Shown: piece after piece, positions 1 to 64,000 of the stretch
How positions within the stretch are numbered: position 1 is the stretch's first letter
Layout: every line of letters begins with the position of its first letter
Origin: a virus
Strand: one strand, 5' to 3'
Length of the DNA stretch: 64,000 nucleotides
Virus record (IMG/VR): IMGVR_UViG_3300044908_000026
Coordinates: 4,030-68,029 of that record
Program-made: the position numbers and the translations under genes
Notes under the pieces: model-generated
The model's input: the letters and a program-made list of their open reading frames with translations, nothing else
Database searches by the model: none
What the model was told of the DNA's origin: nothing

Positions 1-1
1 T

Positions 2-250
2 AACCGGCTTCAGAGGTCTCCCACCGAGGCGGCGCATTCCGGCCCACACGGACTTGGACAAAAAGCTGATGACCGGCAGGCGCTCCCTTTATGTATGATG
101 TGCCACAGAGAGGGGCCGAACAGCTACCATCGATTGAGCCGCAGATTCTTCGCGTTTCACGGACTAGACCGCGACATGATCGTCCAGGAATTAAATTCGC
201 GCTATGACGCGATTTCGCTTGACACGCAGGCGTCATTTGACGCAATATAA
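2..250 (+). CDS. 5'-truncated DUF968/HNH-like zinc-binding protein (3' part)
   Basis: Own translation from base 2: ...EAAHSGPHGLGQKADDRQALPLCMMCHREGPNSYH...AI*; the EAAH-GxGxK-DD-PLCxxCH pattern is typical of DUF968-like phage proteins. Confidence 0.6.
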   Translation, partial: NRLQRSPTEAAHSGPHGLGQKADDRQALPLCMMCHREGPNSYHRLSRRFFAFHGLDRDMIVQELNSRYDAISLDTQASFDAI

Positions 251-251
251 T
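219..251 (+). promoter_or_regulatory. Candidate promoter with palindromic operator
   Basis: TTGACA 219-224, TATAAT 246-251 (21-nt spacer, non-ideal); perfect inverted repeat GCGTCA-TT-TGACGC at 230-243; extra TGACGC half-site at 205-210. Confidence 0.45.
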
Positions 252-262
252 AACTGACCTGG

Positions 263-394
263 ATGAAACGAATAAACCTGAAGATCAATGATACTGAGCA
301 CGCGCAATTAAAGCGAGCGGCAGTTCCCCGAACCCTACAGGCAGTCGTAATGGAAGCGATTCGGGAGTGGCTTCGGAAGAGACGCAAGCAGTAA
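263..394 (+). CDS. Ribbon-helix-helix (Arc/CopG/ParG-like) DNA-binding protein, 43 aa
   Basis: Below the ORF-track cutoff; MKRINLKINDTEHAQLKRAAVPRTLQAVVMEAIREWLRKRRKQ shows an alternating beta strand followed by two helices. Confidence 0.7.
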   Translation: MKRINLKINDTEHAQLKRAAVPRTLQAVVMEAIREWLRKRRKQ

Positions 395-402
395 TTCTTG
401 GA

Positions 403-438
403 ACGCGGGAGTAGGCGTACTCGCTCCCGCGTATTTTT
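403..438 (+). terminator. Rho-independent terminator
   Basis: ACGCGGGAG(403-411)...CTCCCGCGT(424-432) followed by ATTTTT, just after the RHH gene. Confidence 0.6.
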
Positions 439-442
439 CGAT

Positions 443-616
443 ATGACACGCGAAGATCAAACTATCGCACTCATGGCTGCAACGATTTACTCGGTCAAGA
501 CCGTGAGCAACACGCGGCGGGAGCGGCGCGACACCATGCAGAAGCAGGCAGTGATTGAGGCGCGCGAATTGTTTGACGCGGTGCTCGAATACGAGCCGCC
601 AACGGAGGCCGAATGA
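443..616 (+). CDS. Hypothetical protein
   Basis: ATG at 443 in ORF 398..616; ATGA overlap with the next gene. Confidence 0.55.
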   Translation: MTREDQTIALMAATIYSVKTVSNTRRERRDTMQKQAVIEARELFDAVLEYEPPTEAE

Positions 617-789
617 TCCTACGTTACTACCGCAACGAATCCGGCTTCCACGGGCGATTGAAGGATCGCCCTGAGATTCAGGCATCAGGCGAGAACCTTA
701 TCAAGATGGTCGGCGCGGTGCGGCTGGCGATGCAGGAAGCTGGCGAGGATGCCACAGTGGAAATCCAGATTGAGGAGGTATCGCAATGA
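613..789 (+). CDS. Small HicB-N-like protein, 58 aa
   Basis: Own translation MILRYYRNESGFHGRLKDRPEIQASGENLIKMVGAVRLAMQEAG...; ATGA overlaps on both sides; resembles the HicB partial RNase H fold. Confidence 0.45.
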   Translation: MILRYYRNESGFHGRLKDRPEIQASGENLIKMVGAVRLAMQEAGEDATVEIQIEEVSQ

Positions 790-1700
790 CTTGGCTAGCA
801 GACGCTCGCGGCAACAAATGTTCCGTGGAATATTTCGGCTCGAAAGAGGCCGCGCAAGCGGCGCTTGACGGCCTGAAGGATTGCGAAAACACCACTAACT
901 GTTCGGGCTGTTCGGACTGTTCGGACTGTTCGCGCTGTTCGGGCTGTTCGGACAGTTCGGACTGTTCGCGCTGTTCGGGCTGTTCGGGCTGTTCGGACTG
1001 TTCGCACTGTTCGCACTGTTCGGGCTGTTCGGACTGTTCGGACTGTTCGCGCTGTTCGGGCTGTTCGGGCTGTTCGCACTGTTCGCACTGTTCGGGCTGT
1101 TCGGGCTGTTCGGGCTGTTCGGACTGTTCGCACTGTTCGCGCTGTTCGGGCTGTTCGGACTGTTCGGGCTGTTCGCGCTGTTCGGACTGTTCGCGCTGTT
1201 CGGGCTGTTCGGGCTGTTCGGACTGTTCGGGCTGTTCGCGCTGTTCGGGCTGTTCGGACTGTTCGGACTGTTCGGACTGTTCGCGCTGTTCGGACTGTTC
1301 GGACTGTTCGCGCTGTTCGGGCTGTTCGGGCTGTTCGGGCTGTTCGGGCTGTTCGGGCTTGGAAAACGCCGCACCTGTGGCTGGCGCTGCGCCTAAGATT
1401 CCGGTCATCCCGGTGGTTGCGGATCTGCACAAGCGCATTTATGAGGCCGCATCTCGACCTGAAGCGCTGGACATGACTGCGTGGCACACCTGCAAAAAGA
1501 CGCACTGCCGCGCCGGTTGGGTGATTGCGTTGGCTGGCCCTGAGGGGCGCGCATTGGAGCAGAGATTCGATACGAGTCTTGCGGCGATGAAGATTTATGA
1601 TGCGAGTTGCCCTGGTTACAAGATCAATCCCGCGCGGTTCTTCGACTCCAATGAGGACGCTTTAGCAGACATGAAAAAGTTGGCAGAGGCATCCCAATGA
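786..1700 (+). CDS. Cys-Ser-X tandem-repeat protein with C-terminal WHTCxxTHCRAGW domain
   Basis: RBS GAGGAGG; 51 CSX units; the C-terminal domain is of a type I recall fused to pentapeptide repeats in phages. Confidence 0.8.
   Translation: MTWLADARGNKCSVEYFGSKEAAQAALDGLKDCENTTNCSGCSDCSDCSRCSGCSDSSDCSRCSGCSGCSDCSHCSHCSGCSDCSDCSRCSGCSGCSHCSHCSGCSGCSGCSDCSHCSRCSGCSDCSGCSRCSDCSRCSGCSGCSDCSGCSRCSGCSDCSDCSDCSRCSDCSDCSRCSGCSGCSGCSGCSGLENAAPVAGAAPKIPVIPVVADLHKRIYEAASRPEALDMTAWHTCKKTHCRAGWVIALAGPEGRALEQRFDTSLAAMKIYDASCPGYKINPARFFDSNEDALADMKKLAEASQ
900..1358 (+). repeat. 51 x 9-bp tandem repeat TGTTCG[G/C][G/A]C
   Basis: Directly visible; one unit has AGT instead of TGT. Confidence 0.97.
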
Positions 1701-2134
1701 GTACGGATTACGAACGCTTGGCCGATGGTGACGCGAAGGCAATTGCGCGCTTCCTCGAAGTGCGCGGCTTTAAGCGCTCCGTGAACTACGGTGGCGAAGT
1801 GTCCTACATTTCCGCAGACAGCGAATGGGCTGTGGAACTCAACGGAACAGAGTCTCTTTCAATCTGCAAATTTACCGATGGTGACATCGACGGCGTTGCG
1901 ACTGGCCGGTTTGAAACCGCTGGCGAGGAATGCTCGACGCTCGACGAACTCAAGGCCGAGATGTACTCAGTGGGCGCGTTGCCGTTCGAGTGTCCCAACT
2001 GCGGCGAAGTTGGCGGGGAGCCGCGCACCGCGACCAGCGAGCCGTTCCTGTACGGAGCCGACGCGGACGGTAATCGCGGCGAGATGCGCACCGAAACGAT
2101 GGAAGGCTGCTCGAAATGCGTCAAGACGTACTAG
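1697..2134 (+). CDS. Hypothetical protein with C-terminal CxxC...CxxC zinc ribbon
   Basis: CPNC...CSKC; coupled start. Confidence 0.65.
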   Translation: MSTDYERLADGDAKAIARFLEVRGFKRSVNYGGEVSYISADSEWAVELNGTESLSICKFTDGDIDGVATGRFETAGEECSTLDELKAEMYSVGALPFECPNCGEVGGEPRTATSEPFLYGADADGNRGEMRTETMEGCSKCVKTY

Positions 2135-2142
2135 CTGGACTA

Positions 2143-2304
2143 ATGAGATTCCGCGTGCGTCTGGAGAGAACCGAAACGTTTGATGTCTCGCTGGATGTGG
2201 CAAGCGAAGCGGAGGCTGACACGCAGGCTCGGGAAATGTTGGCGTACCGAGAACTTACTCCGCAGACGAGCGACGTTGAGACGGAAGTGAAGAGGGAGTC
2301 ATGA
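2143..2304 (+). CDS. Small hypothetical protein (DpnD/PcfM-like)
   Basis: MRFRVRLERTETFDVSLDVASEAEA pattern; coupled to the next gene. Confidence 0.5.
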   Translation: MRFRVRLERTETFDVSLDVASEAEADTQAREMLAYRELTPQTSDVETEVKRES

Positions 2305-3170
2305 GCGCAAACCAAGTTGTACCGATCCAGAATGCCGATATCGAGCGCGTGCTACTCACTGGCGATCTGTCTAAGTTGACGCCGGATCAGCGGCTTTCCT
2401 ACTACAACAATGTGTGTTCAAGCTTGGGACTGAATCCCCTTACGAAGCCGTTCGCCTACTTGTCGCTCAACGGAAAGACGGTGCTGTACGCGCTAAAGGA
2501 TTGCACGGAGCAGCTTCGCAATATCCATGCGATCAGCTTGACGATCCCGGTACGCGAAGTGATAGAGGGCGTCTATGTGGTTACCGCTCATGCCGTGCGC
2601 GCCGACGGTCGCTGTGACGAAGCCACGGGAGCCGTCCCAATTGAAGGACTGAAGGGTGAAGCGCGGGCCAATGCTCTGATGAAGGCGGAAACGAAGGCCA
2701 AGCGCCGTGTGACGCTTTCAATCTGCGGTTTGGGAATGCTTGACGAAACGGAGGCCGACAGTATTCCTGGTGCGCACCCGGAGTTTCCCGAGATTGACAC
2801 CGGGGGGCATCCGGTTGGCACACGCGAAGCGCAAGAACACGTGCGCGACCGTAAATTAGCGGCCATCGCTCAACCGGCTGCGGAGCCAGCAGAGCCGTCC
2901 AGCCTGCCGGTGGACAAACCGAAGGTCGCTCCCAAGAACTTCGAGATGCTGGAGAAGTTTGCCTCGATCAAGGCCGACCTTAAAAAGATCACGGGCGACG
3001 ACAAGAAGTACTACGAAATCCTCGGGGCGCACGGGCGACTCAAGAGCAGCGAAATACCAACGGTTGAAGAGGGGCGCACGATTTACGCGCAGATGAAGGA
3101 ATGCTTTGTAGGCGCGATGGAAGCGCGCGGCGTGGACATGAAACGACAGAAAGAGGAACAGAATGGCTGA
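2301..3170 (+). CDS. Bet/RecT-like single-strand annealing protein
   Basis: GDLSKLTPDQRLSYY..VC..LGLNPLTKPF and NALMKAETKAKRR motifs; early-region context. Confidence 0.7.
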   Translation: MSANQVVPIQNADIERVLLTGDLSKLTPDQRLSYYNNVCSSLGLNPLTKPFAYLSLNGKTVLYALKDCTEQLRNIHAISLTIPVREVIEGVYVVTAHAVRADGRCDEATGAVPIEGLKGEARANALMKAETKAKRRVTLSICGLGMLDETEADSIPGAHPEFPEIDTGGHPVGTREAQEHVRDRKLAAIAQPAAEPAEPSSLPVDKPKVAPKNFEMLEKFASIKADLKKITGDDKKYYEILGAHGRLKSSEIPTVEEGRTIYAQMKECFVGAMEARGVDMKRQKEEQNG

Positions 3171-3402
3171 AATCAAGACCGGACAGGCAATCGCTACGAT
3201 CATTGACGTGCTGGACGGCGTTGCAATCGGAGATGTTCCGCGCGTTATGGCGTGCGTCCGGGAATACCTGAACGGCGTCGACGGCGCGCATGAGCCTAAG
3301 ATCGGACGCCCGAAGGGGTCACGCAATCGTAAGAAGGCAAGCACGCCCGCGCTGTCGGACGCGCAGAAGCAGGCGCAGGCGAGCTTGCCGGGAGCGGAGT
3401 AG
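3163..3402 (+). CDS. Hypothetical protein with AT-hook-like motif
   Basis: PKIGRPKGSRNRKK. Confidence 0.6.
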   Translation: MAEIKTGQAIATIIDVLDGVAIGDVPRVMACVREYLNGVDGAHEPKIGRPKGSRNRKKASTPALSDAQKQAQASLPGAE

Positions 3403-3484
3403 CTTTGGTCACGAAGCGCGTGGACCTCTGGAAACGACGGCGCGAGGTGATGTTTGAAGCGATTGAGAAGCTGAAGGAGATTAA

Positions 3485-3760
3485 GTGACCCAGCAATCCT
3501 TCCGCCTCTGCGATCCAGCGGTCGACCAGCAGCCCGAGAAGCGGCGGCTGTCGAAGCAATGTGCGGCGATCCTCGCGCGGTTGAAAGAAGGGCCTGCTAC
3601 TAACCGGGAACTTGTCGCGATCAGCCTCAACCATACGGGTCGCATTTCGGACTTGCGCCGCTCTTCTTACGTGATCGAGGTTGAGAGCCACGATCACACA
3701 ACAGGACTTGTGGTGTACCGATTGGTCGAAAAACCGAAGGCGTTCCAATATCCAGATTGA
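3485..3760 (+). CDS. Winged helix-turn-helix protein
   Basis: ILARLKEGPATNRELVAISLNHTGRISDLRR..Y.I pattern; RBS AAGGAG. Confidence 0.65.
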   Translation: MTQQSFRLCDPAVDQQPEKRRLSKQCAAILARLKEGPATNRELVAISLNHTGRISDLRRSSYVIEVESHDHTTGLVVYRLVEKPKAFQYPD

Positions 3761-3769
3761 GGTGAACTG

Positions 3770-4000
3770 ATGCACAGCCTGCTAAGCTGGCCCTACATCT
3801 CGCTCATGGTGGTGCTCCTATCTGGTGCCGCGTGGGTCAAGATGGGTCGCTCGCCGTTCTATTGGGGCGCGATGGCGATGCTGCACCTGGAGACGATCAG
3901 GGTCCAGTTTGGAGCGACCTTTGCGTTCTCCGTGCGGCACTTCGCGGATAATTACTCGGGCGCTTTTGCGCGGTTGAAACGGGAAGTGTTGGATGTCTGA
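3770..4000 (+). CDS. Small membrane protein
   Basis: RBS GAGGTG; hydrophobic N-terminus. Confidence 0.55.
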   Translation: MHSLLSWPYISLMVVLLSGAAWVKMGRSPFYWGAMAMLHLETIRVQFGATFAFSVRHFADNYSGAFARLKREVLDV

Positions 4001-4144
4001 GTCGCGAGAGACGATCAAGCAAGAGGACGGTCTCCCGCTGGTCTATGTGGATAGCTTCGAGCCGCGCGAGTTGCTTGATTTGCTTGAGCAGATTCAGCGC
4101 AATGAACCATTCGTCCAGGACTTTAGGGAGCTGGAGAGCGGAGA

Positions 4145-4411
4145 ATGACATTAGCTAAGGGCCAGCGTTGGCGAATCGTGGCATGCGGGGTGCTGTGGGT
4201 GCGGATCACGCGCATCCAGTTACACAGCGACGGCGATTCCCGCATTCACTGGGTTGAGGATCGGGCCTTGCCGTGGGGCCGACTCAAGGGGAAAGATACA
4301 GGCTCGGTGTTTGTCGGGCGCATCGAGGAAGCCGCGCGTATAGACAAGGAACAGCGCGAGTTCGATGCGAAGTGGCGCGACACGGATTCCGTGGAGGTGC
4401 GCTATCGTTGA
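4145..4411 (+). CDS. Hypothetical protein
   Basis: ORF with RBS GGAGA; coupled to an upstream small ORF (3993-4148). Confidence 0.5.
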   Translation: MTLAKGQRWRIVACGVLWVRITRIQLHSDGDSRIHWVEDRALPWGRLKGKDTGSVFVGRIEEAARIDKEQREFDAKWRDTDSVEVRYR

Positions 4412-4495
4412 CGCACTGAGGCGCATGATCGAGGGTGCTACTGACTCCAGCCGCGCGGCACGCGCGGCGCGACGCGCAAGCAAGAAAGGGACGCG

Positions 4496-5524
4496 ATGAG
4501 GCAACTTGCAACAATTCAAGTAGTAACCGACGTGCAGCCGATTGAGAATGCGGACGCCATTGAGAAGATTCGCGTCCTTGATTGGTGGTGCGTGTCCCGA
4601 AAGGGAGAGTTCTCGAAGGGCGACCGATGCGTGTATTTTGAGATCGATTCCCTTTTGCCTGCATCTCATCCAGCATTTTCGTTTCTCGAAAAGGGAAGCC
4701 GCAAGGTGACCGTGCTATTGGATGGAGGCGCGACCGCTGAGGGCTACCGCCTAAAAACGGTGCGGTTGCGCGGCCAGATTTCGCAAGGTTTGGCGTTGCC
4801 GGTGAGCGCATTCGCGTTAGGAGTTGGGGTCGGTTCCGATGTTTCCGAAATCCTCGGCGTAGTCAAGTGGGAGCCGCCCATCTCAAAGCAACTGGCCGCC
4901 ATTGCCCGAGGTCCGTTCCCATCCTTCATCCCTAAAACAGATGAGGAGCGCGTGCAAAATCTCGGAGATACGATCAAGGCCCATGAGGGCGAGACGTTCT
5001 ATGTCACCGAAAAACTTGACGGAAGTTCTGCCACATTCTACCGCACAGAGGAACGCTTTGGTGTTTGCAGCCGGAATCTTGATTTACTGGAAGGGAACAT
5101 GTACTGGAACGTAGCGAAGGCACTTGATCTTGAATCGAGAGTGCCGGTCGGTTTCGCAATTCAGGGTGAGATTATCGGTGAATCCATCCAGGGAAACCCC
5201 CTCAAACGCAAAGGTCACCAACTTTACGTTTTCAATGTCTATAACATCAACGAAGCGCGATTCCTGGATTTCGAGGACTTCATTATCTTCTGCACAGAGA
5301 AGGGCCTCCCTAACGTCCCGGTGGTTGATGCTGGATTGCTTCTTCCTGGAGACGCGGCTGCGCTGGTGGAGATGGCAGATGGAAAGAGCCTACTGACACC
5401 AGAAGTTGATCGCGAAGGGCTGGTATTCCGTCCGTTGCGCGAGAAACGCGAACAGATGCGAGGCTCGGAGCAACGGCTTTCATTCAAGGCAATCTCGAAC
5501 AAATATCTGTTGAAGGCTGGCTAA
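4496..5524 (+). CDS. RNA ligase, DRB0094/Rnl2-like family
   Basis: N-terminal OB-like domain (LATIQ..IENADAIE..VYFEIDSLLP), motif I EKLDGSS, QGEIIG, EGLVFR, FKAISNKYLLK. Confidence 0.92.
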   Translation: MRQLATIQVVTDVQPIENADAIEKIRVLDWWCVSRKGEFSKGDRCVYFEIDSLLPASHPAFSFLEKGSRKVTVLLDGGATAEGYRLKTVRLRGQISQGLALPVSAFALGVGVGSDVSEILGVVKWEPPISKQLAAIARGPFPSFIPKTDEERVQNLGDTIKAHEGETFYVTEKLDGSSATFYRTEERFGVCSRNLDLLEGNMYWNVAKALDLESRVPVGFAIQGEIIGESIQGNPLKRKGHQLYVFNVYNINEARFLDFEDFIIFCTEKGLPNVPVVDAGLLLPGDAAALVEMADGKSLLTPEVDREGLVFRPLREKREQMRGSEQRLSFKAISNKYLLKAG

Positions 5525-5526
5525 TA

Positions 5527-6168
5527 ATGACACCCGAGATCATCACTACCGAAGCCCAGCTGAAGGAGATCGAGAGGCGGGCACTATCGGCAAGCTCCGG
5601 ATCAGGGCATTTTTCGAAAACTAATCGCTCATCAAACCCTGTTATCAACATCATGTTGCCGTGCGTCCAGGATAGTCCCAATCTGGTCGCCAGCCTACGA
5701 GCGGCCTGGGCGCAGCGCGACGAAGCACTCCGTATTTGCCAGAAGCACGCTTTCGATTGCGGATGGGCGCAAAGCCGGTTGAACAACGAAGTCGCAGCAA
5801 ACGAGCGGCTGTGCGCGGAGATCGAGAAGCTGCGGAAATCGGATGGTGTGGTGAGTCGCAACATGATCATCGCGGCGCTCGCGTGTGCGTTCGTCATCAT
5901 GACGGCTTTCGCATTGGCGCTACGTAGTCAGGGGATTCGGGACGCAGCGGAAAGTGAGCAGCGAGTTAAGGAATTTCGCACTGATGCTGAGGCCGAGATC
6001 GTGCGTCAACGTCAACGCGGGGATGAGTGGAAATCAGACTTCGGAGTGTGCCTGAAGAAAGCGTGGAACGACGAAGTGGAACTCGACCGCCTGCGCCGGA
6101 ATCGGGCGATATTGGAACCGTTTATCCGCGAGGGAAGATTAGTGATCGTACAAGAAAGGGAACCATAG
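5527..6168 (+). CDS. Hypothetical membrane-anchored coiled-coil protein
   Basis: Central TM segment MIIAALACAFVIMTAFALAL. Confidence 0.55.
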   Translation: MTPEIITTEAQLKEIERRALSASSGSGHFSKTNRSSNPVINIMLPCVQDSPNLVASLRAAWAQRDEALRICQKHAFDCGWAQSRLNNEVAANERLCAEIEKLRKSDGVVSRNMIIAALACAFVIMTAFALALRSQGIRDAAESEQRVKEFRTDAEAEIVRQRQRGDEWKSDFGVCLKKAWNDEVELDRLRRNRAILEPFIREGRLVIVQEREP

Positions 6169-6527
6169 TGGCGAAAGCGAAACAGGAAGAACAAAAACCG
6201 CAGACCGATTTTCTGGCTACGATTCTCGACATGCGGGCGGGAAAAGTAGCGAGCGACATTAACCAGAAGTTCAACACGGTGCTAGACGCCGTGATCGCGA
6301 CCGGCGGGAAAGGCGAGATCAACCTGAAGATAAAGATCAAGCCATCCGAGTTTGGCGAAGGCGGCACGGTCGTTCAGGTTCAGGCGTCTCACGAGATCAA
6401 GGCAAAGTCGCCAGAGCTTGTCACTGGACCGAGCACGTTTTTCGTGTCGCGCGACGGCACACTGACTCGCAGCGACCCGGCGCAGCAGGCGATGTTCGAG
6501 ACGGAACCAATCCAGGAGGCGAAGTAA
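6168..6527 (+). CDS. YfdP-like partner of DUF2303 protein
   Basis: GTG at 6168; TGGKGEINLKIKIKP...FFVSRDGTLTRSDPAQ pattern. Confidence 0.7.
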   Translation: MAKAKQEEQKPQTDFLATILDMRAGKVASDINQKFNTVLDAVIATGGKGEINLKIKIKPSEFGEGGTVVQVQASHEIKAKSPELVTGPSTFFVSRDGTLTRSDPAQQAMFETEPIQEAK

Positions 6528-7373
6528 ATGGAATCGATCAACAAAGAAGCGATCACGGCAATCGTTGACTTGGCGCTCAAGGGGACTGTTCCACAGGCCG
6601 TTCCTGGCGGCAACATCCCTTATGCGCTGGAAGTCCTACCGGGCGGCGGTACGCATGTGCGGCCACTGACGGACCTGATTTTCAATGAGCACTCAGCTAA
6701 ACCGGATCGGATCAAAACGAACGTTGCTGTGGGTGATGTTCATTCTTTCTTGGACTACTGGACGCTGTTTTCCGACCCGAACAGTCGGGTGTTCGCCGAT
6801 GAGAACACTTCGCAAATCCGTGCGATCCTCGACTATCACGGTGCCGGCGAAGGGTCGCCACGGTGGGGATCGCACGTCCTTGTGCTGGCACCGAAGTTGT
6901 CCGAGGAGTGGACAGCGTGGACGGGCAAAAACAGCCAGCCGTTCACGCAACAGGCATTCGCGGAGTTTCTGGAGCAGAACTGCATGGATGTCACGACGCC
7001 ATCGCCGGCCGATATGGTCGAGATCGCTAACGACCTGCAAGCAACAACGCAAATCGAGTTCGGTTCTTCGCAGCGACAGAGTTCTGGCCAGGTGCAGCTC
7101 AAATACGTCGAAACCGTCAGGGCCACAACGGGGTCCAACGTAATCGACGTGCCGGAGCGGTTCAAGATCAGCATTCCGGTGTTCGTCGGTGGCGATAAAG
7201 TGCCGATGGAGGCGTTCCTGCGCTTCCGGCCGAAGGACGGCAAGGTGACCTTCCACTACACGCTGATCCGTCCATACGAGGTGAAGCGCGCGGCATTTCA
7301 GGCAATGTCGGCGGCGGTGCAGGGCGGCGTCGGCGACTCGAAGATCATCAACGGCGAAGCTGTCAACAGGTAG
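6528..7373 (+). CDS. DUF2303 (YfdQ-like) family protein
   Basis: SFLDY..AILDYH..W..H..SEEW..W..QQAFAEFLEQN..IPVF motifs. Confidence 0.85.
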   Translation: MESINKEAITAIVDLALKGTVPQAVPGGNIPYALEVLPGGGTHVRPLTDLIFNEHSAKPDRIKTNVAVGDVHSFLDYWTLFSDPNSRVFADENTSQIRAILDYHGAGEGSPRWGSHVLVLAPKLSEEWTAWTGKNSQPFTQQAFAEFLEQNCMDVTTPSPADMVEIANDLQATTQIEFGSSQRQSSGQVQLKYVETVRATTGSNVIDVPERFKISIPVFVGGDKVPMEAFLRFRPKDGKVTFHYTLIRPYEVKRAAFQAMSAAVQGGVGDSKIINGEAVNR

Positions 7374-7375
7374 TC

Positions 7376-7777
7376 GTGACCACCCGCCTTTCAGCTTCGG
7401 AGGCAGCGGCGTTAATCGGAGGACGCCGCTCGAAGTACGGTGTGGATCGTAGCGAGGCGGGGAAGTCGGCGCGGACGTATGGCGGCCGCATTTTCGACAG
7501 TGTGGCTGAAATGAGGTATTGCCAACTGCTCGACATCCGCAAATTGGCGGGAGATATTCAGGATTTTTGGTGCCAGCAAGATATTCCGCTAGTGGTTAAC
7601 GGAATCAGAGTGGCGAAGCTGATCGCGGATTTCAAAATCTTGCATCTCGACAACACCATCGAGTTTTGCGACGTAAAGGGGTTCGCCACTCCTGCGTTTC
7701 GTCTCAAACTGAAGTTGCTGAAGGCCTGCCATCCGAATTTGAGATTTACCGTTGTGCCTGCAAAGGAGATTCGATGA
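7376..7777 (+). CDS. DUF1064 family PD-(D/E)xK nuclease
   Basis: SKYG..FDSVAE..Y..ADF..DVKG..T..F.LK.KL. Confidence 0.85.
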   Translation: MTTRLSASEAAALIGGRRSKYGVDRSEAGKSARTYGGRIFDSVAEMRYCQLLDIRKLAGDIQDFWCQQDIPLVVNGIRVAKLIADFKILHLDNTIEFCDVKGFATPAFRLKLKLLKACHPNLRFTVVPAKEIR

Positions 7778-8179
7778 CAAAAGAAGAGATGGCCGCAGTC
7801 CGCAAAGTGAAGCGTGAGATTTCGCGGCTGGGGCGGCTATGCGAACTCGCGGCCAATGCTCTGGAGAAAGCTCTGTGATCTGGGTTTGGCTCTCTCGCAT
7901 CACGCCAGTCCGCTGGTTCACGGAGAACATGGACCGCCCGCAATGCTGGCGCTACCGCATCGCGTTCCCGGTTTTCTCGAATGCTTGGTGGTATGGTGAC
8001 CATTGTGTAGGGCTTCAGCACTTTCCGCACTTCACGGCCGCCGTGGATCGCGTATACGCTGGAAAGTCGATCATGCTGCCATGACCGCACTCGCCGAACA
8101 ACCGCTTCGCGCCCGCGAACTCGTCAAAGACGGAGTTTGGCAGGTTCCACCAGAATTGCGCCCGTAGGGATGGCAGAGC

Positions 8180-8758
8180 ATGGCAGTGCGCGAAAGCGTT
8201 GAAACCACTACGCAAACCAGAACGAAAATCCTTCGGGTTACGGAAGTACTGGTTCAGGAGCAGCATCCCGATGTGTTGGCGACCATGGAATCCCTGCCAG
8301 AGCCGGTAGACCTCGGCCCTCCACTGATCGAGCTGATTGCGCCCAAGGCGATTGCTGCGCCGCCAAGCCCTATTCCTGCCGACAGCCCGGAGTTGGTACA
8401 GGAGTTGGTGGACCTGCATGTCCAGACCTCAGCCGACGGCACCGAGTTGGAGTTCGACCGCGAGTGGGAGCGGATTTGCGACATCGGGTGGGAATTGAGA
8501 AGGCATCGTGAGATCAAGGCTCAGGTCGATGAACTACTTGGATCTTGGATCGAACGCAATCGCGATAAGCTGCGTCATGTCGGTCTGAATTCTGCACCAA
8601 TCCGAGAACTGTACTCAGTTTTTCACGCCGCGCTATTCGATATGTCCTCTGCGGCAGCGGCGAAACTATCCAGGGAAGTTGATGAGGCGCGATACGGAAA
8701 GTTTTGCGCCAAGTGTGGCTATCGAGAAAAGGATTGCGAATGCGAGAAAACTGCATGA
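8180..8758 (+). CDS. Hypothetical protein with C-terminal Cys cluster
   Basis: ORF track; CAKC..CEC. Confidence 0.6.
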   Translation: MAVRESVETTTQTRTKILRVTEVLVQEQHPDVLATMESLPEPVDLGPPLIELIAPKAIAAPPSPIPADSPELVQELVDLHVQTSADGTELEFDREWERICDIGWELRRHREIKAQVDELLGSWIERNRDKLRHVGLNSAPIRELYSVFHAALFDMSSAAAAKLSREVDEARYGKFCAKCGYREKDCECEKTA

Positions 8759-8997
8759 CCCAGTCCACCCTCCCTCTCGCTGGCCCGCACGCGCTGGAAG
8801 CGGAACTGCGCGAACGCTGCCCGTTGCTGGAGATCGAGTGCCGCACCGAGTTGAGGGCGCGGTTTGATTGGAAAATTGCCGAAGGTCGGCAAGACAGCGC
8901 GGTCGTCGTCAAGGCCGAACGGCAGTTTTGGTCCCAGGTGCGCACCGACTTTATTGAGAAGTATGACTGCTGGGCGGCTGAACGGGAGAACACATGA
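8755..8997 (+). CDS. Hypothetical protein
   Basis: ATGA overlaps at both ends. Confidence 0.55.
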   Translation: MTQSTLPLAGPHALEAELRERCPLLEIECRTELRARFDWKIAEGRQDSAVVVKAERQFWSQVRTDFIEKYDCWAAERENT

Positions 8998-10820
8998 GCG
9001 AAGAGTTGGAATTAGCAGAACTGTTGGCAAAAACACCGACGCAAGATCAGGGTAATCGCGCCGTGCCGCGCACGGCGGGGGAGTCTCCTGCTCCGCCGCG
9101 ACCGGCTACCGCGACGGATGTGGACTTCGCCCAATGGCAGATTGGTCCTAATGGAAAGTTCCGCCCTGGCGCAAAGACACGCGAGAGGCTTCCGAGTGGA
9201 ATTTATCGCCTCGGTGTGGATGATTACGGCCCATACGTTGAACTCATCTCCATCGCATCGGACGACATCATCGAATTGCCGGAGCCAGCACATGTGCGCG
9301 TTCTGAGTGGCATTCGGAAGTTCTGGTCCTCGCGGGACCGCTACGAGCGCCACGGGCTGCTATACAAGCGCGGCGTGCTGCTGTGGGGGCCTCCAGGCGG
9401 CGGCAAGACGACCACCACTCAGTTGCTCATGACGGAGATCGTCAAGGCGCACAACGGCATCGTATTGATCGCGCACGATCCGAATTTTACGGTAACGGCG
9501 TTGCGTTTCCTGCGGCGGATTGAACCGCTTCGCCCGTTGATCGTCGTATTCGAGGATGTGGATGAGATTGTCTCTAATTTTGGCGAGCACGCACTGCTTG
9601 CGGTTTTGGACGGAGAACACCAGACAGACAACGTGGTTTACGTGGCGTGCCCAGCTCCAGAGGTGAGAATTCTAAAGGCGGATTTGACTTGGGTGCGAGC
9701 GGACACTTTGAAGGCAGGGGATGAATTGATAGCATTCGATGAAGAAGGTCCGCAACGCAAATATCGGACTTCTGTTGTAAACTCTTGCCCAATAATTTCA
9801 AAACCTAGATACAGAGTGACGACGGAACAGGGAAGTCTAATTGTTAGCGTGGGACATCCGTTCTTAGTAAAACGCAGCACTGGCAGATGGCACGAGTGGA
9901 AGGTTGTCGAGAGTCTCAAAAAAGGGGACAAGCTAGCGTCGGTCGGCGACACATGGGAAACCGACGAAAGCAGAGATGGTGGCTATTTGGCTGGGCAGTA
10001 TGACGCGGAAGGATCTCTTAATTTCTCAACCAATCAGCATGGTTCATTAAGCTTTAGAGTTTGTTGGGGGCAAGTAATAGGAGCGCTATCAGAGAAGGTT
10101 TCGGATTTGTTGAGGGCTCGTGGCTACAAAATTGCTGCATTCAACAAGAAACCAGTGATGGGGAGAATCGGCAAGGGGGTCGGGAAATTGGGTCCGCACC
10201 AACCGCAAATTTCCTTCACTGTGAATGGAGGCAAGTGGGAAAACCTGAGACTACTAGGTTCATTGAGGCCAAGCCGTTTACTGGGTGACAAACGACTGCG
10301 TACAGCATGGGAGGGAAATCGTCTTTGCCCTAAGTACACAAACGTATTGTCAGTCGAATATCTTGGAGAAGGCGAGGTGGTGGCGCTGGACACTACGACC
10401 AAAACTTTTATTGGCGAAGGACTTCTCCAGCACAACACGACGAATTACCCGGAGCGGCTGGGCGCGCGCATCGTCAATAGGCCGTCCCGCTTCGATGAGC
10501 GCATCAAGATCGGGATGCCGTCGCCGGAGGCGCGGTTCGTATATCTACGAAAAGCTGTCGGAGAATCCGATGTGCCGCTGGAGAAGTGGGTCAACGATAC
10601 CGAGAATCTGAGCATCGCACATCTACGGGAATTGGTCGTGGCAATCCTCTGTCTTGAGCAGGATTACGACACCGTGCTGGCGCGCCTGAAGGCGATGGAA
10701 ATTATGCCGAAGCCTGAAGACGGGTTCAAACGCAAGCAGTACGACATGCAACAAGCGCAGGCACGTGTGGCTTCGACGTGGACGTTTACCCCTCAAACGG
10801 GAGGCGGGAATGGCCTATAG
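8994..10820 (+). CDS. AAA family ATPase interrupted by an intein
   Basis: Walker A GPPGGGKT, Walker B VVFEDVD; sensor-1/SRH reconstituted after splicing as YVA|TTNYPERL...RPSRFD. Confidence 0.9.
   Translation: MSEELELAELLAKTPTQDQGNRAVPRTAGESPAPPRPATATDVDFAQWQIGPNGKFRPGAKTRERLPSGIYRLGVDDYGPYVELISIASDDIIELPEPAHVRVLSGIRKFWSSRDRYERHGLLYKRGVLLWGPPGGGKTTTTQLLMTEIVKAHNGIVLIAHDPNFTVTALRFLRRIEPLRPLIVVFEDVDEIVSNFGEHALLAVLDGEHQTDNVVYVACPAPEVRILKADLTWVRADTLKAGDELIAFDEEGPQRKYRTSVVNSCPIISKPRYRVTTEQGSLIVSVGHPFLVKRSTGRWHEWKVVESLKKGDKLASVGDTWETDESRDGGYLAGQYDAEGSLNFSTNQHGSLSFRVCWGQVIGALSEKVSDLLRARGYKIAAFNKKPVMGRIGKGVGKLGPHQPQISFTVNGGKWENLRLLGSLRPSRLLGDKRLRTAWEGNRLCPKYTNVLSVEYLGEGEVVALDTTTKTFIGEGLLQHNTTNYPERLGARIVNRPSRFDERIKIGMPSPEARFVYLRKAVGESDVPLEKWVNDTENLSIAHLRELVVAILCLEQDYDTVLARLKAMEIMPKPEDGFKRKQYDMQQAQARVASTWTFTPQTGGGNGL
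9648..10436 (+). mobile_element. Intein (263 aa) with LAGLIDADG homing endonuclease
   Basis: Begins CPAPEV, block B VSVGHPFL, YLAGQYDAEGSL, ends LLQHN with +1 Thr; visibly more AT-rich than flanks. Confidence 0.92.
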
Positions 10821-10977
10821 CCGTAGACCACCCATCCCCACCTCGGAGAAGATCCGAGCCGCGATTGAGCGGCTGGTGGAGATTAACGCGGGTATCTCGG
10901 GGTCGGCGCATCTAGAAATTTCGCTCGTACTGGATGCGCTGAAGCAGACTGTGCGAGCCGTGGAGGGTCGCCGGTGA
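10810..10977 (+). CDS. Small hypothetical protein
   Basis: RBS GGAGG; coupled to the RNA ligase. Confidence 0.5.
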   Translation: MAYSRRPPIPTSEKIRAAIERLVEINAGISGSAHLEISLVLDALKQTVRAVEGRR

Positions 10978-12032
10978 TTTACGAACATTTCGCCGCGTTG
11001 CCCGATCTAATCGAGCGCAAGATGATCTCCGCGCGAAAGCATCCCGAGTTACCGCTGTGGATTTACAACTACACTGTGCTCGCGCAGTTCACTCCGATAG
11101 CCGAGTGGACTCCAGCGATGTGTGATTGTCGCGGCCTGATTCTTGATGAGTCTGGAAACGTAGTTGGGCGTGCGTTCCGCAAGTTCTGGAACTATGAGCA
11201 AGTTCTTGATCGCATTCCAGTCTCCGAGCCATTCGAGGTATGGGAGAAATTGGACGGCAGCTTAGGGATCGTGTGCTTTTACCAGGGCAGGCGCGTGGTG
11301 TCCACGCGCGGCAGTTTCGAGTCCGAGCAGGCTCGATGGGCCGCGCAGTTCATGGACGCGCATTATCCAGATTTCGCGCCGGAACGTGAGCGCATGAGTT
11401 ATCTTTTCGAGATTATTTTTCCGAGCAACAGAATCGTCGTCGATTACGGCAAGCGGGAGGACATGGTCCTGCTATCGATCATGGACAATCTCGGTTTCGA
11501 TCTGGATGGATACTTTGAAGCTGAGATGAGATTCCCAAAGGCGCGGCGCTACGATGGAATTCTAGAATACGAGTTTCTCGAAACCCTCGGGGAGTGCCCT
11601 GAGCACGCAGGTAACGAGGGCTTTGTGCTGCGTTGGCCGTCTGGTTTTCGCGCGAAGGTCAAATTCGCAGAATATAAACGCCTGCATCGCCTAATTACGT
11701 CGTGCAGCACACGGACGATCTGGGAACTGCTACGCGCAGGGAAGGATACCTCCGAATTGATGGACCGCGTTCCTGAAGAGTTCGGAGTGTGGGTACGCGA
11801 GCAGATAGCGAGCCTTACGGAAGCACACAATCGGCTGATGGCCTGGGCGCACAGCACGTTTCAGGCTGCTCCCCAAAACGTAAGCCGCAAGGACTTCGCG
11901 GAGTACTCCAAGAAACAAACTCAGCCCGCATTACTGTTTTTATTGCTCGACGGCAAACCGATTGATGATGCCGTCTGGAAACTTGTTGAACCGAAGTGGG
12001 CGACGCCCTTTAGGAGAGATGCGGATGAGTAA
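10974..12032 (+). CDS. T4 Rnl1 (RnlA)-family RNA ligase
   Basis: IYNYT..CRGLILD..KFWN, EKLDGSL, STRGSF, FEII..NRIVVDY, EGFVLR, KVKFAEY. Confidence 0.92.
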   Translation: MIYEHFAALPDLIERKMISARKHPELPLWIYNYTVLAQFTPIAEWTPAMCDCRGLILDESGNVVGRAFRKFWNYEQVLDRIPVSEPFEVWEKLDGSLGIVCFYQGRRVVSTRGSFESEQARWAAQFMDAHYPDFAPERERMSYLFEIIFPSNRIVVDYGKREDMVLLSIMDNLGFDLDGYFEAEMRFPKARRYDGILEYEFLETLGECPEHAGNEGFVLRWPSGFRAKVKFAEYKRLHRLITSCSTRTIWELLRAGKDTSELMDRVPEEFGVWVREQIASLTEAHNRLMAWAHSTFQAAPQNVSRKDFAEYSKKQTQPALLFLLLDGKPIDDAVWKLVEPKWATPFRRDADE

Positions 12033-12885
12033 GACGTTGTTCATGATGCGCGGACTTCCGGCCTCCGGCAAGAGCACGCGCGCCAAGCAGATGCTGAAGG
12101 ACTTCGGAACAGGCAACGCGAAGCGCGTAAACAAGGACGAATTGCGGATTCTGCTTGATGACGGCCACTGGTCTGGGCCGAACGAGAAATTCCTTATCGG
12201 GGTTCGCGATCACATCATTATCTCTGCGTTGAATGCTGGCAAGCACGTCATCGTAGACGACACGAACCTAGCGCCTAAACATCAGGCTCGCTTGCGCGAG
12301 CTGGCCCTTCTAGGTGGGGCGTCGTTTGAGATTGTGGATTTTTCCCATGTCGGTGTTGATGAGTGCATTGAGCGCGACCGCAAGCGCCCCAATTACGTCG
12401 GCGAAAAGGTCATCCGCGGCATGTGGGATCAGTTCTTGCGTCCAAAGAGGGGAGCGGCGCCGGCCGATCCGTGGCTTCCATCGTGCCTGATTGTGGATGT
12501 TGACGGGACCGTAGCGCAGATGAACGGGCGTGGACCGTTCGAGTGGAGCAGGGTCGGAGAGGATCTACCAAGAAGGCCCATAATCCGCGCGGTGCTGGCC
12601 TATGGCGTTCCCTGGATCTTTATGAGCGGTCGCGACGAATGTTGCCGAGCAGCCACAGAAGAGTGGCTGACACAGTATTTCGGAGCGCCTGGTCCGCTCC
12701 ACATGCGGCCCGCTGGCGACTCGCGCAAGGACGCGATAGTGAAGCGCGAACTCTATGAGGCTCATATCCAGGGAAAATACAACGTGGAGGCAATTTTCGA
12801 TGATCGCCCGCAGATGATCCGAGAATGGCAGGCGCTTGGCTTCGCGGATCGGATTTTCAACGTCGGCGATGGAACGGAGTTTTGA
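12025..12885 (+). CDS. pseT: Polynucleotide 5'-kinase/3'-phosphatase (T4 PseT-like Pnkp)
   Basis: P-loop GLPASGKST, VDDTN; HAD motifs DVDGT, SGR, K, FDDR; overlaps the ligase stop. Confidence 0.92.
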   Translation: MSKTLFMMRGLPASGKSTRAKQMLKDFGTGNAKRVNKDELRILLDDGHWSGPNEKFLIGVRDHIIISALNAGKHVIVDDTNLAPKHQARLRELALLGGASFEIVDFSHVGVDECIERDRKRPNYVGEKVIRGMWDQFLRPKRGAAPADPWLPSCLIVDVDGTVAQMNGRGPFEWSRVGEDLPRRPIIRAVLAYGVPWIFMSGRDECCRAATEEWLTQYFGAPGPLHMRPAGDSRKDAIVKRELYEAHIQGKYNVEAIFDDRPQMIREWQALGFADRIFNVGDGTEF

Positions 12886-13005
12886 GGGAAATCCGTTGCC
12901 TGGAGAGCTGGCCGAGGTGATCGAGCGGTTGCGAGCGGCGCTGAGATTTAGGGCTTGATTTTGGACGCGGGGCGTGAGAAAATTGGACTTCGGGCATAGC
13001 CTGAA

Positions 13006-13084
13006 CGTGGCGGAGTTGCTCCCGACACGACGGTTGTTGACCGGGGGGAACTCCACGCCTCCCGGTCATTGCGTGGAGTCCGTG
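13006..13084 (+). promoter_or_regulatory. Structured leader (two hairpins; anti-SD pseudoknot) of replication initiator
   Basis: Hairpin 13038-13068; ACTCCACGC (13050-58) is the exact complement of GCGTGGAGT (13071-79), which contains the SD. Confidence 0.6.
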
Positions 13085-13801
13085 AGTAAAAAGTTACCGT
13101 TTTACAAGATGTACCCGGCTGAAGCAGACGCGGATGAAAACTTCCGCTTGATGAGCTTCGAGCAGCGCGGACTGTATTGGACCCTGCTCGATCATGCTTG
13201 GCTGAATAGCGGGCTCCCCGCCGACCCCGAGGAAATCCGAGAGATGTGCAGGCTATCCAAGCACGACTTTGACAGAATGTGGAAAAGAGTCTCCAAGTGC
13301 TTCAAGTTGGTGGGTTATCGGATGGTGAATCCTCGGCAGGAAATTGAGCGTTCTGAAGCTATATCGAAGAGCGAAAAGGCTACGTCCGCTGTACGGACGC
13401 GCTACGAACGTACTACGTCTGAAGATACGAACGTATCTATACGCGCGTCTGATTCTGAATCTTATTCTTCTTCTAAAGAAATAAATCCTAAAAAAGAAGA
13501 ACAAATTTCTTCGCGCGCGCGAGGTGATTCCTGGAAACTTGACGAGGCTTTCGTTAACTTTTCTAGCCACTGGAATGGATCATGCACCGAATCAGACCTC
13601 GCTAAAGCCTTCCGGTTCGAATGGAACAGTATCGGATTCGAGCAACAGTTAGCCGCAAGCAAGCACGCCGTGGAGTATTTCAAGAACGTCGATCCTGCTT
13701 TCGTGAAACTCCCGCAAAACTACCTTGCTGACCGCGAGTGGGAACGGAAGCCGCGACCAGCGCCGATGAGCAAGCTCGAAAGGACTATGCGCGACCTGTG
13801 A
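13082..13801 (+). CDS. Phage replication initiator, DUF1376/YdaU-like
   Basis: LPFYKMYPAE..MSFEQRGLY..LL..AW..G.LP N-terminal domain; C-terminal KLPQNYL..W. Confidence 0.8.
   Translation: MSKKLPFYKMYPAEADADENFRLMSFEQRGLYWTLLDHAWLNSGLPADPEEIREMCRLSKHDFDRMWKRVSKCFKLVGYRMVNPRQEIERSEAISKSEKATSAVRTRYERTTSEDTNVSIRASDSESYSSSKEINPKKEEQISSRARGDSWKLDEAFVNFSSHWNGSCTESDLAKAFRFEWNSIGFEQQLAASKHAVEYFKNVDPAFVKLPQNYLADREWERKPRPAPMSKLERTMRDL
13381..13510. other. Putative replication origin (iterons plus AT-rich tract) within the initiator gene
   Basis: TACG-initiated repeats at 13381, 13392, 13403, 13414, 13426 and 13440 (TACGAACGTA twice), followed by AT-rich 13451-13510. Confidence 0.6.
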
Positions 13802-13992
13802 AACACTTTTCTAACAATGCCGACTACTACGACGCACTGAGACGCATCAGGAGTTACGACTCTGTGGAACGCCTTCGCAGGCGCGCTGAAAAAGACTACG
13901 GCCTTTCGCCGAATGAGGCTATCGAGATGGCCTACGAAAACGTGAAAGCGGAAGCCGAGAATGCGATTCGTGGAAAGCGCAGGCCAAAGTGA
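13798..13992 (+). CDS. Hypothetical protein
   Basis: GTGA overlap; AEKDYGL..EAIEMAYEN. Confidence 0.55.
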   Translation: MKHFSNNADYYDALRRIRSYDSVERLRRRAEKDYGLSPNEAIEMAYENVKAEAENAIRGKRRPK

Positions 13993-14177
13993 GCGCGCCA
14001 CGAATGCAGCACTGTTTCAATTGTGGGGAAGCACTCGGGGTTTACAAGAGCTACGCCGGAGACATCGAAGTGTGCGGCAAACCGGAATGCCTGCGTGAGG
14101 CCCGCAACGCAGAGCGACAGCAAATCGAAGAGGCGCAGTATGCCGCTGAGCGCGACGATTGGAGCACGTACCGATGA
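13989..14177 (+). CDS. Small zinc-finger protein
   Basis: CFNCG...CGKPEC. Confidence 0.6.
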   Translation: MSAPRMQHCFNCGEALGVYKSYAGDIEVCGKPECLREARNAERQQIEEAQYAAERDDWSTYR

Positions 14178-14662
14178 GTATCCATCGCTACATTCTGAGC
14201 CGCACCTGGAATACCCAGAAGCGCGGCGTCGTCAACTTCATCATGCTCAACCCATCGACCGCCGACGATGTGTTCGATGACGCGACTATCCGCCGATGCG
14301 TTGGATTTGCAAAGCGGTGGGGATTCTCAGGTTTGGCGGTGACCAACCTATTCGCGTTTAGGGCGACCGATTCGAGGGAATTGGAACGGCTCGCTGGTGT
14401 GGATTTAGTCAGGGCGATTGGCGAAGAAAACGACGACACAATCCAACGGTGCGCCAGACACTCCGATGCAATCGTGTGCGCGTGGGGCAATCGCGGAAGC
14501 CTGCGGGGGCGGGACCTTCAGGTCGCCGGTTCTCTCCTGGATGCCCACGAACTGCTCTGTATTCGCCGGAGTAAGGATGGTAATCCAGTTCACCCCGTGC
14601 GCGAGGCTTACACTGATGGACCGATCCCATTCATGTACAAGCGCATCGGAGTCTGTGTATGA
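14174..14662 (+). CDS. DUF1643 family protein
   Basis: FIMLNPSTAD..DATIRRC..NLFAFRATD..CAWG..HP. Confidence 0.88.
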   Translation: MSIHRYILSRTWNTQKRGVVNFIMLNPSTADDVFDDATIRRCVGFAKRWGFSGLAVTNLFAFRATDSRELERLAGVDLVRAIGEENDDTIQRCARHSDAIVCAWGNRGSLRGRDLQVAGSLLDAHELLCIRRSKDGNPVHPVREAYTDGPIPFMYKRIGVCV

Positions 14663-15000
14663 TCGACAAAGCCACAGCCAAGCGCCAAGTGATGCGCCTC
14701 GGGGGATTGCGCGACTTCCCGAAGGACAACGCGGAGGTGTTGCGCGATTTAATTTCGGCGCTGGAGTTGGCCGATTCAGATAAACAGGCCGATGAGTGCA
14801 TCAGTTCGTTCGTGGACTTCGCGGACGATCAGACGCGGTGCCCACTGGCTCCGATGCTACGCCGATGGCTATACGACCGCCAGGAGCAGCGTAAGCAGCA
14901 CACCAGCGGATGCCAGAAATGCAAAGGCACCGGCATCGAGATCGTGGAAGTGAACGGCTATACTGGCGCGCGAGACTGCGCTTGCCGGAGGGCCGCATGA
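14659..15000 (+). CDS. Possible helicase loader/inhibitor-like protein with zinc finger
   Basis: Downstream of the initiator; CQKCKGTG...DCAC. Confidence 0.5.
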   Translation: MIDKATAKRQVMRLGGLRDFPKDNAEVLRDLISALELADSDKQADECISSFVDFADDQTRCPLAPMLRRWLYDRQEQRKQHTSGCQKCKGTGIEIVEVNGYTGARDCACRRAA

Positions 15001-15037
15001 TTCGCGAGCACTTGGCTAAACAGAAGGGAGCGGGAGG

Positions 15038-15358
15038 ATGAGGAAAGAAATCCTACAACATCTCAGCGAGAGGCCTATCATTCCATCGACGCGATTTAAG
15101 CCGGAATCACTAGTGGAGCATTGGGCGGCGCATAAAATACCTCGTGTGCCAGTCGTAGAGGGAGTAGTCAGGGAGGCGGTTATAATCCGAGCCCGATACC
15201 GTGATGACCAAGGACGGCGTTGTTCACGGTATGTCGCGGAGGTGTTCATCTGCAATAAAGACGAAAATGCCGCGTTGTTATTAGCCGAACAATGGGCCAC
15301 AGCACACAACAGCTCCACGTCAGAGGCGATAGCAACGGACGGGGAGGCGCGCGCGTGA
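15038..15358 (+). CDS. Hypothetical protein
   Basis: RBS GGAGG. Confidence 0.5.
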   Translation: MRKEILQHLSERPIIPSTRFKPESLVEHWAAHKIPRVPVVEGVVREAVIIRARYRDDQGRRCSRYVAEVFICNKDENAALLLAEQWATAHNSSTSEAIATDGEARA

Positions 15359-15585
15359 CCCGCATAGCGTTCACCCGCCCAATGGCGCGCTTGGTGGCCG
15401 CGCACAACCTCGGCTCGCGGTTGGGCATCGATTTGAGCAAGCCTTCGGCGCTGCTCACCGAATCGGATCTAGAAATCGTGTTGGAGCGCATTCCACGCTC
15501 GGGGCATACCGGGATGGCGTTGCGGCGGCGCGTGGCGAACGCGAAAGCGAAGCTGTGGATGAAGCGGGCGCGAGGTGCCGCGTGA
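15355..15585 (+). CDS. Hypothetical protein
   Basis: GTGA overlaps. Confidence 0.45.
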   Translation: MTRIAFTRPMARLVAAHNLGSRLGIDLSKPSALLTESDLEIVLERIPRSGHTGMALRRRVANAKAKLWMKRARGAA

Positions 15586-15849
15586 AGAAACTGAGTGTGG
15601 CGTGCGGCAATCTAGAGCGTAAGGTACCGGGGACGGCTTGGCCGCTGCCGGAGCAGTGCTCGGTGGCCCAAGGAAGCGTGCAGCCGATTGGCTCCATAGC
15701 ACGCCGATCCGAAGCCGGAGCGCGTCCAGGAGAACCGTTCGCAAATGTCCGGGTCGAGAACCGTGCGACCGCACTCAGTTGCATCTGTACTGGCGGCTTA
15801 ATCTTCCGCAAGCTATCGGCGGCGCGGCGCATGAGCCAAGCGTAAAAGC

Positions 15850-16117
15850 CGCTATGGGCCTCAAACAACCCAGCGAAAGCGGGCGCCGCACGGACCCCGG
15901 AAAGGGAACGCGGTTCACAACGCGGGACTGCGGACAGGAGCGGAAAGGCATGGAAATAGGAGGCGCTCGCGACGGGCAGAATTATGCGGGACCGTTCGAC
16001 CCCAGACGCTTCGCTGGAGGTTCCAACGCCCGCAAAGCCGCTTCCGCTCAAATAGCGAAAATACCGTTTCCTCTGGCTCAGCACATTGCAAGGGTGTTCA
16101 AAGCGGAGGGCCGATGA
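15850..16117 (+). pseudogene. C-terminal remnant of a DNA cytosine methyltransferase-like protein
   Basis: ...ARKAASAQIAKIPFPLAQHIARVFK tail resembles the C5-MTase motif X region; no FxGxG/PC motifs upstream. Confidence 0.35.
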
Positions 16118-16482
16118 TCCGCCGCAGCACGCCAATCCTCGACGATCTCGCGGCCAAAGTGCTTGCGAACGAACAGCAGCGCCTTTCGGAAGTAGTGCGC
16201 TGTGTGCGACCGCCAGGCTTCCGCAAACCGGCGTATCCGCTAGCGGAGTTTCGGCCGGCGACAGATGCGGATCGCGAACTCGCGCAGAAGGTTCTCGAGA
16301 ATGCGGGCAAACGGCGTGGCGGCCAGCGGATTCACACGGGACCGCCAGAATCACCAGCGAAGCGCAGGGAGGATTATTTGCGAGCTGTGGGCAGAGAGGA
16401 GCCGCTGGCGCTCCCGGCGCTAAAGAAGTTGGTGCAGAAGCAGAGGGATGTGCGGCGATCCAGAACGAGCGCAGGGGTCTAG
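16114..16482 (+). CDS. Hypothetical protein
   Basis: RBS GGAGG; ATGA overlap. Confidence 0.5.
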   Translation: MIRRSTPILDDLAAKVLANEQQRLSEVVRCVRPPGFRKPAYPLAEFRPATDADRELAQKVLENAGKRRGGQRIHTGPPESPAKRREDYLRAVGREEPLALPALKKLVQKQRDVRRSRTSAGV

Positions 16483-16622
16483 GAATCGAACTCAAACCGT
16501 CGTACTATCAGCAAGCCGTCATCAATGCCGCCAAAGTCGCAGTGGAGGGGCTGGACGGGGTTCTGAATGAGACGTTCAAGTTCGAGAGCGACGAACTGGA
16601 AGAAGCCGAGATTCCCGCATGA
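16420..16622 (+). pseudogene. C-terminal remnant of an N4/N6 DNA methyltransferase
   Basis: AAIQNERRGLGIELKPSYYQQAVIN matches the beta-class MTase C-terminus; no catalytic motif upstream. Confidence 0.45.
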
Positions 16623-17020
16623 CACGCGCACTCCCAGCCACGATGGCGGCCTGCTTGTGGCTCTGGCACCCGCTGCCCGCCAAGGCCCCACAAAGCGTCT
16701 ACGTGCCGGGAAACTGCCCTATGCGCTGGCCGCTGGCCGTGCGTATTGCCCGTATCGAGGGATGGCCTGCTGGACTACCTGGGCGTCTCAATAATCCAGG
16801 AAGCTTGGCTTTCGCCGGCCAGCGCGGCGCCGTACGGGGTGATAGGGGGTTTGCTCGCTTTTCCGATGATGCGACCGGCTGGGACGCATTGGAAGCCGAT
16901 CTGCAGGCCAAGGTGAACCGCGGGCTTGACCTGGTCGGGATTGCCCGGGCGCGGATCGGCCCAGGCGATGAGGATCTTGCGGATTACGTAGCGAAGCTCA
17001 GCGGGCGTCCTAGGCGTTAG
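16619..17020 (+). CDS. Secreted lysozyme-like protein (NNPG motif)
   Basis: Signal-like N-terminus; IARIEG..RLNNPGSL..GFARF....GW.AL. Confidence 0.55.
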   Translation: MTRALPATMAACLWLWHPLPAKAPQSVYVPGNCPMRWPLAVRIARIEGWPAGLPGRLNNPGSLAFAGQRGAVRGDRGFARFSDDATGWDALEADLQAKVNRGLDLVGIARARIGPGDEDLADYVAKLSGRPRR

Positions 17021-17051
17021 CGCCCCTCTTTCCCCACATCCACGAACACCA

Positions 17052-17540
17052 TCACCTGGCTCCCCAGCTATACCCTAACATCACGTTCTTAATGCTCGGG
17101 CTCCCTGCTGTGGTCGTGCCTCGGTAGCCCACACCGAATGTCAGCCATCCGGTAGCCGTGATCTGCCGCATGATAGTGCCGAACCCGCCGGTCGCCGCAC
17201 TGAAGCTGGTCGCGCTGGGCGTTTGTGTAACGCCGCCCGTGGCGAGCAAGTCGATTCGCGCGTACCACTTTCCATGCGTCCAGCTTTTTGCTTTGAGGTT
17301 CAGCCCCATCGAGGCTGTATCGCTCGGCTTGCCTTTGAAGAATGTCGCGTCAATAGCGTTGTACTCAGATAGGCCGCTTGCGGCTGAAATCAGGATGTCG
17401 CCTGCGCAGGTCACGCCGAAGTTGTGGCCATTATAGGAAGGGCCGCAACCAACCCAATCGAATGAGGGTGGCAATGTTTGTGGAGCGGGCGTCTGCGCGA
17501 AGGCGCAGGAGGTAAGGAGGGCGAGAAGGGTCAGGCGCAT
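17052..17540 (-). CDS. Secreted protein, possible small outer-membrane beta-barrel
   Basis: MRLTLLALLTSCAFA|Q signal; amphipathic strands; ends MLGYSWGAR. Confidence 0.55.
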   Translation of the reverse strand: MRLTLLALLTSCAFAQTPAPQTLPPSFDWVGCGPSYNGHNFGVTCAGDILISAASGLSEYNAIDATFFKGKPSDTASMGLNLKAKSWTHGKWYARIDLLATGGVTQTPSATSFSAATGGFGTIMRQITATGWLTFGVGYRGTTTAGSPSIKNVMLGYSWGAR

Positions 17541-17779
17541 TGCTTCTTACTCCATGTCGCGTGAGTCTTCTCATCGAAACAGTTGAAATTCCCAAACTCG
17601 GCGATGGTGCGAGAGGTTTTGGGGTGATGCACCTCGGCCCAGTGCGTTGCGGAATCGTAGCCCTGCGCGAAGGCTTTTGCATCGCGCTTAGTTGTAAATA
17701 GCAGGCGTCCATGCTGCCGACGCATGGCAGGCGAGTTCTCCTCGATGTAACGATAGTAACGAACTACCCAGTTGCTCAT
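17531..17779 (-). CDS. Hypothetical protein
   Basis: ATG at 17779; coupled operon. Confidence 0.55.
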   Translation of the reverse strand: MSNWVVRYYRYIEENSPAMRRQHGRLLFTTKRDAKAFAQGYDSATHWAEVHHPKTSRTIAEFGNFNCFDEKTHATWSKKQCA

Positions 17780-18036
17780 TGCCTTCCCTCGTAGCCCACC
17801 CTCAACTTGACCACTTCCTTCGGATCGTTCCCGGTGCCAGTCATGATGAACAAGTCCTGATCGCTGGTTTGCCACGCCTGCTGTTTCCCATCGAGCGGCA
17901 GCGCCACGTCGATGCAGGCCGGGTGCTCGATGCTCGGCGGAGGAGCGGCGGCTGGCGACAGGAGCGAGGGCCGGGAGCAGGAGGAGAGGAGGAGGAAGGC
18001 GGCTAGGATGGCCAGTAAGAGCGGGAGGCGGGTCAT
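17776..18036 (-). CDS. Lipoprotein
   Basis: MTRLPLLLAILAAFLLLSS|C lipobox. Confidence 0.65.
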   Translation of the reverse strand: MTRLPLLLAILAAFLLLSSCSRPSLLSPAAAPPPSIEHPACIDVALPLDGKQQAWQTSDQDLFIMTGTGNDPKEVVKLRVGYEGRQ

Positions 18037-18248
18037 TGCCCGGCCTCCGCGAGAGTAATGGTGGCGCGGGCGATCCGCAGGCGAGCTGCTGATGATGTTC
18101 CAGTGGGGGACAGGTTTGAGTCGGCTGCGTCGGCCATCATTTTCAGCGCCCGTAGTAGCGGCCCGGCGGCGGCATGGAGTGAGCAGAACTCAATCTTATA
18201 CGACTCGCTCCGTCGATCTATTTTACAACCGCACTTCATCCAGCCCAT
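18033..18248 (-). CDS. Small hypothetical protein
   Basis: CGC..FCSLHAAA..LL.AL pattern common in phage small ORFs. Confidence 0.55.
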   Translation of the reverse strand: MGWMKCGCKIDRRSESYKIEFCSLHAAAGPLLRALKMMADAADSNLSPTGTSSAARLRIARATITLAEAGQ

Positions 18249-18373
18249 CCTTTCCGCTCAAATTGGCTGCCGGAAATCCTCACGCCTGAGATCGGCCAGC
18301 CGAAACGCCAGTCAGTCGGGAACGCTCCCAATGGAGAATCCATATGCGTACCCCCAACCCTTCCAATCTCAAG

Positions 18374-19015
18374 TTACGCGGGCTGCGGCCCCAAAAAGAA
18401 CACCGCGTTCTCGGAATTGTCGATGAGTCCGTCGCCCGCGATGTAGAACAGGAAATTACCCAACCCGTTCGGGTCGGTGTACGGGAACCCCTGCGGCAAC
18501 ATCAAACCCTTCTGTGAAGGCTCGTACACTTTTACGACCGGACCTGGAATGCCAAGCTCCGCCGTATTCGCTCCGGTATATGGCCCGACCAGCGAAGTCG
18601 GAGCCGGAGGTGGCGCGGGAGGAGCTACGAACGGCGGCAGTGGCATGAGCGTCACGATCCCCGTATGCCCAGTCGCATTATACGGCGGCAGGCCGGGAAG
18701 ATTCTGATTAGGCGGCGAGGTCGCCGTGTCTGGATTCGGCTCGCCAATGTAGCTGAATACCTGATATCCGGCCATCATCCGCTCAAGCATCACGCTCGAC
18801 GGAAGATTGTTCGATGCCAGCGCGTCGATGATAGGGTCAACCTTGATGTGCAAGGCGAGTTGATTGGCGAGCTGTTGCCGCGCCAGGGCCGATAACGCCT
18901 CGCCGGGTTGCCCGAAGGTTCCCGCGAACAGCGGAAGCTTCGCCGGATTCTGGCCGGGGATGTAGGCTGCGTCAAAGGCCGCGAGTTGCGCGGCGGTGAA
19001 GTTCTGCGTGCTCAT
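18374..19015 (-). CDS. Pro-rich hypothetical protein
   Basis: RBS AGAGGAG before ATG 19015. Confidence 0.65.
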   Translation of the reverse strand: MSTQNFTAAQLAAFDAAYIPGQNPAKLPLFAGTFGQPGEALSALARQQLANQLALHIKVDPIIDALASNNLPSSVMLERMMAGYQVFSYIGEPNPDTATSPPNQNLPGLPPYNATGHTGIVTLMPLPPFVAPPAPPPAPTSLVGPYTGANTAELGIPGPVVKVYEPSQKGLMLPQGFPYTDPNGLGNFLFYIAGDGLIDNSENAVFFLGPQPA

Positions 19016-19190
19016 TTTGATATTGTCTCCTCTGTTTTCCGTAACGGATACATCTTCTCGGGGCCGACGTACAGATAGCACCTCCCTCTGCCGCTGGTGG
19101 AGTGGGGGCCATCCAGTCAGGACCGTTGAAGTCATGCCACATGAAGCTGTCCGTGAACCCGCCACTCCGTGGGTCTGCCATCACCCGCCC

Positions 19191-19544
19191 CTAGTTCCCC
19201 TGCGGAATCCCCGCGAAGTTGCCGAACGTCACCACGTCCCCGTTTGGCGCGGTCAGGTTCGCCGACATCGCCGTATTCGCCGATCCGTTGGCGATGGAGT
19301 CCACAACCGCTTGGATCTGGGTCGCCTGCGAGGCGTAAGCGGAGATCGAATACACGTCCTCGGACACTTCCGTGATTCCGGCTTGAGGAAAGCTGCCTTG
19401 TGGAATCGGATCAACCAAAAGTGTGATCTGGCCGTCGTTTTCGTCGGTGCCTGAGCACATCCCGGTCGGCTGTGTTCCTGCGAACGCCGCGAGCACATCT
19501 GAAAAGCCTGAGGGTAGCGTTATTCCGTTAATGGTGAGTTGCAT
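19191..19544 (-). CDS. Acidic hypothetical protein
   Basis: RBS AAGGAG; first gene after a strong promoter. Confidence 0.65.
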   Translation of the reverse strand: MQLTINGITLPSGFSDVLAAFAGTQPTGMCSGTDENDGQITLLVDPIPQGSFPQAGITEVSEDVYSISAYASQATQIQAVVDSIANGSANTAMSANLTAPNGDVVTFGNFAGIPQGN

Positions 19545-19579
19545 GGAGTCTCCTTTGGAATCGAGTCGAGTACGTGACC

Positions 19580-19608
19580 ATCATAAGCGACTGCGCGGCG
19601 GGTGTCAA
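19580..19608 (-). promoter_or_regulatory. Sigma70-type promoter
   Basis: TTGACA-17 nt-TATGAT on the minus strand. Confidence 0.75.
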
Positions 19609-19639
19609 GGGGCTATCTCATTTTTGTATCACTTTTCTA

Positions 19640-19669
19640 TAGACGCGGATCGCGGAGTCGTGTTACGAT
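19640..19669 (+). promoter_or_regulatory. Divergent promoter, leaderless transcript
   Basis: TAGACG-18-TACGAT with TG extension; ATG 6 nt downstream and no SD. Confidence 0.5.
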
Positions 19670-19675
19670 TCGGAC

Positions 19676-20659
19676 ATGAAGATCCTCACGGGCATTCTCG
19701 TTGACCCCATGGGACACGGTTTCGGAGAGGTCACGCCGGAGCAAGAAATCAAGGACCATATCCACGACTACTCGGACCTTCTTAAGCCAGATAAGCTCAA
19801 GCCTTATACCCTTCAGTCGGCCCGCGAGATTAAGCCTGGCACGAAGCTTGTTCTGTTTGATTACGGCGGCATGATGCCTGGATCGGACGACCTGGTTTTG
19901 AGCGAGTGCCGCGCACTGCTCCAATGGGCGATAGACAACCCGTCGTCGCTTGTGATCGTCATATCGAGCTTTACTTACCGAAATCAAATTCAGTACGAGA
20001 TGGAAGAAATGGGAGTGACGCCACATAACGTCGTGTGTCGAGAATCGCTTTCCAAAGATCCGATTCCGCTGTGGTTTAGAGTAAGTACTGAACCGGACCG
20101 GACTCCTATTCCAATCGAGACATTGGCGCATCCAATCGCTGGGCTGATGCCGGTCGGCGGAAAACTGCCGAACGCTCAATGGTTCAAACCAAATAAGGTA
20201 TTTACCTCCTGGTTTGTGAATCGTTTCAAAAAAGCTTGGCACGTGTATGAGGCCGGATGTGGGATGGGACACACAACCAAGGCGCTTCGCGATGTAGGAA
20301 TGGAAGTTACAGGCGTAGATGCAAACCGTAGGCCGGGATCGGTAGTTCGTGTCGAGATCGCAGATGCTACGGATTTCGATTACCGTACGGACCCTACCGT
20401 ACTTATTTGCAGACCATGCCATGGTCCGTTTTGCGAAGCCGTCATACAAAGGGCCATCGCTTGTCGATCCGAGGCCATTGTATATGTCGGCATTGAAAAG
20501 AACGTCCGTGGGGATCTTGGTAAGTTCTGGAGGTTTTTCAGTCGAGAACTGGAGAATGCCGGAGAGGATAAAGAGGTGGTTTATGTATGGCGTCCTGTCT
20601 GGAATCAAACCACCGAAGTGCCCAATAAAACACGGAAATTGAGGACGTCCTCAAAATGA
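19676..20659 (+). CDS. Receiver-like domain fused to class I SAM-dependent methyltransferase
   Basis: LVLFDYG...VIVISS in the N half; VYEAGCGMG..GVD..ADA in the C half. Confidence 0.65.
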   Translation: MKILTGILVDPMGHGFGEVTPEQEIKDHIHDYSDLLKPDKLKPYTLQSAREIKPGTKLVLFDYGGMMPGSDDLVLSECRALLQWAIDNPSSLVIVISSFTYRNQIQYEMEEMGVTPHNVVCRESLSKDPIPLWFRVSTEPDRTPIPIETLAHPIAGLMPVGGKLPNAQWFKPNKVFTSWFVNRFKKAWHVYEAGCGMGHTTKALRDVGMEVTGVDANRRPGSVVRVEIADATDFDYRTDPTVLICRPCHGPFCEAVIQRAIACRSEAIVYVGIEKNVRGDLGKFWRFFSRELENAGEDKEVVYVWRPVWNQTTEVPNKTRKLRTSSK

Positions 20660-20808
20660 AACTCCGCCAATTCCAAGCACGCCTCACCGACTCCGAACTC
20701 GCCCGCTTCAAGAAGTGGTGCAAATCCCAAAAGCCAGCCCGCTCGATGGGAGCCCAAATTCGTTATTGGATCGAGTCCACCCTACAGGCGAAAAGGACGG
20801 GAAAATGA
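20656..20808 (+). CDS. Arc-like ribbon-helix-helix protein, 50 aa
   Basis: Own translation MKLRQFQARLTDSELARFKKWCKSQKPARSMGAQIRYWIE...; ATGA overlaps at both ends. Confidence 0.6.
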   Translation: MKLRQFQARLTDSELARFKKWCKSQKPARSMGAQIRYWIESTLQAKRTGK

Positions 20809-21002
20809 GAAAACTGAAGCGGTATGTGGTGGGGTGCGACGGAGATGAACGTACCGTGTATGGTTGCAAGAACATGTTCGGCGGCAACCAGTGGGCTGAC
20901 CCGCTGACATTGAAAGAAGCGCAGCGCCTACTGCGATCTATGCCAGATTCGGTGATCTACAAGCTCGTCCCGGTGCGCTCTCCAAGGAAGAAGGGGAAAT
21001 GA
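20805..21002 (+). CDS. Hypothetical protein
   Basis: Coupled start and stop. Confidence 0.55.
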   Translation: MRKLKRYVVGCDGDERTVYGCKNMFGGNQWADPLTLKEAQRLLRSMPDSVIYKLVPVRSPRKKGK

Positions 21003-21331
21003 AACCACCACCGACGCCAGAACAACTCCAATTCGCCTCGAATCTGCAACTGACCCTCGCCCAACGCGCTCGGGAGTTGTGCTGCAATATCTGCCGCCAT
21101 TGCGAAGCTGCAAATTGGTGCCCATTTTGCGCCCGCATCCTCGCCGCGCTCCGGGAAGTCGAGCGCAACAACCGCGAGATCGTCGCCCAATGGATGATGG
21201 CAAATGGATTCGCGACCGGCCACGGCGAGACGATTCAAGACTTACTCGCGGAACTGAAATGGCAGGTAGATCTAATGAGCCAGGGCGACAAGTTTGGAAT
21301 CGTTGCGATTCCTGGGAAACGGGGAGACTAG
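20999..21331 (+). CDS. Hypothetical protein with Cys cluster
   Basis: CCNICRHC..CPFC; FATGHGETI.DLL.EL motif. Confidence 0.6.
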   Translation: MKPPPTPEQLQFASNLQLTLAQRARELCCNICRHCEAANWCPFCARILAALREVERNNREIVAQWMMANGFATGHGETIQDLLAELKWQVDLMSQGDKFGIVAIPGKRGD

Positions 21332-21335
21332 ATCC

Positions 21336-21878
21336 ATGCAGGACGCTAAAGAACTCGCAAGTGACTTGATGACGCGGTTGCGAAAGCCTTACCTATTTGG
21401 GAACATGCCGATCCTTGTAGGGCTAGAAGATGAGATAGCAACGCTGATCGAATCCGTCCGCGCTGAACTCCACAAGGAGCACGCCACCCTCCACGAAACC
21501 CTGCTATCGGCAGCACCTCACTGCTTGCAAGCGCGTTCAGCAGCGGCACACATCATCAGGGAGCGGGACTCACTACGGGTCGAGCGCGACCGGCTGGTCG
21601 AGGCGCTGCAGCGGAGCGCCTGGACGCCCGCGCAATTCACTCGTCTGCGGGCGCTCTGTGCCAGCGGAATGCCGATACCACTAGACCTGATGGATTCCCT
21701 GCTCGCCGAACTCCGCGCGGCGCTCGCGGATAAAGAGCGGCTGGATCGGTTGATTCCTAAAATCACATATCTAAGCGAGAAGGGCAATCAGCTTTATTTG
21801 TCATCCGGTGGTCCAGCTTGCGGAGCCACTCCGCGCGAAGCCGTCGACGCCGCCCGAGGAAAGGAGAAACCGGAATGA
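21336..21878 (+). CDS. Hypothetical coiled-coil protein
   Basis: ORF track; operon coupling. Confidence 0.55.
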   Translation: MQDAKELASDLMTRLRKPYLFGNMPILVGLEDEIATLIESVRAELHKEHATLHETLLSAAPHCLQARSAAAHIIRERDSLRVERDRLVEALQRSAWTPAQFTRLRALCASGMPIPLDLMDSLLAELRAALADKERLDRLIPKITYLSEKGNQLYLSSGGPACGATPREAVDAARGKEKPE

Positions 21879-22273
21879 CCAACCCAACCACACCGGAGAC
21901 GACGGAGCAGCAGCTCCTCCGTTTAGAACAAAAGATTGGCCATCAACGGCATGAGATCGAAAATCGCCTTATCGAAATCGGCAACCTCCTCGGGTTCAAA
22001 CGCAATATGGAAATGAACGTGGCGCATTGGTGCCCCGCGGAATTTAAGCGCCGACCGCTAGGTGGAATCGCGTGGATGGCTGAGCGTATCGCAACACTTC
22101 AAGCCGAACTCCAGTCGGCGCTCCATGACAAGGCCCTGCTAGAGCACGTGATGAATCACATGATGATCGTGAAGAGCGTTGGCCCCAACACTACAAGAAT
22201 CTGGGATACCCGCGAGGCGATTGCAGAAGACAAGCGGGAGTTTGAGGAAGCCCAGGAGAATGAGAAACCATGA
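21875..22273 (+). CDS. Hypothetical protein
   Basis: RBS AAGGAG; ATGA overlaps. Confidence 0.6.
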   Translation: MTNPTTPETTEQQLLRLEQKIGHQRHEIENRLIEIGNLLGFKRNMEMNVAHWCPAEFKRRPLGGIAWMAERIATLQAELQSALHDKALLEHVMNHMMIVKSVGPNTTRIWDTREAIAEDKREFEEAQENEKP

Positions 22274-22947
22274 AACTAGCCCTCACCCTGCTCGCTTTCG
22301 CCGCGCTCGCATCGGCCACCCCCACCTTCTCCGCAACCGCCTGGTGCGGCACGCAAGCCTACAGTGGTGGCTCCTGCTCTCTCACTGGCCCCACGTATCA
22401 GGAGTCTGTATCTTCGTTTGAATCGCCGTGGCAATCATGGGAGCAGTTCGGCGTCTCCACTCTATCTGGAGGTTCAGGCGGGACACAGGACGGATCGATC
22501 GCCACGGGGTTGCTTACCTACACGCAGACCGAGGAGATGGACGGAGTAGGCACCGGCATTGCCACGCTGGACCTCTACGTCTGCGTTAGCGGAACCCTCC
22601 CGCCGAACGGATGGGCAAGTGTCACGTTCGGGCAGACGAAGGCTTGGTACGGGGATGGCTGCGGCCACGAGGAATTGACAACGCCGTTCAACTATGCGGT
22701 GCCGTTCGATTTGAGCATCACGGTAGAATCTAGCGAATCGTCGATTGATCTCGGAGAGGGCGAGCAGGGGCAGAGCTTCGTGGCGATCACTGGGCTGACG
22801 CTGCCGCCCGATCCACCGCTGGAGCAGAGCAGCGTGCCGGAGCCTAAGGCGTGGATGCTGGCCGGAGGAGGATTGGTAATCATGCTGCTACTGCGAGGGA
22901 TGGCGCGGAGGAATCGAATCGGGCAGGATGGGGACTGGAGCGCCTAG
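22270..22947 (+). CDS. PEP-CTERM sorting domain protein
   Basis: Signal MKLALTLLAFAALASA; C-terminal VPEP + TM helix + RGMARRNR. Confidence 0.85.
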   Translation: MKLALTLLAFAALASATPTFSATAWCGTQAYSGGSCSLTGPTYQESVSSFESPWQSWEQFGVSTLSGGSGGTQDGSIATGLLTYTQTEEMDGVGTGIATLDLYVCVSGTLPPNGWASVTFGQTKAWYGDGCGHEELTTPFNYAVPFDLSITVESSESSIDLGEGEQGQSFVAITGLTLPPDPPLEQSSVPEPKAWMLAGGGLVIMLLLRGMARRNRIGQDGDWSA

Positions 22948-25900
22948 TTCACCCCGGTGATCTGCACCGGACCAGCCGCAATAATATTCCCGCTGTTGTC
23001 CACGCGCTCAATGCGATAGTATACGGTGCGCCCTGGGATCGCCGGGAGCAGCAAGGTGCAGCCGCTAGAACAGGCCGTGTAGCTCTGACTCGCGTCTCCG
23101 GCGAAGTAGTACGGGATCGTAGAAGTCGGCGATGGATTCGTCAGACAGGCTTCTTTCCGGTTGTAGGCGCAGTAATAATTCCCGGACCAATTTCCATTCG
23201 TCTCGTTCTCCGCGTATCCGAAGCGGAGTCGCGCATTCGCTACGTTGCTGGCCCCCGCAGTGATCGCTACATTTACAAACGCCCCCCGCTGTACCGTGTC
23301 TGAGGGAGGGAGCGCCGGAGTCTTGATGCTCATAATGTCGTTTCTCATTCCCGACCCGTAAAAGTCTCCGCCGCTGAAAGTCCATGAGCCGTTGTAGGAG
23401 TTATGGGTAGACGCGAACACATTCTGGAAGTTGTAGCGGTTGGCGATCTTGCTCAACTGTCGGAAAGTACGTCCATCCGTGATAGTCAATGCCTGTCCGG
23501 TTTGCGCATACGTCGGAATGCCGTTGAGATTGAACTGATTCACTCCACCCGCCGTCTGGTCGATGGTCACGCCGCAGATGCTTCGGTTGTAGTCCCAACT
23601 CCCGCTGCCGCCGCAATAACCTGGACTCGGCCCGCTGTTGTGCGCGGACTGCGGGACGTTCACGTACACATCGCCCACGGACGAGCCGCTTACGCACTCT
23701 CCTGCGATCCAGACAATGCAGAATTGCCAGTTGTGAAGCGAAGTCCCGTCAATCACCGAGGACGGCTTGCTGATGTCCTGAAGCAGGTAGCCCCCAGACC
23801 ACATCACGTAAGGTGTTGACTTGAGCAACGCGGGCCACGATCCGCTCACGTAACCCCGGACGTTGGCCGCCGCGATGTGCCACAGTGCTCCAGTGACATT
23901 ATCCGCCGTCTGCGCCCAAAGCTGATTGCTCGCGATGCTTATGTTGGACAACGCATTTGCGTCTGTCTCATAGTTGGGGCTTGCGGGATAACGCGATACG
24001 CTACCATGACTCTGCACACCGCCCGCAGTCGCCCCAGACCAGGAATTAAACGGAGCCTGATCAACTGCAATAAAACTACCCGGTTGCCCAGCGCCAGTTA
24101 CCAGAGAAGAAGCGAATCTAGCACGCCCTCCCATATCCATTAAGCTGGTTCCGGAGAACGTCCAAAAGTCGGCATGACCATTGATCTGCATCGTATAGTC
24201 CGGGATCGCAGCCTGCCCAGTGGGGTCTGTGTTCAGATTCATCCAAATCGTGCCGCCTGAGGCGCTAGGGCCGCCAGAGCATAGCTCTCGAAGCGTCCAT
24301 GGCGCGGTATGGGAGGCAATGTTCCCGTATCTGCTCTGCGTCCCATAAATAGTTGAATATCCAGCAGAGGTGTTCGGCGGGGTCCCGGGACCATTGTTCG
24401 GAGTTGCATACGCCCTAATAAACTGTCCGACTAGACCGGAGATAGAGACAAGTCGAAAGACCTCACCAGTGCTGCCATTCCCATCGTCAAAAAGCTCACC
24501 TACAGTCGTGTTGATCGGCGTCGAGCCGGATTGAATGAGATGCGAGTAGCTGCCGTTCCAGGAGCACGTCCCGAACATCGGAGCGCCCGGAGATGGTTGA
24601 TTCCAGCAAACATCCAAAGCCGACAACGCCAGGGTGACACACTGGGAGATGCCGTTATAAGCGGAGTAGTTCGGATCGGTGATCCCGCTGCACGTCTGGG
24701 TCTGGGTGTTGTTCAGGCTGGTGGTCGTCTGGATGAGATAATCGCCCTGCCCGACGTTTCCCCCTGGAGCAAGATTCGGCTCCGTGGCGATGAACTTATA
24801 CCCGTTCTGCGTCCCGGTTGCGTGAGTTCCGCAGAATCGACAGCCGTATCCAGAGTAGTCATTGACCATCGCCACGACGGAGTAAGGGGGAGATGCTGCC
24901 GGGTCCATGTCCCAACACCATGACATATAGTTTTGATTGTTTCCACCTCCAATCGAGCAAACTTCAACCCAACCAGTTAACGCATCGGGCGGCGGCCCGA
25001 ATGGGGCTAAATTTCCACCACTAAGCTGGCTTGGCGAGAACACCGGCAGTGCAGAATGGGCGGCGGCGTAGGCTGTTGCAACGGCTAGTGGAGTGTGATC
25101 GGCAGCGTCTGTGCCAACACTCGGAGTCACATTGTTGTAGGTATTGTTGCTGTTGTAAGGGAATGACGGGCAGTTGGCCGGGGTGATCTCCTGATAATTG
25201 TTCGGACACGATCCACTCGCAGCCGGATTGTAATAGCCGTCAACAATCGTGAGTGTCGCGGACGGCAGATGATTCGGGGCGTTGGCATAATTCACCCAAT
25301 GATTTTGGACCAAAGTGAACAGCGACCCGTTGATGTTATTAGAGACGGAGCCCCAATCGTTCTGGTGATTCCCAGTTACGCCCGTGGTGCAGTTCCCGGT
25401 GCTGCAACCCCCGAGGTAGGGCTCCATGAGTCCAAGGAACCGGCCTTTGCCGGAAACCTCTTCAATGAAAAACATCGGGTGGTAGATGTTCCCGCCAGCC
25501 GCCCAGTCGCACAGCCTGCCCACTATCCCGTTTGCATCGGTAACGGTGTAGTTGGCGCAGAGTTCGTTGACTCCGATTAGGGGCATCTGGACCACCATGT
25601 CTTCCCAGTCGGAGAAGGTGGACTGACCGCTTGAACCAGCGCAGTTCCCGCTGGTCGATCCGCTACACACCGTCAGGTTGCCGGTGGTATTCCCAGCCTT
25701 GCGGATCAACACGCCGAGCCCCTGATAGATGTAATTGTACGTTCCGTCCGCCGGCGGGCTGGCTATGGTGACCGAAGCCGGGGAGGTTATCGCCGTGATC
25801 CGGTATGGACTTGTCGTGGCCGAAGGGGCCAACGCTAGATTGATATAAGACCCTGCGCTCATGCTGCTAGGTCGGAAAAATTCTCCACTTGCCCATGTGC

Positions 25901-27125
25901 ATACGCCACTTGCTAAGGTACAGGTTCCAGTATGCGGCTGCATATCCGGACGCGTAAGGCGAGAGGTCGCCTGGTTCGCGAACCAGTAACCGAACACGGT
26001 CGCGTTGGTGCTGGTCCCATACACCGTAGAAGGATAGCCCGGAGCCGTGATCGCCCCCCCGGAGATTGCGCCCGAAGGCGGATAAGTGACCGGCGCGATA
26101 CTTCCACAGGTCAGGGACTCCCAATCGCTCGCCCGGTTCACACCATCAAGCGTGATCGCCATCTGGAAACCCGCCGAAGCGGTCGCCCCCGTGCAGGCTA
26201 TCTGAAAAGTCGCCTGGAAATCATCAGGGCTTAGATAGCCGCCCCACGTGTTCCCTCCGTTTTCTTGCGGGCAAGCGTCACTAGATCCAGGAGGCTGCAA
26301 ACCATAAATTCCAACACAGAAGTTGGGTGCGGCAATAAACAGCGGATCTTGGTTCGCGCCGGAGTTCGTGTTGTTGATCGTCGCTCCGGTATTGTTGGAC
26401 CAGTTGCCGTTACCAGCAGCGTCAAACGAATTGGCCGCAGGGGATGCGTTCAGGCCCATGTTGACCTGGTTAACAAACGCTGAGCCTGCGCCGCCATTTA
26501 CCACGCCAAGCGAGAGGAGTTCAAACTGCACGCCGGTGGTCGGGTCTGTGATCCACGTGTTGCGGTCGATCATAGGCCGGATCGTCGGCCACGCGAAATT
26601 ATACGGCGCGGATGCGTTGAACGGAGCAGGCTCGGGGAAGGTGTTGCCTGTCGGCGGGTTCGCAGTGACGAATGAGAAGTTCACCGTAGTGTCGGCGGTC
26701 AGCACTCCATAGATTGGACTTGCGGCGGGGAGCGCCCGCGAGGTCATGTGACTGTTGAGGTCAACTTGGGACGTGCGGAGTCCCACAACCATCGTGTAAG
26801 ATCCCGCCGACCCAACACTGCTCGACCGTGAACAATAATCCGCATTGGTGAACAGGGCTGGGTTTGTGTCGGCTAGCGGCAGGGTGTGCGCCGGATCGGA
26901 GTAGAGATCAACCGTGCAAGTTGAGCCGGTGTAGTGAACCGGGATGCTCGCCTGCGTTGCGGTTACCTGGATCGTGCCGAGGGAAGCCGCACGGAGCACA
27001 AGGGGGATGAGGTACAATACCGCCATGAGAAACACACTAAGGTCTTTTTGGAAACGCTCCGGTATCGTCATAATGATTGGGGTAACCTTCCTCGCTTGCA
27101 TGGCAGCCATAAGGGTCTTGCTCAT
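22944..27125 (-). CDS. Large Cys-rich secreted/receptor-binding-like protein (1393 aa)
   Basis: N-terminal hydrophobic segment ending LRA; about 30 Cys; G/S/T/N-rich beta content. Confidence 0.75.
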   Translation of the reverse strand: MSKTLMAAMQARKVTPIIMTIPERFQKDLSVFLMAVLYLIPLVLRAASLGTIQVTATQASIPVHYTGSTCTVDLYSDPAHTLPLADTNPALFTNADYCSRSSSVGSAGSYTMVVGLRTSQVDLNSHMTSRALPAASPIYGVLTADTTVNFSFVTANPPTGNTFPEPAPFNASAPYNFAWPTIRPMIDRNTWITDPTTGVQFELLSLGVVNGGAGSAFVNQVNMGLNASPAANSFDAAGNGNWSNNTGATINNTNSGANQDPLFIAAPNFCVGIYGLQPPGSSDACPQENGGNTWGGYLSPDDFQATFQIACTGATASAGFQMAITLDGVNRASDWESLTCGSIAPVTYPPSGAISGGAITAPGYPSTVYGTSTNATVFGYWFANQATSRLTRPDMQPHTGTCTLASGVCTWASGEFFRPSSMSAGSYINLALAPSATTSPYRITAITSPASVTIASPPADGTYNYIYQGLGVLIRKAGNTTGNLTVCSGSTSGNCAGSSGQSTFSDWEDMVVQMPLIGVNELCANYTVTDANGIVGRLCDWAAGGNIYHPMFFIEEVSGKGRFLGLMEPYLGGCSTGNCTTGVTGNHQNDWGSVSNNINGSLFTLVQNHWVNYANAPNHLPSATLTIVDGYYNPAASGSCPNNYQEITPANCPSFPYNSNNTYNNVTPSVGTDAADHTPLAVATAYAAAHSALPVFSPSQLSGGNLAPFGPPPDALTGWVEVCSIGGGNNQNYMSWCWDMDPAASPPYSVVAMVNDYSGYGCRFCGTHATGTQNGYKFIATEPNLAPGGNVGQGDYLIQTTTSLNNTQTQTCSGITDPNYSAYNGISQCVTLALSALDVCWNQPSPGAPMFGTCSWNGSYSHLIQSGSTPINTTVGELFDDGNGSTGEVFRLVSISGLVGQFIRAYATPNNGPGTPPNTSAGYSTIYGTQSRYGNIASHTAPWTLRELCSGGPSASGGTIWMNLNTDPTGQAAIPDYTMQINGHADFWTFSGTSLMDMGGRARFASSLVTGAGQPGSFIAVDQAPFNSWSGATAGGVQSHGSVSRYPASPNYETDANALSNISIASNQLWAQTADNVTGALWHIAAANVRGYVSGSWPALLKSTPYVMWSGGYLLQDISKPSSVIDGTSLHNWQFCIVWIAGECVSGSSVGDVYVNVPQSAHNSGPSPGYCGGSGSWDYNRSICGVTIDQTAGGVNQFNLNGIPTYAQTGQALTITDGRTFRQLSKIANRYNFQNVFASTHNSYNGSWTFSGGDFYGSGMRNDIMSIKTPALPPSDTVQRGAFVNVAITAGASNVANARLRFGYAENETNGNWSGNYYCAYNRKEACLTNPSPTSTIPYYFAGDASQSYTACSSGCTLLLPAIPGRTVYYRIERVDNSGNIIAAGPVQITGVN

Positions 27126-27136
27126 ATTCCTTGGAA

Positions 27137-28195
27137 CTATTGCTGGCCTGTAGCGAATCCCAGTACTTCAATTGTAACCTGAGTCCCATCGGAGTTTAAG
27201 ACTTGGTAGAGCGGTTCAATGTAGGTGTTCGGAACATGCGTGGTAATAGGAGTTTGCGCGGTTCCGTTTATCTCCCACGTAATCGTACCGGCACTCGAAC
27301 TCGCGAAGGAAAACGAATAGTACGTAGAGGTGGCCACCGTCACTGTGGATGCCTGTGAAGTACAAGCGCTCCCATCGCAAGCTCGCAGCACCCAATGCGC
27401 GTCCGTTCCCGGTTCAAATACAACCCCTACGCAGAGATGGGAGGTTGTGCCGTCGCACACGGGCTGACCAACCCCGCCCTGTTGTTGAAGCCCAAACCGA
27501 TATGCGCCGTGAGAGGTAGAGGAAACATTGCGAACCGCCCATGCTTGCCCAGTAAAAGTCGCTGATGGATTGATCGCCCCTGCCCCGCTATAGTACTCCG
27601 CATAATTCCCGCTAGATGCCCCCGAGGAGGATGTCGAACCGCACTGGTAAAGTGACAGTGCCGTTCCGTTGGCCGCGCTGCCGCCATTATTATTTTGCGA
27701 AAACTCGAATGCACTTCCGCCAACTTGATTACTACAGAAGTTCTCCACCGTCCATCGCTGCGACAGATCGAACGGATTGAAACTAACAGTGGATACAGAT
27801 ACCCCGATGCCGAAACCCGCACTCACGCCGCCCCCTCCCCCGCCACACGCCGCCGCCTGCGGATTGAGTAACTGAAACCGCGTCCCGTCGTACTGCACAT
27901 AGGCTACCGCTGTTGTCGTGAGATCGTTAGCAACAAGCGCCGTCGTTCCGCACTTTGTAATCGTCGGCGGCGATGCGATGCCGTTGACCGCAAGCGTGGG
28001 TCCACTTCCCGTATTGGCCGCTGCTGGAAGCCACGACACCCACATCCCGGCGTAGTAAGAGGCGAAGGGTTGCGGAACGGTGACAGTCTGCGCCTGTGCC
28101 GTCCCACCGCCAGCGGCGTAGGGCGGGATGAATCCGGGGGTCGCTTGCCCGAAGATCGCAACACAAGAGAATAACAACAGAATGATCTTTTTCAT
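27137..28195 (-). CDS. Tail-fibre-like protein with signal peptide
   Basis: MKKIILLLFSCVAIFG|Q; AAANTG..TLAVNG..YDGTRFQL fibre motif; lectin-like C-terminus. Confidence 0.75.
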   Translation of the reverse strand: MKKIILLLFSCVAIFGQATPGFIPPYAAGGGTAQAQTVTVPQPFASYYAGMWVSWLPAAANTGSGPTLAVNGIASPPTITKCGTTALVANDLTTTAVAYVQYDGTRFQLLNPQAAACGGGGGGVSAGFGIGVSVSTVSFNPFDLSQRWTVENFCSNQVGGSAFEFSQNNNGGSAANGTALSLYQCGSTSSSGASSGNYAEYYSGAGAINPSATFTGQAWAVRNVSSTSHGAYRFGLQQQGGVGQPVCDGTTSHLCVGVVFEPGTDAHWVLRACDGSACTSQASTVTVATSTYYSFSFASSSAGTITWEINGTAQTPITTHVPNTYIEPLYQVLNSDGTQVTIEVLGFATGQQ

Positions 28196-28199
28196 AATT

Positions 28200-30077
28200 T
28201 TAGTTTCCAGAACACACGAAATCGAACAGATATGCCGCCGCTGATACGTTAGCGATGGCCGCTGTGATTGTAAACGCCGTCGTGCTGGGCGTACCGTGGC
28301 CGATTCCAACCGAAACAATCCCGCCATTCTGCATAACGGTGCAATTCGGAGCCGTCCCGTAGGCCGCTCCAAACGTGACCGTAGCAATTGTGCCTGTGGT
28401 CACGGCGGTCGATGGGACACTGACGGTACCTACAAAATCCGTGCCGCTGATCGTCGGCGTGGTACCAATAGCACCCCCCGCCGCGACCGTGGGCGTGGAG
28501 TTGCCAACGAAGTGAAGCGCCTTGAGGGGCGAGGTTTGGTCAAACCCAATTGTCTTGACTCCAGCAGAAATACTGGAGGTCATATTCGTGCCCGTCAGAA
28601 CCACGTTCGTACTCAGGAACGAACGCCAATCCACGCAGCCCGTTGAGGCTGATGGCAGGCAGGTGGTGAAACTATCCCATGTGTTCGCCGTCGCTCCGGC
28701 CGTCAATTTGAACAGCGGCTTTACGTCGTTCGGAAATCCGCTCGCGCCGCTGTTGCCCGCTGCCAGCGGCGAAACAAACGCAACGCCGGTGAAGTTCGCC
28801 CCCGAGGTATCGCAAGCAATCGTTGTGGAGAGTCCCCAATAGCACCAAAATGACGTGGCCGTCGCCGCCCCAGTACTGAGTGTGATCGTCGGCGAGCCCG
28901 CTGCCAGCGACACAGCATAAGAACCAACTCCTAGATTCGTGTTGCCTGTCGGGATCAGCATCGTCACTACGGTGTTTGAGGTTCGCGTCACAGTCAGATC
29001 GGTAAGCTGGTTGGCGATGGTTGCACCGCCGCCACCGCCTGAATACTGCGGGATATTCAACGTATTTGTGGATTGCGTATAGGTGGAGGCCCCGCTGCTT
29101 CCGGTCGTCGTCAGCGTGATTGGCAAATTCGTCAGATTGGTTGCGTTCCCGCTCGCTGGAGTGCCAAGTGCGGGAGTTACCAATGCAGGGCTGGTTGCTC
29201 TGACCACGCTCCCGGTACCCGTAGTCCCAAGTTCGCCGAGCACTCCGGAATTATTGATCTCGACGTTTCCGTTCGTTCCACCGCTGATCGTGGTCGTTCC
29301 CACCGTCAAACCACTGCCGCTCCCGAATAATTGCTGCGACCCGTCCGTCGCCAGCCCATAGGCCGCAGAGGCATGCCCTCCCGAGAACTCGCTCACCACA
29401 TCCGCGGCAGTCTGCGCGATAAGCTGACGGCTGCTATTCGTCTTTGTCCCAGCCGCCGAAGCGGGCACGACCGCCCCGTTCACATCAACCACCGTGGCGT
29501 TCGAGCAAGTTCCGATGAGGTCGCCTCCGAGCGTGCCGCAGCCCGCGCCTTGTGCTCCTGCGGGACCCACACCGGCCCCGCCGTAGATCACGTACTCAAC
29601 CGTGTAGGAGCCGCCAAGAGTGATGACCACATTCCCCGTTGAAGTTGAGTCGGAACACGCTACCTTGGCCGACCCAGCAGTCAGGCAACTTACCCCAGCG
29701 GCGGTGTAATCACCGGAGCTACTATAAACGTCCACGTGTGGGTGAACGCCTTGCCCGTGCGTTGAGGCTAAGATCGTCGCCGTCGTGCTGGTGAACGTCC
29801 CGACATAGGGAGGCGTCCCCGAACTCCCCGTCTGCTGCGTCCACGTGTTGGTAGCCGTGCAAAGGTAGACATTGTCCCCCGCCGTGGCGTTCGTGATGAA
29901 TGCAGTTTGCCCCACCGTGCATGTCGCGGGAATGCCAGAAAGCGCCCCGATGTAAACGAACCCGCCGGAACCGCCGCCACCCGAAGCCGGAGGCCACTGA
30001 CCCCAGCCCTGCGCTTTCGCGCGACTCGCAGTCCCGATCATCAACAGGACTAAGGCACTCGCTCGAATCAGTCGCAT
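28200..30077 (-). CDS. Tail-fibre-like protein with signal peptide
   Basis: MRLIRASALVLLMIGTASRAKA|Q; GTGSVVRATSPALVTPALGTP, GPAGAQG and LGGDL fibre motifs; paired Cys. Confidence 0.75.
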   Translation of the reverse strand: MRLIRASALVLLMIGTASRAKAQGWGQWPPASGGGGSGGFVYIGALSGIPATCTVGQTAFITNATAGDNVYLCTATNTWTQQTGSSGTPPYVGTFTSTTATILASTHGQGVHPHVDVYSSSGDYTAAGVSCLTAGSAKVACSDSTSTGNVVITLGGSYTVEYVIYGGAGVGPAGAQGAGCGTLGGDLIGTCSNATVVDVNGAVVPASAAGTKTNSSRQLIAQTAADVVSEFSGGHASAAYGLATDGSQQLFGSGSGLTVGTTTISGGTNGNVEINNSGVLGELGTTGTGSVVRATSPALVTPALGTPASGNATNLTNLPITLTTTGSSGASTYTQSTNTLNIPQYSGGGGGATIANQLTDLTVTRTSNTVVTMLIPTGNTNLGVGSYAVSLAAGSPTITLSTGAATATSFWCYWGLSTTIACDTSGANFTGVAFVSPLAAGNSGASGFPNDVKPLFKLTAGATANTWDSFTTCLPSASTGCVDWRSFLSTNVVLTGTNMTSSISAGVKTIGFDQTSPLKALHFVGNSTPTVAAGGAIGTTPTISGTDFVGTVSVPSTAVTTGTIATVTFGAAYGTAPNCTVMQNGGIVSVGIGHGTPSTTAFTITAAIANVSAAAYLFDFVCSGN

Positions 30078-30113
30078 GAAGATTTCTCCCTATTATGCTA
30101 AACTCTACCGCAG

Positions 30114-30872
30114 ATGGTCACCGCCATCAACCAGATTTTGACTTTCGTTGGGATCTACCATCCCAGCCCGATTCGCTATACTTGGGCAGCGCTAACACTT
30201 CTATCGATCATCCTGCGTGCGCTTGCCATCCGGCACGTCGATCTATTCCCGGCGTTTCGTTTGTACATGGCTGCCACAATCTGTGCCACAATCTTCCAAA
30301 ACAGCCCATCATGGGGCATTGTTGCCGAAATCCTGCTCATCATTCCTTTGGCGCTGTTCACAGTAGAAGTCCTATTTCGAGAATCATTCACCGTCGCCCA
30401 TTATGCTGCCGTTTATGATCGCCAGTTCTCTGCGCTGGTCGGCCTGATCGCGCTCGGCGCGATGATGTACTTCGTGCCGCCTCCATACGCGGGATATTCC
30501 CATGCGCTCTACTACGCCCGCGTTTACTCAACAGAGATCGCCTTTGCTGTCGTCGTGAGTACGTCTGCCTTCGCGTGGTCGATGCGGGTTCGCGTGCCTG
30601 TGTTCATCCGCACACATGGGTTGCTTGCCGCTGCGTGGCTTGGCGCGATTCTGTGGGCCGGAGCCGTGCGCGGGCTGGATCGCTGGAACGTGGCCGTCAT
30701 CTCAACCGCATGGCAAGTGGCATGCCTCATCATCTGGATGGCGGTCGCAGCGACTGGATCTCGCGGTAAATCGCGCCCAACTGCTCCTGTAAGCGCAATT
30801 GATCTTCGTTCCGCTGTTGCCGCAGATCGTCGAACCTTCGGTCGTACTCGCGTAAATTCTCCGTCACGATGA
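30114..30872 (+). CDS. Polytopic (about 7 TM) membrane protein, antisense to the late operon
   Basis: Multiple hydrophobic segments; upstream TGCTAAACT extended -10. Confidence 0.7.
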   Translation: MVTAINQILTFVGIYHPSPIRYTWAALTLLSIILRALAIRHVDLFPAFRLYMAATICATIFQNSPSWGIVAEILLIIPLALFTVEVLFRESFTVAHYAAVYDRQFSALVGLIALGAMMYFVPPPYAGYSHALYYARVYSTEIAFAVVVSTSAFAWSMRVRVPVFIRTHGLLAAAWLGAILWAGAVRGLDRWNVAVISTAWQVACLIIWMAVAATGSRGKSRPTAPVSAIDLRSAVAADRRTFGRTRVNSPSR

Positions 30873-31047
30873 CGTGAACCAGATTCCGCACAGCCTCTTC
30901 GATAGGAGCACTTCTGCCTGTAGCCCTAGATAGTCTGGCCTGCATGCTCTTTATCACAGCACCCAGGATGCCAATGACCACCACCAAAGCAGCGACGATC
31001 TTCTGCCACAGAGTTGAATCCGGTTGAGTGCCTTGTGCGTCAAGCAT
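30730..31047 (-). CDS. Single-TM coiled-coil protein (holin/antiholin-like)
   Basis: IVAALVVVIGILGAVI followed by coiled coil; lysis region. Confidence 0.55.
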   Translation of the reverse strand: MLDAQGTQPDSTLWQKIVAALVVVIGILGAVIKSMQARLSRATGRSAPIEEAVRNLVHVIVTENLREYDRRFDDLRQQRNEDQLRLQEQLGAIYREIQSLRPPSR

Positions 31048-31050
31048 TTA

Positions 31051-31614
31051 TCAGAGATTCTTGTGCGTCTCGCACCGAAGGATCTTGCGGACGCTAGGAA
31101 ACGGTGCTCCGTAGGCGACTGCCACTTCATTTACTGTTTTACCGGAACTTTTCAACGCCCTCATCCCGAGGATTTCCTCATTGGTGTACATCCTCGGAGG
31201 GATTCTGTTGCTCACGACGCGTCCTTTCGCGTTACGGTCGAGTACATTCTGCGCGTTGCTGCCTTCGAGCAAGTGACCGCGCATTGGATTGAACACGCCA
31301 TCGATCTCATACCACCCGCGCGTGTCGTTGCGGACGCATGCCGGATTGTCGCAGGCGTGAAGTACGCACTGTCCCGGTGTGATCGGACGCCCGAGAGCTT
31401 CGGTGAGCGCGAAGACATGGACGGCGATGTTCTTGATCTTTAAAGTTTCGGATTCGGTCTGCCCAAGTTGGATGCTAGCGTAGCCCCACCGATTTTTACC
31501 GCCAGTCCAAACCCAGCACGGACCGAGTTCTGGGTTACGCCCAGGGATTGGACCGTCTTTATCGACGTGACTCCAGAAGCGCTTTGCGGCTGGTATGAAA
31601 GTTCGAATACGCAT
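31051..31614 (-). CDS. HNH homing endonuclease
   Basis: RFWSHVDK..CWVWTG..VLHACDNPACV..HL..G...N..D..KGR plus C-terminal HTH. Confidence 0.85.
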   Translation of the reverse strand: MRIRTFIPAAKRFWSHVDKDGPIPGRNPELGPCWVWTGGKNRWGYASIQLGQTESETLKIKNIAVHVFALTEALGRPITPGQCVLHACDNPACVRNDTRGWYEIDGVFNPMRGHLLEGSNAQNVLDRNAKGRVVSNRIPPRMYTNEEILGMRALKSSGKTVNEVAVAYGAPFPSVRKILRCETHKNL

Positions 31615-31631
31615 AAGTCCAATTATATCAA

Positions 31632-31910
31632 TCAGGGCCAGGGGGGTCCAGGAGGATTGTACGTCACTTCCGCCGTCATCACATCGTAAAGCCATTCTCC
31701 CGTGACCGGCGTTCCGCCCTTCAGGTAAATTGCGCCGACGTTGAACCACTTCCCATCGGGGCTGTGGTCGCCGACGCTGGTGATGATGCCCGGCCAGAGC
31801 GTGCCGTCATCTTCGAGATACGGTGCCCATTGGCCGACTTGCGGCGCTTTGCCGCGCTGCGCTACTGGCGGTTTCGGTAGATTGTTGTTCATGATTCTCC
31901 CTTCATCCAC
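31632..31910 (-). CDS. Hypothetical protein
   Basis: ORF track; P.VGQ..WPGIIT.V pattern. Confidence 0.5.
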   Translation of the reverse strand: MDEGRIMNNNLPKPPVAQRGKAPQVGQWAPYLEDDGTLWPGIITSVGDHSPDGKWFNVGAIYLKGGTPVTGEWLYDVMTAEVTYNPPGPPWP

Positions 31911-32061
31911 ACGCGACCAAGTTTCCCTTGTAATCGCGCATCCAATAATCGTGCGGCGGTTGACAACGCGGGCACTCGAACAGATTCGCGGCCTGTCCTC
32001 GATGGTCGCTGAGTTGCGCCATCTGCGAGCCGCACCGTGGACATTTCGGGATGGTCACAAG

Positions 32062-32415
32062 TCATGGTTTCCTCAGCAAGTTAATAAGGACCGCGATGAT
32101 AGTTACGGCCCCAGCCGCCATCCACACCAATCGCTCAAGCGCCCTAAATCGTTTCTCGGAGTCTTCTCTCTGTGCGGCAATTTGGGCAACCAACGCTTGA
32201 TGGGCATTGGAGTATTCAATCCTAGAAAGCAGGCCGCCAACCATACTGTCGAGCTGCTTGCGAAATTCGTTTAGCCCCTCCAGCCGGTAGTTGATCGAGG
32301 TTACCGCGTCCTTCCGCATCTCGTCCAGCAATTCCTGCTCGCGCCGCCCGGACACAAGACGCTCGTGCATTACCGCCTTCACGACAGCTAGATCGCGCTG
32401 GATCTTATTAGGCAC
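32062..32415 (-). CDS. Coiled-coil protein with C-terminal TM (lysis region)
   Basis: RFRALERLVWMAAGAVTIIAVLI. Confidence 0.6.
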   Translation of the reverse strand: MPNKIQRDLAVVKAVMHERLVSGRREQELLDEMRKDAVTSINYRLEGLNEFRKQLDSMVGGLLSRIEYSNAHQALVAQIAAQREDSEKRFRALERLVWMAAGAVTIIAVLINLLRKP

Positions 32416-32418
32416 AAG

Positions 32419-32688
32419 TTACTTAGTCTCCGTCACCACCGATGTTGCGGGCGGGTTGCCTGTTGTGGTTGCGGTCGTGCGGCTGGCGGCGAGAGCATGG
32501 CCAGTGATTAAGCCGAGCAAAGCACCAAGGACGGTGTCTGCGATCTCTCGCCCCCACAGAACAAGCTCCTGGTCGCGGGCGTCATGGACCAGATGCACGA
32601 CCAACACAATGCAGGCTAGGAATACAAACACGAGCAAGAGCTTGTCGAAATTCTCCTGGACGAATTTGGACCAACTCGTCGGGTTCAT
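32419..32688 (-). CDS. Holin-like 2-TM protein
   Basis: Two hydrophobic segments; lysis cassette. Confidence 0.6.
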   Translation of the reverse strand: MNPTSWSKFVQENFDKLLLVFVFLACIVLVVHLVHDARDQELVLWGREIADTVLGALLGLITGHALAASRTTATTTGNPPATSVVTETK

Positions 32689-32972
32689 GGTTTCTCGGGC
32701 GGAGCTGGCGCTGTCGGAGTTGTAACGGTGACGACTGGCGACTGCGTTGAATTGGCGATGACCTCAGGACTCGACGGTTGCGAGATCGTACCGCCGCTGA
32801 CTTGGCTATCCTTCGCGCTGACGCCGAAGCTCGCCAGCCCCCCCGCCATCGTAAACATTGCAATCGCCATTGCCCAGTTAGGAAAAGTGATGTAGTGAAG
32901 CTGCTGTGCAAAAAGAACGAAGGCGGAGGCGGCTGAAATTGCCGAAGTGACTGTGGTTCTCCAGGATTTCAT
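32685..32972 (-). CDS. Holin
   Basis: MKSWRTT...AKD pattern with two TMs. Confidence 0.7.
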   Translation of the reverse strand: MKSWRTTVTSAISAASAFVLFAQQLHYITFPNWAMAIAMFTMAGGLASFGVSAKDSQVSGGTISQPSSPEVIANSTQSPVVTVTTPTAPAPPEKP

Positions 32973-33148
32973 AGGCCAGTCAACGCCTTTAATGTGGGCC
33001 ACGTCACATACACCGACAGAAAAAACACACCCCAACAAAACGCAGCACTACCGTACCACGGAGCCGGGGCCGCTTGCCTCCACCACCACGATTGGCCCAA
33101 TGCCGCGAGGAAGAGAAGCAAAACAGTTAGAACAGCAATAAACGCCAT
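32969..33148 (-). CDS. Small 2-TM membrane protein, 59 aa
   Basis: Not in the ORF track; RBS AAGGAG; MAFIAVLTVLLLFLAALG...AAFCWGVFFLSVYVTWP; ATGA overlap. Confidence 0.7.
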   Translation of the reverse strand: MAFIAVLTVLLLFLAALGQSWWWRQAAPAPWYGSAAFCWGVFFLSVYVTWPTLKALTGL

Positions 33149-33160
33149 AAATTCTCCTTT

Positions 33161-33688
33161 TTATCCGATCACCGTCTCTGCCTCTTCCTCCACAATCGAA
33201 ACCGGAAACGGCCCGATTCCAGCCACAAGCGGTCGCACTTGCGTGAAGTCCTGTTCCCATGTTCGCAGACACCCGTACGTCGGACGGAGCGCGTTGCTCC
33301 CGTTCGGAGGTCCGCTGTGGATCGCTAGCCCCATGTTCACGTCCAGCCCCTCGCTGGTCTGCCTCGCCCAAGCGTCCGAGGTGCCGTCGCCCTCTTGTGG
33401 GGTCAGCCAGATCACGGGAATTGCTCCGCTGTCGTCAGGCAGGCCATAGCCGTAGCGATTCTCGGGCGTGTCTGGAACGTGCGCCAATCGCGCGATATAG
33501 TTCCCGGTCGGAGTATCGCCGAATGCCTTCCGTGGATCGCGTGTAGGGTTGCCGTGCGCCGCAGCCGCCGCATTGTCGCTCTTGCCGTCGCACTGGAACG
33601 GCCCGAGATTTGTTGAACCATCATCGTTCAGGAGCGACCACGTTCCGAGGATCAGACGGTTTGCGGGAAGTTGCGCGACGATTTTCAT
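33161..33688 (-). CDS. L,D-transpeptidase (YkuD)-fold enzyme, probable endolysin
   Basis: DTPTGNY..LAIHSG..LRPTYGCLR His/Cys dyad; immediately upstream of holins. Confidence 0.75.
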   Translation of the reverse strand: MKIVAQLPANRLILGTWSLLNDDGSTNLGPFQCDGKSDNAAAAAHGNPTRDPRKAFGDTPTGNYIARLAHVPDTPENRYGYGLPDDSGAIPVIWLTPQEGDGTSDAWARQTSEGLDVNMGLAIHSGPPNGSNALRPTYGCLRTWEQDFTQVRPLVAGIGPFPVSIVEEEAETVIG

Positions 33689-33725
33689 TGGGGATTCTCC
33701 GGGCTGGTGAGCGTTGGGGGCTGCG

Positions 33726-34766
33726 TCATAGTTCTCCTATCGCTTTGTACACGGCATAGCCGCCCAATCCAAAGCCAGCACCAAGAACTGCTTTCTTGGC
33801 GACCTCCTTGGCTATTTCAAGGGCCGCTTCTTTCGCACCCTTCAACTTCATCGCCTGCCTGTACTCGTTCACGGCGTCGGTGTATAACTGACCTACCCCA
33901 GCCTGCTCAGCGGCGGCGGCATTGGCATCGTTAAGGGCTTTCGCCAAGCCTGCAACCTGAGCCTTCATGGGAGGAATCATCCGGCTGGCTTCATCCGCAG
34001 AAAGCCTCCCTGCGTTGCTGGCGAACAATCGGGACTGATCGTAGGTTAGGGGCTCTCCCCCTGGAGCCGTAGTACGTTGCAGAAATTTATTCACAACGCT
34101 CGGCATCGAAGCTCCGGCTTCCCTCAATTCCTGCGCTTTCAATGCTGGCGTGCTCGCGGCGGCCAGGTCAACCGGAACGTCTTTAGCCGCCTGCATCACG
34201 GCCTGGAAATTCCTGCCAGCGCGCTCGGCATTGGGAATCGCATCAACGGCTCCAGGAATCGGGAGTCCTGCCTCTGCCGCCATCGTCGCGTAATGCCCTA
34301 CTTGCTCGCCTGGACCCTGAGGTTGCGTCGCCGCATCAAACTTATCGCTGATTCCTGTCTTGTCGGCCAAGTAACCAGCGGCTTGGCCGATTGGTCCAGT
34401 CCCGCGCCGAAGGACTGCAGCAGCATCGCTTGCGAGGGTTTTAAGAGATCCTCGCGCAACTTGATCCGAAGTTCCCGGCGCTAACGCTTCCGCTACTGGA
34501 GCGCCTCCAGGAAACAGGCTGGCCGCTGCCGTGATGTATGGGTGCGCTTGCGCGAGGTTTTGAGCTTTCCTGAATGCCGTCGCCACGGTGCCGACCGGGG
34601 GTTGAAGCTGGGAAGGCAGCGGAGCAGGCATCGTAGTTCCAGGTAACGTCCCCAATCTCTCCATGCCGGGGACCGGAGTGGATGCAGCGGAAATGGTAGG
34701 AGCATTTGCAGCGAACCAATCTCCGCTGGAAGGTGCTGGCGCGTTCTGAGCGAACCAATCGGCCAT
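33726..34766 (-). CDS. Putative ejection/internal virion protein
   Basis: Ala-rich helical; duplicated DWFA.NAP N-terminus; position after tail genes. Confidence 0.6.
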   Translation of the reverse strand: MADWFAQNAPAPSSGDWFAANAPTISAASTPVPGMERLGTLPGTTMPAPLPSQLQPPVGTVATAFRKAQNLAQAHPYITAAASLFPGGAPVAEALAPGTSDQVARGSLKTLASDAAAVLRRGTGPIGQAAGYLADKTGISDKFDAATQPQGPGEQVGHYATMAAEAGLPIPGAVDAIPNAERAGRNFQAVMQAAKDVPVDLAAASTPALKAQELREAGASMPSVVNKFLQRTTAPGGEPLTYDQSRLFASNAGRLSADEASRMIPPMKAQVAGLAKALNDANAAAAEQAGVGQLYTDAVNEYRQAMKLKGAKEAALEIAKEVAKKAVLGAGFGLGGYAVYKAIGEL

Positions 34767-36874
34767 TAGTTTTTAACCACCGATGCCCCGAGGCTCTTGT
34801 AATGCTCAACCTGATCCTCTGGCACTGATTGAACAGCGCCATTCGGAGCCTTCATTCGGACCATTTTCCCGGGCTGCACGCTCCAGCCGTCTGCCTCCAT
34901 CGCGGAGCGGGCCTTCCCGCTATCACCCCCGTTGAGCGAGTTGTAGTAATTGATGGTCGCCTTGTTCGGCATGCGCCTTGGCCCGTCGTCCGGCACGCCC
35001 ACATAGGACGCTTCGCTTCTGGCTTTGGTAAGATCTTCGGAAAATCTCTCGCGCCCCAGTGAAACCATCTGCTGCATCTGTTGAGGCGTGAGGGTGACGC
35101 CGGTCAGGTATCCGTCCTTATCGAATTTAGAGGCCATCCCCTGAAGCCAGGGACGCGAAGCGACCGCTTCTTTGATGATGTCTTTGGTGAGACGCGCGCC
35201 TTTCTGGAGTCCCATCGTCATCCCGAGGTGATTGGCGAGCAACGAGAGCATAGCCTGCTGATCGTTGTTTTTCAGGGCATCTTCCTGATTCTTCGCCATC
35301 ACGTTGAAGCGTTCGGCGGAATCCAAGGCGGGAGCATACGTTTTGACGGCTGCCGTTTTCAGAGCGGTATCCGCTTTGTTGTCGCGGTTGCCTGCTACCG
35401 CTGCCGCCATGAGTGCGGCGTTATCCTTTCGGGCCTGAATCGACTCAACGGACAATTGCTCCCGCATGATCCGGTTCATCTCGGCTTGGTTCCCGGAATC
35501 AATACTCCGCTGCATGGAATCAATCGCGGCGGCGGGCATCGTATCGGGCGCATTTTGATATAGGGCCTTGATTGCCGGGGGCGTCGGGAGCCAATTCGCC
35601 TGATCCGCGACCTTCTTCTGCCGCGCGACCTCTTGCGGGGTCGGACGCACGCGCGTCAATCCTGCGGCTTGATCTTGCGGCCCCGGAGGAACGATGTTGT
35701 ACCCCGGCAGTTTAGATTCCGGCGTGCTCTGCACAGCGGGTAGCGGAATCGGTTTATTCGCGCCAGCGAGCGGTAATTGAGGCGGTTGCTGCGGACCAAC
35801 GAAATTCGGCGGCGCTTCGGGACTCGTCAGCATTGGAGGCGTGTAGGTCGGCGGCAGCGATTGAGCCGGTGTGACCAGGTTCTCGTAGCTGCCGGTGATG
35901 TCGTTCGGGCCTTCGGCCTGCTTCTGTCGCCGATCCTCCCGCACGTACCCCTGGTTCTCGCGAGCGTCAGCCAATTTTTGCGCGGATTCCTCTCGCTGCT
36001 GCTGGCGGTTCTCAATCTCGCTCTGGATGTTCTGCGCGTAGGACCGCTTCTGGAGGTCGGCAAGCTCCGCATCGCTCGCAGCCTTGAGCGCGGCGTCCTC
36101 GCGGGCCGATTGCATTCCGCCGGGATGGAGCACCGCTCCGCCGATTGCCGGGCCGATGAGCGGCATCGCAGCCGCCAACATTCCGAGAATTTGCCGCTTT
36201 ACGGTGATTGGATGATCCTCGATTTCCTTCAGGCGGTCGAGGCGATGCTTTATCAGCGCATCCGTGGCTGGCGTCGGGATCGTCGTGAGATCCTGTGGCG
36301 CGGCGGCTTGCGCGCCCGTTCCGCCATTCTGCACATCGTTGACGCTCATCACCCGGCGTCCAGTGGCCTCGGGCGCGGGCGCGCCCATTTCATCGGCCCC
36401 AACGTTGGCTACGCTATTGTAATCAGCCGATTTCTTAGCTGGGTTGTCCAATAGTCCAGGTGGTTTCGCCTCAGCCTTGAGTGCCTCGTTTGATGCTGGC
36501 GACGCTGCCGGTTCAGGAGGGGATGCGTCATTCCCCTGCAATCCTGGTTTCATCGGAGCAGAAGCGATCTCTGATGGCGTAGGTCCGCTAGGGGACTCCA
36601 GCAGCGGCCCAGGCTCATCCGGCTCATCAGATGGGCCACCGCTCCCGGATTGCGGCATCCAGCCATACCCGTTTCCCGACGCGCCGGTCAACGGACCCGC
36701 CTCCGGGTTCCCGGCATCGCTCACCTGATTCAATAAGCCGGGGTTATAGTTGGCCGAATCCGGGTTCAGTTCTCCGGGCGCAGCGTCAGGCGTGTAATCC
36801 TCATCAAGATCGGTCGCCATGAACGGCGGCGTCGTGATCGGCGAAGCTAGCGAGTTGAGGATGGATGCGCTCAT
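34766..36874 (-). CDS. Putative ejection/internal virion protein
   Basis: Pro/Gln/Ala-rich; C-terminal VRMKAPNG..VP motif. Confidence 0.6.
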   Translation of the reverse strand: MSASILNSLASPITTPPFMATDLDEDYTPDAAPGELNPDSANYNPGLLNQVSDAGNPEAGPLTGASGNGYGWMPQSGSGGPSDEPDEPGPLLESPSGPTPSEIASAPMKPGLQGNDASPPEPAASPASNEALKAEAKPPGLLDNPAKKSADYNSVANVGADEMGAPAPEATGRRVMSVNDVQNGGTGAQAAAPQDLTTIPTPATDALIKHRLDRLKEIEDHPITVKRQILGMLAAAMPLIGPAIGGAVLHPGGMQSAREDAALKAASDAELADLQKRSYAQNIQSEIENRQQQREESAQKLADARENQGYVREDRRQKQAEGPNDITGSYENLVTPAQSLPPTYTPPMLTSPEAPPNFVGPQQPPQLPLAGANKPIPLPAVQSTPESKLPGYNIVPPGPQDQAAGLTRVRPTPQEVARQKKVADQANWLPTPPAIKALYQNAPDTMPAAAIDSMQRSIDSGNQAEMNRIMREQLSVESIQARKDNAALMAAAVAGNRDNKADTALKTAAVKTYAPALDSAERFNVMAKNQEDALKNNDQQAMLSLLANHLGMTMGLQKGARLTKDIIKEAVASRPWLQGMASKFDKDGYLTGVTLTPQQMQQMVSLGRERFSEDLTKARSEASYVGVPDDGPRRMPNKATINYYNSLNGGDSGKARSAMEADGWSVQPGKMVRMKAPNGAVQSVPEDQVEHYKSLGASVVKN

Positions 36875-38514
36875 CAGTATCCCAGTGCGTTAGGCGCGCC
36901 AGCGGATGATCCTACGGCTGCTGTCGCCAATCCCTTCCCAAGTCCCTGCTCAAGCTGTCCGCTGAACGTCGAGTTGTTCAAACCCAAGCCCCATTGCGCG
37001 CCCGTCGCCGTCGCCTGGTTCATCGCGCCCAGCGTCGTCGCGTTCGCCGTGTTCTCCGCGCCGGTGTAGCCGAGCGAAGTATTGGCGTTCGCGTTCGCCT
37101 GACCCGTCGACCAGTTCAGGAAGTTGTTCTGGCCCGCGATCCGCGCATTGGCCGCTGCCTGGTAGGCCGCGCTCTGCGTGTTCGTCACAGCGGTATTCTG
37201 ATTGAACGTATTCTGCTGCTGGTACATCGTGTTGGTTAGTTGGTTCTGGTACTGCTGGTTGGCGTAGGTTGTGTTCAACTGGTTGACGTTCGCCGCCAGA
37301 TTCTCGCCAGTCGTTTGTCCGTATTCCTGACCCGCAGTCATCTGCTGTCCGACGTTTTGCTCTATGCCGATACCGGCATTACCGCCGTACATCGCGTTCT
37401 GATACGCCGCATTCGCTTCGTTCGTTGTGGCGCTCATGCCGAGATTGGCAAGATTCTGTTCCGCCGCGAGGCTTGACTGCTGATAGTTATTCGCTTCTCC
37501 CAATTGCTGGCCTAGCAGGTTCTCGCCCGCGCCCACCTGCATCCCGGACTCGGTCTGTTGCGCCCCCAGTTGAGTTTGCGCGTAATTCATCTCCAACGAC
37601 CGCTGTTGGGCCTGCGCTGCGAGCGTGGCGTTCGTCACGGCGGCGGCAGATGCTTCGTCACCCTGCACTCTGTTCTGCTGCTGAAGCGCCGCTACGCTCA
37701 TCGGATCGGCATTCCCCGATGCGAGTGCGGCGTTCTCGTAAGCCTGATTCTGCGCGGCTGTCGCGGCCCCGACTCCGGTTGCGGCCTGGTTCTCGATCTG
37801 CTGAACCTGCGCGTCGCTCATGTTGTAGGTGTTCGGGTTCAGATCGTTGGTAAGCGATAGGTTCGCGTTCGTGTCTGCTGCTCCGATATTGCTCGCCGCG
37901 CCCGTGTACGCCCCTTCTACCGAGTTCAGGAATGAACCCGTTGGGTCGTAGGACAAGCCGGGATTGCTCATCGCCGAGTCATAACCCGCACCCATGTTGG
38001 CTTGCGCGGTGCCGAGCGCAGTGTCCGCATTGGTCAAAAACTGCTGCTGGTTCCCTTGGCTGGTGTTGACCGTGTTGAGAATGGCGTTTGGATCAAAACT
38101 GTTGTAGAGCGAGTTCGGATCACCGAGCATCGCGGCGGATTGCGCTTGCGTCGGCGCGAGCGAAGCGTAGCCCTGTGGAGTGGTTTCACCTGCCTGATAC
38201 TGACTTGTCTGGAGGATGTTTCCGAGTTCGTCGGTCGTGTAGCCGGGGGTGTTGCCAATGTTCGCGCCTTCAACGTTCGCGGCATTGGCGTAAGCAGATT
38301 GCGCGTTATTATAGTACTGTTGCTGGTTCGCGTCGTAGGCTTCTAGCTGGCTTCCAATGGCAGAGCTTGCGAGGCGATTCTGCATCTGCTGCGCGCCGGG
38401 ATCTCCCAAGTTCGTTACAGGCACAACCATCCCCGGACTCATCATATTCGGCGTCATCGCCGTAGGCTGTTGAGTCTGGAGAATTGCGCTGTAATCGATT
38501 GGGGCTGAAGCCAT
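36874..38514 (-). CDS. Putative DNA pilot/ejection protein (Q/N/A/G-rich)
   Basis: Low-complexity helical sequence with very few K/R. Confidence 0.6.
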   Translation of the reverse strand: MASAPIDYSAILQTQQPTAMTPNMMSPGMVVPVTNLGDPGAQQMQNRLASSAIGSQLEAYDANQQQYYNNAQSAYANAANVEGANIGNTPGYTTDELGNILQTSQYQAGETTPQGYASLAPTQAQSAAMLGDPNSLYNSFDPNAILNTVNTSQGNQQQFLTNADTALGTAQANMGAGYDSAMSNPGLSYDPTGSFLNSVEGAYTGAASNIGAADTNANLSLTNDLNPNTYNMSDAQVQQIENQAATGVGAATAAQNQAYENAALASGNADPMSVAALQQQNRVQGDEASAAAVTNATLAAQAQQRSLEMNYAQTQLGAQQTESGMQVGAGENLLGQQLGEANNYQQSSLAAEQNLANLGMSATTNEANAAYQNAMYGGNAGIGIEQNVGQQMTAGQEYGQTTGENLAANVNQLNTTYANQQYQNQLTNTMYQQQNTFNQNTAVTNTQSAAYQAAANARIAGQNNFLNWSTGQANANANTSLGYTGAENTANATTLGAMNQATATGAQWGLGLNNSTFSGQLEQGLGKGLATAAVGSSAGAPNALGY

Positions 38515-38529
38515 TGGTATCCCCTTAGT

Positions 38530-39000
38530 TTAGAACGTCTGGTTGATAGGCGGCGGACCCTGCGGCCCCGGACCGCTCGGAGGCGGTGCGCTCATCGGCT
38601 GCGCCGGTGCCGTTGGCGGTGCGGCGGGTGCGCCCGTCATCCTGAGCCTTTGGATCATCGCTGGATTTTGCTGCGGAGCACCACCTGGAGGCATCGCGCC
38701 CTGTCCCGGCGGCGGACCCTGCGGCCCACCCGGAGCCGTCATCGGACGCGCGGGCGGCACGAACTGCTGAGGCGGGGCGGGTGCTCCAGGGGGCGGCATC
38801 GGGCGACCCGTCGGAGGCGGTCCCCCTGGGCCAACGGCAGTACTTCCCGGTTGGTAGGGCATCGGCGGAGAACCACCAGCCTGGGGCATCAACTGAGACT
38901 GTGGCGCTCCCGCTTGGTTGCCCCACGCTGGACCTGTGGGCCGATTCTGATTGTTGCCCCATGCGGCTTGCGAATTGCCCGGAGGCATAGAGGGTGTCAT
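38530..39000 (-). CDS. Pro/Gly-rich disordered protein
   Basis: RBS AGGAG; composition. Confidence 0.6.
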   Translation of the reverse strand: MTPSMPPGNSQAAWGNNQNRPTGPAWGNQAGAPQSQLMPQAGGSPPMPYQPGSTAVGPGGPPPTGRPMPPPGAPAPPQQFVPPARPMTAPGGPQGPPPGQGAMPPGGAPQQNPAMIQRLRMTGAPAAPPTAPAQPMSAPPPSGPGPQGPPPINQTF

Positions 39001-39034
39001 TTGGAAGCTCCTATTGTGAGTAATGTTAGCAAAA

Positions 39035-39868
39035 TCATGATGTTTGGAAAGTCAAACCTTCTAGGGAAATGTTCCCGATAGTTCCGAAACTGGAAACCGC
39101 AACCTGTCCATTCGCGGCAATCATCACAAAGGTGGTGTTGTTTCCGCCAGAGTTCCAACAAACAAGATTTACCTGCTTGGCTGGCTGATAGCCGGAAGGC
39201 AGCGTGAAGGCGACCGTATTATTGCTGCCCGTATTGATATTTCCGCTTAGCCGTACGGAATCAATCCCCTCGGTTCGATACCGGGCTTGATTGTATGTGC
39301 TCGTGCCAGTGTTTGCCCAACCATTCTGAAAGCCAACCCCACCGCTGACATTCTGCCAAGGCCCCGGTGCCGGCTGACCAGCGACGGCAAAGGAAGATCC
39401 GTTCCAAATCCTGAGCGTGACGGTCTGATCCACACAGAGAGTTCCGAGTCCTGGACTCGCCAATTCGTCGACAATAATCGTTCCGCCACTCGACCACGCG
39501 CCGGGATTGCTTCCAAGCGCGTATTTGATCGTGGTGCCGGTGGTTCCAGAGGTGGTCACTAGGTCAGTACCGTTGTAACCAGTAGGGGTGACGCCGGATA
39601 GAGAGAAACGCTGGCCCACGGCGAAGTTGTGGCTCGTGCTAACCGTGAGGGTGACGATGCCACCTGACCAACTTGCCGCTGTGACGGTGTATGTATTGCC
39701 GGGGATATCGCCGGGGACCAGCGTCACCCACGCCAAATTAGGCAAGCCGTATTTAGCGAAGTCCATGTTGGAGCCGCGCGTGGCGATGTCGGCGGCGATG
39801 TTCTGGAAATCGGTAACGCCGGGTTTGGTGGTCGTCGTCCAACTTGCGGGGTTGAATAGTTCCGCCAT
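39035..39868 (-). CDS. Tail fibre/minor tail protein
   Basis: C-terminal W..V..QNGW..ARYR..V.LSG.I..VAFTLPSGYQP domain. Confidence 0.7.
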   Translation of the reverse strand: MAELFNPASWTTTTKPGVTDFQNIAADIATRGSNMDFAKYGLPNLAWVTLVPGDIPGNTYTVTAASWSGGIVTLTVSTSHNFAVGQRFSLSGVTPTGYNGTDLVTTSGTTGTTIKYALGSNPGAWSSGGTIIVDELASPGLGTLCVDQTVTLRIWNGSSFAVAGQPAPGPWQNVSGGVGFQNGWANTGTSTYNQARYRTEGIDSVRLSGNINTGSNNTVAFTLPSGYQPAKQVNLVCWNSGGNNTTFVMIAANGQVAVSSFGTIGNISLEGLTFQTS

Positions 39869-39873
39869 GCTGG

Positions 39874-40056
39874 TTACACCTCGAAGTCAATGGGCTCGGG
39901 CTGCAATTTGCCGGAGTGGTCGGGGACCGTTCCGGTAGGGACCCCAGCCAAAGCGCAAGCAGCGGCCTCGGCAGTCGCCCGGTCTGGGGCCGTGCCGGTG
40001 AAGCGGCGGTTGTGGCCATTCTTGTCCACGATGGTGATGCTGAAAATGTATTTCAT
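39874..40056 (-). CDS. Small hypothetical protein
   Basis: ATGA coupling. Confidence 0.5.
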   Translation of the reverse strand: MKYIFSITIVDKNGHNRRFTGTAPDRATAEAAACALAGVPTGTVPDHSGKLQPEPIDFEV

Positions 40057-40430
40057 TTGTCAGTTTCCTTTTCTGGTTCGAGTAATGGCATCAAGGCTAG
40101 GATCTGGTCAGCGGAGATGGCGGGTAACTTGTCAATGAGCAGGCGAGGCAAAGGCGAGCAGTCGATCTGCACCTGCTCGGCACGGAACGGGGCGAGTTCG
40201 GCCTGCATCGCGGCCAGCTTGTTGGCAGGGACTTGGATCTGGCCGTCAGACTCCGTGCCATAGCGCCGGAAGATTTGCAGGTTGCCTTCGTGAGCGGCCT
40301 GGATCTCGGCGAGGACTTTGGTTAGGAATACAGCCACTTTGAAACCGTAGACAGGTGGGAGCGGGGCCTTGCGGAGGAAGGCGAGGGTGTCTGAGGCGTC
40401 GAGGAGTTGGCCGATGGTCAAGGTTATCAT
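40053..40430 (-). CDS. Tail assembly chaperone-like protein
   Basis: L..L...LP....KV...L.....YG pattern; tail context. Confidence 0.5.
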   Translation of the reverse strand: MITLTIGQLLDASDTLAFLRKAPLPPVYGFKVAVFLTKVLAEIQAAHEGNLQIFRRYGTESDGQIQVPANKLAAMQAELAPFRAEQVQIDCSPLPRLLIDKLPAISADQILALMPLLEPEKETDK

Positions 40431-40447
40431 GAACCTACATTATCCCC

Positions 40448-40477
40448 TTGACAGCGTATTGCATTCTGCTGTACACT
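40448..40477 (+). promoter_or_regulatory. Sigma70 promoter with inverted repeat, leaderless
   Basis: TTGACA-18-TACACT; ACAGC-N12-GCTGT spanning the spacer; ATG 6 nt after the -10. Confidence 0.7.
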
Positions 40478-40483
40478 TGAGCC

Positions 40484-40624
40484 ATGAAGAAATCGAAAAC
40501 ATACCGGATCAGCGATGAGGGCATTCGGCTTGCAGCGGCTCTAGCAAAGAAACTCGGGGTTGCTGAGACGGCGGTAGTAGAACTTGCTATTCGCGGTCTG
40601 GCAAAGGAAGAAAAGATCAAATGA
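40484..40624 (+). CDS. Ribbon-helix-helix protein, 46 aa
   Basis: Own translation MKKSKTYRISDEGIRLAAALAKKLGVAETAVVELAIRGLAKEEKIK. Confidence 0.75.
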   Translation: MKKSKTYRISDEGIRLAAALAKKLGVAETAVVELAIRGLAKEEKIK

Positions 40625-40953
40625 CACTCTCCGAAATCAAACGTGAACTTCACGAATGGATCGCTCAGCATGGTGGACCCGTGCAGTATTTCCACGTGCA
40701 TGTCGGCTTTGACTCCTACAAGTGCGTTATCTGCCACTACGAATTACGATTCCATCTGCTTGAATACATTAACAAGCAATGGGAACACGTTTACATCAAC
40801 AGCATCGGCGCTCCACATTCTATTGCAGAGATCCAGGAATACGCCGACGAAGCGGTGCTCAAACTTTTAATCAACACGGAACGATGGCCCCTTACTGAGT
40901 GGGCACTCGCCCCGCCGATTCCACAACTGACTACCATAAAGGAACCTCAATGA
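40621..40953 (+). CDS. Hypothetical protein (moron)
   Basis: ATGA coupling; more AT-rich than flanks. Confidence 0.6.
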   Translation: MTLSEIKRELHEWIAQHGGPVQYFHVHVGFDSYKCVICHYELRFHLLEYINKQWEHVYINSIGAPHSIAEIQEYADEAVLKLLINTERWPLTEWALAPPIPQLTTIKEPQ

Positions 40954-41354
40954 AACTCGCACTCGCATCCCTCTTCATTTTCGCTACGTCCTTCGCGGCT
41001 GCTCAACCGACCACTACCACATTTGCATTGAACTTCAGTTCGACGCGCATCGCCCAGCTCAACAGCCAAGGGTTCATACTTCCCTCGCCACAGCTACCCT
41101 TTCTCCAGATATTCATCGTCAGTAACATACAAATCGGCAACGCGGCCTACACGATCTCCGTTTCATACTCGGACCCGAAGGGCAACCCTAAGGCGCAAAC
41201 AGCTACCTGTACGGCGTCACAAACTCCATTCGGGCAGGACGGGACCACGCTGACCCAATGCCTCGTGTACTTAGACGCCATTAATGGTGCCACCGTCACG
41301 ATCACTCCGCTCCTGCCTGTTGCCACATTGCCGTCCATCTCGGTACTGCCCTAA
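40950..41354 (+). CDS. Secreted beta-rich protein (moron)
   Basis: MKLALASLFIFATSFAAA|Q signal; one Cys pair. Confidence 0.7.
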   Translation: MKLALASLFIFATSFAAAQPTTTTFALNFSSTRIAQLNSQGFILPSPQLPFLQIFIVSNIQIGNAAYTISVSYSDPKGNPKAQTATCTASQTPFGQDGTTLTQCLVYLDAINGATVTITPLLPVATLPSISVLP

Positions 41355-43366
41355 GTCACAATAACTCCGGCTATCACACTATACCCGGCAGTGATAGCGG
41401 CGGCCAGGGTTCCTGTGAACCCAGTCTGCCCGCCTATATTTATGATCGGATTACCTCCAGAGCCAGAGGTTGGCTGAATCTGTATAAGGTGAGCCCCGCT
41501 AACCGACGATCCGAGTTCTAAGATACCAGCAACGCCGCCTGTGACGTTCTGCCATCCAAACTGGCAAAACATGTGGGTTCCTGTATAATCCAAAATTGCT
41601 AGGCCGTCTGCGACTGATACTATGGACATTACCGTGCCGCCATCTGTTACGATAAGACCAGCCGGATTGGAAGTAAAAGTTCCAGTAGGAACAGCGTTTG
41701 CAATAGTGGTAGTAAGGCCACCGGCGGTCACCTCAAACCCGTTTGTACAAGTGATAGTTGGGCTCGTAATTGAGATCGTCGCCGAGATCGTACCGGCTGT
41801 CAGCTTGGTTGCCGATAGGCTGGTAATGTTGGCGTCCGTGATCGTCGCGCTGGCGATCTTCGCCCCAGTGATCGTAGCCGTAGCGATCAGCGCGTTGGTG
41901 ATGACCCCCGTCCCGATGTTCGCCGTTCCAATGGTGGCGCTGGCAATGTTGGCCCCGGTGATGGTGGCAGACTGGATTTGAGCCCCGGACACCGCAAGGT
42001 TGGCAATGAGTGCGTTGGTGATCGCCGCGTTCTGGATTGCCGCTGTGCCGACAGCCGCTGCCGCGATCGCCGTGCTGGTGACGGAGCCGGTAGCAAGGTT
42101 GGCAGCCTGGACCGCGAGCGAGGCCAGCAGCGGGTTGGTTATGGCAAGGTTCTGCACGTTGATTGTGGCGACCGCTCCCGACCCGAGCAGGGAGTTCGTG
42201 ATCCCCGCCGTCGCCACCCCGAACAGCCCGTTCACAATCGCCATGGACGCGGCAATGGTAGAGGTGATGATGGCGCTCGCGTCCGTCGTACCTACCGTGG
42301 ACCCATACACAATCGGGAAACTTGGGGTGATGCCGGGGACGATGTTATTACCCTGGAACACGCCAGACGCATTGACGAGCCCAGCCACTAGCCACACAAC
42401 AGCATTGGTCACGGCGGTCGGCGTGTCCAGTACAAAGCTATGGGGCGTGGTGAGTTGCGAGATGCCATCGGCGGGCGCAACCACCGGGCCGGCCTGAGTA
42501 TAAAGCTGCCCGCCGTTTAGCACCGTCTGGTTCGCGGCAAGCGTTGGGTCAGTCCCCGCCATCGTCAGCACCAATTGAAAGCACCAGCCGGGGATGACTG
42601 GCGTATCGGCCACCTGCACATACACTGGTGTCTCCAGCTTACCGGTGACATTGACCGGAGCCAAAGCATCGGCGACGATGGTGACCAGACCGCCAGACGC
42701 TATCGTTAGTCCCGTGATGTTGGTGCCGTTGGCAGGCGTGCCGGAAGCGACCGAGACAAGGGTAAAGGTTTGGCTTGGTGTCGGACTAGGCTGGTTCGCT
42801 TCCACCAACGTATTTTGAATTGGGCCGGATACCGAGTTCGCGTAGACACGGGATGGGATATTGATACTCGCATTGATCCCTGGAGGTCCTGGAATGTTCG
42901 GGATTGTCAGGCGAGCAGCGAGCGCGCCGATAGGGAAGGTACCACAATCTATTGGCGTCCAAGGTCCGATGAGGGAAGCGGTGCCGGACAAGTCTGTAGT
43001 CCCAACCTGGACCGGCGTCCCGCTCGACTGATCCGGTACTTCTAAATAGATGTGGCAGCCTGTAATCGTGTCGCCGGGGTCGGTCGGTGGGGTCACTTGC
43101 ACTTGCAGAGCGATGGCAAGGGTGTTTGGGTCGATGAATCCGGTCACCACAATCGCGGTGACATTCCCAGGCGGTGTCGTGCTCACCGGAATGGGCGGGA
43201 ATGGAATATTAGAGATTTGAAACTGTGTGGATCGGCTGTTTTGATTTACAGATTGCTCAACGAGATTCAGCGCCTGCGCAATGTAAATATCCGTCACCCG
43301 CCCGCCGTTGCGAATCGAGTTCGTCAACGCGCCAATAGCCAGCGGACTGCTTGTTGTCGGCGTCAT
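41351..43366 (-). CDS. Tail fibre/spike with beta-helical repeats
   Basis: Repeated IT.A.IA.ATI units of about 10 aa; follows the tail stabilisation gene. Confidence 0.75.
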   Translation of the reverse strand: MTPTTSSPLAIGALTNSIRNGGRVTDIYIAQALNLVEQSVNQNSRSTQFQISNIPFPPIPVSTTPPGNVTAIVVTGFIDPNTLAIALQVQVTPPTDPGDTITGCHIYLEVPDQSSGTPVQVGTTDLSGTASLIGPWTPIDCGTFPIGALAARLTIPNIPGPPGINASINIPSRVYANSVSGPIQNTLVEANQPSPTPSQTFTLVSVASGTPANGTNITGLTIASGGLVTIVADALAPVNVTGKLETPVYVQVADTPVIPGWCFQLVLTMAGTDPTLAANQTVLNGGQLYTQAGPVVAPADGISQLTTPHSFVLDTPTAVTNAVVWLVAGLVNASGVFQGNNIVPGITPSFPIVYGSTVGTTDASAIITSTIAASMAIVNGLFGVATAGITNSLLGSGAVATINVQNLAITNPLLASLAVQAANLATGSVTSTAIAAAAVGTAAIQNAAITNALIANLAVSGAQIQSATITGANIASATIGTANIGTGVITNALIATATITGAKIASATITDANITSLSATKLTAGTISATISITSPTITCTNGFEVTAGGLTTTIANAVPTGTFTSNPAGLIVTDGGTVMSIVSVADGLAILDYTGTHMFCQFGWQNVTGGVAGILELGSSVSGAHLIQIQPTSGSGGNPIINIGGQTGFTGTLAAAITAGYSVIAGVIVT

Positions 43367-45339
43367 CGGCGCACCGCCCAGGGGTAGTACCTTTCCCTTA
43401 AAGCACTCACCTTCATCCAATCACCCGGATTAACGCCGGACACGAACCGAATCGAGCACCGCTCCGATGTGATGTAAAACTGCCGCCAGTACTCGACGCC
43501 GGGATTCACCGACAACTGAATCGGCTTGGTCCACTGCTTCGCTACCGTGCGATCAAGCCCGTAACTGGTAATGACGGGCTGGCCCACTCCGGTCAATCGC
43601 GTATACGCCCCGACGTGCGCCATCACCGTTCCTGCCGAACCATCCGGCTGCGGCGCGCATTCCCACTGGAAACTGATGCCAGCTTGATTCGGCGAAGCCC
43701 CCGGTTCCCAATCGTTCGGCCATGTGCTCGCATCATCCGTCTCGTTCATCTGCCGGAGCACCGGCCCCGCAGTCGCATCGCTCAACAGGAACTCTTGCCG
43801 CGAGGTCGAATTGTTCTGGCAAACACACAGACCGCGCGGCTCAAAACCACCCTGGATGTTCCACAGCGAGTACCGAATGGTCGTGTAATCGAGTCCATCG
43901 GCGTAGTCGAACATCATCAGGTGCGAAGGTGTTGTCGCTCCGTCCAGCGGCACTGCTACAACGATTTCTTTGATGTCCTTGTTGTCCGACATCCGAATCG
44001 TCTGTGCCGCCGCCCAGTTGATTCGCCGCCAATCCGAATCCACCATGAACGTCAGCGGATTGTCCGCATAATTTCCGTTGAAGATATAGAGCCCCGTGAT
44101 GTGAACGACTGCCACCCACTCCCCCGATGATCCGACCAGCGTTCCGAATACACACGCCGCGCCGATCTTCGCATCGACCAGCGCCGGAGTCGGCCACGTA
44201 ACCGGCTGACCTCCGGTGTCCTGGAACGCATAGGTCCAGTGCGGCCCGAGGACATAGAGCACGCTTTGAAAAACGAACCCAGAAGTGATCGCCTGAAACC
44301 CCGGCAGGAACACTTCATGAAACTGCTGCGTCAATTGCTGAGCATTGTTCGGTTCGCTCGCATAGAACACCGGCAAATTCTCGGCGTTCAGCGTCAGGTA
44401 AACCGACCGCTGCCCATAGATGATGCACATGAACGGCGAGAACGGCCCGTTTCCGCTTGAGTCCTGCGTCAAGAAGAACTGGTTGTTCGTAACGTCCGTG
44501 GCGTCCGCGATCAACGTCACGTCGTCGATGTCGATGGTAAAATTCACCGTCGTCGCGCCGCTCACGCCGTACGTCTGCCCAGGCACGAGGAAGTACTGGA
44601 ACGCATTCGTCGTGGCCGTCATGACGATCTGGATTTCGTCCACATCAGGCGGGAAGGTCACGCCGGAGATGACACCGGTGATGGTTTCCCCGCCGGGCGC
44701 CACAATCGAGGAAGTCTGATCCGGCGTGCTCGTACCGCTCACAACAGGGCAAATCGGACCAGTAAACCCCGTGCGCGTCGTCATCACATAGCCGACAAAA
44801 TGGGAGCCCGCAGTGACCGTTCCCGTTCCCGCATTAGCCAACGTAGGCTTACCGACAATAGGACCCTGAAACGCTACATCCACTGCAATCGTGAAAAGCG
44901 AGTAAATTCCAGCGATCTGCATTTGCGCCGCGCCCGATCCAGCCGAATTAAACGTAGGCAAAAACAACTGGTTCCCGTTAGATGCCGGAGCGACCGCCTC
45001 AGCCGTCACCGAAAACAGCGGGAACCGCGATGGAGAAGAAAGATTGGCGACCCACTCAACCGCGCCGTCAGTCGCATTGTAGAGCACCAGATAGTTTCCA
45101 GCCGTCGATACCCCGTCTGGCGCTTTGATCCAGTTGAATAGCGAAGTGATGACCTTATTGGGATTCCAGAGCAACCCAAAACCGTTACGGGTCATTACCT
45201 CGCCGGGGTTGTACTCGCAGTTCAGCGAAAGGAGCGCTTCAGACGCTGGGACGCTGGCGGGGTCCGGGCGCAACCACGCGCCGCGAAAGTCCCCTACAAT
45301 CGAATCCTGCGTCTGAACGCCGACGGGAAGAATCGCCAC
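43363..45339 (-). CDS. Tail hub/stabilisation (P22 gp10/T7 gp12-like) protein
   Basis: Size, beta-propeller-like composition and podoviral synteny; GTG start inferred. Confidence 0.6.
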   Translation of the reverse strand: MAILPVGVQTQDSIVGDFRGAWLRPDPASVPASEALLSLNCEYNPGEVMTRNGFGLLWNPNKVITSLFNWIKAPDGVSTAGNYLVLYNATDGAVEWVANLSSPSRFPLFSVTAEAVAPASNGNQLFLPTFNSAGSGAAQMQIAGIYSLFTIAVDVAFQGPIVGKPTLANAGTGTVTAGSHFVGYVMTTRTGFTGPICPVVSGTSTPDQTSSIVAPGGETITGVISGVTFPPDVDEIQIVMTATTNAFQYFLVPGQTYGVSGATTVNFTIDIDDVTLIADATDVTNNQFFLTQDSSGNGPFSPFMCIIYGQRSVYLTLNAENLPVFYASEPNNAQQLTQQFHEVFLPGFQAITSGFVFQSVLYVLGPHWTYAFQDTGGQPVTWPTPALVDAKIGAACVFGTLVGSSGEWVAVVHITGLYIFNGNYADNPLTFMVDSDWRRINWAAAQTIRMSDNKDIKEIVVAVPLDGATTPSHLMMFDYADGLDYTTIRYSLWNIQGGFEPRGLCVCQNNSTSRQEFLLSDATAGPVLRQMNETDDASTWPNDWEPGASPNQAGISFQWECAPQPDGSAGTVMAHVGAYTRLTGVGQPVITSYGLDRTVAKQWTKPIQLSVNPGVEYWRQFYITSERCSIRFVSGVNPGDWMKVSALRERYYPWAVRR

Positions 45340-45350
45340 ATCACCATCCC

Positions 45351-46745
45351 TTACATCGCCCGGAGTCTGATGCTCGACTGGAACCCGGCGAGCGACCCAA
45401 GGGTTCCGCCGTTGAGTGTCCCAAGCCGATCCCCGGCTCGCAGGAACCGTGAGTGCAATGCGACCAACGTCGCAAACACAGGTACGTTGATGGTTCCAGT
45501 GGTCAGGAATCCAGTGCTCGAATTGTCCGTCTGAAGAATAGTCCCGGCGCCGGGTGTCTGCGTCCCGGTATCCGCCGTGATGCCTACAACCGCGCTGGTT
45601 CCACCGACGTGGGACCACTTGCCCGAGAAGTCCAGAACTTCGTAATCGCGATCCGCGATCCAGAACTCTTCGTTCGTTCCCACGGTCGAGTTCTGCGGAT
45701 TGTAGTCGATTTGCACCTCGCCCATGTTTCCCGCGAAAGCCAACGTCACGAGCACGCCCGCGATAGCAGTAGGAGTTGCGGAGCCAGCCAGCAGCACAGC
45801 CACGCTGTCGGTAGCGTTGAATGATAGATTCGCGGCAGTTCCCAAGACAAACGCAGTTGGCGTGTTGGCGGTTCCTTTGAGCGTCAGCGCCGTCGCAATC
45901 GCCGTACCAGCGCCGGGGGCTGTACCGCTCGCATCCTTGGTCACATTCAGCGTCAAGGTTCCCGTCGCCGTCTCGGGAGTGGACACCAGCAGCGTGCCGT
46001 AAAGCAGCGTGCGCGGACGCATAGCGGTCATCAACGAAAGAGTCTGCACTGAAGCAGCGGGAGCAGCAACATAGGAAACGAAATGGAATTGCGAGCCCGG
46101 CGTCATGTAGAGCGTGATTGTCAGCCCCACTAGAGTGGTCAGCGTACCCGCGAACACGATGCTGAGAGAATCTCCAGGCTGGAGAACGATCAGCCCAGCT
46201 CCGGGATTCGCATTCGTAACGCTTATGCCGCGAGAAGCCCGCAGGTAGGGGGATGCCAACACGCCAGCCTGTAGGGTTTCTGCGGTTGCTGTCGTACTCA
46301 GCCCAAAGGTCCCAGTTTGGATTACCTTGCCGGTTCCGGGAGCCTGCTGAGTCCCGTTGACAGTGGCCTCATGCGTGATCGAAGCCGTCGCGCCGGCGAC
46401 CGTGCCGACAGTCGTCAGGATGCAGTTAATTCCCTTGATAGCCAAGGTGCGCGGCGTCGGATTGACAAAGAAAGCCTGCGTGACCATGTTCGCGTTCGGG
46501 TAAAGATGAATGGTGGTTGACTCGCGGACAGGGTTCACAACCGCCTCGCCGAGGCGCAGGTTGTTGTTGGGATCGAGGCCGATCAGCGGAACCTCGTTCG
46601 TAAGGGTCGCGTCCCATGAGGACCATTGGTATCCGTTGCCGATGGACTGGTCGGTCTGATCCACCTGTCCGCCGGTTTCGATGCGTTGCATCCACGGAGC
46701 CTGAACTGCGGCCCATATGTTATTTACTGGTTTGCTGACTGACAT
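45351..46745 (-). CDS. Virion structural protein with three tandem beta-sandwich repeats
   Basis: Three copies of (A/T)PG.G..I ... L..GD.L-like units. Confidence 0.6.
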   Translation of the reverse strand: MSVSKPVNNIWAAVQAPWMQRIETGGQVDQTDQSIGNGYQWSSWDATLTNEVPLIGLDPNNNLRLGEAVVNPVRESTTIHLYPNANMVTQAFFVNPTPRTLAIKGINCILTTVGTVAGATASITHEATVNGTQQAPGTGKVIQTGTFGLSTTATAETLQAGVLASPYLRASRGISVTNANPGAGLIVLQPGDSLSIVFAGTLTTLVGLTITLYMTPGSQFHFVSYVAAPAASVQTLSLMTAMRPRTLLYGTLLVSTPETATGTLTLNVTKDASGTAPGAGTAIATALTLKGTANTPTAFVLGTAANLSFNATDSVAVLLAGSATPTAIAGVLVTLAFAGNMGEVQIDYNPQNSTVGTNEEFWIADRDYEVLDFSGKWSHVGGTSAVVGITADTGTQTPGAGTILQTDNSSTGFLTTGTINVPVFATLVALHSRFLRAGDRLGTLNGGTLGSLAGFQSSIRLRAM

Positions 46746-46754
46746 TTTGTCTCC

Positions 46755-47687
46755 TTAGCTGACGTAACTGTATCCGTTCATCAACGGGTAATCGATCCGG
46801 CGCGGCCTGTACCGCTGCGGTCTTACTGGAATACCCTGTTTGGCTTTGAGCATGGGAACGATCAAAGCACGAAGAAACCCGCCGCCTCCGTCCGCGACTC
46901 CGCTTTCCCCGTAAGCGTCCATGCGCAACTGCGGACCCATCGGCAGCTGCCGCTTTGGGCTGAAGTGCGCCGCCGTCGCCGTTTTCAGGAAATTCAATTC
47001 GCGCCCGTTGGCGAAACCAATCACACCCGAAGGGGGAGGGTCTTCGCCCGCGTAGTACTGAATCCAAAGCTGGCGAACCTCGCTCGAGCCCTGAAACCAG
47101 AGGATATTATCCTGCCAGCACCAGAACCCGAGCGTCTGACCAACAGGGCCGGATGGAATACTCTGCTGGGGCAGCATCGGGATAAAGCTATCCGCAGACG
47201 ACATCACGGTGCCGCCCGTGCCGTTCGACCCGCACACAATCGAACCGTTCAGCGTAAAGGCCGTTGGACTCGTCACTGTGATGAGCCAGTCCCGATTGAT
47301 CCAGCCAGGCACGCCCTGCACGCCGTTCAGTTCCGCCCGCGAGCTCGTATTCAATCCGTGCGGAGCCGCCGTCGTGACGGTCTGCGGAGTTCCATCGGTG
47401 GTCGAGGTAATCGCCACGCTTGAAACGGAACCGCGCTCCCAAATCTTGTACGGCTCATCGAAGTCCGTCACCCCAAGGGCACTCGGAAATAGCGCGCCGG
47501 TATTCGCGGACAGACTGAAATAAACCTCGCGCTGAATCACCGGCAACTGGAGTTTGATCGACAGGTCCATCATCTCGCCGTAAGAGGTCTGAAAGTCGTC
47601 GATGATTTCCTGCGTAATCTCGCCGCTCGCGTCCCCAAGCGCGGACTGTGCGCCGGTTAGTATATCCTGGACGGTGCAATCGCTCAT
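46755..47687 (-). CDS. Head-tail adaptor with inserted beta domain
   Basis: TVQDIL..A...LGD N-terminus; TVTTAAPHGL insertion; synteny. Confidence 0.6.
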   Translation of the reverse strand: MSDCTVQDILTGAQSALGDASGEITQEIIDDFQTSYGEMMDLSIKLQLPVIQREVYFSLSANTGALFPSALGVTDFDEPYKIWERGSVSSVAITSTTDGTPQTVTTAAPHGLNTSSRAELNGVQGVPGWINRDWLITVTSPTAFTLNGSIVCGSNGTGGTVMSSADSFIPMLPQQSIPSGPVGQTLGFWCWQDNILWFQGSSEVRQLWIQYYAGEDPPPSGVIGFANGRELNFLKTATAAHFSPKRQLPMGPQLRMDAYGESGVADGGGGFLRALIVPMLKAKQGIPVRPQRYRPRRIDYPLMNGYSYVS

Positions 47688-48217
47688 TGACGCCTCAATC
47701 GCGCGATCATATCTGACTGCGACGCCTTCAGCGGAATCCGCGTCTTTTTCTCGTTCTTGTCGGAAAACATCACGTGATCGACCCGCGCGCTCTTACCGGC
47801 CAGTGAATCACCATCTTTCTCGGCCAGATGCCGCCCCATCCCCTTTTTCACATAAGCCAGCGTGACATGCGGCTTGAAGTCTGGAAATGTGCTCGTGTTC
47901 TCAGTTCCGTTCGAGATCGCGTGATGGAGTTCGTGCAACTGCGGCGAATCCACTTCAGCCTTGACCACATCGCCGTGTCCTGAATCGGGGAAATGAGATG
48001 TGCGCCCCATTCTGATGTCGAACTGAGGGTGCCTCGATACGATGCCCCTAACCGTACTCGGATCGTCTGAATGCAGGCCGTACTTCACCGTGACATGCGG
48101 CTCCGTCTCTCGCCCCTTATCCACCAGCGCCCAGTCCGGTATCTTCGCCGCCGCGCGCCGGACGTGATCGGCCAGCGCGGGCGGTAGATTGAACTGGGTT
48201 GAGGCGAGAGAGGCCAT
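47684..48217 (-). CDS. 2H phosphoesterase, Acb1 (anti-CBASS)-like
   Basis: Two HxT motifs: EPHVTVKYG and KPHVTLAY. Confidence 0.8.
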   Translation of the reverse strand: MASLASTQFNLPPALADHVRRAAAKIPDWALVDKGRETEPHVTVKYGLHSDDPSTVRGIVSRHPQFDIRMGRTSHFPDSGHGDVVKAEVDSPQLHELHHAISNGTENTSTFPDFKPHVTLAYVKKGMGRHLAEKDGDSLAGKSARVDHVMFSDKNEKKTRIPLKASQSDMIARLRRQ

Positions 48218-48218
48218 C

Positions 48219-49040
48219 TTATGCCGCTGCGATCTCCATCACTTCGTTGTAGCGGCCCGGATCGACGTTCTTGTTCACCCACTCGAACGCATCCTTGCCG
48301 ACCTTCACGTTGACCGCCTGGCACGTCGCGCAGAACTTCGCGCCGACCGGCAGGATGTTCGCGCAGAAGGGGCACTTGTCGATCTTTCCGAAGGTCGTCT
48401 GATCCATCCACGGATCGCCCGCCGGATCGAGCCCCATCCATACTGCTGCTTTCTTGAATCTGACCTCGTTGTAAGCCTGATCGCGAGTTTTTTCGTTCGC
48501 GTACAACTTCCGCGCCTGAAGGACTTGACGCTCGCAATACCGGTACTCGCGGCGCTCGTAACGCTTCACCTCGGCGGCGAACTCCGGGAACTCCTTGCGA
48601 AGTGCATCGGTGCCCCATATCTCGCGAAACCGCGCATACTGAGCCTTCGTGCGCGGGCAATCAGGGGCGGCGGCGATCCAGACGGCCGGCAGAATCGTTT
48701 CCGAGTCCGCAGGCTCCCCGCCGGAGCCGCACCGCACGAGATCGTTGGCGATCTGGCGGGCAGTCGTCGCGCGATGGCTCGGCTCCCATCTGCCATATCC
48801 CATGTATTTTTTTTCAAACGCATCCCCGATGATGTGGATGCAGGGACAGTCCTTGGCGGTTTTGACCTCGGCGATGTGGTAGGTGTGCGAATAGCCTTCC
48901 TCTTTTTTGGTTTGGTAGGCTCGCCACTCTTTGATTTCGTTGAAGTGGTAGTTCACCAGCGGCAAGAGGTGCCCGATGTCTGGCGACAGTTCAGTGAAAA
49001 TGCTCCCTGCGGGAGCGTCCGCTACTGCTAAATTGCTCAT
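48219..49040 (-). CDS. Hypothetical protein with C-terminal zinc ribbon
   Basis: CPFC..CATC; RBS GAGGAG. Confidence 0.65.
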   Translation of the reverse strand: MSNLAVADAPAGSIFTELSPDIGHLLPLVNYHFNEIKEWRAYQTKKEEGYSHTYHIAEVKTAKDCPCIHIIGDAFEKKYMGYGRWEPSHRATTARQIANDLVRCGSGGEPADSETILPAVWIAAAPDCPRTKAQYARFREIWGTDALRKEFPEFAAEVKRYERREYRYCERQVLQARKLYANEKTRDQAYNEVRFKKAAVWMGLDPAGDPWMDQTTFGKIDKCPFCANILPVGAKFCATCQAVNVKVGKDAFEWVNKNVDPGRYNEVMEIAAA

Positions 49041-49047
49041 AGTCTCC

Positions 49048-49635
49048 TCATCCTTGCTTTGTCAGCGGGACCGAATACGATCCACCCCGTGCGCCTGGCA
49101 CATGATAGGCGAAGTCGTCATCAATCATGTCGCGAATCTGCTGATCCTGCTTCTGATCCCGCTTCTCGGCCCGCTCGAACATCAGCTTCAGCGTCTTGTG
49201 ATAGCCCAAATCCATCTGCCACAAAATCTGCTCGGCGCACTTGGCCGACATCTCTTCGGTCGGCTCCACGCCTACATCAATCGGATACACCGAAAACCAA
49301 TACCCGTCCCTCGGATAAGCGTTGATCTTGCCAAACTTCTCGATCCACTCATCCTCGGAACACTCCGGCTCCGTCCACCGCGCCAAGCACCACTGCTCGA
49401 CCGGATACAACGGACGTTGCAAGCGCCACTCGCATACCGGCACCTGCTCCTTGAAGCACTGCGTATGGTCCAGCGACCAGTGCTCGATCTCTTTCGTCCC
49501 CACGCGCTCCAGCACCATCAACTCGCCCGACGGCTTCCACTGAAACATGGACTGCCCCGAATACTTCCCGTAGGGTATCGAGGCAGTCCAGTCCTGGAGG
49601 ATGCGGTTCAGGCGAACTAGCGTCTCAGTCGTCAT
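49048..49635 (-). CDS. Hypothetical protein downstream of the capsid gene
   Basis: ORF track; synteny. Confidence 0.6.
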   Translation of the reverse strand: MTTETLVRLNRILQDWTASIPYGKYSGQSMFQWKPSGELMVLERVGTKEIEHWSLDHTQCFKEQVPVCEWRLQRPLYPVEQWCLARWTEPECSEDEWIEKFGKINAYPRDGYWFSVYPIDVGVEPTEEMSAKCAEQILWQMDLGYHKTLKLMFERAEKRDQKQDQQIRDMIDDDFAYHVPGARGGSYSVPLTKQG

Positions 49636-49641
49636 CCGCGA

Positions 49642-50976
49642 TCAATATCCGTAATCGCTAGTAGGTGTACTCAGACCTGTGATGAGCCCGTTCAACATTG
49701 GGTTGATGTTCGCGTAATTGAGCGTCGAAATCAGGTAGAACAGATCCCCGAAGGCGTACCCCGCGTTCGTGCTGGTCGCGGTCATCGGGAAGAACATGTC
49801 CCCCTTGAGGTCGCGGTAGAAGTCGGCGCCTGGCTTGTCGAGATACACGCGCAGCCAAGTGTCCACGTTCGGATAGTCGATGCGATCTGACCCCTGGAGC
49901 AAGTCCTCATAGTGAGTGACATCGCCAAAGGACACGCCGTCCTCTGTGGTCGGAAACGGATCGATCTGCGGTTGCTTGACCGCGTCGCGCAGGTAGAACT
50001 GCATCGACTGCACCTGGGCGCTCATCTGCGCGAGCTGGTGAGGGGATGCCAAGCCGATCAGTTTCAGGACCGACTGATTTCCGCCACGGACTTTGATGAG
50101 GTTCTTCAGCGCGAAAATCTGCTGGGCGTTGATCGTGCCACCGCTGGTGATCGCCGATGGATTGATCGAAGGATAAGTGGTGCGCGACAGGCCCAGGTAG
50201 CTGCCGGAGGTCGCAGTGGTGTTGGTGTAGTACAGACCATCGGCCCATGCTTCTGTCGGACCTGTTGACACCGCACCGCCCAAGAACAGTAAATCTCCGT
50301 TCTGAACGGTCACCGAACCCATGTTGGTCAGGGTCACTTGCCGCGATGCTCGATTGATCGAAAACACGCGAGGCAAATTGTCCGGGCTGACAGCGGAGGT
50401 GCGCCATGTGGAAGCTCCGGTAGAATCCGTGACTTCCACATCCAAACCCTCGATCAGCAGCCGGGTGCCGAACTCGGGGTCCATTGTGAGCGTCTGGTTT
50501 CCGCTCGACACCGCGCCAGCCGTGGTGACGATTCCGATCTGGCCGTTGTTACCGCCGAGGTTGTGGAAGGTCACATCCTCGCAACGCGCCATATTCGGCG
50601 CGCCGTCTTTCATCGTTTCCTTGAAGACGTTGACGACGGACTGATCCGTAGTCTGCGATCCGACGCGCGACGCGTAGGTCATCTGGAAGCCCATCTTCAC
50701 AGCGAAGTAGGTCTGGATGAACTGCGCTACCGCGAACCCGGTGCCCAATCCGGTGTTTCCGCCGTCAAGATTGGCCGCGCCGAACTTGCCGGCCGGTTGA
50801 GTCTTCAGCGGAATACGGAAGTCGTCCGCATTTGTCGTCTTGGTGATGCGGTAGGATTCCGTCCCCTTCATGACTCGCTGGACGGCGAGGTTCGAACTTT
50901 TTTGGTAAATCTCCGGCAACACGCCCTTACGCAGGGTTTCGATGTTGGCGTTCAAAATGTCTGTTAACGCTTGCAT
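49642..50976 (-). CDS. Major capsid protein
   Basis: About 444 aa after portal and scaffold; YLGLSRTTYP motif; RBS AGAGGA. Confidence 0.8.
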   Translation of the reverse strand: MQALTDILNANIETLRKGVLPEIYQKSSNLAVQRVMKGTESYRITKTTNADDFRIPLKTQPAGKFGAANLDGGNTGLGTGFAVAQFIQTYFAVKMGFQMTYASRVGSQTTDQSVVNVFKETMKDGAPNMARCEDVTFHNLGGNNGQIGIVTTAGAVSSGNQTLTMDPEFGTRLLIEGLDVEVTDSTGASTWRTSAVSPDNLPRVFSINRASRQVTLTNMGSVTVQNGDLLFLGGAVSTGPTEAWADGLYYTNTTATSGSYLGLSRTTYPSINPSAITSGGTINAQQIFALKNLIKVRGGNQSVLKLIGLASPHQLAQMSAQVQSMQFYLRDAVKQPQIDPFPTTEDGVSFGDVTHYEDLLQGSDRIDYPNVDTWLRVYLDKPGADFYRDLKGDMFFPMTATSTNAGYAFGDLFYLISTLNYANINPMLNGLITGLSTPTSDYGY

Positions 50977-51086
50977 GGCTTTCCTCTGAGAGCGGCGCAC
51001 ATGGCGCGGCCCGAGATGCGCAAGCTAAAGACTAGCCGTCGTACCGGAGAAAAACCTAGAAGTCTTGTGGATAGCGAGAGGGCCGA

Positions 51087-52406
51087 TTACCAGTCCTTAA
51101 ACGCTTCTCCAAAAGTCTTCGCATTCTTCATGATCGCCGCTTTCGCGTCGATGCCATTCGCCGCCGAAGGAGCAATCCCGTTTGCCGGTAGTTCGTTCGG
51201 AGCGCTGGTACGTGCTCTGTCGTTCGCTGCTGTGGCCTGCTTGACTACGGCGACGCCCCGTCGATTCAAGATAGCCCTTGCGTTTTCCGCGAGGACTTGC
51301 TTGGCGATGGATCGCCGATATGCCGCGACTGCGGCAATACTCTCAGGAGTGCGCAACAGATCGGCTTCTCTGCGAAGCCCATCACGCTGTTCCTTCCATA
51401 CCGGGTTAGCGTCTTCCGCGTCCCGGATGGATTTGACCAATTCCTGTTCAATCAGACCTAGGGTAGCTGCCCCATCGGGCAGCTTTTCGTAGCTGGGGCG
51501 CACGCTATTGACCATAGCGGCGACTTCCTCTTGCCATCCCTGATTCTCCGCGCTGTCGATCCAGTTATCCCACGCGATCTTGTTAGCAGCGCGGTCGGCG
51601 GCTTCCCGCGCCGCGACTGCGGCTTCGCGTGCCTGAATCGACTGGCGCTCTTGCGCTACTGGATCGACCGTGATACCCTTCAGGATTTCATCGGTGGGCT
51701 CGTGCCTGCCCTTGCCGTCCGCAGATGTCAACTCCATCTGAAGCCGCTGGATTAAGTACACGCGCTGTTCGCGCAGTTTTTCATCAGTCGTTTGCCGCGC
51801 CCGCTCTTTCAGCCCTTCGATCAGTCGCGCATTGAAATTACTTCGCAGGAAGTTGAAAGCGTCCGGCTCGACAGCGGCGAGCTTCAGCGCGGCTCGAATT
51901 GCCAAAAACCCGAACGCCTTCGGGTTATTCTGCTGAAGGAACGTGGCGAGGACAATGTCGTCAAGGGTTTTGCTGGCTGTGACTTGATCTTGCGTAGGAA
52001 CCGCCAGGTAAGACGTAATCAGCAGATCGGCGGCATTTGCCTTTGATAATGCAGCTTCAATCCGGCCACCCGCTTCGCAATCCTTGATCGTTACCCCTGG
52101 GAAGAGTTCCTGAAGGGCCTTGACAAGATCATTGGCGGCAAATAACTGCTTGGCTTTCTTGGCCCTTAGCGTGATAGTCGCGCCGTCAGAAGAAGGCGTT
52201 CCGTCGGCTGCGCTGACGGGCTCGGCGAGATCCTGTGTGTCCGCAGGGACGATGGTGGATGCGTCGCCAGCGGGGACTATCGCCGTATCAGGAGCAGTTT
52301 CGACAACCACAGGAACGGATGCGAAAGCGGCGTCGATGGACGAATTGAAATCGGACGGCCCGGTTGCTGGAACGTCTACGACTGCTACTGCTGATTCATC
52401 GGCCAT
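51087..52406 (-). CDS. Capsid scaffolding protein
   Basis: Acidic disordered N-terminus, helical; lies between portal and capsid. Confidence 0.65.
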   Translation of the reverse strand: MADESAVAVVDVPATGPSDFNSSIDAAFASVPVVVETAPDTAIVPAGDASTIVPADTQDLAEPVSAADGTPSSDGATITLRAKKAKQLFAANDLVKALQELFPGVTIKDCEAGGRIEAALSKANAADLLITSYLAVPTQDQVTASKTLDDIVLATFLQQNNPKAFGFLAIRAALKLAAVEPDAFNFLRSNFNARLIEGLKERARQTTDEKLREQRVYLIQRLQMELTSADGKGRHEPTDEILKGITVDPVAQERQSIQAREAAVAAREAADRAANKIAWDNWIDSAENQGWQEEVAAMVNSVRPSYEKLPDGAATLGLIEQELVKSIRDAEDANPVWKEQRDGLRREADLLRTPESIAAVAAYRRSIAKQVLAENARAILNRRGVAVVKQATAANDRARTSAPNELPANGIAPSAANGIDAKAAIMKNAKTFGEAFKDW

Positions 52407-52449
52407 GAAAAATCAACTCTACTCTCTTTTGTTTTGGAATGCAAGTCTC

Positions 52450-54870
52450 TCATTGCAGAGGCAGTCCTCCAGTATCCATCCCGGTTGGTGCTCCGGGCGG
52501 CATCATCGAAGGCGCTCCCGGCGTCAGCGGGTCACCCGGAGGTGGCAATCCAGCTTGCTCATGGGCCGGTTTTAATTGGTGCTGGTGGACCGCCACGTCC
52601 ATCTTGTTGATCGTGTCGAGCGATGGACCCGCATTCGGCGGGAAGTCTATTCCGTATTTCTGGAGGACCGCCATCTCCTGCTCGCTCGGAGCTTTGTCCA
52701 AGGCCAATGTCATCGAAAGCTTCGGCGGAGGCATCGGCGGCGGCGGCGGTACAGCGGCTTGCTTCGCGGCCATCAGATACGCCCGTACGTTCGCATATCC
52801 CGGCGTCAGTGCGCGCGACTGCCCCTTGAGCAAAGCGGACTGGCAGAGGCTAACCACAATGGCCGGCGGGAACACGACCGGATCGAGCGGAATCGAAGGC
52901 TGAGGAGGCGGAGTCGGACCCGGCAATCCCGTGGTCGGATCTGGCTGCGCCGACTGCTGAATCGGAGCGCCGTTCCAAAGCTGATCGATCACGTCGCGAA
53001 TCGCCTCAGCAGCTTCGAGGTCTGGATTCTCCAGGTCTGGGAGATCCAGGTACGCCGTCATCGCCTCGAAGTTAACCGGGTCGAAAATCTTGAGATTCGT
53101 AGTCAATTGCGGATTGTTCGTAATCATCTGCAAGAGATCGGCTTGCCGCTCGGCGAACGTGCGCGGCATGACCGTTCCCCCCTTGATCGTCCAAGACGAA
53201 TTGCGGATCAGATCGAGGTCGATTGTTTGACCGCCGAACGATGGATTCGATTTGGCAGTCTTAATGTAGAGGTTGACCGAGTTCGTATCCGCCTCTTCGT
53301 AGAAGTGCGTCATGTTATTGGCGACGGTCCCCAACTGCATGAGTCCCTGCGTCAACATCATTCGCGCCTGCCCAAGCGTGAGATTCGGCGGCATCGCGCC
53401 CCACAACTGCTCGGGCAGACCTAGCATTTGCTGAATCAACTCATCCACCACCACCATGAAAGGCGCAAGCGCCTGAGAGGGGTCGTCGCCCTGCAACTTG
53501 TAAGCTGCGTTGGAGAATCCCTCCCCGGCTTTGGGAATCCCCTCGATAAACATTTCCGGCGAGTAGCGCAACTGATTCATCGACTTCGCGTCGAAATAAT
53601 CGGGGTTGAGCAACCAGCGGGCAATCGCGCACTCAAACGTATCGGCCGCGATATTAAGCATGTTCGAGTAGAAGTCATCGAGGCCGAACATGCCCCACGA
53701 AATCCCGTCCGCAAAAACGTAATCCGACATCGACGGGAGGCAGGCACAAAAACGCTCTCGGAAATCCTCGCGCTTCAGGACAATCGGCACGCCGGCGGCC
53801 CGGACGAGTTTGAGGCCGTCGGGATACAGACTGTGAACGAGTGCGCGAGCAGTATCCTCCTCGATCAATTCCATGTCATCCGGGGAAATGTAATTCTGCC
53901 GATAACCCCAGATGTTGTCGTTCCACGCGCGCGGCGCGCCGAATTGCGATTGCGCGGAAGATCGAACCATCACGCCTGTCGCGTCTGAGGCTCCATCGCC
54001 CCCAAAGGGACTCCCGCCGCTCTTACCTACCAGTTTGCGGGCATTCGGATGCGCACGCATGATTGCGCCTTTGTGCTTTTCGCACTCCAGGATCAGTCGA
54101 GGGGATTCCTTGAAAACCTGAACGCTGAATGGGATCGAGTAGAAGTATCCGTTCAAGAGCGTGAGTTCTACCGAGGAATTGGGAACTTCGCTGGGTGCGC
54201 CTTGCACCGGCACCGTCGCCACGTTAGGAGAGCCGCACGAGGCGCACTCCGGTCCTGGTGTCGGTGCAGTTTGGTTGCAATCAAGGCATTGCTGTCCTGG
54301 GCTCACGTTGGGCACCGACGTGAACCCGAAGCGCTTGCCGTCAGTTACCGTACGGACGTGTCCGAGGGTCGTTCCGTGCTTGAACAAATAGAAAGCGAGC
54401 CGGTCGTTTATTCCGCGCAGATCGCGCTCGCCCGCGAATTTTTGCAGGAGCAAGTTGACTTGACGCGCACCGCGCCGGTCATTCTCATTCGTCGGATCGT
54501 TTGGCTCCGCGCTAGTGTTATAGAATGGCCTTCCACCAAGAGTCGAAACGAATTTGTCCCGGTAACTGCGCGTCTTTCTAGGATTGTAGTCGAGCGCACG
54601 ACTCCCGGTCTGCTGCTGATTGCCGGTCTGCACACCGAAGGTCGTCAGCGTGACGATGCCATTGTTATCAATGTTTGGCGCGATATTCTGAATACCGCGA
54701 TCAAAGGCGTCGGCACGTTCCAGTCGGAGCAGTTGGATGACCCGCTCCGCTTCATAGTCGGGGTCGATGGATTCGGTGACGAGTTTCTGAATTGCGGGCA
54801 GAACTTTAGCGAGCACATCCGGCGTGACGCCGGGATCGACTTCTATGAGTGCTAATTGTTCGTCGGTCAT
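52450..54870 (-). CDS. Portal protein
   Basis: 806 aa with Pro-rich tail; P22-like synteny after terminase; internal CxxC-CxxC insertion. Confidence 0.75.
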   Translation of the reverse strand: MTDEQLALIEVDPGVTPDVLAKVLPAIQKLVTESIDPDYEAERVIQLLRLERADAFDRGIQNIAPNIDNNGIVTLTTFGVQTGNQQQTGSRALDYNPRKTRSYRDKFVSTLGGRPFYNTSAEPNDPTNENDRRGARQVNLLLQKFAGERDLRGINDRLAFYLFKHGTTLGHVRTVTDGKRFGFTSVPNVSPGQQCLDCNQTAPTPGPECASCGSPNVATVPVQGAPSEVPNSSVELTLLNGYFYSIPFSVQVFKESPRLILECEKHKGAIMRAHPNARKLVGKSGGSPFGGDGASDATGVMVRSSAQSQFGAPRAWNDNIWGYRQNYISPDDMELIEEDTARALVHSLYPDGLKLVRAAGVPIVLKREDFRERFCACLPSMSDYVFADGISWGMFGLDDFYSNMLNIAADTFECAIARWLLNPDYFDAKSMNQLRYSPEMFIEGIPKAGEGFSNAAYKLQGDDPSQALAPFMVVVDELIQQMLGLPEQLWGAMPPNLTLGQARMMLTQGLMQLGTVANNMTHFYEEADTNSVNLYIKTAKSNPSFGGQTIDLDLIRNSSWTIKGGTVMPRTFAERQADLLQMITNNPQLTTNLKIFDPVNFEAMTAYLDLPDLENPDLEAAEAIRDVIDQLWNGAPIQQSAQPDPTTGLPGPTPPPQPSIPLDPVVFPPAIVVSLCQSALLKGQSRALTPGYANVRAYLMAAKQAAVPPPPPMPPPKLSMTLALDKAPSEQEMAVLQKYGIDFPPNAGPSLDTINKMDVAVHQHQLKPAHEQAGLPPPGDPLTPGAPSMMPPGAPTGMDTGGLPLQ

Positions 54871-55202
54871 GCCGCAGGCGTACTCTTCGCCGCGATACTC
54901 GCCACTGTCTCATGGAAGGTCTGCATCTTCCCCTGCTTCCACTCTTTCGCTCCGGTTTCTGGCGGCGGACCCTCGCGCCGCTCGCGCTGAATCTCGACCG
55001 GAAACTTCACAGCCAGCAGTCTGTTATTCAGCGCTACTTCACGATCAGAGAACTCGCGCCTCAGTTCATCGAACCGACCGCGCTCTACCTCCAGTTGCCC
55101 GCGCAGCGATAGCACCTCGTCGCCGAGGCGCACATTCTCATCGCGAAGTTGGCGATAGTCCGCGAACCACAGAAGGAATCGCTGCTGGAGATTGAGGCTC
55201 AC
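54867..55202 (-). CDS. Coiled-coil hypothetical protein
   Basis: Coupled to the portal gene. Confidence 0.55.
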   Translation of the reverse strand: MSLNLQQRFLLWFADYRQLRDENVRLGDEVLSLRGQLEVERGRFDELRREFSDREVALNNRLLAVKFPVEIQRERREGPPPETGAKEWKQGKMQTFHETVASIAAKSTPAA

Positions 55203-55879
55203 GCTTTGCTTATGTGAACCGCTTTCGTGTAACCTTGTGCCCGTGCGTCCGCTTCTTCTTTGGCATTCGCAGCCACGGTGTCAGTCAAGCCATCGCCGCT
55301 CATCACCTTCGGAAACTCGGACTGCGGCGCATCGGCTTTCTTGTCCGAGATTGCAATAGGATCGGCGGGACGGAGCGATGCACGATACAGCATCCGCGCC
55401 TGATCGGTCACGGTCGCCTCGCCAGCAAATGCTTCGATGTCGGCCTTCTTGAAGTGCTTGGCATCGACGATCATGCGCGCGCCCTGAGAGTTGGAACGCA
55501 AGGAGTCGTACAGCGAGAATCGAGAAAACTTGCCTTCGGCAAACCGATCCGAGATCCATGCGACCATTTCCGCCGCATCGCTCGATGAGTGCGAGAGGCC
55601 GGGGAACTCCGCGAGATAGCCGTCCTTGCGGGCCTTCGCTTCATCGTCGGCGCTGTTCACTTCGACAGACACGCCGTCGGCCTTACTGAGGGTCTTGGGG
55701 TAAACGTCGCCCGGATTGGTCAGCGCCTTCGCGATGAATCGCGGCCCGTCCGTCTTGACTTTACCTTCCCAATCCGCCTTGACGGTTTGAAAGTGCGCTT
55801 CGCTGCCCGGTTCAGGCTCCGTGCTTGCCAACGGCCCGGAAACGCCGTGCGGTGTTGATCTCAATTGTGTTGCGTCCAT
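55199..55879 (-). CDS. Hypothetical protein with duplicated (Y/F)PK...EE..A...GY domain
   Basis: RBS AAGGAG; two internal copies. Confidence 0.65.
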   Translation of the reverse strand: MDATQLRSTPHGVSGPLASTEPEPGSEAHFQTVKADWEGKVKTDGPRFIAKALTNPGDVYPKTLSKADGVSVEVNSADDEAKARKDGYLAEFPGLSHSSSDAAEMVAWISDRFAEGKFSRFSLYDSLRSNSQGARMIVDAKHFKKADIEAFAGEATVTDQARMLYRASLRPADPIAISDKKADAPQSEFPKVMSGDGLTDTVAANAKEEADARAQGYTKAVHISKA

Positions 55880-55932
55880 GTTGTTCTCCCTTGTGCGGCC
55901 AGAGGCCGGTTATATTTTTCGGCGCGGGATTA

Positions 55933-56160
55933 TTACCCCGCGTAAAACAATCTCAATCTGTGGTCAAAATCTTGTTCTGCCTGCTCGAATTGCTCCACTG
56001 AGATAATCTCCGCTTTTGGGTTATTGCGCATTACGACGGCGGTTGCGCTTGGGACGAGCCGACGAACCTCGCTACGAATGAAATCATCCCACGACTGCGC
56101 TCCAGCACCGACGGATTCCGTGTACTCCCGCAATAGCAGTTTCTTGAGTTCTTCGATCAT
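55933..56160 (-). CDS. Small hypothetical protein
   Basis: ATGA coupling. Confidence 0.5.
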   Translation of the reverse strand: MIEELKKLLLREYTESVGAGAQSWDDFIRSEVRRLVPSATAVVMRNNPKAEIISVEQFEQAEQDFDHRLRLFYAG

Positions 56161-56366
56161 GTTTTCTTCAATCTTGCGATCATCGCGTGTGCTTTCGCGT
56201 CGATGGTTTGTTTCTGACTTTCGGTGATATTGCCAGCGTGAAGCGCGCGGCTTGAACCCGACAGAGCTGCGCGGGCATGATTGGGGTCATTAATCGGAAA
56301 GCGACCGCTGGTAAGGGCGAACTCGCTCGAAGGAATTTTCTCGCGATCTGCGGCACTCAGTTTCAT
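56157..56366 (-). CDS. Small head-region protein (DUF6582-like)
   Basis: R..IP.S.FA...RFPI.D..HARAALS motif. Confidence 0.7.
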   Translation of the reverse strand: MKLSAADREKIPSSEFALTSGRFPINDPNHARAALSGSSRALHAGNITESQKQTIDAKAHAMIARLKKT

Positions 56367-56725
56367 TGCGGCGCTCCCGGCGGCATTCCGCCCATCGGCG
56401 GTCCTTGTGGCGAGGTCCCTGCTCCGTCATGCTGCTTGCCCGGCCTAAATTCGCAGCAATAATCGGTAGGATCGACCATGCTCCAATCACTTGAATGCGG
56501 CGGGAAACGTTGGCACCTTCCGCTCGATGGCGCGAAGGCATAGCACGTCGCGCACGAATCTCCGCTGGTGTCCTTCTCGCCCGCATCGTCCGCGTCAGGT
56601 TCTCGATCTGGCGGAGCGAGCGGCCCTGGTCCGTCCTTGTCGTCGGGCTTGCCAGCGATAATCAGCAGACCTTTTTTGGGCGGTCCCCCAGGTGTCATTG
56701 CAATCGTCCCCCTTGCTTCAGCCAT
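56363..56725 (-). CDS. Small protein with 4-Cys metal-binding domain
   Basis: CATC..GRC..YCCEF. Confidence 0.6.
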   Translation of the reverse strand: MAEARGTIAMTPGGPPKKGLLIIAGKPDDKDGPGPLAPPDREPDADDAGEKDTSGDSCATCYAFAPSSGRCQRFPPHSSDWSMVDPTDYCCEFRPGKQHDGAGTSPQGPPMGGMPPGAPQ

Positions 56726-58746
56726 TCTCTACGAACCGCCAACCTGTTCCGTCCCTGAATCACGATACCGCTAACGCCAATCTCTTTCTCTATGGCTTTG
56801 CGCGTCATCATCTCGATAGAGTGCGGACTCAAGCCGCCGCCCATCTTGCCCGCGACCGCAGCCACACGCGCATCAACGCGCACGTTCAGCGGCGCGAGTC
56901 CTTCGCCTTGACGTTCTTCGCTCAGCATTCCCATGCGAGCTGAATCGTAAGGATCGTCGCCCGGCCTGCTCTCGGTCGCATCGACCTTTGCAACGTCGTT
57001 TTTTCCAGGAACGTGCATGAGCGTTGGTAAACATCGTATCAGTTCCCGGCACTCGCGGCTAATCTGCCATTTCGGTAGAACTTCCGCGCTCGCTGTGAAC
57101 TCAGGCTGATTCATATACTCCTGAAACGCGACCAAGCCTTTTTCTTCGTAGAGGCGGTCGGCAAACGCGGTATCTGGCATGACCGCCTGTTGCAGTGGCC
57201 GGAAGCGCAAAAGCGTTTGAAGGTGCATGGCTCCAGCGACACGATCTGTGTTAGCGCGAACGAGAGTCAGCATTGTGGTGGACTGCTCTTGCCGGCGGCG
57301 CTGAAGCGAGCGCAGGGCCTTTTCGGAATCCTCGAACAACCGTTCCTCTTCGGTGAGATCAGAGACGAACGCGCTGCCCGGTCCCAAGATTTTTGCGATA
57401 CCTACGGCAATCTGTGAAGCCACGGTGTTCTCGCTTTCGCGCTTCGCGTAAGCGTCTGGCGAAAGGAAAATGTTCATGTGGCGAGACTCAAGGCCGTCGA
57501 TGTCCTTTCGCGATTCACGTGCGATGAGAACACCCAACTCGACAGGATCGAGACGGTTAATTGAAATTTCCTTGTACGTGTAGACTTGACCCCACGGAGC
57601 CTTGCAGTGCCATTGAATATCGCTCGGATGGATATAGCCCCAATCGAGCGACATCCACCGATGAAACCACGGCTCCAAGCGCACATTTTCCGGTTCGTAA
57701 ACATGCCTTGCATTCGGGGGTTCCCCGAGAAGCGGTCCGTTTGGTCTGAAATCGCGAAAAAAAGCGCCGCTGAGGGAGCGCCAATCCGAGTCGCGCCACG
57801 CCCTTCTCAGCGACTCCGGTTCAATCGAGTTAAGCCACTTCTCGTATGCGCCCTCTCCAAGCCTGAGAGCGGTAACCTTGCCCTTGTCCGGCCCTTCGTT
57901 TTCGTCGAGTTCGTAGTAGTGGTAGAGGTACGGATTGTCTTTGTAGGTCGAAGGAACGAACACGCGCGACTTGCCAAATTCGTCCACGAGCTTTTCGTAT
58001 TTCGGGAGCTTTCCCGATAGGTAATCTTCGATCCGAAAGTATTCCATCAACCATGCTTGCCCAGGCGCACCGCCTTCTAAATCGCCGCCGCCGGGATTGA
58101 ACGTCAGCATGATTTGCGCGACGAGTTCGGCCCACTTGGAGCGGCACGAACCCATGATGCGGTCGTGGACTTCTTTCGAGGGCAGCATTTCGGCCTGGTC
58201 TATCAACATTCTCTGATACTGCGGCCCGAGGTACTTTTCGTAGCCTCTGTCGCCAAAATGCCCAAATGTTACCTTCGCTCCCGTGCGCCACGTCGCTTGC
58301 GCTGGATTTCCTCGGGTGATGGTAGCTCCGGTAGGACCCCACATGGCATCCGCGCGGTCGAGCAAGTCGTCCAGATCGTTGGCTTGGTTTCTCAGAACCA
58401 GGCCGCGAAAATTCTTGTTATTGAAGTAGGCGATGTCGTTCGGGTGGGGATTCTTTCCGGCCGCTATAGCCTTTTGCATCCGGTCTGGATTTCCCTTGAA
58501 AGCCATCCACGCAAGCCCTAGTTCCGTTTTTGCGGAGCCACGGGAACCTGCCTCAGAAATTTCGTCCGCCGTTGAAAAGAAGGCGTGCATTTGCGGATTG
58601 TACTCGCACTCACATGGGACTTCGCCGGGGCGATGCCCAATCTGGAAATGATGCGTAGCGCACCTTACGGGACGAAACGCAACCTGCGCGGCTTTTGCAT
58701 GGGCGTCGGCGATGACAACCTGCGGTGCTGTGTTTTTGGCTCGCGT
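56695..58746 (-). CDS. terL: Terminase large subunit
   Basis: ADE..GSRGSAKT Walker A, IDQAE Walker B, TFNPGG, DNPYL, LDWG and DD.YDSAR nuclease motifs; first ATG at 58590 but frame open to a candidate ACG at 58746. Confidence 0.88.
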   Translation of the reverse strand, partial: TRAKNTAPQVVIADAHAKAAQVAFRPVRCATHHFQIGHRPGEVPCECEYNPQMHAFFSTADEISEAGSRGSAKTELGLAWMAFKGNPDRMQKAIAAGKNPHPNDIAYFNNKNFRGLVLRNQANDLDDLLDRADAMWGPTGATITRGNPAQATWRTGAKVTFGHFGDRGYEKYLGPQYQRMLIDQAEMLPSKEVHDRIMGSCRSKWAELVAQIMLTFNPGGGDLEGGAPGQAWLMEYFRIEDYLSGKLPKYEKLVDEFGKSRVFVPSTYKDNPYLYHYYELDENEGPDKGKVTALRLGEGAYEKWLNSIEPESLRRAWRDSDWRSLSGAFFRDFRPNGPLLGEPPNARHVYEPENVRLEPWFHRWMSLDWGYIHPSDIQWHCKAPWGQVYTYKEISINRLDPVELGVLIARESRKDIDGLESRHMNIFLSPDAYAKRESENTVASQIAVGIAKILGPGSAFVSDLTEEERLFEDSEKALRSLQRRRQEQSTTMLTLVRANTDRVAGAMHLQTLLRFRPLQQAVMPDTAFADRLYEEKGLVAFQEYMNQPEFTASAEVLPKWQISRECRELIRCLPTLMHVPGKNDVAKVDATESRPGDDPYDSARMGMLSEERQGEGLAPLNVRVDARVAAVAGKMGGGLSPHSIEMMTRKAIEKEIGVSGIVIQGRNRLAVRREWLKQGGRLQ

Positions 58747-58747
58747 A

Positions 58748-59221
58748 TTAGAACCCGCTTACGCTGATTTGCACGCCAGTTGCGGACGCGAGAATTTTCA
58801 TGCCGCCCGTGAACGTCCGGCACGTACTGATAAATTGACCTGGTTGAACTTGCGAACTCGGTGCTCCAATGACCGTCCATGTCGTCCCTTGGCTGGAACT
58901 CGTCGGGGTTATGGGAACGGCGTTGAAGAAAATCCAGGGAGTAGCTTGGATGTCTTCGAGTGTTACGTTGACCGCGGACGAACCGGGAGCCATAGAAAGA
59001 TCCAGTTGGCAAACATACAGGGTCCCCGTAGGCATGTTTGGATTGCCGCCGGTTGTCGAAGAGAGCGTTGTGAGATTGCTGAGGCTGGTCGGAATCGCCT
59101 GCCCTTTTATATACCAGGAACGGGATGGAAGTTGTGGTTGCCAATCGGCCTTGGCCGCGAAGAACGGGAATGCGATCAGCACGAGCGCAATGGCAATCTG
59201 AACAGCAGTCGATTTCCTCAT
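58748..59221 (-). CDS. Secreted beta-sandwich protein (spike/decoration-like)
   Basis: Signal MRKSTAVQIAIALVLIAFPFFAAKA; one Cys pair; RBS GAGG. Confidence 0.65.
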   Translation of the reverse strand: MRKSTAVQIAIALVLIAFPFFAAKADWQPQLPSRSWYIKGQAIPTSLSNLTTLSSTTGGNPNMPTGTLYVCQLDLSMAPGSSAVNVTLEDIQATPWIFFNAVPITPTSSSQGTTWTVIGAPSSQVQPGQFISTCRTFTGGMKILASATGVQISVSGF

Positions 59222-59514
59222 TTGATTCCTCTCATTTTAAGCGGGTGTACTTTCGGAACACTAACCATCGGAGGTGCCCCAACTTTCCGCAATGCGGCCA
59301 TACTGCCCGAGAGCGGCGTCCCTGATGCGAAGTTACCGGCGGGTTCTTTCAATCCTTCGAGTCCAGCGTCCCCACTGAGCGCCATCCCGATTGCCTGCGC
59401 TTTGGGTCGGACGTGCTCAAGGTGGGCGATGTTCGCGCCGACGTTATACCGCTTCGGCAGAAATGCCGTGGGCTTCTTGACCGTAGGCATCTTGAGTGGG
59501 GTGATGCCGGTCAT
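59218..59514 (-). CDS. Small basic protein
   Basis: ATGA coupling. Confidence 0.55.
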   Translation of the reverse strand: MTGITPLKMPTVKKPTAFLPKRYNVGANIAHLEHVRPKAQAIGMALSGDAGLEGLKEPAGNFASGTPLSGSMAALRKVGAPPMVSVPKVHPLKMRGIK

Positions 59515-59801
59515 GCAGCACTCCATTGCTCTAGCGATGTTTGCCCGAGGTACATCTCATAGAGCGGGTGCAGCCCATTGGCTTTGATATACATCGGCCT
59601 GCCGTTCCGACTCCATGCGTCGTACACAGCCGCTCGCGCACTGGATCGTTGATGGAGTTCATCGTAATCGAAACCTTGTTTTTTGCCGTAGCGGATATTG
59701 TTAATCCAGGGCCATCGTTCTGTTTCAGATCGTCCGCGAAAGCGCTCGCGTAGAAATTCAGGCAATCCCATTATCTGAGCTTCCGTTAGTTCCGGTGTCA
59801 T
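59511..59801 (-). CDS. Hypothetical protein
   Basis: ATGA coupling. Confidence 0.55.
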   Translation of the reverse strand: MTPELTEAQIMGLPEFLRERFRGRSETERWPWINNIRYGKKQGFDYDELHQRSSARAAVYDAWSRNGRPMYIKANGLHPLYEMYLGQTSLEQWSAA

Positions 59802-60094
59802 TTCGCCAACCTCATGCCTGCTTCGGCGAATGCCGGCGCTGCCGGGTGAATGCCCAGCGAGCGATCATACGCCTCACGCCCCTCGCTCAACACGTCCCAT
59901 GCCCTCTTGACTTGCTCGAAAACCTTCCGGCCCGCAGGATTGTGATCCGGGTGATAATCCTTAGCCATCTCGCGATACGCCCTCCTGATCTGATTCAGCG
60001 TAGCATCCCGGTCAACACCAAGAACAGCATAATGTGAGGGAACTACGGGCGGCGGCGGGATAAACCTACGTGGTGGAATACGCTTGCTTCTCAT
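59798..60094 (-). CDS. Stand-alone J-domain (DnaJ-like) protein
   Basis: HYAVLGV..DAT..IRRAYR..A..YHPD..F..V..AW.VLS..R..YD. Confidence 0.9.
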   Translation of the reverse strand: MRSKRIPPRRFIPPPPVVPSHYAVLGVDRDATLNQIRRAYREMAKDYHPDHNPAGRKVFEQVKRAWDVLSEGREAYDRSLGIHPAAPAFAEAGMRLAK

Positions 60095-60302
60095 CTGGCG
60101 CTTCCTCCTGTGGTCCCATCCAATGCAGCCGCGAATGCCGTGGAATGTAGTGCTCGCCGCTTTGGAATACAGTAATCACTCCGTTCTGATCGTGGACGTG
60201 GGCGACGTGACCGTCAGGCACCTGGATGCGTGCGGGTTCGGGATTATTCCGGCGCGAATAAAAGCCGGTGCGTTGGAGGTCCATGAGTGATGGGGCTTTC
60301 AT
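60066..60302 (-). CDS. Hypothetical protein
   Basis: ATG at 60302, coupled. Confidence 0.5.
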   Translation of the reverse strand: MKAPSLMDLQRTGFYSRRNNPEPARIQVPDGHVAHVHDQNGVITVFQSGEHYIPRHSRLHWMGPQEEAPDEKQAYSTT

Positions 60303-60478
60303 GCAACCCTCAACGTCGGTCGAATCAAATCTTCCTCTTTCGGCCCAGCCGCTTCGATGGCACACTTGGTCAGGCAGCGCGGACAGTACTCGCCGTCGAC
60401 CGCAACGCGCATTCGCAATTTGCGCGAACACGGGATGCAGATGTGCTGGCCGGTCGGCGCGACTCCTGTGGTCATCAT
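60299..60478 (-). CDS. Small zinc-ribbon protein, 59 aa
   Basis: Not in the ORF track; CIPC...CPRC; ATGA overlaps at both ends. Confidence 0.55.
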   Translation of the reverse strand: MMTTGVAPTGQHICIPCSRKLRMRVAVDGEYCPRCLTKCAIEAAGPKEEDLIRPTLRVA

Positions 60479-61188
60479 GACAGCGGTGGCCCCTTTCTCA
60501 GCGCGCTTACTCCGCTATTCCACGGCGTCTGACCGTGGCGCACGAAATTCAGCCCCGGCTTGATCGGCTCCGGCGAGTCCAGCGGGTTGCTCTCCAGTCC
60601 GGGCTTACCGTCGCGTTTCCGCACAAGCCGCAAAATCTCGCCAGCGGGCGGCGCGGTGTCGTGTTTCGAGGCCATTTCCGATGGGTCAATCTTCTCGGGC
60701 GACTTTCCACCTCCCTTCACCCAACCCCGAAGCGCCCGGATGGTCGAGTGATGCGCCACAACCAAATGCCGCTCACCTGGCCGCAACTTGTGGAGCATTT
60801 TGCGAACCTGCTTGCCGACGCGCTTGGCATGATCGTTGACGCTTTCTCCCTCAACGCCAGACACTCCGACCCCTGGAATCTTTTCATCGGGATGCGCGGC
60901 GTAGTGCTCCAGTGCTGGCCGGATTTCATCGACAGGACGCCCTTCGAGTGCGCCCTGGTGCCACGGGTCCAGCCCTTCGGTCACGTCGTCCAAGCGTGCG
61001 CCGGGATTGTGGCGCATGATCGCGGCGGTGGTATCGCGCGCCCGTTGCATCGGAGAGGTTGAGATGGTATGCACCCCGCCCTTGGCCGCGATGCGGCGTC
61101 CGAGGTGATCGGCTTGCGCGTGACCCTGGGGGGTCAGTGGAAGATCGACCATGCCGCGAGCGCGATCAACTGCGGGCGCGGGAGTCAC
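60475..61188 (-). CDS. Histidine phosphatase (branch 1), circularly permuted
   Basis: DLPLTPQG..QA, TSPMQRA.DT, G.LEG, GES and VVAH in the usual order, but FVRHGQTPWN at the C-terminus. Confidence 0.85.
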   Translation of the reverse strand: MTPAPAVDRARGMVDLPLTPQGHAQADHLGRRIAAKGGVHTISTSPMQRARDTTAAIMRHNPGARLDDVTEGLDPWHQGALEGRPVDEIRPALEHYAAHPDEKIPGVGVSGVEGESVNDHAKRVGKQVRKMLHKLRPGERHLVVAHHSTIRALRGWVKGGGKSPEKIDPSEMASKHDTAPPAGEILRLVRKRDGKPGLESNPLDSPEPIKPGLNFVRHGQTPWNSGVSALRKGPPLS

Positions 61189-61499
61189 GGCTTGCGCTCC
61201 AGCTTTAGCAGAACATCACCGAACGGGTCGCAGTGCCTTGATTGATACTCCAAACCGAAAATTCCGTCGATTGCTTGGCTTTCTGGTTTGGCATCCTCCA
61301 TTATCTTCGCCCGGACCCCCTCCTGGTAATTCAACCGATTCACAAGCAAGTCCGCGTCCTCGCGGCGCATGTTGTCGAGGAAGATCGTCCGGCGCGTGTC
61401 GAACTTGTTGCCGCCGGAAACGCGCGCACTGAAGGGCAATTCCAGGTCGGCCTCTTTCATCTGACGCGGATGCTCGATCTGGACTGTAACGCTACCCAC
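61185..61499 (-). CDS. Hypothetical protein
   Basis: Operon coupling. Confidence 0.5.
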   Translation of the reverse strand: MGSVTVQIEHPRQMKEADLELPFSARVSGGNKFDTRRTIFLDNMRREDADLLVNRLNYQEGVRAKIMEDAKPESQAIDGIFGLEYQSRHCDPFGDVLLKLERKP

Positions 61500-61812
61500 A
61501 GAGGAACGTCCTTTGCTGCAAAGTGCTCACACCCATCAGAGTCGCGGCGCGCCCGTCGATTTCGATAATTCCATCATACAACTGGGCCGATGCGCCGGTG
61601 ATGTGGCAACTCAACACGTAAGCGACACCGAGCGTTATTCCGCTCACCAGCACGGTCGATGTCGCGCCGGAGTTCGTCGCCGATCCGACCGTGGGACCCG
61701 ATGGTGAAATTGCCCACGTTGCGCTCGAAACGGTGTCGTTGTTCGATGGCTCGATCTGAGCGACGTAGGCGAGCTTTTCAGTGGGCGTCTGGGATGGCAT
61801 CAGTGCGGCCAA
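61492..61812 (-). CDS. Fibre-adaptor-like Ig-fold protein
   Basis: DTVSSATW..GPT....TV.VSG...G..Y.L.C.I pattern. Confidence 0.5.
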   Translation of the reverse strand: MAALMPSQTPTEKLAYVAQIEPSNNDTVSSATWAISPSGPTVGSATNSGATSTVLVSGITLGVAYVLSCHITGASAQLYDGIIEIDGRAATLMGVSTLQQRTFLCG

Positions 61813-62036
61813 ATTGCGGAAGGATACCCCAAGCGTTCAAGTAGTGTGCGCGCGTCGTCGGATTGCTGCCGCTGGGCAAATTCTTCTGACGCGAACAGGC
61901 CGCCCTTGACGGGCACCAATGGCATTCTATTGAACGGGTTTCTATCGCACCACTCCGCGTGCTCGCCGCGCCCGAACACACAACGCTCGCAAGCCATTTT
62001 GGGCGCGAACGGGCGGGATGTGATGGTTTCACTCAT
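61800..62036 (-). CDS. Hypothetical protein
   Basis: CERC..H..WC. Confidence 0.5.
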   Translation of the reverse strand: MSETITSRPFAPKMACERCVFGRGEHAEWCDRNPFNRMPLVPVKGGLFASEEFAQRQQSDDARTLLERLGYPSAIWPH

Positions 62037-62109
62037 CGCAGTTCCATGGGCCGGTCACTCGGAGGAAGATAACCGGCCCTGCTTTCGCGCGGCGCGCGCG
62101 GCAACCGCG

Positions 62110-62158
62110 AAAAAGAAAAACCCGGCGCGGAGGAACCCAGGTGTGGGACGCGCCGGGT
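62110..62158 (-). terminator. Rho-independent terminator upstream of the late operon
   Basis: 10-bp stem ACCCGGCGCG/CGCGCCGGGT followed on the minus strand by TTTTTCTTTTT. Confidence 0.65.
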
Positions 62159-62202
62159 GATGTTCATAGTTGGTAAAATTATGCGCCTAAAGCGTTCCAG
62201 CG

Positions 62203-62361
62203 TCAAGAAACTTTCTCGAAACGCCCGCCAGGACCCCGCCGCACGCTCAGCGGGCTATACACCAGCTTCTCGACAACCCGCTTACGCGCCGTGAGCCGCC
62301 CCAACGCGAAACCGAGCCCCGCCGCGAGCACCAGCGCACCGTAGATGAGCGCGGGGGTCAT
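62203..62361 (-). CDS. Small single-TM protein
   Basis: ALIYGALVLAAGLGFALG; C-terminal RGPGGRF. Confidence 0.5.
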   Translation of the reverse strand: MTPALIYGALVLAAGLGFALGRLTARKRVVEKLVYSPLSVRRGPGGRFEKVS

Positions 62362-62807
62362 GATGCTGCTCCGGCTCGAATATCTTCCGCAGCCACCGAA
62401 ACCATCCGCTTCCCGCGCGGCCCGGATCGCACGACCGTCACGACGCCCTGCTTCTGCGCAAATACAGGCGAAGTCAATTCGTAAACCGAACGCCTGCCGT
62501 TCGCTGCGGGACGCTGCACCACGAAACCGCCGGAACATAAAGATTTCAAAGCCTTATGCGCCGTCGCCAACGCGCAATGCAACATCCCTGCCATTTTGCG
62601 TATCCCCAACGTCACCACGTTACCTTCGAATACATACATCGCCATTACCCCGTATAACCTTACGGATAAATGACTTAATCCGGCATTAGTGAGAATTTCG
62701 TCAGGTACCCGCCCGTAACGATGTTTCTTGGACCGTTCGCCCTGAGCCGAACGCTTACCGTTCGGCCTGGACCGAACACGTATAGACTCTTCTATACGCT
62801 CTATCAT
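62358..62807 (-). CDS. Winged HTH DNA-binding protein
   Basis: LS..S..LY....IRKMA..L.C...T..KALK.L...GF. Confidence 0.7.
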   Translation of the reverse strand: MIERIEESIRVRSRPNGKRSAQGERSKKHRYGRVPDEILTNAGLSHLSVRLYGVMAMYVFEGNVVTLGIRKMAGMLHCALATAHKALKSLCSGGFVVQRPAANGRRSVYELTSPVFAQKQGVVTVVRSGPRGKRMVSVAAEDIRAGAAS

Positions 62808-63043
62808 CCCAGCTTTTTCTCCCGTTGGCTTTTTTCAAGCAAAGGCAGCATCTCCCGGTAAATTTTCATCGCGTGCTTATGTGCTCGCTTCGCAAGATCG
62901 TCACGAGCCGCAGCACAATCCGGGCATTCTTTCCCATCGAACATCACCCGATGCCGAAAACAAACCGCGCTGCCTTTTTTCAAAACCGCCATCCCCGCCA
63001 TTCTACTCCCCTCCTCAAACATTCTCCACCAAAATTGTTCCAA
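62804..63043 (-). CDS. Small zinc-binding hypothetical protein
   Basis: CFRH...CPDC. Confidence 0.45.
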   Translation of the reverse strand: MEQFWWRMFEEGSRMAGMAVLKKGSAVCFRHRVMFDGKECPDCAAARDDLAKRAHKHAMKIYREMLPLLEKSQREKKLG

Positions 63044-63117
63044 CTCCGCCTAATCCCCGCCAAACCACCCTTTCTCCCCAAAAAGACGCTACCCGCCTCC
63101 CGAAATTCGCCAAAGCT

Positions 63118-63250
63118 TGAAACTCGCGGAAGCTAGCCGAATCTCTCTCCCGAACCTGAAAACTCGCGCGAGTCATAAAATCTCTCTCTCAGATTTTTGC
63201 CTAAACCCGGTGGATGGGACCCGAACCCCAAAAAGGGGTGGTGGGGGTCC
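63118..63250. repeat. Non-coding direct repeats and nested hairpin
   Basis: Two imperfect TGAAA(A)CTCGCG...AATCTCTCTC copies; GGACCC..ACCCC-AAAAA-GGGGT..GGGTCC. Confidence 0.55.
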
Positions 63251-63352
63251 AGGAATCGGGCACGCGCGGCCCGCGTAGGATGGCCCGCGCTGCGCGATCG
63301 GCGGGCGTGGTGAGGCGCAAGGCGTGCGCGAGGTAGTGAGCAGCCAGTAATG

Positions 63353-63793
63353 TCAGCCGGCGATGTCCACGAAGTTCTGGACTCGGTAAAGCAACCGCCT
63401 GCCGCTGTCCCTGATGGATTTACCTGTTGCGTTGCACTGCGGCTTCAGTTGGTCAATCAGAATCGCCTCTAGTTGTTTAGCGCATTTCGCGCTACGACAC
63501 GGCCACACCTGGACCTTATCGCAACGGGCCTGCGCGTCGTCTCGCTTGCGCCCAGCGCGATCGAAGTGATTGACGCGAGATAACCCGTGCGCCGACATAC
63601 CAACATACATCGGCACGCGATCACAAAGGAACAGATAGACTACCGGGCCGGATAACATCCGAAACACGTCTCCGGTGAACTCGCAGCCGCCGTTAGGCTG
63701 AACCAAGCGACCGAGCAGCACATCAAGCGTGCTCCAATCGTTTCGGTTGATCGCCTCACAACCTGGTGGAACTTCATTCCGATAACACATCAT
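63353..63793 (-). CDS. GIY-YIG endonuclease
   Basis: VVYLF..MYVGMS..R..H..LE..LI..LKP..N. Confidence 0.75.
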   Translation of the reverse strand: MMCYRNEVPPGCEAINRNDWSTLDVLLGRLVQPNGGCEFTGDVFRMLSGPVVYLFLCDRVPMYVGMSAHGLSRVNHFDRAGRKRDDAQARCDKVQVWPCRSAKCAKQLEAILIDQLKPQCNATGKSIRDSGRRLLYRVQNFVDIAG

Positions 63794-64000
63794 ATGTCTA
63801 CTTTCCCATTTCCGAACACATTAAAGAATCAACAACATACAGCATAACACGCGTCCGATTCGAAAGCACTCCAAAACCCCAATGAATCCGCGATACACCA
63901 GCACCAGGTGTTACCGCCGCACCTTCACGAGCTCGGTGCTGTGCTCGGCCGGCATCTCGCCTGGCCGCGATCCTGTGCCACACACTGCAATTTGCACGAG

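Follow-up and report, generated by a model that had tools for sequence, protein, structure and literature searches.

Three consecutive genes of a soil phage are predicted to encode exported proteins that may act on host envelope polysaccharide

Tail fibres and depolymerases of tailed phages are usually viewed as virion parts that are assembled in the cytoplasm. The locus described here raises the question of why a phage would place signal peptides on proteins of this kind, and what these proteins could do outside the cytoplasm. It lies in a window of 64,000 nucleotides (positions 4,030 to 68,029 of the IMG/VR record IMGVR_UViG_3300044908_000026), and the contig is a complete 68-kb soil phage genome with terminal repeats. 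Three consecutive large open reading frames (ORFs) of the minus strand, here called A, B and C, were found exactly where a preliminary description of this DNA had placed them. They take up 7.1 of the 68 kb and their products total 2370 aa, thus one complete phage devotes more than one tenth of its genome to three predicted exported proteins, two of which share tail-fibre modules. Our preferred explanation, to which we give an even chance, is that A, B and C are exported non-virion proteins which cut, bind or mask polysaccharide of the host envelope. The phage probably reworks the sugar coat of its host from outside the cytoplasm, and the products of the cassette are probably not found on its own particle.

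The phage genome was searched for an integrase or a resolvase and none was found; it also carries RNA-repair genes. On these grounds the phage looks virulent, and thus the classic logic of lysogenic conversion is not directly applicable. The early and late gene blocks converge, and the cassette is located between them, with a PEP-CTERM-like secreted protein encoded on one side and a polytopic membrane ORF on the other (Table 1). An assembly chimera was considered and dropped, since the GC content is even through the region and phage genes are present on both sides. Contigs from three other soil runs cover pieces of the cassette of only 190-814 nt, and its junctions (the gene order) are bridged only in the probable source run and in no independent run. 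When A, B and C were compared by tblastn with 50,697 GenBank phage records, no match was obtained, while terL has only distant matches among GenBank phages (<30% identity). The phrog_2 terminase was not found in the five other viral records searched, and the terL of the window was not found in the record of viral locus L001. The three genes had been described as late genes placed after a lysis cassette. Late expression was not borne out, and the plus-strand ORF 30114-30872 parts A from the upstream minus-strand genes; beside the cassette no lysis genes could be recognised, the ORFs 33161-33688, 32685-33038 and 30730-31047 having no usable Pfam or PHROG match. A scan of the region for promoters and terminators gave results at chance level.

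Table 1. Positions of the cassette genes and of other features in the window
Feature	Position	Strand	Description
Gene C, 1393 aa	22944..27125	-	predicted N-terminal signal peptide or anchor; predicted 7-bladed β-propeller with inserted β domains; 33 Cys
Gene B, 352 aa from ATG	27137..28195	-	predicted signal peptide, fibre-type module, variable C-terminal domain
Gene A, 625 aa	28200..30077	-	predicted signal peptide, fibre-type insert, partner-like domain
Convergent neighbour, 225 aa	22270..22947	+	predicted signal peptide (MKLALTLLAFAALASA...); C-terminal PEP-CTERM-like sorting motif
Divergent neighbour of A, putative ORF of 252 aa	30114..30872	+	about 4-6 hydrophobic spans (TM-like windows)
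Sigma-70-like promoter match just upstream of A	30092..30121	-	GTGACC, 18 nt, CATAAT; lead only, the region having 5 such sites against 5.0 expected
Gene beside terL, 157 aa	58748..59221	-	classic signal-peptide-like N-terminus MRKSTAVQIAIALVLIAFPFFAAKADWQ

The C-terminus of the convergent neighbour reads, by eye, as VPEP followed by a hydrophobic run and an Arg-rich tail. Its last 45 aa align with positions 1-23 of the 24 positions of PF07589 at E 0.052, the 14.1 bits being below the cut-off of 20.7, and the whole protein gave no family match at default thresholds and no NCBIfam match at E<=1e-3. A literature search for Acidobacteria prophages with PEP-CTERM returned no paper. The divergent neighbour of A has no Pfam or PHROG match and its ESM Atlas search was uninformative; this ORF may be a candidate member of the same envelope-directed island.

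The claim that three adjacent genes begin with signal-like N-termini was confirmed by reading of the sequence and by the persistence of these segments in relatives. Calls were made from sequence reading, a crude script of our own and conservation. The script, whose gene set did not include B, flagged A and C as signal-peptide-bearing, and on reading both A and B display the features of Sec type I signals (positively charged n-region, core of 8-15 hydrophobic residues, small residues at positions -3 and -1 from the cleavage site). Protein A begins with MRLIRASALVLLMIGTASRAKAQGW and B with MKKIILLLFSCVAIFGQATP, and cleavage is expected after AKA and IFG, respectively. The possibility that B is a lipoprotein (LFSC, aa 8-11) was dropped because only about 10 residues stand ahead of the Cys. 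In C, the hydrophobic run SVFLMAVLYLIPLVLRAAS is found at about aa 30-48, and the candidate starts M1, M9 and M19 all lie upstream of it, the length of the n-region varying with the start.

Conservation of these N-termini was assessed for each gene. Among the database homologues of C, 11 of 13 are signal-peptide-like (one of the remaining two is a partial sequence starting inside the hydrophobic run and the other is N-terminally cut), as are all nine of the C-family locus ORFs that were read. For A, the 12 best-scoring and longest-covering relatives among 254 matches were read, and a signal peptide is present in 10. For B, 16 of 96 matches were read; 12 have a signal peptide (8) or a membrane anchor after a basic stretch (4), while 3 have neither and 1 is cut. 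The signal peptides persist in relatives at 21-63% identity, and most are short and classic, their last residues being small and the next one Q or A. These data bear directly on the possibility that the proteins are not exported at all, the hydrophobic N-termini being either unused, with true starts downstream, or non-functional relics. The source gene call for A does begin at an internal GTG, giving 476 aa and no signal peptide. However, AGGGAG, a good Shine-Dalgarno match, is present 8 nt upstream of A's ATG, a relative of A with 87% identity keeps the entire N-terminal 149 aa together with the signal peptide, the source calls for B and C include their N-termini, and the signal peptides are kept across relatives as divergent as those described above. 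We thus regard non-export as extremely improbable. The ORF of B itself is open upstream to a TTG at 28387, and its ATG is found 4 nt after the stop of A.

The abundance of Cys residues noted before also held on counting (12 in A and, by eye, 9 in B, next to those of C), and several Cys are invariant in the C family, together with His, Arg and Glu residues. Since the signal peptides are kept through each family and Cys residues are conserved, the view of an exported and probably disulfide-bonded set of proteins is supported; A, B and C probably differ in this respect from ordinary virion parts assembled in the cytoplasm. The proposal that this set consists of appendages docking onto virions at lysis found no support, as nothing observed here links the products to the virion.

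We then asked what kind of proteins are encoded. None of the three proteins matched a family in Pfam or PHROGs at E<=0.1, NCBIfam gave no match, and no virion-attachment domain was recognised in any of them, the N-terminus being a predicted signal peptide instead. Both phage-fibre motifs quoted in the preliminary description are present and recur in proteins with the tail-fibre domains PF13884, PF21882 and PF12708; PF21882 was confirmed at E 1.7e-17. The label "tail-fibre/spike-like" therefore suits A and B, which carry fibre-type modules. It does not suit C, a predicted propeller with chromosomal relatives in Acidobacteriota, for which Pfam, PHROG and NCBIfam gave no matches that would make it a fibre or spike by sequence. 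The phage also has canonical fibres which, as had been stated, are devoid of signal peptides: 39035-39868 and 41351-43420 match PHROG tail-fibre families and have no hydrophobic N-termini.

Behind its predicted signal peptide, B has a fibre-type module that is conserved (aa 27-117, ...AANTGSGPTLAVNG...YDGT.FQLLNPQ); next come a Gly linker and a C-terminal domain that is variable and contains Cys (alignment A5). A three-copy complex prediction for aa 20-352 scored 0.01 against a mark of 0.42, which gives no answer on a trimer either way, and the B profile had no meaningful match among PDB sequences. A search of IMG/VR viral contigs gave 163 relatives of the B module; five of these were read, four having signal peptides and the remaining one being without a call. 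Viral contexts were read by eye at six loci (L001, L093-L096 and L107). Runs of signal-peptide-bearing fibre- or spike-like genes recur in other viral contigs, among them two that are complete genomes and have terminal repeats.

In order, A consists of the predicted signal peptide, a Gly linker, a 35-aa two-Cys module (aa 49-85), an Ig-like stretch, a fibre-type repeat (GTGSVVRATSPALVTPALGTP...) with a TLNIPQY module, a partner-like domain (aa ~345-500) and a C-terminal part of its own. The AF2 model of A is unreliable (pLDDT 49), its PDB sequence search gave no meaningful match, and a scan of viral contigs with A alone found no relatives.

For C, an AF2 model of aa 150-1300 was obtained with pLDDT 84.9 and pTM 0.88. 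In this model C is a 7-bladed β-propeller, its blades spread over aa ~185-1273 with inserted β domains between them. Of the 21 differences listed for a variant contig from another soil run, 16 are at third codon positions of the C frame. The best match of the model among 48,161 chains was the PL22 oligogalacturonate lyase 3c5m_A, aligned over 327 of 376 residues with Z 11.8 and rmsd 3.5 Å. It exceeds the WD40 group, whose non-enzymatic propellers score Z 8-10, by about 2 Z; the likeness is at fold level only, with 10% identity. By sequence C does not fall into the PL22 family, since Pfam and NCBIfam gave no matches and the C-family profile had none among PDB sequences at E<=1. PL22 enzymes are cytoplasmic proteins of about 380 aa. 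C resembles the Vibrio parahaemolyticus enzyme in its 7-bladed propeller, and invariant His and Arg residues occur in its family, H768 and H984 among them (model numbering +149); it differs in its length, in its predicted secretion and in the inserted domains that part the blades, the comparison of the two being one of overall fold. A Foldseek search with the model returned only two matches at E<=1e-3, both chains of 4hiz, the endosialidase of phage phi92 (E 4.6e-4 with a weak probability of 0.35; VIA Z 9.2-9.6, level with WD40 proteins). This too is a phage-encoded β-propeller probably acting on surface polysaccharide. Endosialidase (GH58) tailspikes, however, are trimeric virion parts that carry an N-terminal virion adaptor and lack a signal peptide, whereas C has a predicted signal peptide, large inter-blade insertions and chromosomal homologues in biosynthesis loci. 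No S74 chaperone domain was found in C by Pfam, a Foldseek search against BFVD gave no match at E<=1e-3, and the ESM Atlas search was uninformative (best score 0.76). Among the parts of the model, residues 62-360 match a chondroitin-sulfate-binding CBM (Z 7.9), and a small inserted domain (model residues 646-800) resembles the phage baseplate domain 8rk3 (Z 8.6, rmsd 2.2, 77 aa).

The relatives of C are found in bacterial chromosomes. A representative-protein search was performed with one C sub-sequence and a genome scan with the smaller alignment A4; the family comprises 145 representative clusters, and every one of the 55 genome loci found bears an Acidobacteriota title, with the cultured strain KBS 96 among them. 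Of the 91 chromosomal loci fetched, eight were inspected by eye for their gene context, and in seven of the eight the C homologue is surrounded by O-antigen or EPS genes; no polysaccharide genes were found near it in L009. XrtA/PEP-CTERM EPS genes are present in L016 (NCBIfam E 1e-40 to 7e-210), Wzy_C O-antigen ligase-like genes adjoin C in L017, L024, L030 and L038, and Wzt is encoded near it in L004 and L067, with Wzm in the latter. Asn synthase and a 2-epimerase are also among the neighbours, and UDP-glucose/GDP-mannose dehydrogenases, which could supply uronic acids, occur in L004, L017 and L024. As judged from sequence, the C family is thus chromosomal, seen only in Acidobacteriota and sited in polysaccharide loci, and the phage protein appears to share ancestry with a secreted propeller of the surface-polysaccharide loci of the host phylum.

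A small secreted partner gene is often present just upstream of the chromosomal C homologue, and in KBS 96 it overlaps the start of C. The back-translated motif of A's two-Cys module gave 32 matches in 28 of 92 loci, all on the strand of C, and 31 of them lie 0-6.3 kb upstream of C, where about 0.1 matches would be expected by chance by our own arithmetic. The partner is absent from L016 and from L038, the locus of the closest chromosomal homologue. In BLAST comparisons with chromosomal partners, A matched over aa 49-85 at 56-57% identity (E 6e-10 and 2e-9) and over aa 442-513 at 36% (E 5e-5), and alignment A6 likewise joins A and the partners at the Cys module and the aa 345-500 domain. The BLAST likeness is confined to these short modules, and A versus the L001 partner was not significant. 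On this evidence A appears to be a mosaic of the small secreted partner and a fibre-type insert.

Enzymes such as PslG, AlgL, BcsZ and ExoK are secreted or periplasmic polysaccharide-cleaving enzymes encoded in bacterial EPS operons. They serve as a model for the chromosomal C homologues, which we infer to be polysaccharide-cleaving enzymes within the biosynthesis locus of their own substrate, although none of the four combines a large propeller with a small partner that bears a two-Cys module. With a lyase as the best match of the propeller and nucleotide-sugar dehydrogenases in three loci, we favour a set of enzymes or binders directed at host surface polysaccharide. According to this preferred explanation, A, B and C would leave the cytoplasm via Sec and work outside it on the O-antigen or EPS, the envelope polysaccharide, of the infected cell. 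The secreted propeller C would most likely cleave the polymer, in a lyase- or glycosidase-like manner, or at least bind it. A would be the phage version of the small partner, lengthened by a tail-fibre-type insert and perhaps cooperating with C, and B a further fibre-module protein whose variable tip is probably sugar-binding. The phage would probably profit by destroying or masking its polysaccharide receptor, on infected cells as well as on debris, which would prevent superinfection and lower the loss of progeny; alternatively, the gain could lie in opening of the EPS matrix for phage release.

Phage-encoded, signal-peptide-bearing envelope proteins that alter the receptor landscape of infected or lysogenic cells are well known: lambda Lom and Bor, T5 Llp, and the products of the O-antigen conversion genes Gtr and Oac. 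Most of them come from temperate phages, and they are either small lipoproteins, proteins of the outer membrane or transferases of the inner membrane. The cassette is similar in that accessory genes at the edge of a structural block encode envelope-bound products, and different in its three large predicted secreted proteins, with fibre modules and a propeller, in an integrase-free genome. Literature searches, one of them on superinfection exclusion, gave nothing on signal-peptide-bearing fibres, as judged from titles and the beginnings of abstracts.

A close parallel to A and B by description is provided by the mosaic adhesive trimer (MAT) fibres of Bdellovibrio bacteriovorus (PMC10769870). 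These are tail-fibre-like proteins in which a signal peptide is followed by a conserved module (a ~130-aa β-rich domain) and variable tips, and one subfamily has an S74 chaperone-protease domain. As in A and B, a signal peptide is followed by the conserved module while variation is found in the distal tips, and MATs are located outside the cytoplasm and not on a virion. MAT genes, however, are chromosomal genes of a predator and A and B belong to a phage, the likeness being one of description. Many MATs end in an S74 domain, which Pfam finds in neither A nor B, and MATs are not known to be paired with a propeller or linked to polysaccharide loci. The parallel raises the possibility that A and B, perhaps anchored via C or via their N-terminal modules, are surface fibres or adhesins of the infected or carrier-state cell which, with no enzymatic action, alter adhesion, aggregation or biofilm. 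The fibre-type modules of A and B with conserved proximal and variable distal parts are in line with this, as are the surface location and common architecture of all 21 Bdellovibrio MAT fibres (PMC10769870) and the PEP-CTERM-like surface protein encoded adjacent to the cassette; moreover, non-enzymatic propellers fit C almost as well as enzymes do. We nevertheless consider it unlikely, since a virulent-looking genome leaves a short pay-off time, a lyase is the top fold match of C, and the genes next to C in chromosomes serve biosynthesis and not adhesion.

A different timing of the action was also considered, in which uncleaved signal anchors would hold the depolymerase- or fibre-like proteins at the periplasmic face until lysis, after which they would be soluble and strip polysaccharide from neighbouring cells. 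The hydrophobic run of C, which begins only at aa ~30 after a long n-region, would suit such an anchor, and so would the 4 of 16 B relatives in which a long basic N-terminus precedes a single membrane span and a classic signal peptide is lacking. Viral locus L093 also encodes a signal-peptide-bearing protein with a match to a GDSL-type esterase (E 5e-6, below the Pfam cut-off). The short classic signal peptides of most relatives, with small residues and then Q or A, argue against tethering, and we find it distinctly improbable.

A return to the virion was weighed as well. A, B and C could acquire their fold and their disulfides in the periplasm and attach to completed virions once the envelope is breached, and both the frequency of signal-peptide-bearing fibre-module proteins in viral contigs, complete genomes included, and the resemblance of C's inserted domain to 8rk3 could be read in this way. 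We know of no such pathway of periplasmic maturation and subsequent docking in tailed phages. Fibres that lack a signal peptide are encoded elsewhere by this phage, C and the core of A have chromosomal non-phage homologues in polysaccharide loci, and Pfam and PHROG reveal no attachment domain in the three proteins, which together make this reading highly unlikely. Hardly better placed is the broader proposal that a sizeable group of soil phages, probably of Acidobacteriota, regularly sends disulfide-rich fibre-, spike- or propeller-type proteins via Sec for periplasmic maturation, followed either by joining of the virion at lysis, as an extracytoplasmic branch of assembly, or by the formation of a separate receptor-destroying or -masking apparatus from parts of the host O-antigen/EPS operon; we hold it to be very unlikely.

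Soil structure and carbon are matters in which Acidobacteriota and their EPS are important, and the phages of this phylum have barely been studied. If the preferred explanation is true, phages reuse a polysaccharide-processing pair of their host outside the cytoplasm, and a first functional handle would be gained on an uncharacterised Acidobacteriota family, whose gene pair can be found in a cultured strain, KBS 96. It would also mean that fibre-like genes in soil viromes are not automatically virion receptor-binding proteins when they are used for host prediction. The first Acidobacteriota phage isolates have been described (PMC11924767).

Finally, a fourth gene with a signal start had been reported beside terL. 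It has no Pfam or PHROG match, and its N-terminus was indeed found to be signal-peptide-like (Table 1).

The window covers bases 4030-68029 of a single 68,029-bp virus record with direct terminal repeats, which its collection classes as 100% complete. Neither a tyrosine integrase nor a resolvase turned up in this genome, in searches that detected the controls in 14/14 and 12/14 genomes, and the phage looks virulent. Its RNA ligases and polynucleotide kinase lie in the plus-strand early block, and the RNA-repair set could, as in T4, counter host anticodon nucleases. An HNH endonuclease gene lies between the structural block and the three genes studied here, A, B and C, which together encode 2370 aa. 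Pfam gave no match for ten large structural ORFs. The region of 22.3-30.9 kb, unremarkable in GC content, reads as an island of five putatively envelope-directed genes between convergent early and late blocks. The preliminary description had placed A, B and C after a lysis cassette; this could not be confirmed, as no lysis gene could be named in Pfam and PHROG searches. The neighbour convergent with C ends in VPEP, a hydrophobic run and an Arg-rich tail, and PF07589 covers it over 23 of 24 profile positions at E 0.052, which is below the cut-off; this suggests that the host may possess an exosortase system.

Features of the phage genome, in positions of the window
Feature	Position	Strand	Properties
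Cys-rich protein	786-1700	+	304 aa
Two RNA ligases, polynucleotide kinase, further PHROG 'RNA ligase' match	4496-5524, 10974-12032, 11962-12885; 47684-48217	+ (first three); - (last)	RNA-repair set; ligases phrog_968 (2e-85) and phrog_562 (7e-50), kinase phrog_505 (1e-76), further match phrog_755 (E 1.4e-11)
Small ORF	17052-17540	-	classic signal-peptide-like N-terminus, MRLTLLALLTSCAFAQ...
Neighbour gene	22270-22947	+	225 aa; convergent with C; signal peptide and PEP-CTERM-like tail
Gene C	22944-27125	-	1393 aa
Gene B	27137-28195	-	352 aa counted from ATG
Gene A	28200-30077	-	625 aa
Polytopic ORF	30114-30872	+	252 aa; separates A from the minus-strand genes upstream
HNH endonuclease	31051-31749	-	phrog_1872, E 1e-16
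Fibre genes	39035-39868, 41351-43420		without hydrophobic N-termini
Small ORF	40950-41354	+	classic signal-peptide-like N-terminus, MKLALASLFIFATSFAAAQ...
terL	56695-58590		PHROG phrog_2; tblastn matches to annotated terminases distant
Small ORF	58748-59221	-	classic signal-peptide-like N-terminus, MRKSTAVQIAIALVLIAFPFFAAKAD...

Signal-like N-termini are conserved among the relatives of the three proteins. Our calls were based on sequence reading, a crude script (which flagged 14 of 82 greedily chosen phage ORFs, A and C among them) and, above all, conservation. A begins with MRLIRASALVLLMIGTASRAKAQGW and B, whose ATG follows the A stop by 4 nt, with MKKIILLLFSCVAIFGQATP, while the hydrophobic run of C, SVFLMAVLYLIPLVLRAAS (aa 30-48), lies downstream of all three candidate starts, M1, M9 and M19. 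Short classic signal peptides were read in 11 of 13 database homologues of C, the other two being truncated, one a partial sequence that starts within the hydrophobic run and the other a fragment cut at the N-terminus. From the predicted cleavage point on, one of the homologues can be aligned with C residue by residue (...AASVGNIQVTATQ vs ...RAASLGTIQVTATQ). The C-homologous ORFs read in the fetched loci have a signal peptide-like N-terminus in every case (9/9). The source's own call for A, 476 aa from an internal GTG, leaves out the signal peptide and a two-Cys module; the upstream ATG has what appears to be a good ribosome-binding site (AGGGAG, 8 nt ahead), and an 87%-identical relative retains the entire upstream 149 aa and the signal peptide. 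Twelve relatives of A were read, the best-scoring or longest-covering among 254 hits; ten have signal-peptide-like N-termini and two ordinary fibre N-termini. A reading in which A, B and C are not exported at all is very unlikely. Among 16 relatives of B read of 96, eight have signal-peptide-like N-termini, four a basic stretch with one membrane span, three neither, and one is cut. The four membrane spans stand beside the eight signal-like N-termini, and a set that remains tethered to the membrane until freed at lysis is, in our judgement, distinctly unlikely.

The signal peptides that the preliminary description had assigned to all three proteins are thus present, as far as can be read from sequence, and its canonical fibres free of signal peptides are borne out by the N-termini of the two fibre genes. 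At least seven ORFs of the phage have signal-peptide-like N-termini; for the three small ones Pfam found nothing, nor did PHROGs for the last in the table, the only one of them searched there. C contains 33 Cys, A 12 and B 9 (B by manual count), and many structural ORFs of the phage contain 0-2.

The family to which C belongs is small, with 13 homologues in 5.8 billion clusters and 145 representatives (E≤1e-3) in 1.84 billion, and its chromosomal members are found in Acidobacteriota only. When one genome of each prokaryotic species was scanned, all 55 C loci obtained were titled Acidobacteriota, including Bryobacterales, Solibacteraceae, Terriglobia and Acidobacteriaceae (the cultured strain KBS 96 among them). 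The only other carrier in the viral contigs searched was L001, in which C comes after three other large ORFs, two with signal peptides and the first cut at the 5' end, in a position directly preceding genes that were recognised by eye as terminase-, portal- and capsid-like. Other soil metagenomes carry just short pieces of the cassette. In one such variant contig the differences from C are mainly at third codon positions (16 of the 21 listed for 25044-25119), which points to C as a real gene under selection. To judge from its homologues, C is not a fibre and derives from a chromosomal Acidobacteriota family.

The chromosomal members lie in polysaccharide loci. This was seen in seven of the eight loci read (8 of 91); no polysaccharide genes were seen near C in L009. 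The EPS genes of L016 are of the XrtA/PEP-CTERM kind and encode an exosortase, EpsI, a chain-length determinant, an ATPase, a priming transferase, a deacetylase and an amidotransferase (NCBIfam E 1e-40 to 7e-210). Wzy_C O-antigen-ligase-like genes adjoin C in L017, L024, L030 and L038, Wzt is encoded in L004 and L067 and Wzm in L067, and UDP-glucose/GDP-mannose dehydrogenases in L004, L017 and L024; asparagine synthase and UDP-GlcNAc 2-epimerase are also among the neighbours. The C homologue of L004 (8888-14029) has 1713 aa, with about 350 extra residues after the signal peptide that, by eye, look like a LamG/ConA-type domain.

An AlphaFold2 model of C (aa 150-1300, from a 61-sequence alignment) had a mean pLDDT of 84.9 and a pTM of 0.88 and was almost entirely beta. 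VIA alignments of the model revealed a single propeller of seven blades, with about 300 residues aligned; its blades are scattered over model residues ~36-1124, so that large domains would be inserted between them. In an unbiased comparison with 48,161 chains, 3c5m, a PL22 oligogalacturonate lyase, ranked first (Z 11.8, rmsd 3.5 Å, 327/376 residues aligned, 10% identity), followed by a group of WD40 proteins with Z no higher than 9.9, and the phage phi92 endosialidase scored Z 9.2. With Foldseek the sole hits at E≤1e-3 were two chains of the phi92 endosialidase entry (probability 0.35-0.38), and sialidase, PL24, GH93 and PL42 propellers had weaker scores. A chondroitin-sulfate-binding CBM resembles model residues 62-360 (Z 7.9), and a phage baseplate domain residues 646-800 (Z 8.6, 77 aa). 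In the family, H768, H984, C1136 and C1144 are invariant, and R763, E888 and R904 invariant or nearly so. The modelled propeller is closest to a polysaccharide lyase. Together with the invariant residues this fits a carbohydrate-active enzyme, a fold by itself being no proof of function.

In some of the chromosomal loci C is paired with a partner gene. In L004, L024 and L067 a signal-peptide protein of 283-372 aa is encoded immediately upstream of C; no partner gene was found in L016 or L038. In KBS 96 (L067, 5075-9954) the partner stop overlaps the C start, and the pair, a ready system for genetics, is adjoined by convergent wzt, wzm, a glycosyltransferase-like ORF (by eye) and asparagine synthase. 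In BLAST, A and the partners have in common a 35-aa two-Cys module (56-57% identity, E 6e-10 and 2e-9) and a central domain (LGDLQVTRTSNTVLT... in the partner, LTDLTVTRTSNTVVT... in A; 36% identity, 72 aa, E 5e-5); the similarity of A to the partner-like protein of L001 was not significant. A DNA pattern back-translated from the module core Y-x-C-T-x-x-N-x-W gave 32 matches in 28 of 92 loci, all on C's strand and 31 of them 0-6.3 kb upstream of C; by our arithmetic, about 0.1 would be expected by chance. The pattern is present in 16 of the 40 genome loci having a full 6-kb upstream flank. By alignment, A consists of a signal peptide, the Cys module, an insert, the partner-like domain and a C-terminus peculiar to A, and the insert (an Ig-like stretch, a fibre repeat and TLNIPQY) is absent from the chromosomal partners. 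On these alignments A is a mosaic of partner and fibre.

A, B and C are all unrecognised by Pfam, PHROGs and NCBIfam. The A repeat (GTGSVVRATSPALVTPALGTP...) and the TLNIPQY module reappear among the hits of A, often in many copies, and some of these hits bear Peptidase_S74, Gp53-like_C or pectate-lyase domains. In B, residues 27-117 form a well-conserved module, which has 163 relatives among IMG/VR viral contigs and is followed by a variable C-terminal domain. Thus, the earlier characterization of the genes as tail-fibre- or spike-like applies to A and B, which are modular and fibre-type, and fails for C, a propeller of a chromosomal family. The option raised with it, virion appendages matured in the periplasm, would accommodate exported fibre modules and has to be set beside the chromosomal origin of C; we regard it as quite improbable.

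Five viral loci were read from the top-ranked relatives of the B module. L093 (190-7574), in a record classed as provirus, contains five consecutive signal-peptide genes, of which two have the B module and one encodes a 979-aa protein that matches a GDSL-type esterase (E 5e-6, below the Pfam cut-off). L107 and L096 are in complete genomes of ~105 kb with terminal repeats, and their B-like and adjoining genes bear signal peptides. L094 encodes a 1327-aa signal-peptide protein including the B module, and the giant fibre ORF of L095 is open at the 5' end. Since L093, L094, L096 and L107 show it, the pattern of putatively signal-peptide-bearing fibre-type genes is recurrent in uncultivated soil phages. 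Giant (>1300 aa) Cys-rich proteins, their N-termini cut by locus ends, precede the signal-peptide genes in L001 (3-8021) and L107 (2-3997); they have Kelch-like features by eye, and the one searched had no Pfam match.

Accessory genes directed at the envelope are familiar from phages, and so are virion depolymerases. In comparison, the present phage has a complete, virulent-looking genome, a three-gene set that is probably exported, fibre modules fused to a host-type partner and a propeller common to polysaccharide loci of the host phylum. We give about an even chance to a mechanism in which A, B and C are exported and C cuts or binds the O-antigen or EPS of the host, A positioning or targeting C and B supplying additional binding specificity. 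The uronic acids needed by a lyase could come via the UDP-glucose/GDP-mannose-family dehydrogenases of three loci. The phage would gain if its receptor were destroyed or masked, both on debris and on infected cells, or alternatively through a loosened matrix that favours release. Exported tail-fibre-like proteins have been described in Bdellovibrio (PMC10769870), and A, B and C might be pure surface adhesins like its MAT fibres; with the lyase-like propeller of C on the other side, we consider this rather unlikely. A literature search, judged on titles and abstract openings, gave no published account of this combination, and the terms 'signal peptide' and 'tail fiber' are absent from the main text of the first report of Acidobacteriota phage isolates (PMC11924767). 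The novelty would lie in the combination of known elements, and there is a slight chance that the case is far more unusual.

Elsewhere in the genome, the Cys-rich protein, with N-terminus MTWLADARGNKCSVEYFG..., contains 55 Cys (18%) and is matched by two uncharacterised PHROG families (E 2e-26 and 2e-22).
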